Source: Schmidtea polychroa (taxonomy: Eukaryota). From it: DNA of 64,000 nucleotides. Under the pieces are notes generated by a model, which saw nothing but the letters and a program-made list of their open reading frames with translations, ran no database searches and was not told the origin of the DNA. The translations under genes were made by a program, and so were the position numbers. The stretch covers positions 16,244,001-16,308,000 of the forward strand of contig CM097888.1 in the NCBI GenBank assembly GCA_044892525.1. Direction: 5' to 3'. Positions within the stretch are counted from its first letter, which is position 1. Each line of letters opens with the position of its first letter. Shown here in pieces: positions 1 to 64,000 of this stretch.

Positions 1-44
1 TATTAAATAATGTAGTTAACATAATTTTGCAAACTATTCTCAAT

Positions 45-664
45 CAGCGGCGTGTTTACACAAAATGAGGCCCTAGGCGAATATTTTTTGGGGCCCTTTG
101 AACATTTACACCTAGAGTAGACTACTGGTGTGTAGCCTTAGCCTTTGTGCAAAAAGTTGTCTAAAAACTCGAATTTGAAATAGAAGCCATTTTGTAATAT
201 TAACAATGATTTAAAAATAATTGTTTATAGAAACTATTTTCAAGGAATGTGATTCGATTTGGTTTTAGTGAAAAAAGCATGAAAAGCAACTCGGTGTTAA
301 AATGATTGTAATGCGATATGTTTATAACATTATAATGTCAAGTTTCATTTCAAAAATTTTTAAATTGAATCACTGTTACTTTTTTACCAACTAGTATAGT
401 AGTCAAAAATAACATTATAGAAATAGAAGAGAATATAGATTATAGAGTTAAAGTTGCAAAACATGTGAATTAAAAATTCCAACAAAAAAAGTTTTAGGTA
501 CATTATGCATGGGTTAGGGTTAGGTTATATTTACAATAAGTCATTAAAGTCAAAATTCACAGTTGTTAATTTTAATTTAAAAATTTTTAATTTATTTCGT
601 TTGATTGTGGGCCCCTCAAGATTTTGAGGCTCTAGGCGCGCGCTTATGCGTAAACGCGCCACTG
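45..664. mobile_element. hAT-type MITE
   Basis: TIRs CAGCGGCGTGTTTAC (45-59) and GTAAACGCGCCACTG (650-664), 13/15 match; flanked by 8-bp TSD TTCTCAAT/TTCTCAAA (7/8); subterminal GGGCCC motifs at both ends. Confidence 0.85.
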
Positions 665-1969
665 TTCTCAAAAGGATTTATTTGTTTGGATATTTGAAAA
701 TTAATGGGAACCAAATGCTTACAAACATCACTAAGGAATTTGCATGAGGAAATGCTCACAGCTGTATTTAAACAATATTCCAAATGTATCTTTTTTCGAT
801 ATTTCGTTTGATTATGATAATTTTAAATTTATATTTTTCCTTTAACATTTCTTTAAAAAGAGAGCAAATTAAAATAATTATCAAAAACTCATATAAAGTA
901 TTTCTAACTTTATTATATAAGTTATTGGTCTATTATACTTTCAAACTACAAAGATCAATGTTTTGTTTTCTATTTAGCACAAATTTTGGGTACAACTTTA
1001 ACCTTTTGTTTCTTCAGTATTTAACATATCTGTAAACTTTTAAATAATTAATAAAGCCCCAATATTTGACGCCAATCTCAAGAATCATAGTTTGAGTAGC
1101 ACCAATATACAAAAATTATTTATTCAAAAATTGTATTACAAAATCTACTAAAAATCTTTTATGTAAAAAATTAGTATTCATTAAAAATTTTAATGCTAAT
1201 ATATTCTAATGATGACAAAAATAAGAAAATTCCAAAATTGCGAAATTCAATGAAAACTTGAATTGATTATAAAGAATTGGAAATGAGTATTTTTTAAAAA
1301 TAATTAAAAAATTAAAATAATAATTATAAATATCATTTATAAAAATCAGGGAAATATGAAATGTTAGGAATTTTTCAAATCGGTAGTGACTAATGGACTT
1401 AATTAAAATAAAAAATTTCATAACATTTTTAACACTTTCAAATTACAACTTTCGTACTTTAGATGAAAGAATGAAAGAAAATTACAGTTTTAATTGACGA
1501 AAATTTACTATCTCTATCTGAAAAGATCGATCTGATTATTTCGAAAATTTTATTTGACATTTTAGACAAATTATTTTATATTATGTATTTATTTAAAAAT
1601 AATAACCAATAGAAAAAATAATAATTCACTAAATTTACAAAATCACAATAATATCTCTAAGAAATCAACTGAACTCTAAACAATTTTTAGTACAATTTTA
1701 TAAGTCATTGCGTCATAATCCTAAAAACTGGTAAAAGTTAATAATTAGCCCTAAATGCATTGTCAATTTTTAACTACACAGTTAATTTTATTCAAAGTTT
1801 TTTGAACTTTCCCTACGCGTACTAAAGTAATAGATATTTTAAGATAGGTGATACACTTCGTGAAACATTACATTTAAATGATTCCAACAACAATTCACGA
1901 TGAAAATATTGCAGTAATCACGAGTTAAAAGACAAACAAGCACAAGAAAACTTGAAGAATCTCTGTTAA

Positions 1970-2211
1970 CCCTTTCAATACGATTTTTTTATTTTAATAA
2001 TTAATAGCAACATATAGACTGACAAAATGTTATAGATAAGAGAAAAAGCAGACAACAAACAGCAACAAATCAAACAGGTTTGGACTTGTTTACGAGCCTA
2101 TGACCGTACAGTACTAAAATCCCAGATCCCAATGCATTTGTAACCATTAAAATTATTTTAGTAATTATTAGAAATTCTCTGGAATAATATGTCCCTACAG
2201 TATTGAAAGGG
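1970..2211. mobile_element. piggyBac-type MITE (242 bp)
   Basis: TTAA|CCCTTTCAATAC ... GTATTGAAAGGG|TTAA: perfect 12-bp TIR with TTAA TSD. Confidence 0.85.
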
Positions 2212-3203
2212 TTAAGGGATATCAAATAATAAAAATATAAGATTTTTCCAGAAAATATAATCAACAATACTTCAATTTTAGAGAATATTGATTATAAATG
2301 TGAATTTCTATTAAAAAATAATTTTTTTAAATATCAAAATAAATATATTAAAGCAAATAAAATTTTGGTTTTCTAGAAGACTATTATTAAACAAAAAAAA
2401 TATAATTAACAAATGATCGAATTGAACAAAGATATGCAAAGTCAATTATCAAATAAGAAAATAATATTTTATTAAATGATTTTATAATTTAAAAATTTGC
2501 AGAAATTATTTGCCCACTTTCATTCGTGATCATTATTTTCCTACTCAATTAATAATGTAGTTATATTCGATTGTTTTTCTTGAGATATTGTTTAGCATAT
2601 GCTCTTTTAATTCTTCTGAATTTTGAATATCCACATTTTTACGATGGTATGGCAGCTCCAAATGTTAAAAATTATAAGTAGTCCTACATTTTAGATAGGA
2701 TATTGAGACATAGTAATGGAGTTGTCTTTTAATGGTTTTATGGTCTTCTTAAATTAACCATTAGGAATAACAATGTAAACATATAATTGAGTAGTTTATT
2801 TTGAAAGTATGGCAAAGATAGATTTTTGTTATAAGAAAATATGCAAATATTCGGTACTACATTTAAAAGTATCGATAAGATCTGGTAGCCAACTTTTAAG
2901 TGTTGTGTAGTTAGAAATAATGTTAATGTATTATTCTATATTGTTTATTAAAGATATTTGACTATCAGACAAAGGGGTGAATTAAAAATCTTTAAAGAAT
3001 ATAAAAACTACGTAACAAAATCAAGTGAAAAAGGATATATATATCTGTGAGTGAATTATAAGATTTTAGTGACCTTGGACCTAATTTGACTAATTTAGGT
3101 ATGTATTAACAAATTTTACAAGAATGGGACAAAGTCAAATTAATTTATTTATTATTATTATTTTTATTATTTTGTTAAATAAACACGGTAAAGATTTTAT
3201 TAA

Positions 3204-3445
3204 CCCTTTGAGTGCGGCGTACGACTACAGTCGCACAAATTTATTTTGGTCTTGAGGGCGAAATTCGACTCTAGTTCACTAAATGCCAAAAACTTCTAGT
3301 TTGCCCCAATATATTCTACAGCTTGTAATAGTTGTCAAAATAGCCATATTTTTAGTTATACGTCAATTTAGGAAAAATTCATTTTTTATGGCAAAATTCC
3401 ACCTTTGGGGGAATAAAAAATTTTGAGCCCGTCGCCCTCAAAGGG
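3204..3445. mobile_element. piggyBac-type MITE (242 bp, different family)
   Basis: TTAA|CCCTTTGAGTGCGGCG ... CGTCGCCCTCAAAGGG|TTAA: 16-bp TIR with 2 mismatches, TTAA TSD. Confidence 0.85.
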
Positions 3446-3597
3446 TTAATAAAAATCGCCNNNNNNNNNNNNNNNNNNNNNNNNNNNNNNNNNNNNNNNN
3501 NNNNNNNNNNNNNNNNNNNNNNNNNNNNNNNNNNNNNNNNNNNNNNNNNNNNNNNNNNNNNNNNNNNNNNNNNNNNNNNNNNNNNNNNNNNNNNNNN

Positions 3598-3927
3598 TTC
3601 ACTATATATTTCGATAGCATCACTATCATCATCAGGTTACATACATTCACGACGGATGTATAACTATACTATATTGATAATATATAAAAAAATTATAAAA
3701 TCTATAAATTTTAAATTATAAATAAAAATTTTAAACCATTATTTTTATTTTTTTTTAAACAATTATTTTATTTTTTTTTTAATTAATTTTTTTTATTTTT
3801 TATTTATAATTTAAAATTTATAGATTTTATAATTTGTTTATATATTATCAATATAGTATAGTTATACATCCGTCGTGAATGTAGGTAACCTGACGATGAT
3901 AGTGATGCTATCGAAATATATAGTGAA
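3598..3927. repeat. Long near-perfect inverted repeat between two assembly gaps
   Basis: 3598-~3728 is the reverse complement of ~3797-3927 with 3 mismatches seen; AT-rich spacer of about 68 bp; both arms run directly into N gaps. Confidence 0.9.
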
Positions 3928-4468
3928 NNNNNNNNNNNNNNNNNNNNNNNNNNNNNNNNNNNNNNNNNNNNNNNNNNNNNNNNNNNNNNNNNNNNNNNNN
4001 NNNNNNNNNNNNNNNNNNNNNNNNNNNNNNNNNNNNNNNNNNNNNNNNNNNNNNNNNNNNNNAATTTTTTTTAATTATAATTTTTTTTAAATTTATTTTT
4101 CACCAAAGTCAACAAAAAATCAGTGTAGCGATTTCATTGATTTCTTCTTTAGTGTTTATTGTTGGATATTTATCTATGATAATAATTGCCTCTTTATATT
4201 GGAGATATTTTTATTGTTCATTACCTAAGATTTGAATTGCTCTCATTGTATTTTATTATTATTTATTTATATGTATAACATAAATAGTTAGCTTAGACAT
4301 ATTATCATATAATGAAAAATAAACTGGATAAATTTAAATAAAATTATATATTTTTACGAGATCAAAAATTTTTAAATATAAATTAATTAGCAATTATTCA
4401 GTAAGATATATTTAATTAAAGAAATAAAATATATATATAATTTCATAAATTTCAAATTTTATATTTAC

Positions 4469-4915
4469 CTTCTGACAGTGATCCCTTAAAGTCAATGTAG
4501 AAATCTAATTTTCCGTCAGGTTCAAGATCGACCTTTAGAATTTACATCACAATTAAAAAATTCATATTAAATCTACTCGAAATGATTTGTTGGATTTTAC
4601 ATAGTCAAATGAAACTGAACAATTTGCAATGAAATCATCTGGTGGAATCGCTGCATCATGATAGACAGTAAATGTAATGAATTGTCCATTTCGAACATCA
4701 CCGTTTAGCTCTTCGTTCCATTTTGGATTAAATGTTTTGTGTTTAGTTGAAGTTTTTCCAAATAAAAATTCATCGATTTCAATAGTGACATAAGGATCGA
4801 GAACTTCATAAAGCTTTGCTGCAGGACCTACAGCATGTCTTTTAGCCCAATCTGTTGCCTTTAATTCAACAGCTTCTATTATTCGAATAATCAAAGTTCC
4901 ATTAAAATATACCAT
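4469..4915 (-). CDS. PRKCE: Novel protein kinase C (epsilon/eta-type), exons 1-2, N-terminal C2 domain; remaining exons not found in window
   Basis: Exon 1 4915-4577 (MVYFNGTLIIRIIEAVELKATDW...LDPYVTIEIDE...KTFNPKWNEE...DAAIPPDDFIANC), 44-bp intron, exon 2 4532-4469 (VDLEPDGKLDFYIDFKGSLSE, donor GTAAAT). Matches the nPKC C2 signature; epsilon versus eta orthology is unresolved. Confidence 0.88.
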
Positions 4916-5591
4916 ATGCCTAAAATACGATGATTGACAACTTTAATAACTTTGTGTTTAAAGTTTTTCGATAATAAATTAAAAATTTATGTAAAAATTT
5001 ATTTTATAATTAATTAAATTTAATTAATAGATTAAATTCATATTATTTACTAGTTCAAAATGATTTTTATATTTTTTGATTATAATTTAGGAATTTAAAC
5101 AACAGACAAAAATAAAATAGAAAACAATAATGAATATTGAATTTTTAAAAATGGGAATTAAAATAATTAATTTTATTAAATATAAATATCAATTTTATTT
5201 CACTTCAAAACTAAAACCTTTAAGTAAATTAGAAAAAGATATTTAAAATATTTGAAACCAATAAAAAACATTTTCTAAATCAATTTTTAATTTAACTTTT
5301 GTGAAAATGTTGTTTCTTAATCTTTAATTTTTTTGGTCTTTTTTTCTTTAAAATAATTAAATTGGCTTTCTCACATGAAATTGTTACAAAATTTTTAATA
5401 TTCATTATAAACATTTTTTAAAAGAAAACTGAATTTAGTAGAACTAGTTATTTAGAGTAAACAGAAATGAGTTTAATGGGATTGACCTGATTACAATTTT
5501 TTAGGCTAAGGTACATCCGCGTTACAACTGACCCACCATACAAGATTACTCGTGGTATTCATGGTACTCGCAACTAAAAAAATATTGGAAT

Positions 5592-5594
<3 letters not shown>

Positions 5595-5673
<79 letters not shown>
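5595..5673. repeat. (AT)n microsatellite
   Basis: Uninterrupted AT dinucleotide run. Confidence 0.95.
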
Positions 5674-5676
<3 letters not shown>

Positions 5677-6479
5677 CATAAAACACCGATTAAAATAAGG
5701 CCCATTGATCTGGGATCTATTCTCGTTGTTAATTTCGTTTGTTCTATATTGCGGGGGTCAGAATCATACAATGTGAATTATCTTGTTTTTTGGTTGATCC
5801 ACATAGATAAATCGTGTTTGTGGGGTGAATTCAAAACTTGGTTGAACCATTATACAAGGTATTTTCAGCTACGCAAATAGTTCATCTTGTGGAGTGAAGC
5901 TCCTCTGTGATATTTAGTCACATGTGAAAGAATTTCAAGTAAAATTAGATCTTCCTCATTAAACACACGACGGAGGAAAACTTCTGCCATATTGCCACAA
6001 CTCAAAGCCTGTTCACTGAAAAATCAGTTGTTGCATTGCCAAATAAATCATATGTGGATTTACTCGTACTGTTTTATCTACAGTCTTTCTTGTATACGAT
6101 GCTCCAGCCCATTAGTACTTTAAAGTTTGACCGACCTCATTAGTTCATGAAAAGTGTCAAATTTCCCGTCCACGTGCAATATTTTATATGACAAATGACA
6201 AATTATCATACAAGACTGGCGACAAAATATTAATCGTGCGAACGGATCTTCTGGCACCAATAAAAGTGGTACGACGATAATCCCTTGGCACCTAGGCCAA
6301 AGGTGTCGAATTTGTCTTATTTAAATGTTTTGGCCAAAAGGTAAATATTAGTCATTTTTGATAGTTTTGGCATTTAAGTGCTAACTTTTCGAATTAACAT
6401 GTGTTACATTTGTGTTATTTTTGTGTTTGTACTTATATTGTGTTTATTTTCTGAATTTGTAACCACATTTTTAAAGTAA

Positions 6480-7440
6480 AGAAAAGTTAACGAAGAGTGT
6501 CGGGTGGTATAAAAAAACTGGAGACTATCGTACTTTTCAGTTGTCAATTTGTATCAAACAGATTGCTGTTGCCAAAGATTACAATTTTCGAAGACATAAT
6601 GAAACGAACCATGCTTCGAAGTTTAATAAATATAGCGGTAAGTTACACAAAGAAGTATTGTACAGCAAAATATTAAAAATGGGTCACGTCATGTGTATCT
6701 TTATAAAGGCAGTGAATTTCATTAAGCGCGAGGCCTAAACCACAGGCCGTTCAACTTCTTTTTATAGGAAACCAATATAACAGCTGGGTTGCCATATCAC
6801 AATGATGTTCGCTGATTAAGTCGAGGAGTTGCACTGAAGTGATTTATAAAGTGTACAGAGAAATACTAATGTTCTTGGAACTGGAAGTGTATTAACTTAA
6901 AAATGATAAATGAATTCAAGATCTTGCTTTCATGGTGCATATTACCGGACATATAAATTTTCCGAATACAAAAGTGCAAGGGCGCAATAAATTTGGCAAC
7001 AGAGCTTTACAACTCCGTTCGTACCTCTGAGATGAAATAACAGGTTTTTGAAAGGCAGATAAAAGACAGTAATCTTGCACACTTTCCAACCTTGAATTCC
7101 TTGAAAGGCACTATTGAACTTCCAGCTGAAATCAAAATAGAAACGCATCAATATTTCCAACTTGAAGAATGAGTTCCAAGAACGATTTGCCGACTTTAAA
7201 TACCTTGAAAAGGACATTGCCATTTTTCAGAATCCGTTCTCGGGTTATGTTAATGAGGCACCAGATCTACTTCAGCTAGAATTAATTGAGCTCCAGCGCG
7301 ATTCTGTTTTGAGGAACAAATTTTCCGATGTTGATATTGGCACATTTTATCGATATGTTGGACCAAAGTATTCTATGATTAAATGTTTAGCTTCAAAGAT
7401 TATGACCATGTTCGGAAGTACATACATTTTTCTGAAATGA
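6480..7440 (+). mobile_element. Decayed hAT (Buster/Charlie/SPIN, GTF2IRD2-like) transposase
   Basis: Frame-broken pieces: CIKQIAVAKDYNFRRHNETNH; AVNFIKRE; ERFADFKYLEKDIAIFQNPF...LQLELIELQRD...KIMTMFGSTY (C-terminal dimerisation region). Confidence 0.8.
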
Positions 7441-8856
7441 ACATAAACAACACCCCTGTTGAAGAGAATTAAATTTTCTTCATGAAAGCATTTCTAAATT
7501 TCTAATTTGATATATCGGCCATCCTTCAAAACGGAAAAAAAGTATTTTGGTGAATTTCTTCCATGGACAAATTATTCAATCAACAAGTGGTCAACGGCAA
7601 AGTTTTATAGAATTATATTTTGTACAAAATAACAATTTAAAAGATTTTAAAGGCTAATTTAAAAAATGTTACGTTTTATAAACTCTCTTTGTCTTCTTGA
7701 CCTGGCATCCTGCCAATTTCAAGTTTAATAGACTTTGTAATTTTCGTAACAATGACTTATATTCAACGTTCCCAAAAAATGACGACTCACTCTTTTACCT
7801 ATTTCCTTTCCTCTTCAAAAAGGATGAGTCAAATGATGAATCATTACTTGTGTTCTAGAGACGTTTATTCTTGTGGCTCACATCTCATTATTATATACTG
7901 TTTGATCATAACATAAGAAATCCTAATTATATTAACGCATTATACAATGAATAACAGTGTCGAAAATCGACAATATTGAAATGGGAAATTATTCACAGAT
8001 CGTTTGGTAATTGGACTGGTAACTTGTTTACCACATGTCATACCTCACCACCATCACGTACCATCTATCCCTAGTATTCTATATACACATTACTTTTGTG
8101 TATATTAGGGCTTGTAGGATAGCTGTCAGTTATGACGAAAACATATTAGGTCATTCTTAAAAGGTCAAGGAAATCCAATTCATTCGATTCAATGAAAAAC
8201 TAATAAACTGATTATTTGAAATCCATTGAATTTATTTGAGATGAAAAGTAGTCCAAAATATGTTTGGAAAAAATGCAGTTTCAACTTAGTTCATATTAAA
8301 TTCGGAAATCCATTAACTTGGGACATTTAAAACGAAAGACAGTTTTTATGCAATAATATCCAGAATATAAAAAACCAGGGTAATCATGAAAAAATCAAAA
8401 AGTTAGCTGAACCACAAAAGCAATAGAGAGAAATCTTGAATTTTATCAAATTGGAAATGCTTAATTTCCTGTCATACTGTAAAACCACACAATTTTATTT
8501 AATTCTCAAAATCAAAATATTATTAAAAAGACAAAATATTATATACATATATTACTATATGCGAATATTATAAATAAATTGTAAAATAATAAACAAAATA
8601 AATTACAGATAATTTGTTAAATTTAATTAAAAAATATAAAAATAACTACATAAAAATGATAAATCGCTGCTAAATAATCAAATAATAAACAAAGTATATT
8701 GCACCATAAATTCTACGATAAAAATAATAAATAAATAAAAATAAAAATACGCATATATTTATTGTTATAACAAAGATATATTTCTAGATGTTGTCAGTAG
8801 AAAGAAAAAATACAGTTTTCTATTCTTTAAAATTTTTAAGATTCTCTAATCTTATT

Positions 8857-9264
8857 CATGAGCGTCCGCAAGGGGGCAAGTAGGGGCACTTGCCCCTCCC
8901 TGAATTTCCCAAACCATTCTATTTTTCGATTTATTTAAACACATTTTAATAGATGCGCTCAAACAATGTTGGAAAACCCAAGACAAAAAAAATTAATAAA
9001 AAAATTTAATTTAAAGAGGCTTCATGTTTTTTCTTAATGTTATTAATTATATCTGGAAATCAATGATTTCAAATCATCTTATTTGTATAAAAACTTTCAA
9101 TATTAACTGACGTTCTGGTTTTAAGAAAAGTTTGTATAATGCCCCAAATATTTATTATACACATGCATTTTTTTTCAACTCTCTTCCCCCCTAGAAAAAT
9201 TGTCTAGTTGGTAAAAAAGAATTTTTTGCCCCGCCCCCTTTGAAAATTCCTGCGGACGCCCATG
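8857..9264. mobile_element. hAT-type MITE
   Basis: TIR CATGAGCGTCCGCA / TGCGGACGCCCATG (13/14); TSD ATCTTATT/ACCTTATT (7/8); GC-rich subterminal GCCCC motifs. Confidence 0.85.
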
Positions 9265-9668
9265 ACCTTATTCATTTCAATTTCGTCACATTTAATTTTT
9301 TCAATTGTATTTTTATTTTTAAAATATATGACATTTCAGTTTTGTTATTTATTGGTAAAAATAAATTTTTACTTTTTAAATTTGGCAAACCAACACTGCA
9401 AATTAATGGTTTCATAGTCGTACTTGATTTCATTGTTATTAATATTTAAAAGTTGTTTTATTTTTGTAATAAAAAGCAAAATATCTAATAAAACAAGTAA
9501 AATTTCTTTGTTTACTATTGGTGAAGTAGTAATTGAATTTATTTTAATTCATATTATTTTTAATAACTTATTGTGAAAGTGAGGTCCTATAATACAATAA
9601 TATTGGTGAGTTGAAAAATTGCAATTTTATTTTATTCTCGAAATCAAAATATCATTAAAAAGACAAAA

Positions 9669-9828
9669 TTCTAATATATAATTACGCTCATCACTGATTC
9701 ACTGACTGATTCACTGACTGATTCTATAACGCTCGCTGATTGGTTAAACTTATTTAGTTTAAACTTATTTAGTTTAAACTTATTTAGTTTATTAAACTTT
9801 ATTAATCTACTTACAACAGTAAACAGTA

Positions 9829-9897
<69 letters not shown>

Positions 9898-10298
9898 TCT
9901 AATATATAATTACGCTCATCACTGATTCACTGACTGATTCACTGACTGATTCACTGACTGATTCACTGACTGATTCTATAACGTTCGCTGATTGGTTGAT
10001 CCTAACAATATCATAAAAAAATTATTTCTCTCTCTAATACTATCATAGAATTTTTACACGAATAACGAGTTTTGAAAAAGCGCTTTCTAAGTTTATTTTG
10101 CAAAAAAAAAGAAGTTCTTCAATAAAAACAATTTTTTTGGATTTTTTTTTTCATATTCCATATATATATAACAGAAATAATTTTCAAATGGCTTAAGAAT
10201 ACAAGAAATTGAATTTTTAATAAATATTTAGTATGTCAAACTGTTCATTTATTTTATGATTTGTCAACGGGCACCTTAGGTGCCTTGCAATTAACTAG
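9669..10298 (+). mobile_element. Non-autonomous Helitron-like element with duplicated 5' end
   Basis: 5' block TTCTAATATATAATTACGCTCATC plus (ACTGATTCACTG)n occurs twice (9669, 9897), separated by 15-bp repeats and (TAA)n; 3' hairpin GGCACC-TTA-GGTGCC (10270-10284) followed by CTAG|T (10295-10299); inserted at A|T with no TSD. Confidence 0.75.
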
Positions 10299-10374
10299 TA
10301 TTATATATTACAATAAATGTATTACAATAAATAAGCAAATTGTAAATAATAAAATAAAATAATTTGTTAAACTT

Positions 10375-11630
10375 AATCGGTTTCTTTTACGTTTTGCTGA
10401 TAATGCATGAACCATTCGGTTAAGCACATTTACTCCGCTCTTTGTTGAGTTATAAAATACTTTTTTTTGGATTTATTTTTACCTACATCTATTGTCCTAT
10501 TTTGGTGTAATGTGGATAATAAAATAACAGCCTTATTTTTTTGGTTCGCAGCTAACAAGGGTCATTTTCTTGAGAAAACCGAATAAATTCGTATTCGGTT
10601 CTCTATTCTTTTGTGGCAAAAAATTAAATGGAATACATCTTTTATTTTTCCGCTGAGTACCAACAGATGTTAGCCCTAGTGCCAGAAGTTTTTTTGCTAA
10701 TTTAAAAGTTGTGAAAAAGTTATCAAGTCTAATGTTTCTGTTGGTCACTTCACACGGCCGGCACAATTCTTCTAAACATCTTTGTGATATATTTATGCCC
10801 CTTTAGGTCCTTACCGACTGAGATATGATATACCTTTCAACGATAACTATTGGCACTATCACATATCCACCAAAATTTCATGCCGTACTTATCAGGTTTA
10901 GACTGAATGGATATTCGAAAAGACACTCTGCCTCGAAATGATATCAATTGTTTTTTTATACTCGTTCTTTTTCGGAACATAGTATTTCAATAAATTTCTG
11001 TTTATTTTCTTCCAAACATCGCGAAATGGAACAAATTTATTCTTTGCTTTGCGACTGGATCGTATAGACACGTCATCAAATCTGAAATAACGACGTCACT
11101 CACTGAATCAATTCTTCGACATACACGCACGAAATAAAGGGTTTCAAAATAAAAGATTCCAAAATTCTGTTAAATCAACAATGCTTTGTTTATATATTGC
11201 ATTTAGAAGTAACCCTATAAATGCACGTATTTCCGTGTTACTTTTTGATTTCCACTTATAAACCGCGATAGTTACTGCATGTAAATTTGTATATTTTACT
11301 ATTATGGTTATTATTTAATCATCAAAAAACAAGTCGAATGCATCAGATACACTATCAATATGCTTTCCTCTGGGTAACTTCACTTTATTAGTACATTCTC
11401 TGACATGCTTGATGGCAGGCTATTAGGGATACGGAGTTCTCTTCCATTCCGTACCATCTTTACCAATATAAGTTTCACATTCACTATCATTTGAGATCTT
11501 ACAAAAATCAATCACATCCTCTGTCAGAATTTTCTTTTAGCATATCCTTTTCGCTATATGAATAATCTTCACTGCTATTATCATCTCTTTCACTATCATT
11601 GAAAAAGTCAAAATTAGAAAAATCAAGGAA
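10375..11630 (-). mobile_element. Decayed piggyBac transposase
   Basis: Minus-strand pieces in expected order: acidic N-terminus and YIGKDGTEWKRTP; DAFDLFFDD*IITIIVKYTN; KFVPFRDVW; KPDKYGMKFWWICD; LDNFFTT...TSVGTQRKNKRCIP; FYNSTKSGVNVLNRM. No TIR found. Confidence 0.85.
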
Positions 11631-11639
11631 GTCTTTATT

Positions 11640-12285
11640 TTTATTGTTTATCATTTGCTTGACGCCAAGTTTATAAGTCAGCAAAACATGATCTCGAGTT
11701 TGTCCATCTTTTGAAATCCTGACTCCAAATTCTTCGATAATTCTCTTAACGATGACGCCATTAATAGAATTTTCGAAAGCATTATAAACTCTCCAAATTG
11801 TCTCAATTGCGTAACTATAGCCCGATGATAGATTCGACGTGTGGCAATTATCTTCTGACTTTCAGCATATTGACTGATGGGAAAACTCTTTAAATCCAAA
11901 CCCATTGTCTCAATACCATCCATAGAATAAACAATAGTCCGACGAGAAATTCGGCGTGCAGCAATTATATTTTGACTTTCAGCATATTGACATTTTACTT
12001 GAGCCATTCTTTCTTTTAAACTTGGAGTTTTGTTATCTTTTCCTTTATCTTTATCTTTATATTCAAAAATCGCCCTAACATAACTTGACAATAACACAAC
12101 GAAAATTTTGGAAAAATTCTAATATTCGACAAAGAAAATCAATTCGAACAATTTCATCAAAAATTCCCTACCAAATTCCAAATAAATCACCATTCCTTGC
12201 GTCTGTGTGCACACACATACATGAAAAACCATTTGACAACACCGCGCACACAGATGCCAGGCCGAAATCGGCTGAAACAATCATC
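11640..12285 (-). pseudogene. CSTF3: Rearranged CstF-77 (HAT-repeat) gene fragment headed by hairpin module (copy A)
   Basis: SLKERMAQ, MGLDLKSFPI, QYAESQKIIATRRIYHRAIVT and (frame-shifted) TIWRVYNAFENSINGVIVKRIIEE match the recalled CstF-77/Su(f) N-terminal HAT region; homologous to 57190-58012. Confidence 0.75.
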
Positions 12286-15200
12286 ATTGTTGCTATCAAT
12301 CTTATCAATTGCTCGTCGAATTTCTTCTTTATTCATTGTAGATTTTTGAAATGGCATAAGGATAAAAAATTATCTACCAAAATAATAAATTATATAGAAT
12401 TCAAATATTACCTGATATTTAAAATTTCATTAAGCGTCCACATAAAATGTAGATGCAATACTGAATACAATAGCTAAATACGTTTACTAATACTTGTCGT
12501 AAAGAGTAAATATAGATAATGCAACCGTATAAAGTAAGATTATATATATATATATATTCACAAATTAATAACAGCAAAATTAATTGTTTTTAAAATTAAT
12601 GTATTACAAAAATAAATTGATTAATTTTACAGTAATTGAATTGTACAATGATCATAAATGTATTGCTTTTTGTTCACTTTTCACGAGCCCGTGTCATTAA
12701 ATGGAAAGTTTTCATCAAATTTTTAATATCTAACTGTGGCTGACATTCAACCCATTTTAAAGTTCCCTCAAGAGTCATGAATGTATCAACAACATTGTGA
12801 AGGAATGCCGAAAGGTTTGTCCAAATCTTTTATTTTTTCATTTAAAGTTTCACCAAAAAACAATAGTTTATGAATTAAAAAAACTTTTATCATCATTTAA
12901 TGAATGCAATTCAGGAACACTAATATCACTCAATAATTTAGATTCGGTCTCTAGACTTTTGGACAATCCATTTATTTTTATAATAATTTTGCCCAAATTT
13001 AATTTACAGTCCTTTTTTACTCTTTTCTCTCGGGTTTTCCTCATTCCCTAATTTTGCTCGACTTAATTAAATGGTTTTGTTGATCACTCGGATTTTCTCA
13101 CACTGCTCGGGTTTCCCATTAGATAATTAATTTTAGTTTTTTGTAAATATTTCCTTTTGGTCCATCGAATTTATTTTATTATATTTGATCTCGTCTCATT
13201 ATTTGGCATCCGCCCATACTAGTTTCCCTCGGAAAATATTTATTTTTAATTTTTAATTAATATTTTTGTACTTTTTAATATTGTTAATTTGATGTTTTCG
13301 TTGATTTTCACTTTATTTTTGTACCTATTACATTGAACCCAAAAAATAAGATTCAACACAAAATACTTTATTAAACGTCAATAAAATTTAATACAATATT
13401 GTCAATTACATTCTTGTTTGATCTGCATCTTTCTATAAAAATTCAATAAGGTGGGTAACCAAACGAAAGACTTTAAATTAGATTTTAAATGTTTAAAAGC
13501 GGCTCGTCTGTTTGTGAACTCTCTTTTTATACTCTTTCTGAAAAGCCAATTATCTACATAATTTGAAATTATTAGAAATAATTGATATTCATTGAACCTT
13601 GGGTAAATATTTTGAGAATTATCACAACAGTTTAATTTGTTTACCCCAGATTGGCCACTCGGGTGAGTCCGCTTTCTTATCTAATCGGTCGTGTCTTATT
13701 GGTTTCCAGATTTTCTTCGGCACTCGGGCTTCCCATTACGGATTAATTAACTTTAATTATTTTTTTTACGTTATAACTTTCCCTGTGAACCCCTTACTAA
13801 ATTTTCATTATTATTTTGGAATTTATCTTTCAATTTGGCGTTCAACTATACCCTTTCTCCTGCTCAATATTTATTTTCGATTTTTATTAAATTTTTATTA
13901 ATTTTTGTACTTTTGTATGGAGATTTTTATTGATATTAATAATATTTGTTACGCTTTCTTTTTCTTTTTCTAGTTTTAATACTAACTCCAACACAGGCAT
14001 TAATAACCATTTACACATTACTTTTAAGTTTATCATAGATAAATCATGTCCATCGTCCACAAATTAGAAATGTTTTTAGGAGACTTTTCCAGAAATCATC
14101 CACTTGCTGGACATGAAAGAGCATTGTCGAAAATAAGACGAGATTTCATTTATTGAAGGACTTGACACTAGGAATGAACTTGTTAACAATTAATTGTTAA
14201 ATAATTCTGAATGTATCCAATTTCTTTTATGTTGAGTGTAATTGATAAGCATACAGTCATATTTACATTTGAAAAGCGTTGTAGCTTTTTAAATCTTCAA
14301 TCAATGATATTGGTGACTGATTTGATCTGTTATCGCTTGCATAAACAAATTTTGTGTCATGATCTTTTTCTAATTTATATCCTTTGGTCACTTTTCCACT
14401 CTTCTTTGGTAGCAACTTCCAATAAAGGCTTGTGTAATCATTGTCGTAAACCCTTGATACTTTTCATTCAATAAACACAACAGTTTTGCTAACCTCATTC
14501 TGAATTTCATTATGGAATCTTAATCCAAACATAAGTAAGTATCCTAATTTCGTATAGTTTTCAAAATTTTTATCTTTTAGTTTGTCTTTATTTAATTCAA
14601 TTATTTTTCTGAAAGTATTGAACTTGATAATGATTGACCAGTAGTGTGATCCCGCTATTCACATTTGTTATTGAAAAGACCAACTACATATTAATGTTGT
14701 ATTAAAAATTATGGGGAACTCATTACTCTCAACAAGCATTATTCTACCGCTTCGTTGTTTTTGAAATAAATGAAAGAAAGAGCTATTAATTGTAAATTTT
14801 TTGTCTATCTTATTAGTATTTCTGAATAAATCCTATTTTTTCCTACCATATTTTATTTCAATTTTTTCAATCAGTTTATTTTGAATTTTAAATCTTAAAT
14901 GCGTCAGTTATCTGATTAAAACAAATGTATCTATTCTAAACAATTAAGATCAGTTTTGTCACACTTTAATATATAATTCTTAACTTAACTTTGTAGAAAT
15001 AAACAGAATAGTAAATAAGATAAATAGAGAACATTCATTCAATAAAATGAACACTTAANNNNNNNNNNNNNNNNNNNNNNNNNNNNNNNNNNNNNNNNNN
15101 NNNNNNNNNNNNNNNNNNNNNNNNNNNNNNNNNNNNNNNNNNNNNNNNNNNNNNNNNNNNNNNNNNNNNNNNNNNNNNNNNNNNNNNNNNNNNNNNNNNN

Positions 15201-16052
15201 NNNNNNNNNNNNNNNNNNNNNNNNNNNNNNNNNNNNNNNNNNNNNNNNNNNNNNNNNNNNNNNNNNNNNNNNNNNNNNNNNNNNNNNNNNNNNNNNNNNN
15301 NNNNNNNNNNNNNNNNNNNNNNNNNNNNNNNNNNNNNNNNNNNNNNNNNNNNNNNNNNNNNNNNGAATAAAATAAAAGACAAAAAATTGACTAAATCATT
15401 ATATATCAAACTGACATCAAATTGAGTTTAATTTAAGTATTCTCCTGCAAATAATTCTGTAAAAAACTGATAATTCGCATCTTAACATAATTCTACTTTT
15501 CCCTCTCAAATATACAGTGAATGCCAATGGGAGTTTATTGGGGGAGTTTTAGAGTTTCTTATAACATTTCCTAAATAATTGTTATTTTTAAATGCCACAA
15601 AAAAGTGTTTTCTGTTAACAAAAAAAAACAAAAAAATATTAATTTATTAAAACTTCTGTAAACATAATATAAATCTAAAATAATGATCGAAAATATAGCA
15701 TTCCAATATCATGGAAAATGCTAATATATATTAAACCGAATTTTCAAGGGGAAAAACTAAATTTTAAAGTTACAGAAATTTTGACATAAAGACAAATTAC
15801 AAATCCCAGTTCGTTCGAAATGGCCTCGATCAAAGAGACGAAATATAAACACACACACAAACATAGATACACACACACAAACATAGATACACACACATAA
15901 GCTACGAAAACTAAACATGCACACAGGCAAGGTTCAGAAATTCCAATAGTTCATCAAGCCCATTGATTGTGTTAGAAACATGCGAAACTAATACAGTTAC
16001 TGGATTAGTCAGTGCACAGATTCCCGATTTCGATATTGCTAAATGATCATGT

Positions 16053-16093
16053 CTAAATTAGGATAATTTATGATTCATCTGCAGCTATATAAA
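16053..16093 (+). promoter_or_regulatory. Actin-1 CArG-like box and TATA box
   Basis: CTAAATTAGG (16053-16062) then TATATAAA (16086-16093); same spacing as in the other two actin promoters. Confidence 0.65.
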
Positions 16094-16136
16094 TGGGAGA
16101 AATTTATTTTTCAATTAGTTAAAAACAATTCAATAA

Positions 16137-17322
<1,186 letters not shown>

Positions 17323-19693
17323 ATAGGATTATTTGATTTTTGGCTTTTAGTTCTAACTAACGCTTTGATATAATAAATAAAATGCTTTTGTCTTAGGTAT
17401 TTTACTTATGCTTTTAGTAATTGAGTTTTAATATATTAAATAACAATAGTTTATATGAAATAATAAATTTAATTTGAAAATAAAATTTTAGAAATCACTA
17501 ATACGTTGTCATTTTACATGAAAAAGTAAAAATCCGATGATAATGAAATTTCAATGTAGTTTTTCTATTTAAATATTAAATTTTTTAACAATGCAAAATA
17601 ATATTTTTATCATTGAGTTCTAAATTTATTTTAAGCATTGCAATCATGGCTGTACTTCCGAAAAGATTTATAGTTTATTTACTCACGATTGAAAGACCTT
17701 CTTCCAGGGTTATGAATTTTTATATTTCCATTTATGCATTTTTATATACCCATATATGGTTGTTTAAATCTAATAAATTAAAAATTCTTAAATTTGGTTA
17801 ATAAGTATTTATTTAAATAAATGATTCTCTTCTTCGAGCCTTTTATGGGTATATAAAAATGCATAACNNNNNNNNNNNNNNNNNNNNNNNNNNNNNNNNN
17901 NNNNNNNNNNNNNNNNNNNNNNNNNNNNNNNNNNNNNNNNNNNNNNNNNNNNNNNNNNNNNNNNNNNNNNNNNNNNNNNNNNNNNNNNNNNNNNNNNNNN
18001 NNNNNNNNNNNNNNNNNNTTATTTTTATTTTTAATTATTTACTATTATTATTTATTAATATTATCCAATCCATAACAACTTGGATTGCAATTTATTTTCA
18101 ATTTTACTTCATTTGATAACGCTTGCATAAAAACTACATTTCTGAATGGCGGCAAAGGCATACCAGTTACTTCAAAATCTGAACATTTAATAATTCGAAA
18201 TTATATGCGAAATCGGAAGGAATGTGTTCACCTTATTTATCAAATAATATTTATATCTAAGACAACGCAGTTACAAACGTTTTTTAAACAATCCGACGTT
18301 TTCCATTAATAGCGTTTTAATTTTCTAGAAAATATAAATTAAAAAATAACAAAATTATCATATATGTGCAACATTGGGCTAACAATCAAATTAAAACTAC
18401 GAAAACCAATGAAATAAAAACTTTTTAAATTCTTTTAATGAGAGTTTTTTTTTTAAAATTTATTTTAGGGTCTCAGAATTTTATTATCAATATCCCACAA
18501 ACAACTATTTTCCAATAATTTTTAAAGTTTTTTGATAATATTATACATTTATCGTCATAACAACATTAGATAAATTTTAAAAGAAAAGGATAAAATGAAA
18601 AAAAAACAGATTCAGGACGAACAAAAAATAAAATTTATCATATTTAAAAATATTACTCATTCAACTAGGTCCGCAGTGTCCGTGAACTTGATTACAGAGA
18701 TGTTTAGGAAAGAGAACACAAACTAGCCGGTAAATGAGGTTTATTAGCAAACACTCTACTTATTTTATATGAAAATGACAAAATTTAAAATTTTATATTA
18801 CTCACTATTTTCACAATGTTATATTTTAATTCGAGAGTTCAACCATGATGAGTGAAAAACTTTCTAAGGGTAAAAATAGTTTACACTTTATTTTTTATTC
18901 AAACATCATTTAAAAGTTTGGCACTATTGTGGAGAACATATTGGACCATATTGTCCAGAGTTTCACAAAGTTCAAAGGTCACCAAGGTCAAAAGTCTAAA
19001 AGCTTAAAAGTCTAGGAATTATTTTCTGCACAATTAAAATTTTTTTTTAATATTAAAATTTTAGAAACTTATAAAATTTCTATCTCAGTTGCTAATATTG
19101 TAATCTATATATTAGGTGAAAGAGAAGATAATTATCTATCTAATGACATAATTCTTTAAAAATATATATTTAAAAAGATATTCAAGATTCAAGTTTCAAA
19201 AAACCTGATATTTTAAAAACCTTATTTAAATGATTCGCGTGATGTAAAGCTATGTATGATTGGAAAAAGCAACATTTTAAAAGATTTTTATGAACATATT
19301 AACTTTCGATATATTGTAGAGCAGAGGTGTCAAAGATACGATCCACGAGCTAATTATAGTCTAAGAGACACAAAATTCTAGCCCACGGCAATGATCTTTT
19401 AAATTTTTATTTACTTTTTTAATTAAATTTTAATTTAAATTTACTTATTTTAATCATTATTAAGTTTTAGAATATTTTAATTTAATATTTAAAATTCAAA
19501 TTAATTAGTAATTAGTAATTAAAACAGTTTGATTATTACAAGTTATTCCAAATCCTACAATTTTCAGAATACAAAACATTTTAAAGACGAGAGGAAAAGG
19601 TAAACATAAAAAATATTATGTCATGTGGAATGAGTATCAAAACCCTACTTGGATATTAGAATCTAAGCTTCAATGAATGAAACTAAGTTTTAA

Positions 19694-20703
19694 ATGATCT
19701 TACCCAAAAATAGTTGCCCTTTAATCCATTCAAAAAACGATGTTAGTAAATTTATAGTCGAACTTCAAAATCCAATCTTTTTGAATAGTAATTGGGAAGT
19801 AGCCTTGTTAGACTTTACATTTGTCTTCAGTCTCTTTCCATTTTACACTAAATAAAAAATTGAATATATTCAGACGCAGGCAACCTTAGAAAATATTAAA
19901 GCAAAAATAGTGAAAGGTATGAAAGCATGAAATGATGATGAATCCAACTGATACGAATACATCAATTTATATTGAAGGTAAATATTTAATTTGCCTTGTT
20001 TGAAGAAACCATTTCAACTTTTATTTGAAATATTCTGCTAAACGTCTGTGATTTGCATTATTACGTAATACATTTGATGAACATGTGAAAATAGAACTAG
20101 ATACTCTTTCAAAAACGATACTTCAGCAGAATTGAAATTTCAAATTTTGTATAATGAAACATCTAAACACATCTGCGCTTTTCAAGATGATTTATTTATT
20201 ACAGGTCTCGATCAATTACAAGTTTATTTAACACAACATTGTGCAAATGTTTTCACTATTCATTGAACTGAAAAATGCATTTTTTTTTAAATTCAGATTT
20301 AATTCTAATATAAGTCAAGTTAAATTTGACCCAAATTTGGTAAAAACATTAGGATTATCAAAAGATATATATTTACAAAATTGGTAAGTTAATGAAGAAA
20401 CGTCAAAACGAAAAATAATTAAACTTTATCAATAAATGTTCATATATAGTAATATTGTTGAATCAATTGCCTATTGAAATCAGTATGGGTTGATAAACAT
20501 AAAAATGAAGTAGTGCAAATTGTAATTGAAAACTTCATGTATTTATTTGTTTCAACATTCTGTATAAACAATATAAAAATTAATATATAATATAATAATA
20601 TAATAATTAATATATAATACGTTATAATTCTGGAAAATTGATAAACTTTTCAAAAGATTCAAAAACTCATTTGACTTTACATTTCAAAAAGACAGATGTA
20701 TAA
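19694..20703 (+). mobile_element. Polinton/Maverick minor capsid (penton-like) pseudogene
   Basis: N-terminal MILPKNSCPLIHSKNDVSKFIVELQNPIFLNSNWEVALLDF, internal MFIYSNIVES, C-terminal GKLINFSKDSKTHLTLHFKK; many stops and frameshifts. Confidence 0.7.
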
Positions 20704-20759
20704 TCCTGATATTGTTTCTCTTTAGAGTGGTAGTCAAACTGGTGGAGAATTATCATAAT

Positions 20760-21008
20760 TTATGGATAAGCAATATGAATTCAGATGGTTGCCAACAATC
20801 AGAAAGTCTGCACTTTCGATACTTCAAAAAGATTCGTTGTTTTGGCATGAAAACAGTAAAGGATGTAAAAATGAAAGATAAAAAAATACTACAAAAATTG
20901 AAAAGACATGCAATGAATGAAATTGTAAAATTGATACATAATGCTGCAAAATGTTCTAAGTCAAATAAAACTAAAAACCTTCACCGCCACCACCAACACA
21001 GAAACTAA
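20760..21008 (+). mobile_element. Possible Polinton small basic protein (PW-like) remnant
   Basis: Lys-rich ORF (QQSESLHFRYFKKIRCFGMKTVKDV...LKRHAM) between penton and major capsid remnants; family match is weak. Confidence 0.35.
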
Positions 21009-21087
21009 CACTACAACAAATTCTGAAAAAAACGGCGAAGATCTCGTATGAACAAAAGATGGAAAGGTTGTGGAACAATATTCGAAA

Positions 21088-22286
21088 ATGATGATCTCCG
21101 GCAAAACTAAATTGTGTATTTTTGATCGTCCATCTTCACAAGTAGTAATTGAAAATGGAATATTTGAAGATGTATTTCCCATGAATTCAATTACTGATTG
21201 GAGAAATGAAGTTGATGTTTTTATTAACGGTCCGTAGAGTGAATATTTAGATTTAAATGATACTATTTTATCTATTCAACTGAAAGTTATAGATAAAGAG
21301 AAGAAAGACCTGGCAGGTGGTGTAGATGTAGTTCCAAGTAATTATATGTTTCATACGCTATTTAAAGATGTGATTCTTAGTTTTAATAATATCAAAATTG
21401 AAGGTGGTAACAATTCATATTCACTCAAAGTTTTGTTTAAAACAATTTAAAATTATAATGGAAATAAAAAGAGTGTTTGTCTTGCACCAATGGGTTATGG
21501 AACTAAAGAATTTAGAAAAACGTGGATTACAAAATCGAGATTGTTTTCGATGTGTTCTTCCTTATAACTTGATTTTATGGACCAACTTCCAGGATTTAAT
21601 GTACATATTCGTATGAAGATATCAAATTCAAAATTTTGTTTGGATACATCCTGTTGATACTGCATTAAAAAATATAAGTTGGTTGATGTAAAAATGGTTC
21701 GACGAGCAAGAATTGAATCATCAGTTTTTGCAGGTCATCAGATTGGTCTTAATTCGTAAAATGCGATTTATCCTATTAAAACCAAAGAAATTGTTGCATT
21801 TGCAATAGGCAAAGATTCATCATAATTTGATAAAGAGTAAATATTTGGTGATAAACGTCTACCAAATTTTATTCGTGTAGCCTTTTAAACAGAGGCTCAA
21901 TACAAATGCAAAATCTAGATCAAAATTTGAACATTTTAGTATAACAACAATAATTTTACCAACAATTTATGATTATCGTGAAACATATTAAAGATTTTGA
22001 CAATGGCAATTATGCTGTAGCGTATATGCCGTCTATAATTCGAAATGTGGATTATTTATATAAGAATTCGAATTGGAGAATTGACATTGTAGATTTTAAG
22101 AAGAAATAATCCTTCTTTACATTCATTTTGGCTACCGACTTTGAATAGAATCAATCTTAATTACCACAAAATGTAAATTTGAGACTTGATATTAAATTTA
22201 ACAAGGCTCCAACATCTCCCGCATAAATAATTATCTATGGAGTTTTTAAGAATGAATTCATGTTTTTGCAAATAGAAACATTTTAG
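21088..22286 (+). mobile_element. Polinton/Maverick major capsid protein (PY) pseudogene
   Basis: KLCIFDRPSSQVVIENGIFEDVFP...EYLDLNDT...VVPSNYMFHTLFKDVILSFNN...NNSY; C-terminal NLRLDIKF...IIIYGVF; interrupted by stops. Confidence 0.85.
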
Positions 22287-22349
22287 TTTAAACAAAGTTG
22301 TTGTTGAAGAAAAAGTTGATTTATAGAGTAAGTTTTAGTTATGACAAGT

Positions 22350-22725
22350 ACATACTAAATTATTTCTATTCGAAGAAATCGAATTGCAAAAAAATCTATT
22401 TGGAGACAGGTTTTTGGTAGTTTATCCGTTGGATAAAATATCTTTTCTTGAAATTAACAATGCCATAATAGTCAATACTTAATCGTCAAATCTATATGGT
22501 GAACATTGTCTAGCAATCTATGTGAAACCAAAAAAGATTAAAGTGTTTGATTCTAAAGATTACTTTTATCCACTTCTGTTAGTGTTGAAGTTATCGAAAT
22601 TATTAAAACATATTGTATACAACAGAATTAGTTATCAAGAACCATTAAAAGTTCTTGTTTTGTTTTATTATGAGTTTAATAAATTAGTTGGTGTTGTTTA
22701 TTTCTTTTTTTTCAAAAGTAACTAA
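22350..22725 (+). mobile_element. Polinton adenain-type cysteine protease pseudogene
   Basis: RFLVVYPLDKI...IIVNT*SSNLYGEHCLAIY...VFDS resembles the adenain pattern IVNTD..PGxHW.A...YFDS; immediately follows the capsid gene. Confidence 0.75.
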
Positions 22726-23786
22726 AATAACATAGTTTATGTATAAGTTTCTCAATGTTTACATAAAACTGAAGTGCCTCTGACTTCCACATTAATAAAA
22801 ATATCAACTTAATAATTAAACTTAAAATATATTATTAAATTAATTAAATTAAAACAGCTGTTTAAATATTCTTTTCATTCAAAAACGATTTTATCAATTC
22901 ATGCATCGTTCGAAATCTCAAACCTTAACTCTCATCAAAATCAATAAAAAAGATATGCCAAACATTCGAGAAGCTGAAACCTTTGTTTTCCTAGCTGATC
23001 TCTCTGTTGATGAGCTTGATCATCAACTTCTATTCAACCAAAGAAATTTTCCTTAGAATACTAATTCGCGGTTTTAGTGATTCTCATGATAAAGTCTTTG
23101 ATTCTCAAAAGTAGTTAATGAACAAAGTTATTCCAGATAAAGATTCCAACATTTTCAAATCGTACGATATTGGAGTCTACTTGCCCAAAAAAAAAGTTCA
23201 TCAAGAATCTCAGTAAAATCTCCAGATCAAGTGTACATGCTTCTATGATTGCTTTCAATGTCGATTTCAATAAAAACTTTATGCAAATTAGTTTCATGTC
23301 TCNNNNNNNNNNNNNNNNNNNNNNNNNNNNNNNNNNNNNNNNNNNNNNNNNNNNNNNNNNNNNNNNNNNNNNNNNNNNNNNNNNNNNNNNNNNNNNNNNN
23401 NNNNNNNNNNNNNNNNNNNNNNNNNNNNNNNNNNNNNNNNNNNNNNNNNNNNTTTATAACTTTTTGACAGTGATGAAATTTAGGTCTAACACTTCTTGTT
23501 CTATATCAATTCTAATTTCGCACTGGGCCCCTAAATAATAAATACATTAGAAAAACTTCATTAAAATCAATAAATATGAATGCAAAAAAATTAAAGAAAA
23601 TTTTAAGTGTCTGCACAGGGCCCCTTAAAAGTTACAATACGGCGCTGGATATAGTTCCAATTCAAAAGTTTATAAAAATATTTAAAAAATTGTTACATTT
23701 TTTTTTCAAAGCTATTATTGTCATTTTTACAAAAAAATTAATTTATTAACTATTTATAAATTATTAATCATATTACAAATTAATTA

Positions 23787-24246
23787 GGGGGCTGTCCATA
23801 AAGTACGTCACGCTACAGGGAGGTGTAAGAATATGTGACTATTTCTGACAGGGGGAGGAGAGAGGTTAAGGTCATGTATAACGTCACACATTATTTTTTG
23901 TTAGTAGAATTTAATAGTTTTAAAAATAATTTTCAAAAATTTTGTGAAACATTTGTATTAGAGGGTTAGGTAAATGGTTGTTTATTTCAGACCGGCCGGA
24001 TTTTTATGAATAAATGAAAAAACAATTTCATGACCAATCACCCGTTTAAGTCCTCCATGTGGTTAGTAAAATTTAGGAAATAACATAATATATTTAGAAT
24101 GAATTTTAATTAGGTGTTAATTAAAAAAATTTTTCTTCGAAAGTGTAACGTACTTTTGGCGAGGGGTTCCGAGATTTGTGAAGTTTGTGACATGGGGAGG
24201 GTTCAAACTGGTCAAAAATAGCGTGACGTACTTTATGGTCAGCCCC
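23787..24246. mobile_element. TIR MITE (TA-flanked; PIF/Harbinger-like termini, superfamily uncertain)
   Basis: GGGGCTGTCCATAAAGTACGTCACGCTA ... TAGCGTGACGTACTTTATGGTCAGCCCC, about 28-bp TIR with 1 mismatch, TA on both sides. Confidence 0.85.
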
Positions 24247-24911
24247 TATATTGATTAATAGCTAATTTTATATAATTCTATATACGATTGACACGTCACT
24301 TACGTGAGCTTGGTAAATTATTTATTAATTAAAATTAAATAGAATTTTTCTGCTAAGTTTTATAATGTTAATATTAATTTAATTTCGACAAATAAATAAT
24401 ATGCAAATACAGTATTTATCACAAGAAATAAAAATGAAAAAATTAATTATTTTTCTTTATCCCTGGTCAAAATTATTTTTAAAACAAAAATTAGTTAATA
24501 AAATTAATGAAAAAATTGAAATAAAATGTATTAGATAATTAACTTTAATTTTTTTGACGTAAAAATAATTTATTAATTATTTTCTGAATAATTTAAAATT
24601 TTTAAACCAGAAAATGATTAAATAAATTTTATGAAATATTTGCTAAAGTTCAATTTCAAAACGAACAAATTTTAAAATAATTTTCACAAGTTCTGATTTA
24701 TTTTAATTTAAATAAATATAAAATTTAGAATTTAAGATTTAGAAAAATTGGTCAGAAATATTCTTGTATTGAATAATAAACAAACCGATAGAGATACCGA
24801 CATAATTTAAAGAAAAAGAAGCACGAACATTCGGCAGCATGTGAAAGTTAATGTGCAGAATCTACAGCATGTCTAAAATCAGTGAAATATTATTTGCTAA
24901 AATGATCATGA

Positions 24912-26178
<1,267 letters not shown>

Positions 26179-26757
26179 ACATTTACATTATTTTATTAGT
26201 TGAATAAAGTTTTAATTATTCATTTTCGCTTCAAAAAATTACAGTAATAATTATCAAGATTTCACATTTTTTTTGTGTGCTTCCGGTCACCGGATGTTTT
26301 ATTTTTTGTTATGATTATGTCATAATTATTTTGTTCCGTAACAATTATAATTTTAAAATTATTTTTATCAAATACTTATTAATATCTGGTGCAAAATTTC
26401 AAAACTGATAACAAAATGCAATAAATAATTTTAAAATATATTTTTTTAACCTCGGAGATTTTTTTCACAACTATGATTACGGTGACGGTGATTTAGTATC
26501 CACCGCCGGGAACTTAAATGTCTAAATTATTAGATAAATACGAGCTAGAGCAGATGTTTTATTTTTATTTTTTAAGTATCAGACATTCAGTAATATCGAG
26601 TATTAGGAAAATTCAAAAATAACTGCACAAAAGTAAAAAATAGCAAAAAATAATGCAATTAAAAATATAATTTTTGAGTGAATTCAAATTTCTGGAAATC
26701 GAAAAATTTTAGTTTACACTAAGTTGATATTGATGAAAAGGTTTGTGTCTAGATTCA

Positions 26758-26960
26758 GTGTTTGATTCTATGAGTTTCTATTATCCACTTCTGTGAGTGT
26801 CGAAGTTATCGAAATTAATAAAAGATATTTTGTAGAACAGAATCAGTTATCAAGAACCGTTGACCGTTATTGTTTTGTTGTATTATGAGTTTAATAAATA
26901 TTAGTTAGTGTTGTTGATTTCTTTATTTTCAAAAGTAACTAAAATGACAGTTGATGTACA
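26758..26960 (+). repeat. Second copy of the Polinton protease 3' region
   Basis: Colinear diverged copy of about 22545-22742 (TGTTTGATTCTA...CCACTTCTGT...GAAGTTATCGAAATTA...AGTTATCAAGAACC...TTCAAAAGTAACTAAAAT). Confidence 0.8.
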
Positions 26961-27807
26961 ATTTCCGCCTCAATAACATCAAAATGTATAAGGGTTCATC
27001 ATTTAGCGATAATCATAAATTAGTCGCTCTTTTCACATATCCGGAAAAACCGGTTTGCTAGCTTCTATTTGATTTGTATTTGGCTTCTCTTGATTTTGAA
27101 GTGATTTTTGAATTGTATAGAGAGATTTTAATAGACTTCTACAGTTTCAATTTGTATTTTTTCGATATCCCCCAATAAAGGCACGGCAAAACAGTGCAGA
27201 CTAAAACGGCGCGGATAAATCTATATCATATCGTGAATTACGTGTGAATTAACTAGATTCTAAAAAAGGAATATAGTGATTAAAATATGAACTTTTATTG
27301 TTAGCGTCGTTTTGGCCGCGCCTTCATTGGTGTAAACCCTATTACTGACATATGGAAAGAATTTAACTTTTAAATTGAAAAACAAAGTCACTGTGGCACA
27401 AACTGCTCGTCGTGAAAGAAATCGTTGTATCAGTTGAAAAAGCGTTGCTTCATGACAACAGATGCTTCTATTGCTTGCTCTGTAGGTCCAATTTCCACAA
27501 AATTATGAATCAATTCTACGTCTTCCTCCTTAAACGATACAGGTAAGTCCACATCAAATTGGATATGTTAAACAAAGTTTCAACTTATACGAAAGCAATT
27601 TTCCAACTTTTGCATAACATAGACACCATCCGTCATAATTAACGATATTTTTGTTTAATTTTAATTCAAATAATGCTAAGATTCCTCCAAGAAATTTGAT
27701 ACCCGTTTCCCCCGTCCAGTATTGATTTTGAATTTTTAGTAAATTTTAATTAATTTTGTACTTTTGTTGTTTGGAACATTTTATTTATTTTAATAATATT
27801 TGTTATA

Positions 27808-27811
<4 letters not shown>

Positions 27812-27874
<63 letters not shown>
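27812..27874. repeat. (AT)n microsatellite
   Basis: AT dinucleotide run. Confidence 0.95.
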
Positions 27875-27879
<5 letters not shown>

Positions 27880-27904
27880 TTCGTACTCACCCCAACAATT
27901 TGTT

Positions 27905-28165
27905 ACTTCATCTACTTGAATTGTGAATTTTGAAGCACAAATTGAGAAAGCAGTTGATCGTAAATATCTTCAGATACATCAGGGATTCGTCTTTCATCCG
28001 TATTCTACACAAGCGGTATTTGACGCAACTGTTTTGCATACGATTCACCAAACATGTCTCCACTATATCAATTGATGCTGGCAAAACTAGTGTTTCTCCA
28101 ATTGTATGTGCTTTCCTACATATTGCAATTCCATATGAAACTTGCTGTTATTCAAGAAATGCTTT
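27905..28165 (-). mobile_element. hAT (Buster/ZBED5-like) transposase fragment
   Basis: VSYGIAICRKAHTIGETLVLPASIDIVE then, frame-shifted, YAKQLRQIPL...RRIPDVSEDIYDQLL: typical Buster-family motif. Confidence 0.75.
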
Positions 28166-28546
28166 TGAATGGACAGAAATGGACAAACTTTAATACCTGT
28201 AGATTTAGTTGCATCACCATCAAGATTTAAATTAAGGAAGCCCCGAGGAACAAAATGCAAGAGAATTCATATAAAAAATCCTTTGTTTTATTTGGGTTAT
28301 AGGAAAAACATTATAAAAATTTTAAATTTTAAAAATTATCAAAATCAATTAAAATTAATAAAAATTTGAAAAACGAAAAATTCAATATTTTTCAGGAAAG
28401 GAGTTAATATGTGTCAAATGAAATGTTGAAGACGAAAAAATTTTAAATCGATTAGAGGTCTATAAAAATGGTCAGGAGCCCAAAAATAAATTAATTAATT
28501 AATTTTCAACAAAATCCATTTTATCTATCTTGAGTTTAATTATGTA

Positions 28547-29223
28547 TCGCGTCTATTTAGCATTGATTGTATTTTTCTGTTGGGTTGCGCACACAAACGC
28601 GAGGCAAGGTAATTTTAATTTTTATATTTTTATTATTTGATTTATTTTTTTGGAGTTTAGAGAAGTTTGTTTTAAAAAAGGTTTGTGGCGATTTTTTTTT
28701 AATAGAATAAGGATTTTTAAAAACTTTCGTTTTTATTATGAAATGGTTTAACTTAAAGAATGGATATGAATTCACAAGTGTTAACAATGATAGTAGCTCT
28801 AAGAATATCTTTGTTTATTTTAAATCTATTGCATCCGGCAATGCAATCTCATTAATTGATCTAGAAGTTCTTTTCAATATTCCCAAAGATGACAGGGGAT
28901 CCATGACTCAAATTATGTTGGAGACATTTAATGCACCAATGAAAGTTTTAATAATGATAATGGAGATGTTGATGAGTATGAATATTCAAATGTTGTTGAT
29001 AATGACAATGAAAATGTTTAAGGGAATAACAATGATGTATGTTTCAATTCAAGCAGTTTTTTCTTTGTACGCTGCAGGTCGTTCTTCGGGTATTGTTCTG
29101 GACTCTAGTGATCCTATATTACACACTATTGCAATTTATGAAACCTTATCAAGTGGTTCGACAATGTTTCCTGGTGTTGCTGTTCAAATACACAGCTCAA
29201 CTCCATTTCAAATATTTTTATGA
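28547..29223 (+). pseudogene. Hairpin module (copy B) followed by ORF built from actin fragments
   Basis: Module arms TCGCGTCT (28547-28554) and GCGCACACAAACGCGA (28587-28602); ORF 28738-29223 contains [55 protein letters not shown] and [12 protein letters not shown]. Confidence 0.8.
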
Positions 29224-30754
29224 AAACTTACCAGCCATTAATAAAGGATACTTAGCTGATTGTCAGATCAACGGATTGCCGGGAATAAAGAAAATGAGGT
29301 ATTAATTCTTCAATAAACCCAGTTGATTGTCAAATGAATGTTGCCCGGAATTTAAAGAATCGGTAATAAATTTTTCTACCAGAATAGAGAAAGGTTAATG
29401 TCAAATAAAATACTTTATAAACTAAGAAGCCCCAGTTGGTCGAAGAGTCATACAGATAAGAGTGATAAACCAGATGCGAGAAGCGGATCAAGATTTAGTT
29501 ACATCGACAAATGTTTAAATATCTCAACAGTTTAATGCCAGAATTTTTATCTATTATGTTTAGTTCAATGGTCATTTCTTCACTTTCTGCAGTTGGTAAT
29601 AAAATGATTTCAATTTTGTAATTAGTCAGACAAATATGATGATACTCTTACTTATTTATTTATTATTTACAGAAAAACTTCGTAGAAACATCATTAATAT
29701 TTACAAAGCTTCTTATAAAATTATAATTTTTTCTTACCTTGTAAATTTTTAAGATATTTACTTCATTTTGGATTCTTTATCAAGGTAATGGCCACGAAGT
29801 TCATCCGAATTCAAGATATTTGATCTCTCTGATTAGCGCTTATTCATGATAAACAAACAATAACAATGTCTACATAGGAGACTGTTGACTGAGGTCAACA
29901 AATAAAGCAAAAATTGTTTATATTTCCAATAGAAAGTTGTCACTTTATAACTGTTTAGCTGCAGATTTATGCATGACTATGTCTATTTCAGACATAGATT
30001 ACAGACTTGTGTAAAACAATTGGATTTTATAGGGAAAAATTAAATTTGTGAAATGAATGAAATTTAATTATTTGAAAAAGTGAATTAAATTCAAATTAAA
30101 ATAATCAAAAAAATGAATAAAAATGTGAAAACATAAAACTATTTAATCAATTTGTTGGTGTAACAATTTAAAATTAGTTCACATTTGTTTTTTAAGACAA
30201 CGAAATAAAAANNNNNNNNNNNNNNNNNNNNNNNNNNNNNNNNNNNNNNNNNNNNNNNNNNNNNNNNNNNNNNNNNNNNNNNNNNNNNNNNNNNNNNNNN
30301 NNNNNNNNNNNNNNNNNNNNNNNNNNNNNNNNNNNNNNNNNNNNNNNNNNNNNNNNNNNNNNNNNNNNNNNNNNNNNNNNNNNNNNNNNNNNNNNNNNNN
30401 NNNNNNNNNNNNNNNNNNNNNNNNNNNNNNNNNNNNNNNNNNNNNNNNNNNNNNNNNNNNNNNNNNNNNCAAAAATGTAACGAAACAGAAATTTATTAGA
30501 TTTATTAATATTTTATATTTGGACCATGACCTTTTCAACTTCCTTTTCATGATGTATTTATTGAATTTTGTATATAAATGATTTCTGAAAGAAATAAACA
30601 AATTACAGTTGTGCATTGCACGCATCAGAAAATCTTATGATAATTATGTCGAAACGACAATAAAAATGTGCACTGCAGAACACCGAAATCAGGAGTGTGT
30701 CACAGAAATTAGTCAATGTTCCGATTATCAATGTATACGGAAAAGTGTTCATGT

Positions 30755-30795
30755 CCTAATTAGGAAATTTGTGTTTTGTTTTCCTGCTATATAAA
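30755..30795 (+). promoter_or_regulatory. Actin-3 consensus CArG box and TATA box
   Basis: CCTAATTAGG = CC(A/T)6GG at 30755-30764, TATATAAA at 30788-30795. Confidence 0.75.
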
Positions 30796-30861
30796 CGAAT
30801 ATGTCCACATTTTAATTTCAGTTTAATTTCAATATCTTTTTTTAATCGATACCTAAAATAA

Positions 30862-32044
<1,183 letters not shown>

Positions 32045-33514
32045 ATGTCTAATTTTAATAATAATTAGGACAATTCAATTTCCCCAATTTAGCTTGCCTC
32101 TTTTGAGGAATTTTGTTAAATAAAAATTTCACATTTGTTTAATGTTCTTTATTGAAATTTAATTAATTTCACGAATTTTTGCTAATAATTTAACAAACAA
32201 ATTTAAAAAATAAAATTCTGTAATTATTAATTGATTTTTCATAAAGTTTATTTGGCGAAGTTATACAGTATTCAAAAAGGTGAAAATTATTTTCATCATG
32301 TTTTAAAACTGATAAATTATTAAACAATTGCAAAAAGCTTTTTCGAAAATCGTGTTAAATAGAAAACAAAATATTGATCTGTAGGATTAAAATTTTTGAT
32401 TAAAATATTAAGAAATTATCAATGATAAAAAATATTATAAAAATTTATTGATAGAATAATCAAGCAATATTTATTAATTTTTTTATTTTGGATTTTAGTT
32501 GATGAAATTTATTATTCTTTTATTCATTTCTTTTAATTTTCGTTATATTACTTAAAAATAGTCAGTAAAGGAAAATTCCAATTAATAAAAAATAAAATTT
32601 TATACGTTAAGTAGTAGATTAATAAGTTATCATGGCTATTGTTTGCTTTCCCCTGCCGGAAAGAGTGAAAACGACATACTCACCATACTCAAACGTATCA
32701 CTCATACGTCAATTAAATATTTTATTAATTAAAATTTATGCAATTACTTTTATTTTTTTTTAATTCTTCTCATTTAATATATAATTAAATTTAATTTCGT
32801 ATTTCCATCCGTTTCTTGGTACGAGAATAAATTTTCTATGGAGAATTATACTTTATTAGAACTAATTTTAGATAATATTTTTTCACTTCTCTTTAACTCT
32901 ATGGCAGCCAATGAGGTCGAAAACGACCGAAACATGTTAAACGCGTCCACGTTGAATAAAACGCACCCATTCAATTCTATTTACTGCACATTGGTGTAAC
33001 TTGATGCTCGTCTGATCAATTTATTTATAAGTTGTTTTTCATTTTGGAAGTCTTAGATTCCATAAAGGCATTCGTAATCGTAACACAAAGAAAATTGAAG
33101 GATTCCAGAAGAGTGGTAGGTTTTGAATAAGTTTTGAATAATAATAGGTCTGGCAGAGGTCTACTCTTGTCATACTGAAGACGTTTGGTTTAATTAACAC
33201 AGGTAGTAACGAATCTAATGCCCATTAGAGTCCGGTTAACTCGGGTTGAAGAAAAATTAATTTAATAATATTTTTGGAAGGTATTTATATTTTCAGTTTT
33301 GGTTAACACTACTATCAATTATTTGGTAAACTTATATAATGAGATATCAGGGTTTGAAGTGTTAAACATATACCAAAAATTTTATTTTTAATATTTTTTT
33401 ATAAAATGATGAGCCAATAGAACTATAATTTTATCAGAACTAGTTTAAAAAGTCTAAACGAGCTTTTTCCAATATTTTTTATCAACCGTCACATTATTTA
33501 CAGTAATGTTTCGA

Positions 33515-33624
33515 CCAGTCAGAGGGGGATTGCCTCTGGACTGGCAGTTTTGGCTTTTTTCTATCGCGTCTGTGTGCGCGGTCTGGTTAGACCGGTTATT
33601 GTGGGTGTGCGCACACAGACGCGA
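33515..33624 (+). other. Double-hairpin module (copy C, best preserved)
   Basis: Hairpin 1 CCAGTC-AGAGG/CCTCT-G-GACTGG (33515-33544); perfect 16-bp inverted repeat 33564-33579 / 33609-33624 with internal GGTCT-GGTT-AGACC hairpin. Confidence 0.85.
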
Positions 33625-33742
33625 GCAATGGAAATGCGATGGATTGTTAAATTGGCGATTTCGGGAATTTTGGTTTGTTTATTTCGATGAAATTTTGTGG
33701 AATTGTTAAAAAAATTTTGTTTTAAATTGGTAAATTTTTGAA

Positions 33743-34458
33743 ATGGATTTTGGAAGAATGGCGGTCGGAATGGATTTGCGATGTGATGTAGGTTGTGATC
33801 AAAAATTCTGTCTTACATCTTTTCGAAACATTAACTTTGTGAAAGGTGATCTCATTTATACTGGTTTCCAAGGAAAAATTCCCGATAAATTAATTGTATC
33901 GATTGTCACGGAACTTTCACAGTTGTTGCCATCATTTTTCATGATTATGCATGGGATCGAGTCTTCTAAATTCACAGATAAGTACGTCAATAAAAACAAC
34001 GATATTGTATTATGTATTCGTAAGAAAATAATATTGAATCATGCTATGTCGGATTTTTCAAATCGATTTGTTTACAAAACGGAAATCAGAAATTATTTAA
34101 TTGAAGAATTATCCAACAGATTTTCTCAGTTGTCCGAATTAAAACATTTGGGTAAGTCGAAGTTTGAAATCGCGCGTGTGCTTCGACGGAAACTGCTACT
34201 GGATAAAATGGCATATGACGATAAAATGACTTGCGATATAATATGTTTGTCTATGTCTATGTTTATATTGATCAATTCAATTCCCAATCGGCTGAGAGGA
34301 GACCATTAGGATGTTCAATGATGGCATTATCTTATAATCTTGAACTGGACAAAATGTTATTATTCAAAAATGATCCACGTGCACCTTTGGAGGAAAATAA
34401 AACTGTTCATCTCCTCGTTGATCTAATTCACAGTAATCAAATTATGCAACAAATCTAA
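33743..34458 (+). CDS. Intronless 188-aa ORF plus overlapping 75-aa ORF, unknown; faint DOCK-family resemblance
   Basis: Long open frame in AT-rich DNA directly after the hairpin module; IPDKLIVSIVTELSQLL, DIVLCIRKKIILNH and ERRPLGCSMM loosely recall the DOCK N-terminal helical and DHR-1 segments in order. Confidence 0.35.
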
Positions 34459-35029
34459 ACATGATGTCTATATTTCAGAAAAAATATTTAAAATAAACAA
34501 TAACTTTCATTTTAATTATAAAAATTATATTTAATTCGAAATTAAATTTTTTAAAAGGTAAATAATCACATTAAAATAATATATAAATAGTTTATATAAA
34601 GTATGTGCCTAGTGTTCTGAATACAAATAGTGTACACCCGTTTCCACATGTTAAAAGTCTCTATAATGCATGTTGGTGTGTTCATCAATCGATGACTCAC
34701 CATTTATGAGAATGTTTATTTCATTTTTTCATTCTCAATTCAATTTTATTTATGGTTTTAGAAGTAAGTTTTTTAAATTTAAGTATATTTTAAGGCTTGA
34801 ATTTTGATTTCATATAATTATGAGATCATTATTCAAGCTCTTAAATATTACTTGTAATCAGCATTTATAATATATTTATAATATATTGATAATTAAATTT
34901 CAGGTGCTTTTTTAGGTATTTTATGATATGTTATGAATTTGGAATTATTTCAATAAAATGTAAGTTATATATATTTTTAACTAAAAAGAAATAAAATAAT
35001 CACCAAAAACATTTATTTTTTTAAGAAAT

Positions 35030-35145
35030 AATGGTTCCAATCGATTTTTTGGAGATTCCCAGTAATCTTCCAAAATCTTTATAATTTTCTCCATTTTCAT
35101 ATGGATTGATAAGACGGATTTTGTCATTTTCTGAAATTCTTTGAA
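35030..35145 (-). mobile_element. Tc1/IS630-like HTH remnant
   Basis: KISENDKIRLINPYENGENYKDFGRLLGISKKSIGTII has a helix-turn-helix pattern typical of transposase N-termini. Confidence 0.4.
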
Positions 35146-38100
35146 AATATTATTTTTTTTTTAGTTATTAAAATTTACGATTTTCGAATTTTTTTCTTCA
35201 ATTCCAAAAATGTCGATGGAACTTGTTGAATATCTTCACACAAAGGCGTTTGACTAGAAATATCTGATATGCTGTAAAATATTTTAATTATTTGTAATTA
35301 AATAAAAAAATTCTTACATTGTCAGATCTTCACCTTCGCAAAATGGAAATGTCTCCAAAGAAATATCTGAAAATCTAAAGAAATATTAACTTCAAAAATA
35401 TTTTATAAATAGATCTTACGATGTTTTGTCGTCCATTTCTCAAAAACTCAAAGTTGAGTTGTCAGATTCAAAATCCAAATTTTTTTCAGCCATGAATTTT
35501 AATAATTTTAAATTAATGATATGTTAACAGTATGTTAATGACTCTCTACTTTCGGAACAAAAAAAGCTATATTAAATTTGCGTGTATTTTATATTATGTG
35601 TCCTGTGTTTGTATGTAAAATTATTTTTCTGTCACTTTCTCAATTCCTATAATAAAACTTTCTACATTCGGAACATTAAATTTTTGCACACAGGTAAGTT
35701 TGTGTGTTGCTATAATATAATTTTATCGATTTTTTTTTTAGATTATAGAAACTCTTATATTGTGGAAACGGGTGTATTAGTATGAATATGACACCAGAGC
35801 TTTAAGGCGTCCGCCCTCCACTTTCCCTTCATCCACCGCGAACACGAAAAGTTGCAGTGTTAACTGCGCTGATGAACTACCTCACTCCTCGTAACTCATA
35901 TGTTAATCATTTTATTAACTTGTTTGATCTATTGGCTGTGAGCAGGAAAATGTTTGGAGTTCTTGTAATGATTTTAGATCTACAAAAATGATTCCACTTC
36001 ACAGAAGAATAGAAACAAAAAACGAGATAAAAATCTTTAATTCACTATTAAATTGTACAAAATGCAGTAAAACAAATTCAAATTCTTTTAAATTAATTTA
36101 TTTCTTGATTCAATTTTTATAAATTTTAATGGGGATTTTTGATTATTTAACATTTATTTTATTTCTTAATTTTTGTATTTTATTTAATTTTTACTAGTTC
36201 TGGACATTTCGATCATAAAATTACATTTATTTTTGGTTAAAATTAGTTTTTATCCAACACAAGAAAAATTTACACAAGAACCATAGTCCTCTGAGCTTTT
36301 GATAAAAATTTATAAATGAATAATTAAATCATTAAAATTTATGGTCACTATGGTCAGGTGAGTTTTGATAACAAAATCTTCAAGTTTTCAAAATTTCAAT
36401 ACTTAGTGTCAAATTTCAGATTTTCAAAAGTGATTGTCAACCAGTGATAATTTTTCAATTTATTTTATTTACACTAATGATTTGCAGTTGTACTCATTTT
36501 AAATTCAAATATATATTTCAATAAAATAACAGATTATTAAAATAAATATTAATATAAATCCCAATATCGTTACTATAAATATATATTTATATTCAAGTCT
36601 TTAAGTACCAATATCTTCACATTCTGATACATTTTATTCCAACGAATCATAGTTGTGAACTCCCCTAAATATGATATCGGGTTAGCTCTTAACGCACCTC
36701 TGAATGAAATATCTAACTGGTTTAATACTGGACTGACACACTTTCTCCGAATTACCTTTGACATCACCCTAACAAGAGTGCCTGTATCCCACAATATTTC
36801 TAAAACACACACAAGATAAATAAAAATGAGACAAAAGAAATAAGTATCACATTAAATAAACTCAAACACAACATATATAGACAACAGCAGTAAGCACATT
36901 TGAATTAAATGGCGATGGGAAGGGATAAGAACGGAAATTAGAAAGATTTCCACGAATAACATCGAAAAATGGCTGAGAGATAACAATTATAGCCGAAAAA
37001 CTGGAAATTCATTAAAAATTGCCAAATTCATCATGGACACCAAGCAACGTAACAAAGTTAACCAAAAATCAACATCCAATTTTTAAAATGACAAAAGGTG
37101 AAAAGAAAGAACTTAAGAATTAAAAGAAAATAAGAACTAGACACAAACATTGAGGAAAACAACAGAAAATAGTTTCAAATGCCCATATCCATCATGGCGG
37201 CAAAAAATAAATAAAATATAAAAACCAGAAAATTAATTATAAGTTAAAAGAAATCGCCATTAAAATTGATAAAAGTAAAAATTCGAAATTAAGTAGAATA
37301 ACAAAAATTAAAATTTGTTTTATTGAATCAATGCACGCGCTCATACTCGCACAACAAAATTTCGGTCACAAAAAAATCCTTCTACTCTTGTATGATTTTA
37401 TGGCAATATTTTTCGCAGGAAACTTCAACAGGGATGATTATTTTTGTTTGTGTACATTTGTCAAAGATCATTTGTACAATTATGAAAATATAAGGTTGTG
37501 AAAATCATCGTTAGTTTTCAATTTCCTTTTTCGAACAAGCGAGATTGTTCCAAACCCTAATTTCTTCTTTTCAGGCCCATAGCAACTACTATTGCAAGAT
37601 AATGAAATGAACCACAACCCGGAGTGTTGGTGTTAATGCGGCGTGTATATGGAACAGTTTTACTAGCCTGTATATCAGGTATTTCGTGGTGACCTATATA
37701 GACAATGGACATCATTGACACTTTATTAACCTAGAATGGAAATTGAAAATAAAAGTTTTCAGTCAAATTTCACCGTCTTAGTTGATTTTTCCGCCATGTG
37801 GCTGCATTGTACACGTCTTATGCCAGCTCTGTCGGTACATATAATTTACTTTATATAATAAATCAAAATTTACATTTATCAATTTTTATGGAAATGTCAA
37901 TTAGAGGGGTATTGAATAACTAGGTTAAGAGGAATAAAGTAATGGGTTGGAAATTAAGTGTAATGAACAACTGGGAGGAATGTTTTAACTATATGAATGA
38001 GATTTAAAACTTACATCGAGGCCAAATAGGACTAAATTGGTAGTGCATTTCATTCGTTAAAAATGTGCAAAATTCCAATGGTGCCTCAAATAAATTTAGC

Positions 38101-38270
38101 TCATCGTCCTAAAAATTTGAAGTTGTATCTCTGGAATTTACCGCTCCAAACGAGGCTCATTTGTATTTCATAAGTTAACAATAACTTGAATTAATTTCCA
38201 AATAAAAATGAATATCATTGATTTGGAATAAAATCTATCCAAATGAAAATTTGATTAAAAATTTGAAGTA

Positions 38271-40341
38271 ATGTCTTTGAAACTCTATTGGAATCCAAAG
38301 AATCCTACACATCAATTGATTCCCATTACTTTAGTTGCAACTGGTGTTGTGTATGAAGATATTAGACTACCCGATGACAGTACCCATCGTGGAAAGATAC
38401 CCCCTTACATTGAAAATGCAGACGGGAAAGTCTTAGATAAAACTTTAGCCATAGCGAAATTTTATGCAAAACGAAAACATTACATGGGGAAAGATGATTG
38501 GGATCTTTATTGCATTGAAAAAGGAATTAGTTTAGTAAGATTATTTTATAATTAATTAAAAATAATTTTTAATATTTTTTGTTTGTTTTTGTATTCAATT
38601 CTGATAATAAAATGAAACTATTTAAATTGTAAAATATTTGAATTCTGTAAAACTTATTTTAAAATTTCCTGTTGCCTTTTAAATTCAGTTAAAATCTTCA
38701 AGTTATCCTTATAATATGATTTCTAGATTAGCAAGATCGTAAGGATTCTCAGTGGCATATTAAACAGGAAATGCGAAAGGAGTGAATGGGACAAAGACCA
38801 AGAATCATATTTGAAGGTAACTAAATTAATAATTTCTTAATTTTAATATTAATTATTATTTTCTCGCTTATTGTTATAAACGTTTCCATAAATACACTTT
38901 CAAATTTAGTTATTTTTTATGAATTTTTTAATAATTTAGTAAACTGTTAATACCTAATTCCGGCACCAAATTTTATTTTTAAAAACTAGTTGAATTTATG
39001 AATATCAAAGTAACTCTAATATAATAAAATTCCTTTCGCCAGAAAAACATTTACTATAAACAAATTTTATAATAGCCGATTACCTTAAAATGGGACGTAC
39101 AGTACAGTGCAAGCGCTATTGCCACATACTTATTTTACAATATTCATTTCTTTTAATATTCAACTTGAGTATATATGGTGGAACATAAGACTAATTGGTA
39201 CAATATATTTATTGAATTTCACATCTTTGTAAAAAGTGTATCTGGTATTTGCGAATTTAATTTAACATTTCTTTTAATTCGACTCTCTTGACTTCGGGTT
39301 GTTTGATTATTCAATTGTGATGGTGCAGTCTCCATTATACGAGCGTAATTGTTGATTTGAACTTGATGTATTCATTGACTGAATGTTCTGTGGTCTGACG
39401 ACGAGTAGGAGTATCAGCAGTAGCTTTACAAGATTTATCATTTGCAATGTGCATTTGATATATAGATGAAACATTTCGTTGATCCACAAATTGTTCCAAT
39501 TCAAGAGTTTTGAGCATATTTTTATTGATTTAAAAGATGGGGATGTTTGAAAGAAAAGTATATATATATATATGCATATTAAAACAATGTATTTTAATTA
39601 ATATAATTTAATAATATTTGCAATTTAACCATTAAAAAAATTAATTTGAAAGTCAGATAGTCCCCGTCGAAGTACGCGAAGCGTATCGAGAGATGAAAAG
39701 CGATAGTGTTGTCGGTTGTTCCGTGTATTCGTCTATGTTATAATCTTTGGTTATTTGATTGTTTGGTATTTCGTAGTATTCAAGAGTACAAAAGGAAGGT
39801 TTTAATCTGGAAAGGTTAACCATTATGTAGTTGTTGTCGATCTCTAGTTTTGCTGTATTTTTGTACAGCTCTATAATATGGAATGGACCTTTGAATCTGG
39901 GTTTGAGGTTCGAAGAGTCGATTATTCTTATCCATGTTTGAGTTGCTGAGGAAAGAGACTGTGTATATTGTTTGTACGACATGGAATATGTGAATCGCGG
40001 ATTATTATCTAAGCTCCAAATATGTTCGTGAGTGAGATTGATCTCGTCTAACAGTAAGTGATTGTAAAGATCAATGAGTTTGGTATGAAAGTATTGGATC
40101 CAAACAAAAGTTGTGAAGGAGACACGCCGCTTGAACGATTGATGTGTTGTGTCAGCCTATTAAAACAAATGGTAATGCTTTGATCCATTTTGATCCATAA
40201 TTCACTTGAGAAAGGCAGTGCCGAAAATTCGTGAGTATCAACAAACATCGATATATTACAGATTTATAGTCTTCAAGCTCTCTTTTCAATTCAATGGATA
40301 AAATAATCAGTGGTGAAATTGGAAGAAATAAAAGTTCTTAT

Positions 40342-40398
<57 letters not shown>

Positions 40399-40689
40399 TT
40401 ATTTATTTTTAAATCTATTTTCAGTTTCCAAATGATTAATAAAATTAATAGGATAATAATAATAGTTTTTATATTTTAGCATATTGACAAGTTGATTACC
40501 GAAAATGGTCATGGGTTTCTTGTCACAAAAGGAATAACACTGACAGATTTATACTTTTTAGTCATGATGAATTATTTGAAATTCACTACATTTTCTAAAA
40601 CATTGGAAAATCATCCAAATTTCATTACAGTTCATGAAAAAATACTGGCAACTCTACCTCTAGTTAAGGAATATTTAGAAAAGCCTTAA
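38271..40689 (+). CDS. Divergent glutathione S-transferase-fold protein (sigma-like), 3 exons, 187 aa
   Basis: Exon 1 38271-38534 (KLYWN...GVVYEDIRL...GKIPPYIENADGKVLDKTLAIAKFYAK), exon 2 38727-38816, exon 3 40480-40689 (NGHGFLVTKGITLTDLYF...HPNF...LPLVKEYLEKP*); all phase 0, GT-AG. Confidence 0.82.
39653..40248 (-). mobile_element. Gypsy LTR-retrotransposon integrase remnant in GST intron 2
   Basis: SGVSPSQLLFG (end of integrase core) followed by LKPRFKGPFHIIELYKNTAKL...VNLSRLKP (GPY/F module). Confidence 0.8.
40345..40393. repeat. (AT)n microsatellite
   Basis: AT dinucleotide run in GST intron 2. Confidence 0.9.
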
Positions 40690-41804
40690 AATTCTTTTTG
40701 ACATTAATTTTCTAAATAATTAACTTTTTATTCATTTGTTAATAAATTATGCATTCGTTTACATTTAAATAAAGCCTACAGTCAGCCTATATTTCATATT
40801 TAGTTTTGTCGGATTTCCGCACGCATTTTTTTTAAGAAACAAAAATACAATAATTCGGTTTGCTCGGCATAGTTCCTGAGAAAGCTGTCTTTATTGCTTC
40901 TGTTATCGAAATCTATTTATTACCTTTTCTTATCAAACAATGTTTATTATACAATCTTCAAATATTTCTGTATTGCTTCTGTGAAAGAAGATCATTTGTT
41001 TCTCTTTTACCGTTAAATTCCATCAAAAATTAAACTTGATATAAGATTGAAATTAACATAATTTTCACTCTAACCATAATTGAATATCAATCTTTTACTA
41101 CACCAAGATTTTGAGATTGGTAAATTCTAAAAATATAATTTTTATATGGTGTGTTATTGGTAAGCAAAATTATACCTTTTTGTGCAGTTTCCACTATAAC
41201 CCATAATACAAAGCTTCCCTACCAAACGATATCCGTTAAATGTGTAATGTTGGTTATGTGTTGAATGGGTGAATGTTAGTAAAAAGTTAGCTCACTCTGG
41301 TGAATATGCGCATGAGTCCACGCACTACCGATGGAAAACGTGCAACGGAAACACACAAGAATTGTAAGAAAATTAAATCTGCATAAATCAGTCAAAAATT
41401 TATTACTTACAAAAATATATCATTCATCTCAAAATTAATCGATTTGCAAATGGATAGCCATCGTTTCCCTTTTCAGGCGAAAATTGCATTTCCCCAACAA
41501 TCAAATATTTCAAACTAATCAATCATAAAACTTTTTAAGAATTTTTAAAATCATCAGAACTTTAAAATTCTATTCACCAACATATGCAAATGCTTTCGAT
41601 CCCCATAGCAACGCAGTTGACCTAGATACCGTAAGCAAGTACACTTGTACAATTTTCATATTTGTTTTTAAATTATTTTAACAATATATTTTAATATTTA
41701 TGCGGACTTTTTAGCAAGCATAAGTTAACAATTGAATAGGAACTAATTATACACAAATATTTTTTATTGAGCATTTATTAGATAATTACAAACATGATTT
41801 ACAC

Positions 41805-42053
41805 CAGCCATGGCCAACCGGTGGCCCGCGAAGCGTTTTGATGTGGCCCGGACACAATTTTAAACATCAAATCAATAATTGTCTTTTTTAGAATTCATAT
41901 TCGAATTAAGCATGATTTTAATTTAAAAAATTGATTCTAAGTTTACTTGAATCGTAAAAACGAGTTATATTTATTTAAATGAATTTATTGTGTGCCGTGA
42001 TAGTATTTTTCCGAAAATTTTGCCCTTCTATTGATTTGGGTTGGCCACCACTG
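41805..42053. mobile_element. hAT-type MITE (249 bp)
   Basis: CAGCCATGGCCAACC / GGTTGGCCACCACTG (12/15) with perfect 8-bp TSD ATTTACAC. Confidence 0.9.
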
Positions 42054-43065
42054 ATTTACACAGAATATGCCAATTAAAAACATAAATCTAATGATAGCAT
42101 GGAAATGAGAGATAATAGAAATGAACGAAAGAGAGCTCATAAAACGTAATTTGATAATTGTAAATATTTTAAGGAAATAAATGAGTCAATGTGATTTATA
42201 TAAAGAGCTAAATGAACGGACGAGGTTGGGAACTCGATGTATCATGAAAAGTAGAATTTTGCAGAAGTATAAGACGAAAACATTTCCAGAGATTTTAAAA
42301 AGATTGTGTAAATAATTTTTACTTCTATTATTCGTGAAATGTAAAGAACTAATGGTATTTATTAGTAAGATATTTAGTAAATCTTACGTTTCAAAATTTT
42401 AAAACCACCACAGGTCTGTAACTGATAGTCAGCATTCCAATATTCCTCATTAAATTTTCTCATGATTGGATTTGATTGTGATGGAAAAGAATGGCTTTAT
42501 CAAACAAAACATTCCGTAATGTTATGCGTTGTATGGGACATTTGATATAAACTGAAGTTGAAAGACATCTTATCGATCTTTTTTTAACTCACAAGAGTAT
42601 TAATCTTAGCAGTCGTGGCGACGCAATTCACCATTGTTTGAACTCTAAACCTATTGGTACTGTATCAACGTCACTTAGTGACGGATATTATGATGTTCAG
42701 CGATTGATATAAGAACAAGGCCATAATTAAAAACATTTTTTAAACCTACACGATCCTAGCACCTCATATAATTATTAGGGATCACAAATATTATTAGGGA
42801 ACGCACCTATGAACCTAAATTTCAAAATTAAAATAACCTCATTCACTTTTGTGAGTTTATTCCTTACATTTAATTCTACTTTATTATTTATTTTCATTAC
42901 GTGTTAATGTGCAATAAAAGATCATAAACTAATTAACACAATAAAGTTTCAATTTATGTTAAATATTTATTTGTAATTAAAATATAACTCAAATCAGAAA
43001 CCATTAAATGTGAAAATAACAGTAAATAAAAATGCAACATATTTAATTTCAAGGACATATTAAAA

Positions 43066-43590
43066 CAGTGGTGCCCAGCCTAGTGCCCGCGGGCAAAAAA
43101 GTGCCCGTGGAGACTTTTTCAAATGCCCGTGGGTGTTTTTCTAAATACGGTTAAAGAAAATATCAATTTTTAACATTAAGATGTATAATGTTTCAATGAG
43201 AATTACAAGCGCATTTTTAATTTTCGAAATTAAAATTAATCAATCCCAACAATTAATTATTAAATGGGAATTCCAAGAAAATTAAATTTTTTCCTACTTT
43301 AAATTAAAATTAATTAACTCAAATATCGTTACATCGTTAGTTAAAAAACTCTATTTAAATCAGTCAACCAAAAACAATCTCTCAGTGTGGACAACAATTT
43401 ATCCAAATAAAAAAAATAATTTTTGTTTTTACAAAAATGTCTCTCAGCAAAGGGATGTCTCAAAAAAGAAAACGTGAAGATGAAAAATCTGCGCAACAAG
43501 TTTTAAGAAATAACTGGGAAGAACAATTTTTGTTCACACATTCACAATCATCAAGGCCAATTTGTCTGATTTGTAATAATTAAAACATGA
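43066..43590 (+). mobile_element. 5' portion of a hAT (GTF2IRD2-like) element
   Basis: CAGTGGTGCCCA terminus, GTGCCCG subterminal repeats, ORF start MSLSKGMSQKRKREDEK...NWEEQFLF...RPICLIC. Confidence 0.7.
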
Positions 43591-43687
43591 AAAATCCATC
43601 ACATCGTAACATTTGTGATATTAATGTCGCACTTAACCAAAATTCTATTTAGAATTATTATCTCACATCACTGAACAATAGTAAATA

Positions 43688-44472
43688 CACTCATACCTCG
43701 CTTTACGGCCTAGATACGTTCCAGGAAAGTTGGCCGCAAAGCGAAACGCCGCATAACGAATCAAATATTTTGATACAATTCCATATAAATTCAATAGGAT
43801 TGGTTCCAATACATCAGGCTCTGGCTCCTCATCAAGTGATCGGTCCTCTTCGATATAGACCAGTTCCTCATGTGAAAGGGGTTCTCTATCAGCATTTAGC
43901 AAATCAAGCACATCACCTTCTTCCAAATCCTCAAAACCAAGATCATTCGCTAGGTTCAATATGCTTTGTCTTATTTCAGAAAGAGAATCAACTTCAGGAT
44001 CTTCAGTTTTTATGCATTCTGGCCACATTTTTTTCAAAACATGGTTCATTGTGGTTGATTTCAATTCCTTCCACGATTCGCTAATGTTGTCTACAGCATC
44101 TTTAATGTTGTAGTTTTTCCAAAATTGTTTAATCGAATATTCACCATCAGTTACGTTTATAAGTTTTCGAAATGTTCTACGTAAATAATATGCCTTAAAA
44201 GTGGCTATTGCACCTTGATCCATTGGCTGGATTAGAGCTGTTGTATTTTTTGGAAGATACTCAATCTCCACATCTTCAGATAATTCGCATAAATTAACCG
44301 GATGTCCTGGAGCATTATCCAAAATGAGCAAAGCCTTGTCGCACCTTTTTTTCACACTTTTTTTGGCCGTATAACGAAACATTTTAGGCCGTAAATCGAA
44401 AGTGCCGTAATTAAAGTAGGCCGTTATAGCGAAAAGCCGTATAAAGAGCAGCCGTATAGCGAGGTATGAGTG
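43688..44472 (-). mobile_element. Internally deleted pogo/Tigger element
   Basis: TA|CACTCATACCTCGCTTTACGGC ... GCCGTATAGCGAGGTATGAGTG|TA (21/22); ORF 44382-43663 with LILDNAPGHP, YLPKNTTALIQPMDQGAIATFKAYY (DDE_1 domain). Confidence 0.92.
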
Positions 44473-44701
44473 TACAAATTTTGAAACAATTAATTTTTGA
44501 AAATTCTGGAATGAATAGCCATTTTATATAAATAAGATTTATGATATTTTTAGGTCTTTAAGCATATTCAAATTGTTTTCATTACAGTTACGTATGCATT
44601 TAAATTTGAAAATAAAGTCAACATAAACTATTTTTATGTTTAATTTTCCCATAACAAAATAACTAATTCAGGGCCAACGTGTTTATTTGCTATAATCACA
44701 A

Positions 44702-45284
44702 CTAGTATCTATCATATTCAGGCTCCAAATACAATTCTGGAACGTTATAACCCATTTCTTCTGGCGTCGGTATTCCTAGTTTAGTTAGAGTTGGCTGAAT
44801 TTCACCTAATAAATAAGGCCAAATTTTGCGTTTTAAAGGTCCACATTTAACCTAAATCAGACAACATAAACTGTTTGATTGTAATACACCTTTTACTTGA
44901 ACAGCTTCCAAAAATCGAATTGCTAATCCAAAATCATTAACTCTTCTTATTGCATGCAAAGCTACTATTATAATTTCAGGTTCAGGGATAGCATCAATAT
45001 CTTGAAGTTCTTGTAATCCTTTACGAATCCACCAGCCATCAATATCTTCTCGCTGAAAGAATTTTAACATTCTTTTATCCATTTCTTCATAGGTTTCTTC
45101 TTCAGTAGAATGAAATCGTTTAGCAACTAAAGGAATAGGTTTAGCACTAAGCTTTCCTGAAATAATTAACATTAATAATAAATCAATTAATAAACATTAT
45201 AGAAGTTATTTAATATGTTTCTTTGAACATTTTACCTAAAGATACTACATTAGATCTAGTAAGGAATTTGGCAAGTTTAAACAT
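44702..45284 (-). CDS. COX5A: Cytochrome c oxidase subunit 5A, 3 exons, 152 aa
   Basis: Exons 45284-45236, 45156-44897, 44851-44702; basic targeting peptide, IDGWWIRKGLQEL...AIPEPEII..ALHAIRRVNDFGLAIRFLE, VKCG...IQPTLTKLGIPTPEEMGY. Confidence 0.93.
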
Positions 45285-48200
45285 TGAGTTAAAATTTTCA
45301 CTTTAAAATATAGTTTTGTTCAAAATCAATATATATTAGAAAAAATAAATTTAAACAATTTCAAATGACAAACATTATTAAAATATGAAAATTAATTTTA
45401 ATGATTCTCAAAAAGAATAAATGTAAAATAAACATATCACGCAATAAATATACTATTATGTAATCAAAACCACTGAAAAGTATTTAATAGTAAACAAAGT
45501 AAATTTTTATATTTTTAAGGCTGTCTTCTTCAAACATACATACGGAAAGTCCTTTTTTCTTGTGGTGCATGGTAGACTAAACATAGAGAATAGAGTTTGT
45601 TGTGAGAGCGATTAAAATGAATTTATTAATATTATTCTTTATATCAATTGTTGTGTTGGTTAACAATATTGGCCTACTTTATTTCCCGCCGCAATTGCAC
45701 ATAATATTGTGATTCGCCACATGATATTCATTACTAGATAATGTTGGAAATTCCTCAAGGTTATGACTACTAGCAGAAGGTGAGCTCCACTCTTAGTTAT
45801 TTCGAGAGTTTTCATAATAGTTTGTTTGCACTAATATTGGAAAGGTGACATAATGATAATTTTTCCGGATCGAACCCAGCCGTCAACTAAGAGGAATTAA
45901 GCGGCCTGGATCACCGGGGATGATTAATGTCCAATAGCTGTGGATATCACGGACTCAGGTCGTCAACGATATCAATCAAACTATCACTCGGTTACGGCGG
46001 CTAGAGATGGAGATATAAGCCGGCCTAATCGAGATTACGGACGGGGAATACCTGTATGACCACGATGAGTAGTGGATAAATGAATTGTTCGAGACCTGCA
46101 ACCAAAAAACGAGAAACCCAATTCCATCTCGTGGAGGCACCAAGAACCGCAGCTGCACATCATTATTTTTGAATGAGAATGATGTGAAATCAAATGATGC
46201 AAGCAACGAGAACGAGGGATGGTGCCGAAGTGCGATGGTTTAAATCACCATGATTTTCTTTCATCCAATAAGTTAGGTTGGGGAAATTTAAAGCGGTGAA
46301 ATAAGGACACAGAATAAAAATAAATAAAGTTTTCAATAGTGGCTCGCACTGAATTAGTGGGATAGGGTACTGCGAGTGAAGCACCTTTATCTTTTTATAA
46401 ATTTTAGATGATGAGGGTAGACTCATCACTATATTCATCTTAGATAAATATTATGGAACAGGGCCAGACAAGTACATGGTTAACGTGTACGCTGAAGAAC
46501 GCCAGTAAACGAAGTCTTCTCATAGACTTCCATCTCTGCAATCCGGATCGACAACCAAACAATCCAATTCCCCAAACAGGAGTCAATGATTGAACAATAA
46601 CTTTCATCGATATTCATTTGTGTAAATAACTATGTGTTCAAAACTTTATAAAGAACCATTTTTCTTATTGAATTGTATATAATTTTAATGCCATCTGTAT
46701 AATAGGTAGATATTTTTAATCTGTGAACTTTATCGAGCTTTAATTTTTATTGAATTTGTATATTTCAAATTTTTATTGTAAATTTTTAATTTTATGTCAT
46801 CTGTATATTTCTAATTTTTATTATAAACACAAATAAAAATAATAGGTATTTAAAAGAAATTAATTTAATAATATCAAATTAAAATATCAAGTGATAAAAT
46901 AAATTAGCAGATATAGAATTGAATAATTTTCAAAATTAATAAATTAGCATTAAGAATTGAATAATTTTCAATGTCGATTACAATAAACAGCAGTGGAATT
47001 AAAAATAAATAAGCGACGAGTAGTACTCCAGAAAAAGAAAGGCTCCGGTAAAGCCAAGAGAGTGCGGCTCAAGATACATAAAAATTAGACTACAACCAAG
47101 ATCCAACTGCCTTGAAAATGTGAATAACCTCGATTTCCTTAAATATATCTATTCAATGTATTGAGACAGTTATTTTTGTTTATGAAGTAGGGATATTATA
47201 GTATAATCCGAATCATTGGTTAAAGCGATTATTAAAAGCGGGACCTAAACGAAAATATAACGCAAGTCTTCTATCAGTATTCCGAGAACCCGCTTGAGTG
47301 CTTGCCGATTATAGCACACAAAGGCATGCTCACTTTTCACTGGCACTAACCCATTCTATACATTCTGGGTTACGCTGGAAACAGCACGAAAGGGTAAGAT
47401 GTGGATTACTTAGAACCCATAATAACTAATATATTTTAAAATACTTATTGCCTAGATAAAATAAATTTGATAAATAAAAATATTTCTTAGTCCATCAGAA
47501 AAATCAAGGATTTCATCGGTTAATATATTGATCAAATGTTGTTTAGCGTCATGTTAGAAAATAAATTTATGTAATAATAAGATAAATATTTTGTACAAAA
47601 TTCTATTATAAAAAATGAAAACATTTCAAACAAGTATTAATTATATTGTTTGACATCAAATCTTGTGAAATGGTTCAAAACATAAAACCAACGGCAAATT
47701 AAACTGTTTACATGCATATACAGTTCTTTTTGAATCTTTCACAGTGTTACAAAAGGCTTTCTATAGAAGATTTGTATGTAACAGCGCGAACTTCACGTAG
47801 TTACAATAATAAATTAATCAAAGAGCATTCTTAACAAAGTGTTGACGTATTAAAGTTGATGTTAATATGGACGGTATTACAAATATAGATCTTAAAGCAA
47901 CTTGTTAATATATTAACCAACTTCATCCTTTGCCCTAAAAAGGGTTAACCCGTTAAAAGATTTAAAAAAATGTTTACTGTTCAGAAAAAAATTCTAAGAC
48001 TTAAGTTTTTGGACTTATGACCTACTACTCTTATCACAACTTGGACCGTATGACCTGACGTGTTCATTATGATGGCGCCAATCTTTCAAATCCTGTTTAA
48101 GCAAAAACAAAATGCTTGAACCTTTGAAGGTTTTGTATAACCATGTTTGACATCTTGAAGGTCTAAGTAGTACTATTAAGTAGAGCACACGCGACTTTAT

Positions 48201-49219
48201 TTACTCATTAAAATTAGTGACCATAAAAGGTTTAAAACCTTTTGATTTTGAGACAATTCAACAATTAAATACTGTTCAGGGCATAAAAAATGCAGAGGTT
48301 TTTCTGATAAATAATTCATCATTTACACAGCCATCTGGTACATTTTTCTTTAAGTTTTTAACCAATTTAACATTTTCCTAAAACTTCATAAATTTCATAA
48401 AGCTCCTATATAAATTTCCTGAATGCGTTTTAATAAAATTATAATGTTGAAGAAAACGGAAACATTCTAAACACATAAAATTTCTTGAATGCAAATATTC
48501 AACGCAAAAATGTGTAATAACTATTAATAACAATGCTATTGAATAAAAATTTCTAGATAGTTCACTATTTGGAATTTCAACAAGAGTTCAAAATATAAAT
48601 GTGTATAAGTTAGAGTTAGAAGTATATAAAAATTATTTTGTTTGATCCAATCCCATTTTATATACCAAATTTTTCATGCGTATTATTTTATTATAATTAT
48701 CATATTTTTAACTTGTTTTAATTGATCCTTAGCTACAATATTTAAGCTTTTGCATTTTCCTGCTATTGCATTATTATCCTAGAATGAACGAAACAAGATT
48801 GAAGTTACATTTGCTCATCACTGTAAGTAAAACCTTGTAAGAATTTTAATTGATTTTTTTTGTCAAATTTCCAAATTATGATAATATCATTAAACATATC
48901 AAACGCTAAGGATTATTTCCCTTTGGTCCAAGAAGATTAAAAAACTTTTAATTATGAATATCACAAACATATCGTTCGTTATTACATTTTTCATTATTAT
49001 TATTATATTATCTTCTAAATTAGTAAAATTATAAAATATTATATTGCAAAACTAAAAATATTTTGCGTAATTCGCTTTTTGATAAATACGTTTGTTTTAA
49101 AAATCTGTTTAATAATTTTATAATTCACATTTTTAAATTTTAATTACAGAAATAGTTATTTTTAAAATTGAAAACTTAAATCATTTTCCAAAGATTTTGT
49201 GAACTATTGAACAAATATT

Positions 49220-50518
49220 ATGGAAGATGCTGTTTATAATAGAGGATCATACGAATTGAAATTTACTGAGGTTATAAATAAAAATATGCAACTTCCTGAT
49301 AAAATTTTAGCAACAAGCTTAATGAATAATTCAGCATTAGGTATGTTTTTTGTATCATTTTGTTATGAAATGATTCTTCTAAAGGAAGGTCTGAAATTGA
49401 AGAAGATGAAAATGGTATAGCAAATGGTATAGTAATATATAATTTTGTTAACTTATATTGATATTAAATACTTTATTCTAATCTAAATTACTTCAAGTTT
49501 CAGAATAATACTAAATTATATAAAATCATTAATAGGTCTTTTTTAAAGTTTCTGTAATTCAATGAACGTGACTTGAATTGAATATATTAACTATTAGTGA
49601 TTAAAATGTCCTTGAATGTTACTACAGTATTATGTGGACAAAATTAAAACGATAAAATATGTTTTGATAAAAATTGGTTAAAAATACAGGGTCTCCATAA
49701 AGTCCATGTGCATTTAAAATTACCTGTAGATATGTAACCATATGTGTTAGAATGAATCTGTAGAAAACAAAAGAAAGAAGAAAGATGTAAATTTTCAATA
49801 CATTCAATATCATTACGAATTCAAAAAGAAATACGATCCTAGAATGTCAGCAATCACTTAAGTTATTTTATCTTGTAAGTGGAGGCCAAGAAAATGGTTG
49901 ACATCTTCCAATCCACCTGTTAGGGAATTTCTCATTTAGAAACCCGTTTAACTTTCAGAATAAGGGACTATATTTTTGAAACACTGTTTTCTCTGAGCTT
50001 TCTAATCTTTTTACAGGTTCCTCCTCTTTCATATATTTAGAAAGTCAAAGTATTTTAATTGTACACGAACTTTATGGGCACCCTGTAGAGTTCTCGAGAT
50101 TGACATTCATAATCTCAGTTAGAACTTTCGTCTTATTTATTTGAGAAATTTTTATCCATAACTGGAACATTTCTTCATGAAAGTACATTTCAGCTCTTTC
50201 ACTGGTGGCAGATGACAACGAAATAGACAGAAAAGCGCAATTGTCTCCTGGATACAGCCCAAACCTCCTTAACAATTCCGAAATTCCAGAGTAAAAATTG
50301 TGAATAATAATGGCGAATAAATTGAAATATTTATTCACAGGCTGCGTATAAAGAAGACCACCGTAAATATCAATAATTATCTTGCGGAAATTGATAAGCG
50401 GATTGATAAAGTGGAAGCCAAATTGGAGCTGCTAACGAAACTGGGGTCATGCGCCGGGGGATTACTTGCTGTTTATTTTTCGTTGAAATTGCTGAATTTT
50501 TTATTCTTTCGCAGATAA
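49220..50518 (+). CDS. MFF: Mitochondrial fission factor / Tango11-like tail-anchored protein, 4 exons, 145 aa
   Basis: Exons 49220-49340, 49385-49426, 50194-50290, 50341-50518 join in frame; N-terminal YELKFTEVINKNMQLPDKI resembles the Mff repeat; C-terminal coiled coil LAEIDKRIDKVEAKLELL, TM segment and FRR* end. Confidence 0.75.
49687..50085. mobile_element. Tc1/mariner-type deletion derivative in Mff intron 2
   Basis: TA|CAGGGTCTCCATAAAGTCCATGTGCATTTAAAAT ... ATTTTAATTGTACACGAACTTTATGGGCACCCTG|TA; about 34-bp imperfect TIR. Confidence 0.8.
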
Positions 50519-53016
50519 TAGATTTAATAAAATTACTGAATTTGTCATTAGATGTATTCGCCATAGAAACTTTATTACACTCTTTAATAAATCAATTGTC
50601 TTTGTATATTTTTCCATATAAAGGCGACTTCTGATTTAAACTGATTGAGTGCATAGCCTTCTGTTGAGAATGAACTTGGGCGTCAGCACGTTTATTTTCG
50701 TTATATGCTTATCATAGACCAGCTTTGTCATTGATCCGTAAATATAATTTGTTAGTACTTCAGTCATTTCATATGAGCTGCATATTTATAATTTGTTGCC
50801 TTACAATAGGTGCTGTACTGGCAATGGTTAACATTTAATTTATTTAAGCGCTTATAACTCAGTATATATATATATATATATAAATGTCGAGCTATAGTGT
50901 TTTCAAATCATTCTAACGCGTGATATTGACATTTAAAAAGAATATTTTTATTTTCTGAATTGGGAAATATCATGCATTTAAGGGTTGAGCAAGCAGTTCG
51001 CACGAGCTCTACTGTATTTACGAAAACATTCCGCTTTCTTTAGGTTGAACTGCTTATTTATATTATTTTTAGAATTCTTTATATTTGTAATTTTTTTTCA
51101 AATTCGGAATTTTATGAAATGGCTAACATTTTCATAAAAATTAAAAAGTTCACATAGATTACAATACAAAAATCGTTAGGAGGTGGTGAACTTTGAAAAA
51201 CTCAAATTCAAAAATCATAAACGTCTTTCGTAAGAGTACGAATTGTTTTTATATGAAAATAGTTGATATATAGATTTCTCTAAAATAGTAAACTAGGTGT
51301 CTAGGCCTCTTCTTTAACTATGGGAAAGTTTTTGAGCTTTGGAAACTAACTATTAATCAAATTTCAGCCAAAATTTTTTTATAAGTTGTTTAAATTTTTT
51401 GTGTTTAATTCTTTTCAGGTCAACACACAAATTTTGTTATCATTTAAAAAAATTTTCCCAATCCTTTGAAAATTATTTTAAGGTTTGGTGTTGTTGGTAA
51501 AATGAATATTACCAGTTACCAATTATTACCAATTCCAAACATGTCTTGAAATATTAACAACAATTACAGATTCCCGATGCTACCAATATTTATTATCCAT
51601 TGGAATTACAAACGATTTGGTATTCTGCTGACACATTTGCACAAAATAATCACAACTCAAAACTTGGGACTTATTACAACGATCAATAACCCAATTTAAT
51701 GATTGCTAAGCCGTTTCTCGGTTGAATCTCCTTGTTACATTCATTTCAATTGGTATTACTTTAATTTCTATGCCACTTTCTTTAATCTCTGATACTGGTT
51801 TTCAACTTCTTACTTCAAATATTTCGTCTATTTTTATTCTGTCCTACTCTGTTTGTCTCTCACCATTTTAAATGTAAAGATAGTCCCATATTGTTTTTGT
51901 TTTTCAGCAATATCCGACATTTCCATTACTTCCTGTTTTTTCAGGAAACTGTTGAAATATATAATTTTATTTTTTTTATTTTCCCGAATTCCCAATGGTC
52001 CATTTTTTATTTCGACCAAGCTATCGAGATAGGGAAATTTTATTTTCTAATTTGGTTTTGCCTTTCCTTTTCAATTTGCATTTGTTAATTAAGAGCGACC
52101 TTCTCATATTTCATTTTTTAATTTTTATGATTTTGTTATTTTCTCATTTTCAATTTTTTTTTTCACTCTTGTTGCTCAGAATTGGTGGATTGCATGTAAT
52201 CTTTATTTTACATTGTCGTGTTGTTTCTAACATAATCTAGAATACCATTCAACACCCGTTCTGTGAACAACATTGGAACTGTTTCGGATGGGTGAATACT
52301 TGCAAACAGTGAGTGTACTTTTGGGCAATATAATCATCGAGCATTTGAGGGGTTCTCAAACCACCTTTATTTTGGTACCTAAATTGGTCGATTATTTAAT
52401 TTTAAAGGTACAAAATCAGGCTAAACTAAATTTATTTATATCAATAAGCACTTATCGTGGAACAGTTCATTAATTATATACTTATCATCGTCTTTGATAA
52501 ATGATTCTGTCCCTACGCTTTTCCTACCATATTTATCAGATCTAGTCATTCATTATGAGTATTGATATGGATATTAAAATAGCTAATTTATAAAGAAAAT
52601 ATATATTGTATTATAAGTAGCAAATACTATTATATAGTAAAACTATAATAAGTATAAATGCTAGAACGCATAATTATCATTATTATTAAATTAATTAATT
52701 CGCCATTTAAATCGGTTGTTTGAATAATACCAATTATTAAGCAATCAGTTTTTGAATATATCTTAAAGCAATTAGAATTAAATTATTAACATGGTGACCC
52801 TGGCTATGATCAATAAAATCATTCCAGTTATTTACGACGCAGCGTCGATGTAGAAGTTTTTATTGGAGAATGCAGGAGATATTCGCAATTATGTGGACTA
52901 GAACAATCCAGTCAAAGTATATTGCCGATTTATGAAGCAACAGAACAAAATGAAACTTTTTTTGAAGATAGATTGAAAGATGCTTTCAAGAAGCCAACAA
53001 CGTTGATAGTATACAT

Positions 53017-53921
53017 CAAGGGTGGGCACGCATGGGTTCAATAAGAGCCATTTTCCGAAAATTTATTTTTTACAGAGCCACCATAGTAAAGTACATATTT
53101 TTTTTTATTTCATTAATTTGATTAAAGAGACTTAAACGCTATTAAAAAAAAACAAAATAATTATTTCAAACATTAAGTAACAAACATAAAAATCCATTAA
53201 TAAAAAGTAATAAAATTTCTTGAATTAACGAAGACTTTTGGTCAAATCTTTAAAATTTGGTGTATACTTTGTTAAAGCTTTTCGCAGCAATTCTGTAAGA
53301 TGCTGATTGGTCAACTGTGAACGATATTTCGACTTTACGAACTTCATTGTGGAGTACAAAGATTCACAACAATATGTTGTACCAAAAATTGAAATTAGAC
53401 GGCAAGCAGCTTGTTTTAAGTGTGGATATTTTGCCTCTGGTACGAGTTTCCAAAATTCAACTATAGAAGTAGATTTATGGTGCATTTGCAAAGCCTGGTC
53501 CTCTTTCATATCTAATAACTCCAATTGCCCAACCGTATTTTAAAATGCTTCATAAAAAAAATCTTCTTACCAAATTTTTCAAAAAACACGAATAGAAAAC
53601 TATACTAAAATATACAAACGACCGCAATCTTGTACAAACAAAATAATAACCAATCAAAATTCACTAAATTTATTTTTGATGCTTCTCTCGTTGTTATAAC
53701 AAAGCGCCGCCTACTACAAAATAATTTTAAAAAGCAGTAAAATGTGAAAAACAATGTTTCGTTAATTTTTGACATTTATGAAAATACAATTGCAACAAAA
53801 AATTTTTTCTCAAAACATTTAGTGAAAAATTTCAAAATAAAAAATCGAATTCGATTATCAAGAATTCAATTATCAATGAGCCGCAGTTTACTCAACGAAG
53901 AGCCGCATTTGCCCACCGTTG
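53017..53921 (-). mobile_element. Internally deleted hAT element (905 bp)
   Basis: TIR CAAGGGTGGGCA / TGCCCACCGTTG (11/12), perfect TSD GTATACAT; ORF 53524-53225 encodes the hAT dimerisation domain (FWKLVPEAKYPHLK...FGTTYCCESLYSTMKFVKSKYRSQL). Confidence 0.92.
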
Positions 53922-53959
53922 GTATACATCTTAACCCTCTACAATTTCGAAAAGAATGA

Positions 53960-54560
53960 GGATACTGCACCTTGATTTGTAATCATTTTCAACATGCGGT
54001 CAGAAATGAGATTGATCAATTCATTTTGACTTTGAGATTCCAGATAATGGGCCACAGTATCATCCATTATAAATGCGTCGTAAATGTTCTGCAATCATAG
54101 GATCAAACTTTGCAAGTAATTTGCAAGAACAATCCCGTTACTATGAACGTAGAGCCTAACGGAATTCTCATTAAAGGTCATATTCCTTTCTGCTCAAAAC
54201 TGTACACCTGATATGATGCAACACGGCGCAGTAATGAGCTTTGTCTTTTTCCACTAGAGTAAGCGTTGAACCGGTTTTAATGCGTAATTCAAGCTCCTTT
54301 CAGTTTATTATGTGCTGACTAGTCATGCTTCTCCAAGGTCTTACTCAAGTATTGCAAACTGCAGAAACCTTGATATTTCACAAAACAACTTGCAGCAGAA
54401 ACAGTATACTGCATCCTGCTGTTTGTAATACACAAGCCACGTTCAAACTATCGTTTCTTCTTTTGGCAGCATCTTAGAAACGAAGTCATGATTGAATCTG
54501 CGGTTTTCTATGTTGAATTATTTTATTCAATATATAAAGCATCTGATATATTTTCTCTCT
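53960..54560 (-). mobile_element. Decayed hAT transposase, Tip100/ZMYM1-like
   Basis: RRFNHDFVSKMLP...TWLVYYKQQDAVYCFCCKLF (TTF-type Zn finger) and AHYLESQSQNELINLI. Confidence 0.75.
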
Positions 54561-56024
54561 AAGATGCAGGGTAGTACCGGGAGTAGTAACTTTTCTAATG
54601 GGTATATTTTCAGCCATAGGTATAGCTTGCTGACAACAACAACAATCAACACCGTCTGAGCCATGTGCATTCCTTTTTGTTTTGGAAAACGTAGTGACTT
54701 GATGTGGGTTTTCCTTGCATCCACTCACTTCTTGTTGCGTGCTACTTCCATCGGCATAGCTGTCGCCTTGAGTGTTATATGTTGCAGGTGGCACAATGGA
54801 ATCCGACCGCGATGGAAGTTATGTCGATGGTAGCATAAATCGATCCACTAGTTTGTCTAAATTTTTGCGCTATAATGCACCGGATTCACGTGTTACATTT
54901 TAGAACTGCAACAGTAACAATAAATAAAAAGTTTAAATTTGTATCCGTTCAAAACAGTACTATTTATATTATAATCTTGTAACAAATATTTAGCTCACCA
55001 ACAAATCTGAATTCAACTTGCAATTAACACAATTTTTACAAATAATAAATACTTGTATAGCGTCAATCTTTATCAATGAGTTGATATATACGCACTCGAC
55101 TACGTTAAAATTATAGTAAGTAAGAAACCCGGTGCATCTCCAAGAGAGCAACTCAACTGATTATAATATAGTGTGCCTAAAAACTATTTTATACAGTAAA
55201 TACACTGGATAGACTGAGTTAGACAATATTTAGCACAATTAAGCTGTGCATTATTAGGTTTCATTTATTTCTTCATTTTCATTATATTTTTTCACACAAT
55301 TAACTTTATACATTAATATACTTTCTATCAAAACGGAGCCCCCAACATGTCCGTGACCGTCGCGTCGACCCTGCTTTTGAGTTTCGATTTCTGGAAATTA
55401 TCGTTTGACTTACGACTAGTGACGTTTGAATTATTCATAATAACTTTTAAAAAAGTACTTTCGTCATCAAAATTCCAGATTTTTAGTTTAATCCTCTTCT
55501 ATAGATTCCATTTCATCGAGCATCTTTTGAATGAAAGTACTTAAGAAGAAATCAATTTTCATATCTTCTCCCAATGTTGATTAGAAGTTCAAGATTGTAT
55601 GGCTAAAGGGTCAAATGTATGCTTATATATGGTAAAATACCAAAGATGCCAACAAAGCAATTAACAGAAATGGACATTGAAAATTCCAGACAAACATAGT
55701 CAAATAAGAAAAGACTCACATAATACTATATTTAAACAAAATATTTAAAGACATTATTGAGTTTTGTAAAAAATTACTCAACACATACATCATACATAAA
55801 ATCAAACAAAACAACTTGAAAATATCAATTGTATGCAGCATTTTTGAACAAGTAAAATGGAAAAAATATAATAAAAAATCAATAATTGAACACATTTCAA
55901 TTTTTTTTTAAAAATTGAATAAAATTTAAAATCACATTATCATACATTGATTGAAAGAAATTACAGGATATATATCAATAAAATACAAAACATTTCGTAA
56001 AATTATTTAATCAATATCCTATTG

Positions 56025-59000
56025 TTATTTATGGGCCCTTGGATGCAATTGATAATCCGCCATTTCTCGAATGGACATTTCAACACTTGCCAAATTATTA
56101 ATACATGTTATCCATCTTTCTGCAACATCCCCTTCGCTATCTACTGCAAACAGATATTCTCGACCGGGTGTTTTAATTGTTAATGCTGTCTGGTCCGGCA
56201 TTACACTTCTTGAATTAGGAGGAGCTCCCGATACCGCACCATATCCATTGGATTGTTCCCCAATTACAATTTCTCCCTTACCACAAGCAGACAACGGCCC
56301 GGCAGAATACAATAATCGACGGCCTAAAAGAACACACCATCGCTTCTGCCACTGTTCAGTTAATTGAGATCCAGTTTTATACATCCAACCACTCATTGTA
56401 ATATCCAATGTAAGATCTTTTGCAAGCTGCCAGTATCACATTTTGAATTAATAATCAGAATAATAAAAATAAATAATAATAAACTTTAAAAAAAATTTGT
56501 CGATAGCGGAATTATTTGTAAAAATATAATTCAAATAAATAAATCAATCAACTGAAGATGTTTCAAAGAATATAATTTTAACCAAATGTATATATTTTCT
56601 AAAATTTTTAATTTACGATCTCTAAATTTTGTTTATTCGACAATAAGTCTGTCTCCGACTGCTTTAGATAACCGTTAAAATAATTTGTCGATAGCGGAAT
56701 TATTTGTAAAAATATAATTCAAATAAATAAATCAATCAACTGAAGATGTTTCAAAGAATATAATTTTAACCAAATGTATATATTTTCTAAAATTTTTAAT
56801 TTACGATCTCTAAATTTTGTTTATTCGACAATAAGTCTGTCTCCGACTGCTTTAGATAACCGTTAAAATAATTTGTCGATAGCGGAATAATAAAAATAAT
56901 AATAATGTGAAGTCATAAAAGTAACCAAAACCGATTAATGAAATAGAAAAGTTTAGTCGAAGAACCAATTATAATCTTCCGCCATAAATAAGAATTGCGT
57001 CATGTTTTCCATGAAATATTTGTTGGTTTTGATCTCAAATGAAAATGTTCTAAATGATGTCCTTAATCATTTTAATCACAATTTAGTAAGATTAAACATT
57101 GTGAAAAGTGTGTTCCAATTATTGTCGTTGCGTTTCTTAACATGTTTACGGACACTAATGAACGAGTAAAGTTAAAAAATTGACACCATGTGTTTTAGCC
57201 GATTTCGGCATCGCATCCGCGTGCGGTTTTTTGTCGTTTTGGCGCACACAGACGCGGAATATGATCTTTTTAAGAATGCATTTGGAATTGTGGGTTTGTA
57301 TTTTTATTAAATTGTTGAAATCGATTTTCCTTTTTCTGGAATTTGCTGGAATTGGTTTAAAAAGTTTGTTTAAAAGAAAATTTTTTTGGAACAAGATTTG
57401 AATATTCAAATTTCAAAGAAAGAATGGCTCAAGATAATAATTATGAAGTAGATAAACTGAGTTTGGATTTAAAGAGTTTTCCCATTTGGTCAGATTATGT
57501 GAATTTCTCAAAATTAACTCAAGTCATACGTCAATATGCTGGAAGTCAGAAGACAATTGCTGTACGTCGAATTTCTCATCGGACGATTGTTTATTCTATG
57601 GATGGTATTGAGACAATGGGTTTGGATTTAAAGAGTTCTATTTAGGCAAATTGTATGAAATTCTTAAAATCAACTTATGTCAAATGTCAATATGCTAAAA
57701 GTCAGAAGATAATTGCCACACGTCGAATGTATCATCGGGTTATAGTTACGCCATTGATTCGCATTCAGACAATTTGGAGAGATTATAATGCTTTCAAAAC
57801 TTCTATTAATAGCGTCATTGATAAGAGATTTATCGAAGAGAAGAGTCGGGATTATTTGAACGCAAAGCGAGTTGCAGGAGAATTTGGAGCTTTATTCTTA
57901 AAAGATGGTCAAACTCAAGATCATGTTTTGTTGACTTGTGGACTTAGGGTCGGGCGAGTGATAAACAATAAAAATAAAGACTTGCCTGATTTTTCTCATT
58001 TTGATTTATTCAAATCTGATCCTAACACCATGTTTTGAACCGCGTGCATACTGTTGCAACAGGTGGTAATAACAAGTAATAAATAAACCTAACCTAAAAT
58101 AAACTGTTGCAGATGTGACACAATGCTTATAGTCCTATGTTGGTAAACGTATATTTAGACAGCTTTAGCAGCCTTGTCTGAAAATGACCTTGTTATTTTT
58201 GACGGCTATTGCAGTCATGTTACATTGTGAACTTGGTGTTGACGGTTATGTACGCAAGTGTCCATCAACGTGTTAAAGTATTGATTTTTTTGTATATAAT
58301 AAAAATAAAGAATCAAATTTTTCAATCACATGCCAATAATAACGTCTCATTTAATATTGGTTTAACACCTCAAGACAAGCCATGAATACCTTATGTTATT
58401 TGTATCATTCAGATAACTGCTACCTTTCTATATCAAACTTCTTGCCTTCAGACTTTAAGAGAAAAATTTCCTACTGAACAATGTTTTAGCTACTCATTAT
58501 AGAACATTTGATTGAGCAGCGTTTTGTAAAGTTGAACATGAAGCCTCTGATTGGTGTCTATTCATAGATTCATCGAAGAGAAACCCAAAGGCAATTCTAA
58601 TACATAATGGTAACATGAAGTAACTACTTGATGCAATTAAATAAATTCACATCAATGGAGTATACGAGCTAACTTGAAAGTGATTGGCATGTTAATAAGC
58701 ATTCAAGGAGATTTCACAAAATACATTTGACAGATATGTGCCCATATAACACAACATCAGGCATGAACCGCCATATCTGATCCTCTTGTGTAGCTTTCAG
58801 AATGTGAATCCATCCAAAGTTTTGCCACCATCAAAGTAGGTTTAATGAAAAATTTTGTAAATGGCTAAGCAAAACAAATTCACTAAACTTTTCATTATTT
58901 TGTAGAAAAATTTCCAAAAATTAGCAAAGTCAAGCAGAAAGATAAAATCTTTATAGGAACCAAATATACAAGAGGTTAGAGGATATTGAATTTGATTAAC

Positions 59001-59751
59001 GCCTGTCAGCTTTAGTATTTAAAACATCCAAGACCTTTAAATGGATATGCGAAAATTTGTAATGACAAAATTCTTTCAGCAAAGTTAATTTTTTAACTTG
59101 ATGAGAAAAATAAATTTAAACCATTTTATTTTAGACACAGAAATATTAATAATTCACCTATATTTAAATTTGTAAATCCATTTAATCACGCTTCTGACAA
59201 TTTTTAGTAGTTATTATTAGTATAAATGACAAACAAATCAGTATAATCCAATCGGGACAAGTGACAATGAGAAATTAGCAGTTAAATATTATTGAAATTT
59301 TATCATAATTATTGCAATGTTTAATTATATTTATTTTCAAAATCTTTTACCCTTTGAATTTTCGTCAATTTTCTTTATCATCATTTCTTTTTAGACTATC
59401 GATCAATATTTTGTTTTTATATTGATAGATAGCGTAAAAAGTAATAAAGATAAAAGATATATTGTTGATTATTGCAATATTTTATCAATTCTCACTTCTA
59501 ATTCATTTGCCTTATCGCCAGTCCCTACAACATACGCAGCTCGAAGAGAAAACTTCGCAAATCTAATAGTTTGGTACCAATCGACTAAATCTTCTGGCGT
59601 GTTAGATTTTAAATAAATATGTCTCCAACTGGCTTCTTCATGCCGAAAAAACGATATCATTAATAATTCATCGGGGATTCTTGCTCTAGAATCCGGATTG
59701 TCAATAAAAGTAGCATTAATTCTATCGAGTCTTAAATTTCGCTTAGGATCC
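56025..59751 (-). CDS. ADAP1: ArfGAP with dual PH domains (centaurin-alpha), last two exons; 5' exons not identified
   Basis: Exon 59751-59496 (DPKRNLRLDRINATF...RHIYLK...LVDWYQTIRFAKF) splices in phase 0 to exon 56426-56025 (GWMYKTG...KRW...RRLLY...GEIVIG...GY...KTPGREYLFA...RW); ADAP1 versus ADAP2 orthology unresolved. Confidence 0.85.
56494..56888. repeat. 188-bp tandem duplication (about 2.1 units)
   Basis: AATTTGTCGATAGCGGAAT recurs at 56494, 56682 and 56870; units look identical. Confidence 0.92.
57190..58038 (+). pseudogene. CSTF3: Hairpin module (copy D) plus rearranged CstF-77 fragment, inside ADAP intron, antisense to host
   Basis: KERMAQ...DKLSLDLKSFPIWSDYVNF...QYAGSQKTIAVRR; second unit QYAKSQKIIATRRMYHRVIVTPLIRIQTIWRDYNAFKTSINSVIDKRFIEEKSRDYLNAKRVAGEF. 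Confidence 0.8.
58350..58870 (+). mobile_element. Chapaev-like (CMC) transposase remnant
   Basis: PQDKP*IPYVIC, ASDWCLFIDSSKRNPKAILIHNGN, QGDFTKY, and a frame-shifted equivalent of PPLHIKLGLMKNFVK. Confidence 0.55.
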
Positions 59752-60467
59752 CTTAAATAAAATCGAAGTAAAGAACGATTAATCTATTAATAATTAAACA
59801 TTTCATGCAAAATAATTTGTAGCAATACCAAAAATCGGTAATTTTAGAAAAAGTTGACGTGATTAATTTTAATTAAAAATAAATCTATTTTTGACATTTT
59901 CTAATAAATCGAAATATCTAAAATTTAAAATAATATAAAAAAAATTTGAAATCCAGACGAAATTCTTCAAAGTATAGTCTTAGAGAAATACCATGTTTGA
60001 TTATCAATTAAATACTACAACATATCCAGTTAAAAGAAAGCCGTTGTAATATTTTAAATTAATAAAGTCTTACATATCTAGATAATTAAATTTTATATAA
60101 TAAAATTAATATTAAAATGATATTAAAATAAATACAATGATAGAACATCCTCATCGAAAACTATTCGGCTAATAACGGTCGGTCAAGAGAAGTTGCATTA
60201 AAGATATATATAATAAGATTATCATTAATTTATAAAAATATAAAACTTTAAGGTTACATTTATAAAAATGTATTGAGATAAAATATATTTCAAAATCTTA
60301 ATAAAATTATTGAAAAATTAAAAATCGTTTTATTAAAAAATATGATATGACACAATATGTATACAAAGTTTACTAATCCTATTATTACCTAAAAGTCGAA
60401 ATATCGGCCTTTAATTTTGTACAGTTTTATTCATATACAATGACTTACTTATCTCAATTTTTATATA

Positions 60468-60570
60468 CAGTCAAACCTCTCACAACGCGCCAGATATGTT
60501 TCCGCATTCTTTTAATCGCGTTGTAGCAAATACGCGTTATAAGAGTGACGCGTTATAGGAGGGTTTACTA
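60468..60570. mobile_element. pogo/Tigger-type mini-MITE (103 bp)
   Basis: TA|CAGTCAAACCTCTCACAACGCG ... CGCGTTATAGGAGGGTTTACTA|TA; imperfect TIR. Confidence 0.65.
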
Positions 60571-62289
60571 TACAATTTTTCAACAAGATGCATTTGGAAA
60601 CTTCAAAATTGAAAAGAAAAGTCTGATGTACAGGCAAGGAAATCTAGATCAAGAATTATGTTCCGAGTAAAAAAAGGAATATATAAAGAATATTTTCATT
60701 GTCATTTTCAGGGGGAAAATCATTATAAGCTTTTTATTTATATAATTTTATTCAAAAGTACATATATCTGTTTTCATTTTTCCAAAAAAACTGAAAGTTT
60801 TCCTAAAAACAAATTATTTTATACTTGAATTTAGTCACTTTTATGTTATTTTTATTCACACGTAGACGTAAATACATAATTTCTTAACATCTTTAAACAC
60901 CAAAATCCAACAGCTTCGCGTATATAATAATAAGCAACTTTTGAGTATCTTTTATGTTATACATTTCACAACAATTTATTTCTATTTCCGATAATAAAAT
61001 TTTGGGAATTATCATTATAAAAGATAAAATATGAATATCAAGAATTTGTGGCTGTATATAAATAATTCAAATAAAAAACGGTTTCATATTTCGACTTCCA
61101 TAGTTTCCTTAGCAAATTTTTCATATTCGTTTAAATGTCACGGCATTTTGATGCATGATATTAAATCGCATATGTTAAATATATATATATAAAATGCAAT
61201 AAATTATAAAATGAAAATTTAAATTTAATTTAAGTCCTTTTTGATCAGTTACTTTTACCTTAGGAAAGCAGCCAGTAACGACTGAATAATAAAAATATAT
61301 CCATATCCAGAAAAATATTAATTAAATTTGAACTTTTGCATTGATGCAATTGAAAATAGGATAAGAGATCTTAAATAGATATAAGTTGCACATGGAAACT
61401 ATAATAAACAAAAAGTACAACTTTAATAAAAAAATGTTCGATGATTCCTCTGCGCATAGCCCGCTCGAACACCCAAAAACTAATATAGATCTGTAAAACG
61501 TCGCATAATAATTTATTAAAAAATTCTATCTATTTTTTACATATTTTTTATTTATATTTGAAACAAGAAAACATATAAATGAAAACGAGTAAATTAAAAG
61601 TGAAAATAGTCGCTATTCAAAAAATAAAAAGAATGTGTAAGAATGCAATTAAGTTAATTATTTAATATTATTAACAATTTAATTAAAAATTATGTGAATG
61701 TATGATGCTGATTGATGGTGTTTATTGAATTCTTTATTTATAAATTACTACATAGATTGAATTTTCTTGAACAGATTGGTTTAAATAATATAGTCATCGA
61801 TTGTTGTTATTTTTGTTTAAATAAATTAATTTACTAATATATTTAGTGTTTCGAATGCACATATCCATGATACCTATTTTATTTTTTTAATTAATTTTGT
61901 CTTAAGTCTACCATTTTTGCCTGAAATTGCAAAAATGTATGCTGGAGTTACACGTATGTCATAAAAAAACTCAAGAGTTGAAAGGTATAACAATTATAAG
62001 AAGGAAAACTGTCGAAATATATTGTAAAAATAATGTTCGAGTGTCAATTTCCTATAATTATAATGATTTTAATAAAATTTATCAAAAAGGGCACATTTTT
62101 TTTCGATTTTGTGAAAAAATAAAATTGTGGTGGAACGGTTTTGAAACAGAAATATAAAACAATTTAGGCAAGTGTATAGGGAATTTGTCGATAGATATGA
62201 AAATGGAAGTTCCCTTGAAGGTAGTGTAAAAAGTGTTGAGTGAAGGAGACAGCAGAAGACAATAGTTTTAAAAACTCATAAAGTAGTAT

Positions 62290-62520
62290 TAGATGTGCTA
62301 AGAGATCGACTATTAAACCAAGTGGGTGCGTTTTTTTGAAAGTGAACATCGGAGTCAGTGATGTTTATCAATATTTTGATGTGATACCAGGATTATTTTC
62401 AGATTGTTTTATCGGAATAGGGGATATGAAAAAACCAAATATCAATGATTCCAGAAAGACTATTAAATCAAAGAGCGTAGAATTTAATTTTGTATCGAAT
62501 ACAAACATTGAATCTTTAAA
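62290..62520 (+). mobile_element. Retroelement aspartic-protease remnant
   Basis: IKPSGCVFLKVNIGVSDVYQYFDVIPGLFSDCFIGIG resembles the C-terminal half of Gypsy proteases; a similar piece lies near 63220-63310. Confidence 0.45.
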
Positions 62521-64000
62521 CTGATTAAAATCGACTTCACAGGTCCAAGTGCGACTGGTTTTATGGTTAAAAGATCCGAAATAATAATAATAATAATATG
62601 AATGAATGTACTAGTAGAGTAGTAGGCTTTTATGTGACAATCGGGGATGGAGATTGTTTTGTGATAGATATTATCGTTGGTGGACTCAATTATAACATTA
62701 ATTTTTCAAGAGATTATTTATTTACAGGAAATAAACAGAACAATTTAAAAAAGATATTGATCTTGCAAAGTCTTTAAATAAATCATGACCATATGTTTAA
62801 GTGAGGTTGAGACAATTATGGGATGGTAATAAAAAAAACTATTCACTGGATCATTAGGATTTGTAGTTATAAAAGGAAATTCAAAATTCTGATTTAGATT
62901 TGAAAAAAAGAAAAAATATTCGATCAAGTACAAGAACATTGCACAGTAACACAAAAAAGGCAGGCAAAATATTACAACAAGTACTGTAATGAATTGACAG
63001 TTGGAAACACTTTTTATAAGTAAAAGGTATTTAGGTCAGTTTAGAAAAATAAATATTTTAGAAATATAGACATAATAAAAAGATAAGAAAAAACAATAAA
63101 GAGCAGTTACAATCACATTTTAAAAATTTTTGTCGGAGTAAGAGACATTTCGGAATTCAGTGAGTTGAGCTATCAACTAAGCGATGTAGAAACAATTATG
63201 CTGAGTGAAACCACAAAAAAAAGGTAAATACTAAAATATCAGAGAATTTATGCTTCAAAAAAGAGCAGTTCGTGCTAACCGAAGAGGTTCCTTGTGATAT
63301 AATTTGACAATAATAGTTGTTTAATAATATGTTTGTCATGTTTAATATATATTATTACAATATTAGTTATTTAATTTTATATTTGACTTTTGATCGTTTT
63401 TAAGAGAAAAAAATAATATTTCTTTGGAAAATTATTTAATCACTTTTAAAGATTAGGGACAGCGATTTTTAGATGTGAGATATATATGGTTAAAGATTTG
63501 TTGCTCAAGATTAAAAAATTTTAAATGTATGTTTAGTTTTTATTTCAATGAAATAAAAGAAAAATAAATTTGTTCTTTCTATTCCTGTAAAAATTTTTAT
63601 TTGATTTCGTTAATTTATTTGAAATTTACAAAATCTCAGTTCATTTTGAAATATTGACTATATTTACAATGATAAATAGGAAATTTGGATTCAAATTTCT
63701 TAAATTTTATTTCACTACTAATTCAATTGTAAATGATCTTTTACTAAGTCTACGCAAAGCTAAAATCTCTTTTTAATGGTGCATTATGAAAGAAAATAAA
63801 AAAAATAATGAATTTGTTGAAAATAAAGTTTATCCGTTCATATATTTATTAAAACGGAGAGATAAATTGTTAAAGTATAAGTGAATTTCACCAAGAATAG
63901 ATTTTTCCAACCAAATATATTAATTAAAAAATTTTCCATTCATTGACAAAAAAGTATTACGATTTTTATAAACATTTAATATCAAAATAGAAAAAATAAA

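Follow-up and report, generated by a model that had tools for sequence, protein, structure and literature searches.

The window, a stretch of 64,000 nucleotides of Schmidtea polychroa DNA (28% G+C, 14% C, six assembly gaps), contains four copies of a module of about 250–300 bp, in which a palindrome with 15–16-nt arms is followed by a C-poor leader and then by an ATG-initiated ORF (Table 1). The 15-nt arm motif occurs six times in the window at three mismatches or fewer, against 0.07 occurrences expected by chance, and the six occurrences belong to four palindromes, referred to here as c33564, c28547, c57 and c12. At this threshold both arms are recovered in c33564 (33565–33579 and 33609–33623, perfect) and in c12 (12198–12212 and 12244–12258), together with the right arms of c28547 (28587–28601) and c57 (57242–57256). 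The right arm is the conserved half of the palindrome, the left arm being decayed in c28547 and c57. The right arm is separated from the first ATG of the ORF behind it by 119, 136, 167 and 191 nt in the four copies, and the leader between palindrome and ATG has 3–6% C compared with 14% in the window. The longest ORF opens at the first ATG past the leader in all four copies, and of the approximately 11 ORFs in the window that reach 110 aa and are judged genuine, four are module-linked. The original prediction had placed an inverted-repeat module at these four sites, with the left arm decayed at 28547 and an ORF some 120–200 bp downstream of each copy, and each of these observations holds.

The likeness among the copies extends beyond the arms. 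Positions 33566–33755 are similar in DNA to 12257–12062 (E = 1.7e-10), so that the resemblance in the downstream part of the module is real. On the other side, similarity among the copies reaches about 25 nt beyond the left arm, and upstream of that point it is not significant between lineages; the earlier statement that upstream sequence differs between copies is thus correct beyond about 25 nt. A search of the 64-kb window with a profile of the four copies finds no fifth, and two scans of metagenome DNA with the palindrome match only L003 and L004, which are GC-rich bacterial genes. Because only c33564 folds better than its shuffled counterparts (z = −7.1, −25.4 kcal/mol, against z of −0.5 to −1.6 for the other three), the hairpin is not maintained as a structure, and in three copies it is a sequence relic. 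The module had been described as a hairpin; the palindromic sequence is present in four copies, and the fold itself is found in c33564.

Elsewhere in the window, two exon-like ORFs, 4562–4915 (−) and 56025–56408 (−), encode a PKC-type C2 domain and a PH domain and are probably parts of real flanking host genes. A 330-bp stretch at 3598–3927, 88% self-complementary and lying between N runs at 3461–3597 and 3928–4062, is a foldback repeat or else an artefact of the assembly. Three sites, 5585–5675, 27798–27882 and 40327–40450, have a palindromic AT-rich microsatellite in common.

Table 1 Module copies, their cargo and associated features, in window coordinates
Feature	Position	Strand	Remarks
Second small hairpin of c33564	33515–33545		directly upstream of the c33564 module
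Module of c33564	33541–33742	+	palindrome and G/T-rich leader (4% C) up to the ATG
Palindrome of c33564	33564–33624	+	perfect 16-bp arms, 33564–33579/33609–33624; 29-nt spacer with a nested small hairpin
188-aa open ORF of c33564	33743–34309	+	behind the module
Palindrome of c28547	28547–28602	+	left arm decayed; right arm with 1 mismatch; z = −0.5
Chimeric 161-aa ORF of c28547	28738–29223	+	cold-shock/Y-box piece, three actin pieces and filler
Complete non-autonomous unit c57, 1.14 kb	57137–58276	+	TTAA at both ends; imperfect TIR, 57141–57156/58257–58272
Palindrome of c57	57211–57257	+	left arm decayed, right arm perfect; small hairpin before it, 57199–57210
Cargo frame of c57	57424–58038	+	CstF-77 with an internal tandem duplication, then about 18 codons; one in-frame stop
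Palindrome of c12	12198–12258	−	2 mismatches per arm; preceded by the same small hairpin as c57
CstF-77-derived cargo of c12	11599–12007	−	homologous to the c57 cargo, 81–90% identity in blocks; two frame-changing indels relative to c57
piggyBac-superfamily transposase remnant	10290–11653	−	contiguous with the c12 cargo, same strand; DDE_Tnp_1_7, E = 3.6e-8 and 8.6e-7
GC-rich perfect palindrome	10268–10286	.	core GGCACC TAA GGTGCC; unique in the window; next to TTAA

Gene fragments behind the modules

The ORF of c28547 is a mosaic whose pieces all lie in the sense direction and in a single frame: a cold-shock-domain (CSD) piece, actin residues ~107–130, a 32-codon filler, actin ~132–168 and actin ~298–314. 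It matches the Pfam CSD (E = 6e-4) and Actin (E = 1.5e-5) families as well as CspA/YB-1 in the PDB (E = 0.002). A 96-nt insert in the actin piece was considered as an intron and rejected, as excision of the GT..AG stretch does not restore actin. This copy is located between the second and third of three tandem actin genes (16036–17323, 24894–26179 and 30857–32046, all +), which are 96–97% identical over the coding sequence and one short intron; the likeness of the third gene to the other two begins just before the ATG and ends at the stop. Compared with these local genes, the actin pieces of c28547 have 68–72% DNA identity, and the differences fall mostly at third codon positions (32 of 55, compared with 5 of 55 at second positions). 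Because identity is this low and the differences are concentrated at third positions, the source is taken to be a different actin gene.

Both c57 and c12 carry CstF-77 sequence. In c57 the pieces cover residues ~103–170 and then, past the internal duplication, 129–206, with matches to CstF-77 in the PDB (E = 1.2e-9 and 7.7e-19) and to Pfam Suf (E = 5.9e-20). The homology between the two copies runs from 57191 to 58013 against 12279 to 11599, on opposite strands and 45 kb apart, and on this comparison c57 and c12 are two copies of one capture, module and cargo having been duplicated as one unit. Their differences are spread over the three codon positions as 17, 23 and 17 of about 138 each. Because of this even spread and the frame-changing indels, the divergence is taken as neutral decay, and both copies are dead.

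The ORF of c33564 stands apart in that no relative was found by exact look-up or by protein and Pfam searches. The one hint as to its origin is a weak Pfam match to the CNOT1 DUF3819 family (E = 0.11), and the single-sequence structure model (pLDDT 37) is too poor to search with. As a diverged CstF-77 piece it was rejected, with p = 0.23–0.74 in a shuffle test and no Suf/CstF match. More generally, the module-linked ORFs have no relatives at comparable length among 5.8 billion clustered proteins. A 1.14-kb unit (34633–35776), bounded by 35-nt inverted repeats, 86% complementary and each TA-flanked, lies about 320 bp downstream of the c33564 ORF. It resembles a non-autonomous Tc1/mariner-type element with a microRNA precursor inside, as 34786–34847 is a near-consensus full-length match (81 bits) to the Rfam family mir-753, which we take to be a planarian (Schmidtea) microRNA.

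The cargo had originally been described as CstF-77 pieces (twice), actin pieces and a 188-aa ORF left without an assigned origin, making four different cargos. The CstF-77 and actin assignments stand, with the addition that the "actin" ORF begins with a CSD piece, and searches leave the 188-aa ORF where it was. The identifiable cargos do derive from different host genes, at least three in number; with c57 and c12 being duplicates of one unit, they form three lineages rather than four. The proposal that the module acquires gene fragments is borne out by host-gene pieces directly behind it and by one ORF that is a multi-gene chimera.

Ends of c57 and the transposase remnant beside c12

All 60,992 pairs of TTAA sites lying 0.5–5 kb apart in the window were scored by the information-weighted complementarity of the adjacent 15 nt. 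The pair that bounds c57 ranks first, at 17.8 nats compared with 14.3 for the runner-up. Here TTAA at 57137–57140 and 58273–58276 flanks inverted repeats of the form CAYGTT..GGACAC, with 13 of 16 TIR positions complementary. The left end is positioned 54 nt upstream of the module homology, and module and cargo are enclosed; since only about 6 of the 963 TTAA sites sit in such a position, coincidence is unlikely. The TIR begins CAT/CAC rather than with the commonest start, CCC; the former start is also seen in some S. mediterranea piggyBac-like elements (PBLEs). There is no transposase within the c57 unit, and CstF-77 residues ~103–206 lie inside its TTAA/TIR ends, which is the Pack-type arrangement. 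An 8-mer from the c57 left arm occurs twice in the window (0.06 expected), the second time at 58040–58047 in the 3′ part of c57. The sequence at 18676–18691, considered as a second TIR of this type, is a look-alike that lacks TTAA.

The cargo of c12 runs into a piggyBac-superfamily transposase remnant that aligns to residues ~70–465 of 581–582-aa piggyBac transposases at 44–67% identity; these full-length relatives, P0006 and P0151, were taken from a search of 1.84 billion representatives. The remnant has at least two frameshifts and 10–12 in-frame stops, and ends ~115 residues short of the C-terminus, so that the Cys-rich domain is absent. The c57/c12 homology continues unbroken into the transposase side and crosses the likely start of the transposase by about 18 codons. 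On this evidence c57 looks to be derived, through an internal deletion, from an element of the c12 kind; the 18 linking codons fall in the unconserved transposase N-terminus and have no alignable counterpart among the relatives. A copy linked to an intact transposase or Rep had originally been suggested as something to look for; the 64-kb window has this decayed transposase remnant, no Rep gene and no intact transposase copy of the module family. The absence of a TIR and target site duplication, and of diagnostic ends in general, had also been part of the original prediction. Both statements are wrong for c57, with TTAA and TIR at 57137–57156 and 58257–58276, and the layout as a whole includes the transposase remnant contiguous with c12.

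Exactly where the match of the remnant to its relatives stops lies a further palindrome (10268–10286), which differs from that of the module. It may be a 3′ sub-terminal palindrome, or else the end of another (second piggyBac-like) insertion. Downstream of the remnant, 9700–9960 holds tandem 12-mers (GAATCAGTCAGT) and a long (ATT)n run. A right TIR of c12 at 7943–7971 was rejected, as a gapped inverted match at least as good arises in 45% of random placements; in addition, no transposase C-terminus lies between, and there is no similarity to the c57 3′ end.

Ends are proven in one of the four copies, c57. TTAA-anchored and gapped inverted-match searches found no TTAA duplication for c33564, c28547 or c12, in no copy do inverted matches lacking a TTAA anchor exceed the null range, and no 3′ terminus is present within 5–6 kb for c33564 and c28547, where an assembly gap from 30212 may hide that of c28547. 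Homology of c33564 to the c57 TIR upstream of the palindrome is plausible by eye and not significant, and a TIR shared across lineages is not supported in this region. An AT-rich, TTAA-anchored pair at 28495/32166 (13/15) extends from 52 nt upstream of the c28547 palindrome to just past the third actin gene. As a candidate for the ends of c28547 it was rejected: its score of 14.3 is within noise, it bears no resemblance to the c57 TIR, and the pair is attributed to chance. A genuine pair would put a whole actin gene inside the unit.

A proposed piggyBac-like carrier and its alternatives

The arrangement seen in c57 and c12 can be compared with a complete, apparently intact AT-rich piggyBac-like element at 374–2905 of L001, a 3-kb JGI metagenome contig (sample 3300035182) that presumably represents invertebrate DNA in an environmental sample. 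The L001 element has TTAA, a perfect 14-bp TIR and the transposase P0006 (581 aa), which is the closest full-length relative of the c12 remnant. Two sub-terminal palindromes lie at its 5′ end and one, inverted, at its 3′ end; the leader that precedes the ATG is 297 nt long and has 7% C. The order is thus the same as in the module, namely TTAA, TIR, sub-terminal palindromes, C-poor leader and ATG. The L001 half-sites TGTG[CT]C/GGCACA resemble the inner part of the module arms GTGTGCGC/GCGCACAC, and the palindrome at 10268–10286 resembles the L001 sub-terminal palindromes. There is no DNA similarity between the module and L001 or L002, and the likeness is one of layout.

In S. mediterranea, 13 PBLE types of 2.1–3.2 kb are described, several with CAC/CAT-initiated 14–15-bp TIRs and TTAA duplications (PMC10813416 and supplement), and sub-terminal repeats, sometimes palindromic, are common in PBLEs (PMC5381638). 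The flatworm elements with CAC/CAT TIRs (PiggyBac-2, -10 and -13_Smed; PMC10813416) are alike in TTAA and a 14–16-bp TIR, as seen in c57, and in DDE_Tnp_1_7, as seen in c12, that source giving the first 5 nt of each TIR for the named Smed families. With L001 they have in common with the module sub-terminal GC-rich palindromes and a C-poor leader before the ATG. In contrast, the module palindrome, with 15–16-nt arms about 30 nt apart, is unlike those of L001 in sequence, and the window holds no intact autonomous copy. In moth piggyBac, a dimer of the Cys-rich domain binds a palindromic internal repeat adjoining the TIR (PMC7351741). This 19-bp repeat (PMC7351741, PMC5861402), which like the module palindrome is placed just inside the TIR, is likely a functional analogue of the module arms; it is contiguous and located at bp 17–33, whereas the module palindrome lies about 70 nt inside with its arms about 30 nt apart.

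We therefore favor, with a probability of roughly 0.58, a reading in which the module is the 5′ sub-terminal region of a PBLE family, and the copies are "Pack"-type derivatives, defective and dead, that contain host gene fragments. Because TTAA/TIR ends are present in c57 and a transposase remnant is contiguous in c12, the element can be filed under a known superfamily. Its 5′ order would be the TTAA target site, a short TIR, about 55–75 nt, the GC-rich palindrome, the C-poor leader and the start of the internal ORF. On the model of moth piggyBac, the palindrome is a predicted binding site for a dimer of the transposase C-terminal Cys-rich domain, and the C-poor leader is a putative promoter/5′UTR that would drive transcription of whatever follows. 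In the c12/c57 lineage, about 100 codons of CstF-77 would have been acquired between leader and transposase, with later loss of the transposase through internal deletion giving rise to the 1.14-kb TTAA/TIR unit of c57. The c28547 and c33564 lineages would have kept the module while the transposase was replaced by the mosaic of CSD, actin and filler or by the 188-aa ORF; both presumably belong to the same family, their ends having been lost, diverged or hidden. Capture may have proceeded by template switching during repair of the excision gap, as proposed for Pack-MULE and Pack-CACTA. We suggest this route because the cargo is mosaic, colinear and internally deleted, as such repair yields in other cut-and-paste families. 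Of the original idea of a mobile promoter or replication-origin-like module, mobility is retained; the origin is not, as there is no Rep/HUH gene and the hairpin structure is not conserved.

The PBLE reading brings the copies close to Pack-MULE and Pack-CACTA elements and to Turmoil-1 of C. elegans (PMC2572040), in which family termini likewise surround unrelated host-gene fragments. The multi-gene chimera of c28547, internal deletions with filler and the lack of a transposase in the c57 unit are all Pack-type traits. Unlike Pack-MULE and Pack-CACTA, the carrier here belongs to the piggyBac superfamily, and its host is an animal. The identifiable fragments also differ from Pack-type cargo in that all are sense to their own leader and begin right after it, and one capture, that of c12, precedes a transposase gene instead of taking its place.

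Helitrons, too, combine a chimeric cargo of gene fragments with a GC-rich hairpin close to one end, and the module could be the terminus of a different, possibly undescribed, terminal-hairpin element that captures gene fragments and is Helitron-like on the opposite strand. The element end would then be about 25 nt outside the palindrome, where all four copies lose similarity upstream of the left arm, and the c12 transposase and the c57 TTAA/TIR would be unrelated neighbours. Gene-fragment mosaics are a Helitron hallmark, and the opposite strand of c57 and c12 reads small hairpin followed directly by CTAA/CTGA. However, the base after CTRR is A rather than T, no CTRR is present in c33564 or c28547, and the spacing from hairpin to end is not that of a Helitron. 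The module copies have neither 5′-TC/CTRR-3′ ends nor an A|T insertion site nor a Rep/Hel gene, the hairpin sits on the 5′ side of a sense cargo, and c57 has a TTAA/TIR pair. An ORF survey of the window found no Rep/HUH/helicase gene or remnant, the transposases present being piggyBac and pogo DDE_1 only. At the apparent boundary the sequence changes from GC-rich to AT-rich, and there 35–40% divergence wipes out similarity in any case; moreover, two independent piggyBac signals would both have to be coincidence. We regard this explanation as unlikely. The pogo/Tigger-type match is a DDE_1 endonuclease domain in an open 239-aa ORF at 43663–44382 (−) (Pfam, E = 1e-18), a transposon remnant.

Also unlikely is that the module is a small independent repeat, either a foldback/MITE-like sequence of about 300 bp or a solo 5′ end left by truncation, with the ORFs of c33564 and c28547 as chance neighbours and the actin pieces derived, for example, from a decayed member of the local actin array. 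The lack of 3′ ends for these two copies and the location of c28547 within a cluster of three actin genes are consistent with this explanation. On the other hand, the identity of only 68–72% to the local genes and the third-position differences point to another actin, and a decayed tandem copy leaves the in-frame fusion of actin to a CSD piece and filler unexplained. The longest ORF begins exactly at the end of the leader in four of four copies, these being four of about 11 real ORFs of at least 110 aa, and in c57 and c12 module and cargo are duplicated as one unit.

A different role for the same carrier, which we hold to be decidedly improbable, is that the family is a piggyBac-derived expression cassette placing sense CstF-77, Y-box/CSD and actin pieces behind its own promoter/leader. 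Conceivable uses are an N-terminal CstF-77–transposase fusion that steers integration, or decoy/dominant-negative peptides directed against host control. The sense orientation of five of five identifiable fragments, the start of the longest ORF at the leader end and the perfect-palindrome copy with its intact 188-aa ORF agree with such a role. Least probable of all, and very much so, is a non-mobile module, a conserved promoter/5′UTR of a fast-evolving local gene family with exons assembled by exon shuffling: the conserved leader with terminal ATG, the long open ORFs and the occurrence of four copies within 46 kb accord with it, but the flanks differ, copies lie on both strands, c57 has TTAA/TIR ends and c12 a transposase remnant, c57 and c12 diverge neutrally and with frame-breaking changes, and the ORFs lack comparable-length relatives among the clustered proteins.

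Significance for planarian genomes

That cut-and-paste transposons capture fragments of host genes is well documented for plants, and for animals such cases have rarely been documented. Our literature search found no report of gene-fragment capture by the piggyBac superfamily. If the PBLE reading is confirmed genome-wide, planarians would become an animal system in which transposon-driven exon shuffling and its by-products can be counted, the latter including chimeric transcripts and small RNAs homologous to actin, CstF-77 and other essential genes. It would also account for odd gene-like ORFs that genome annotation otherwise calls genes or pseudogenes.
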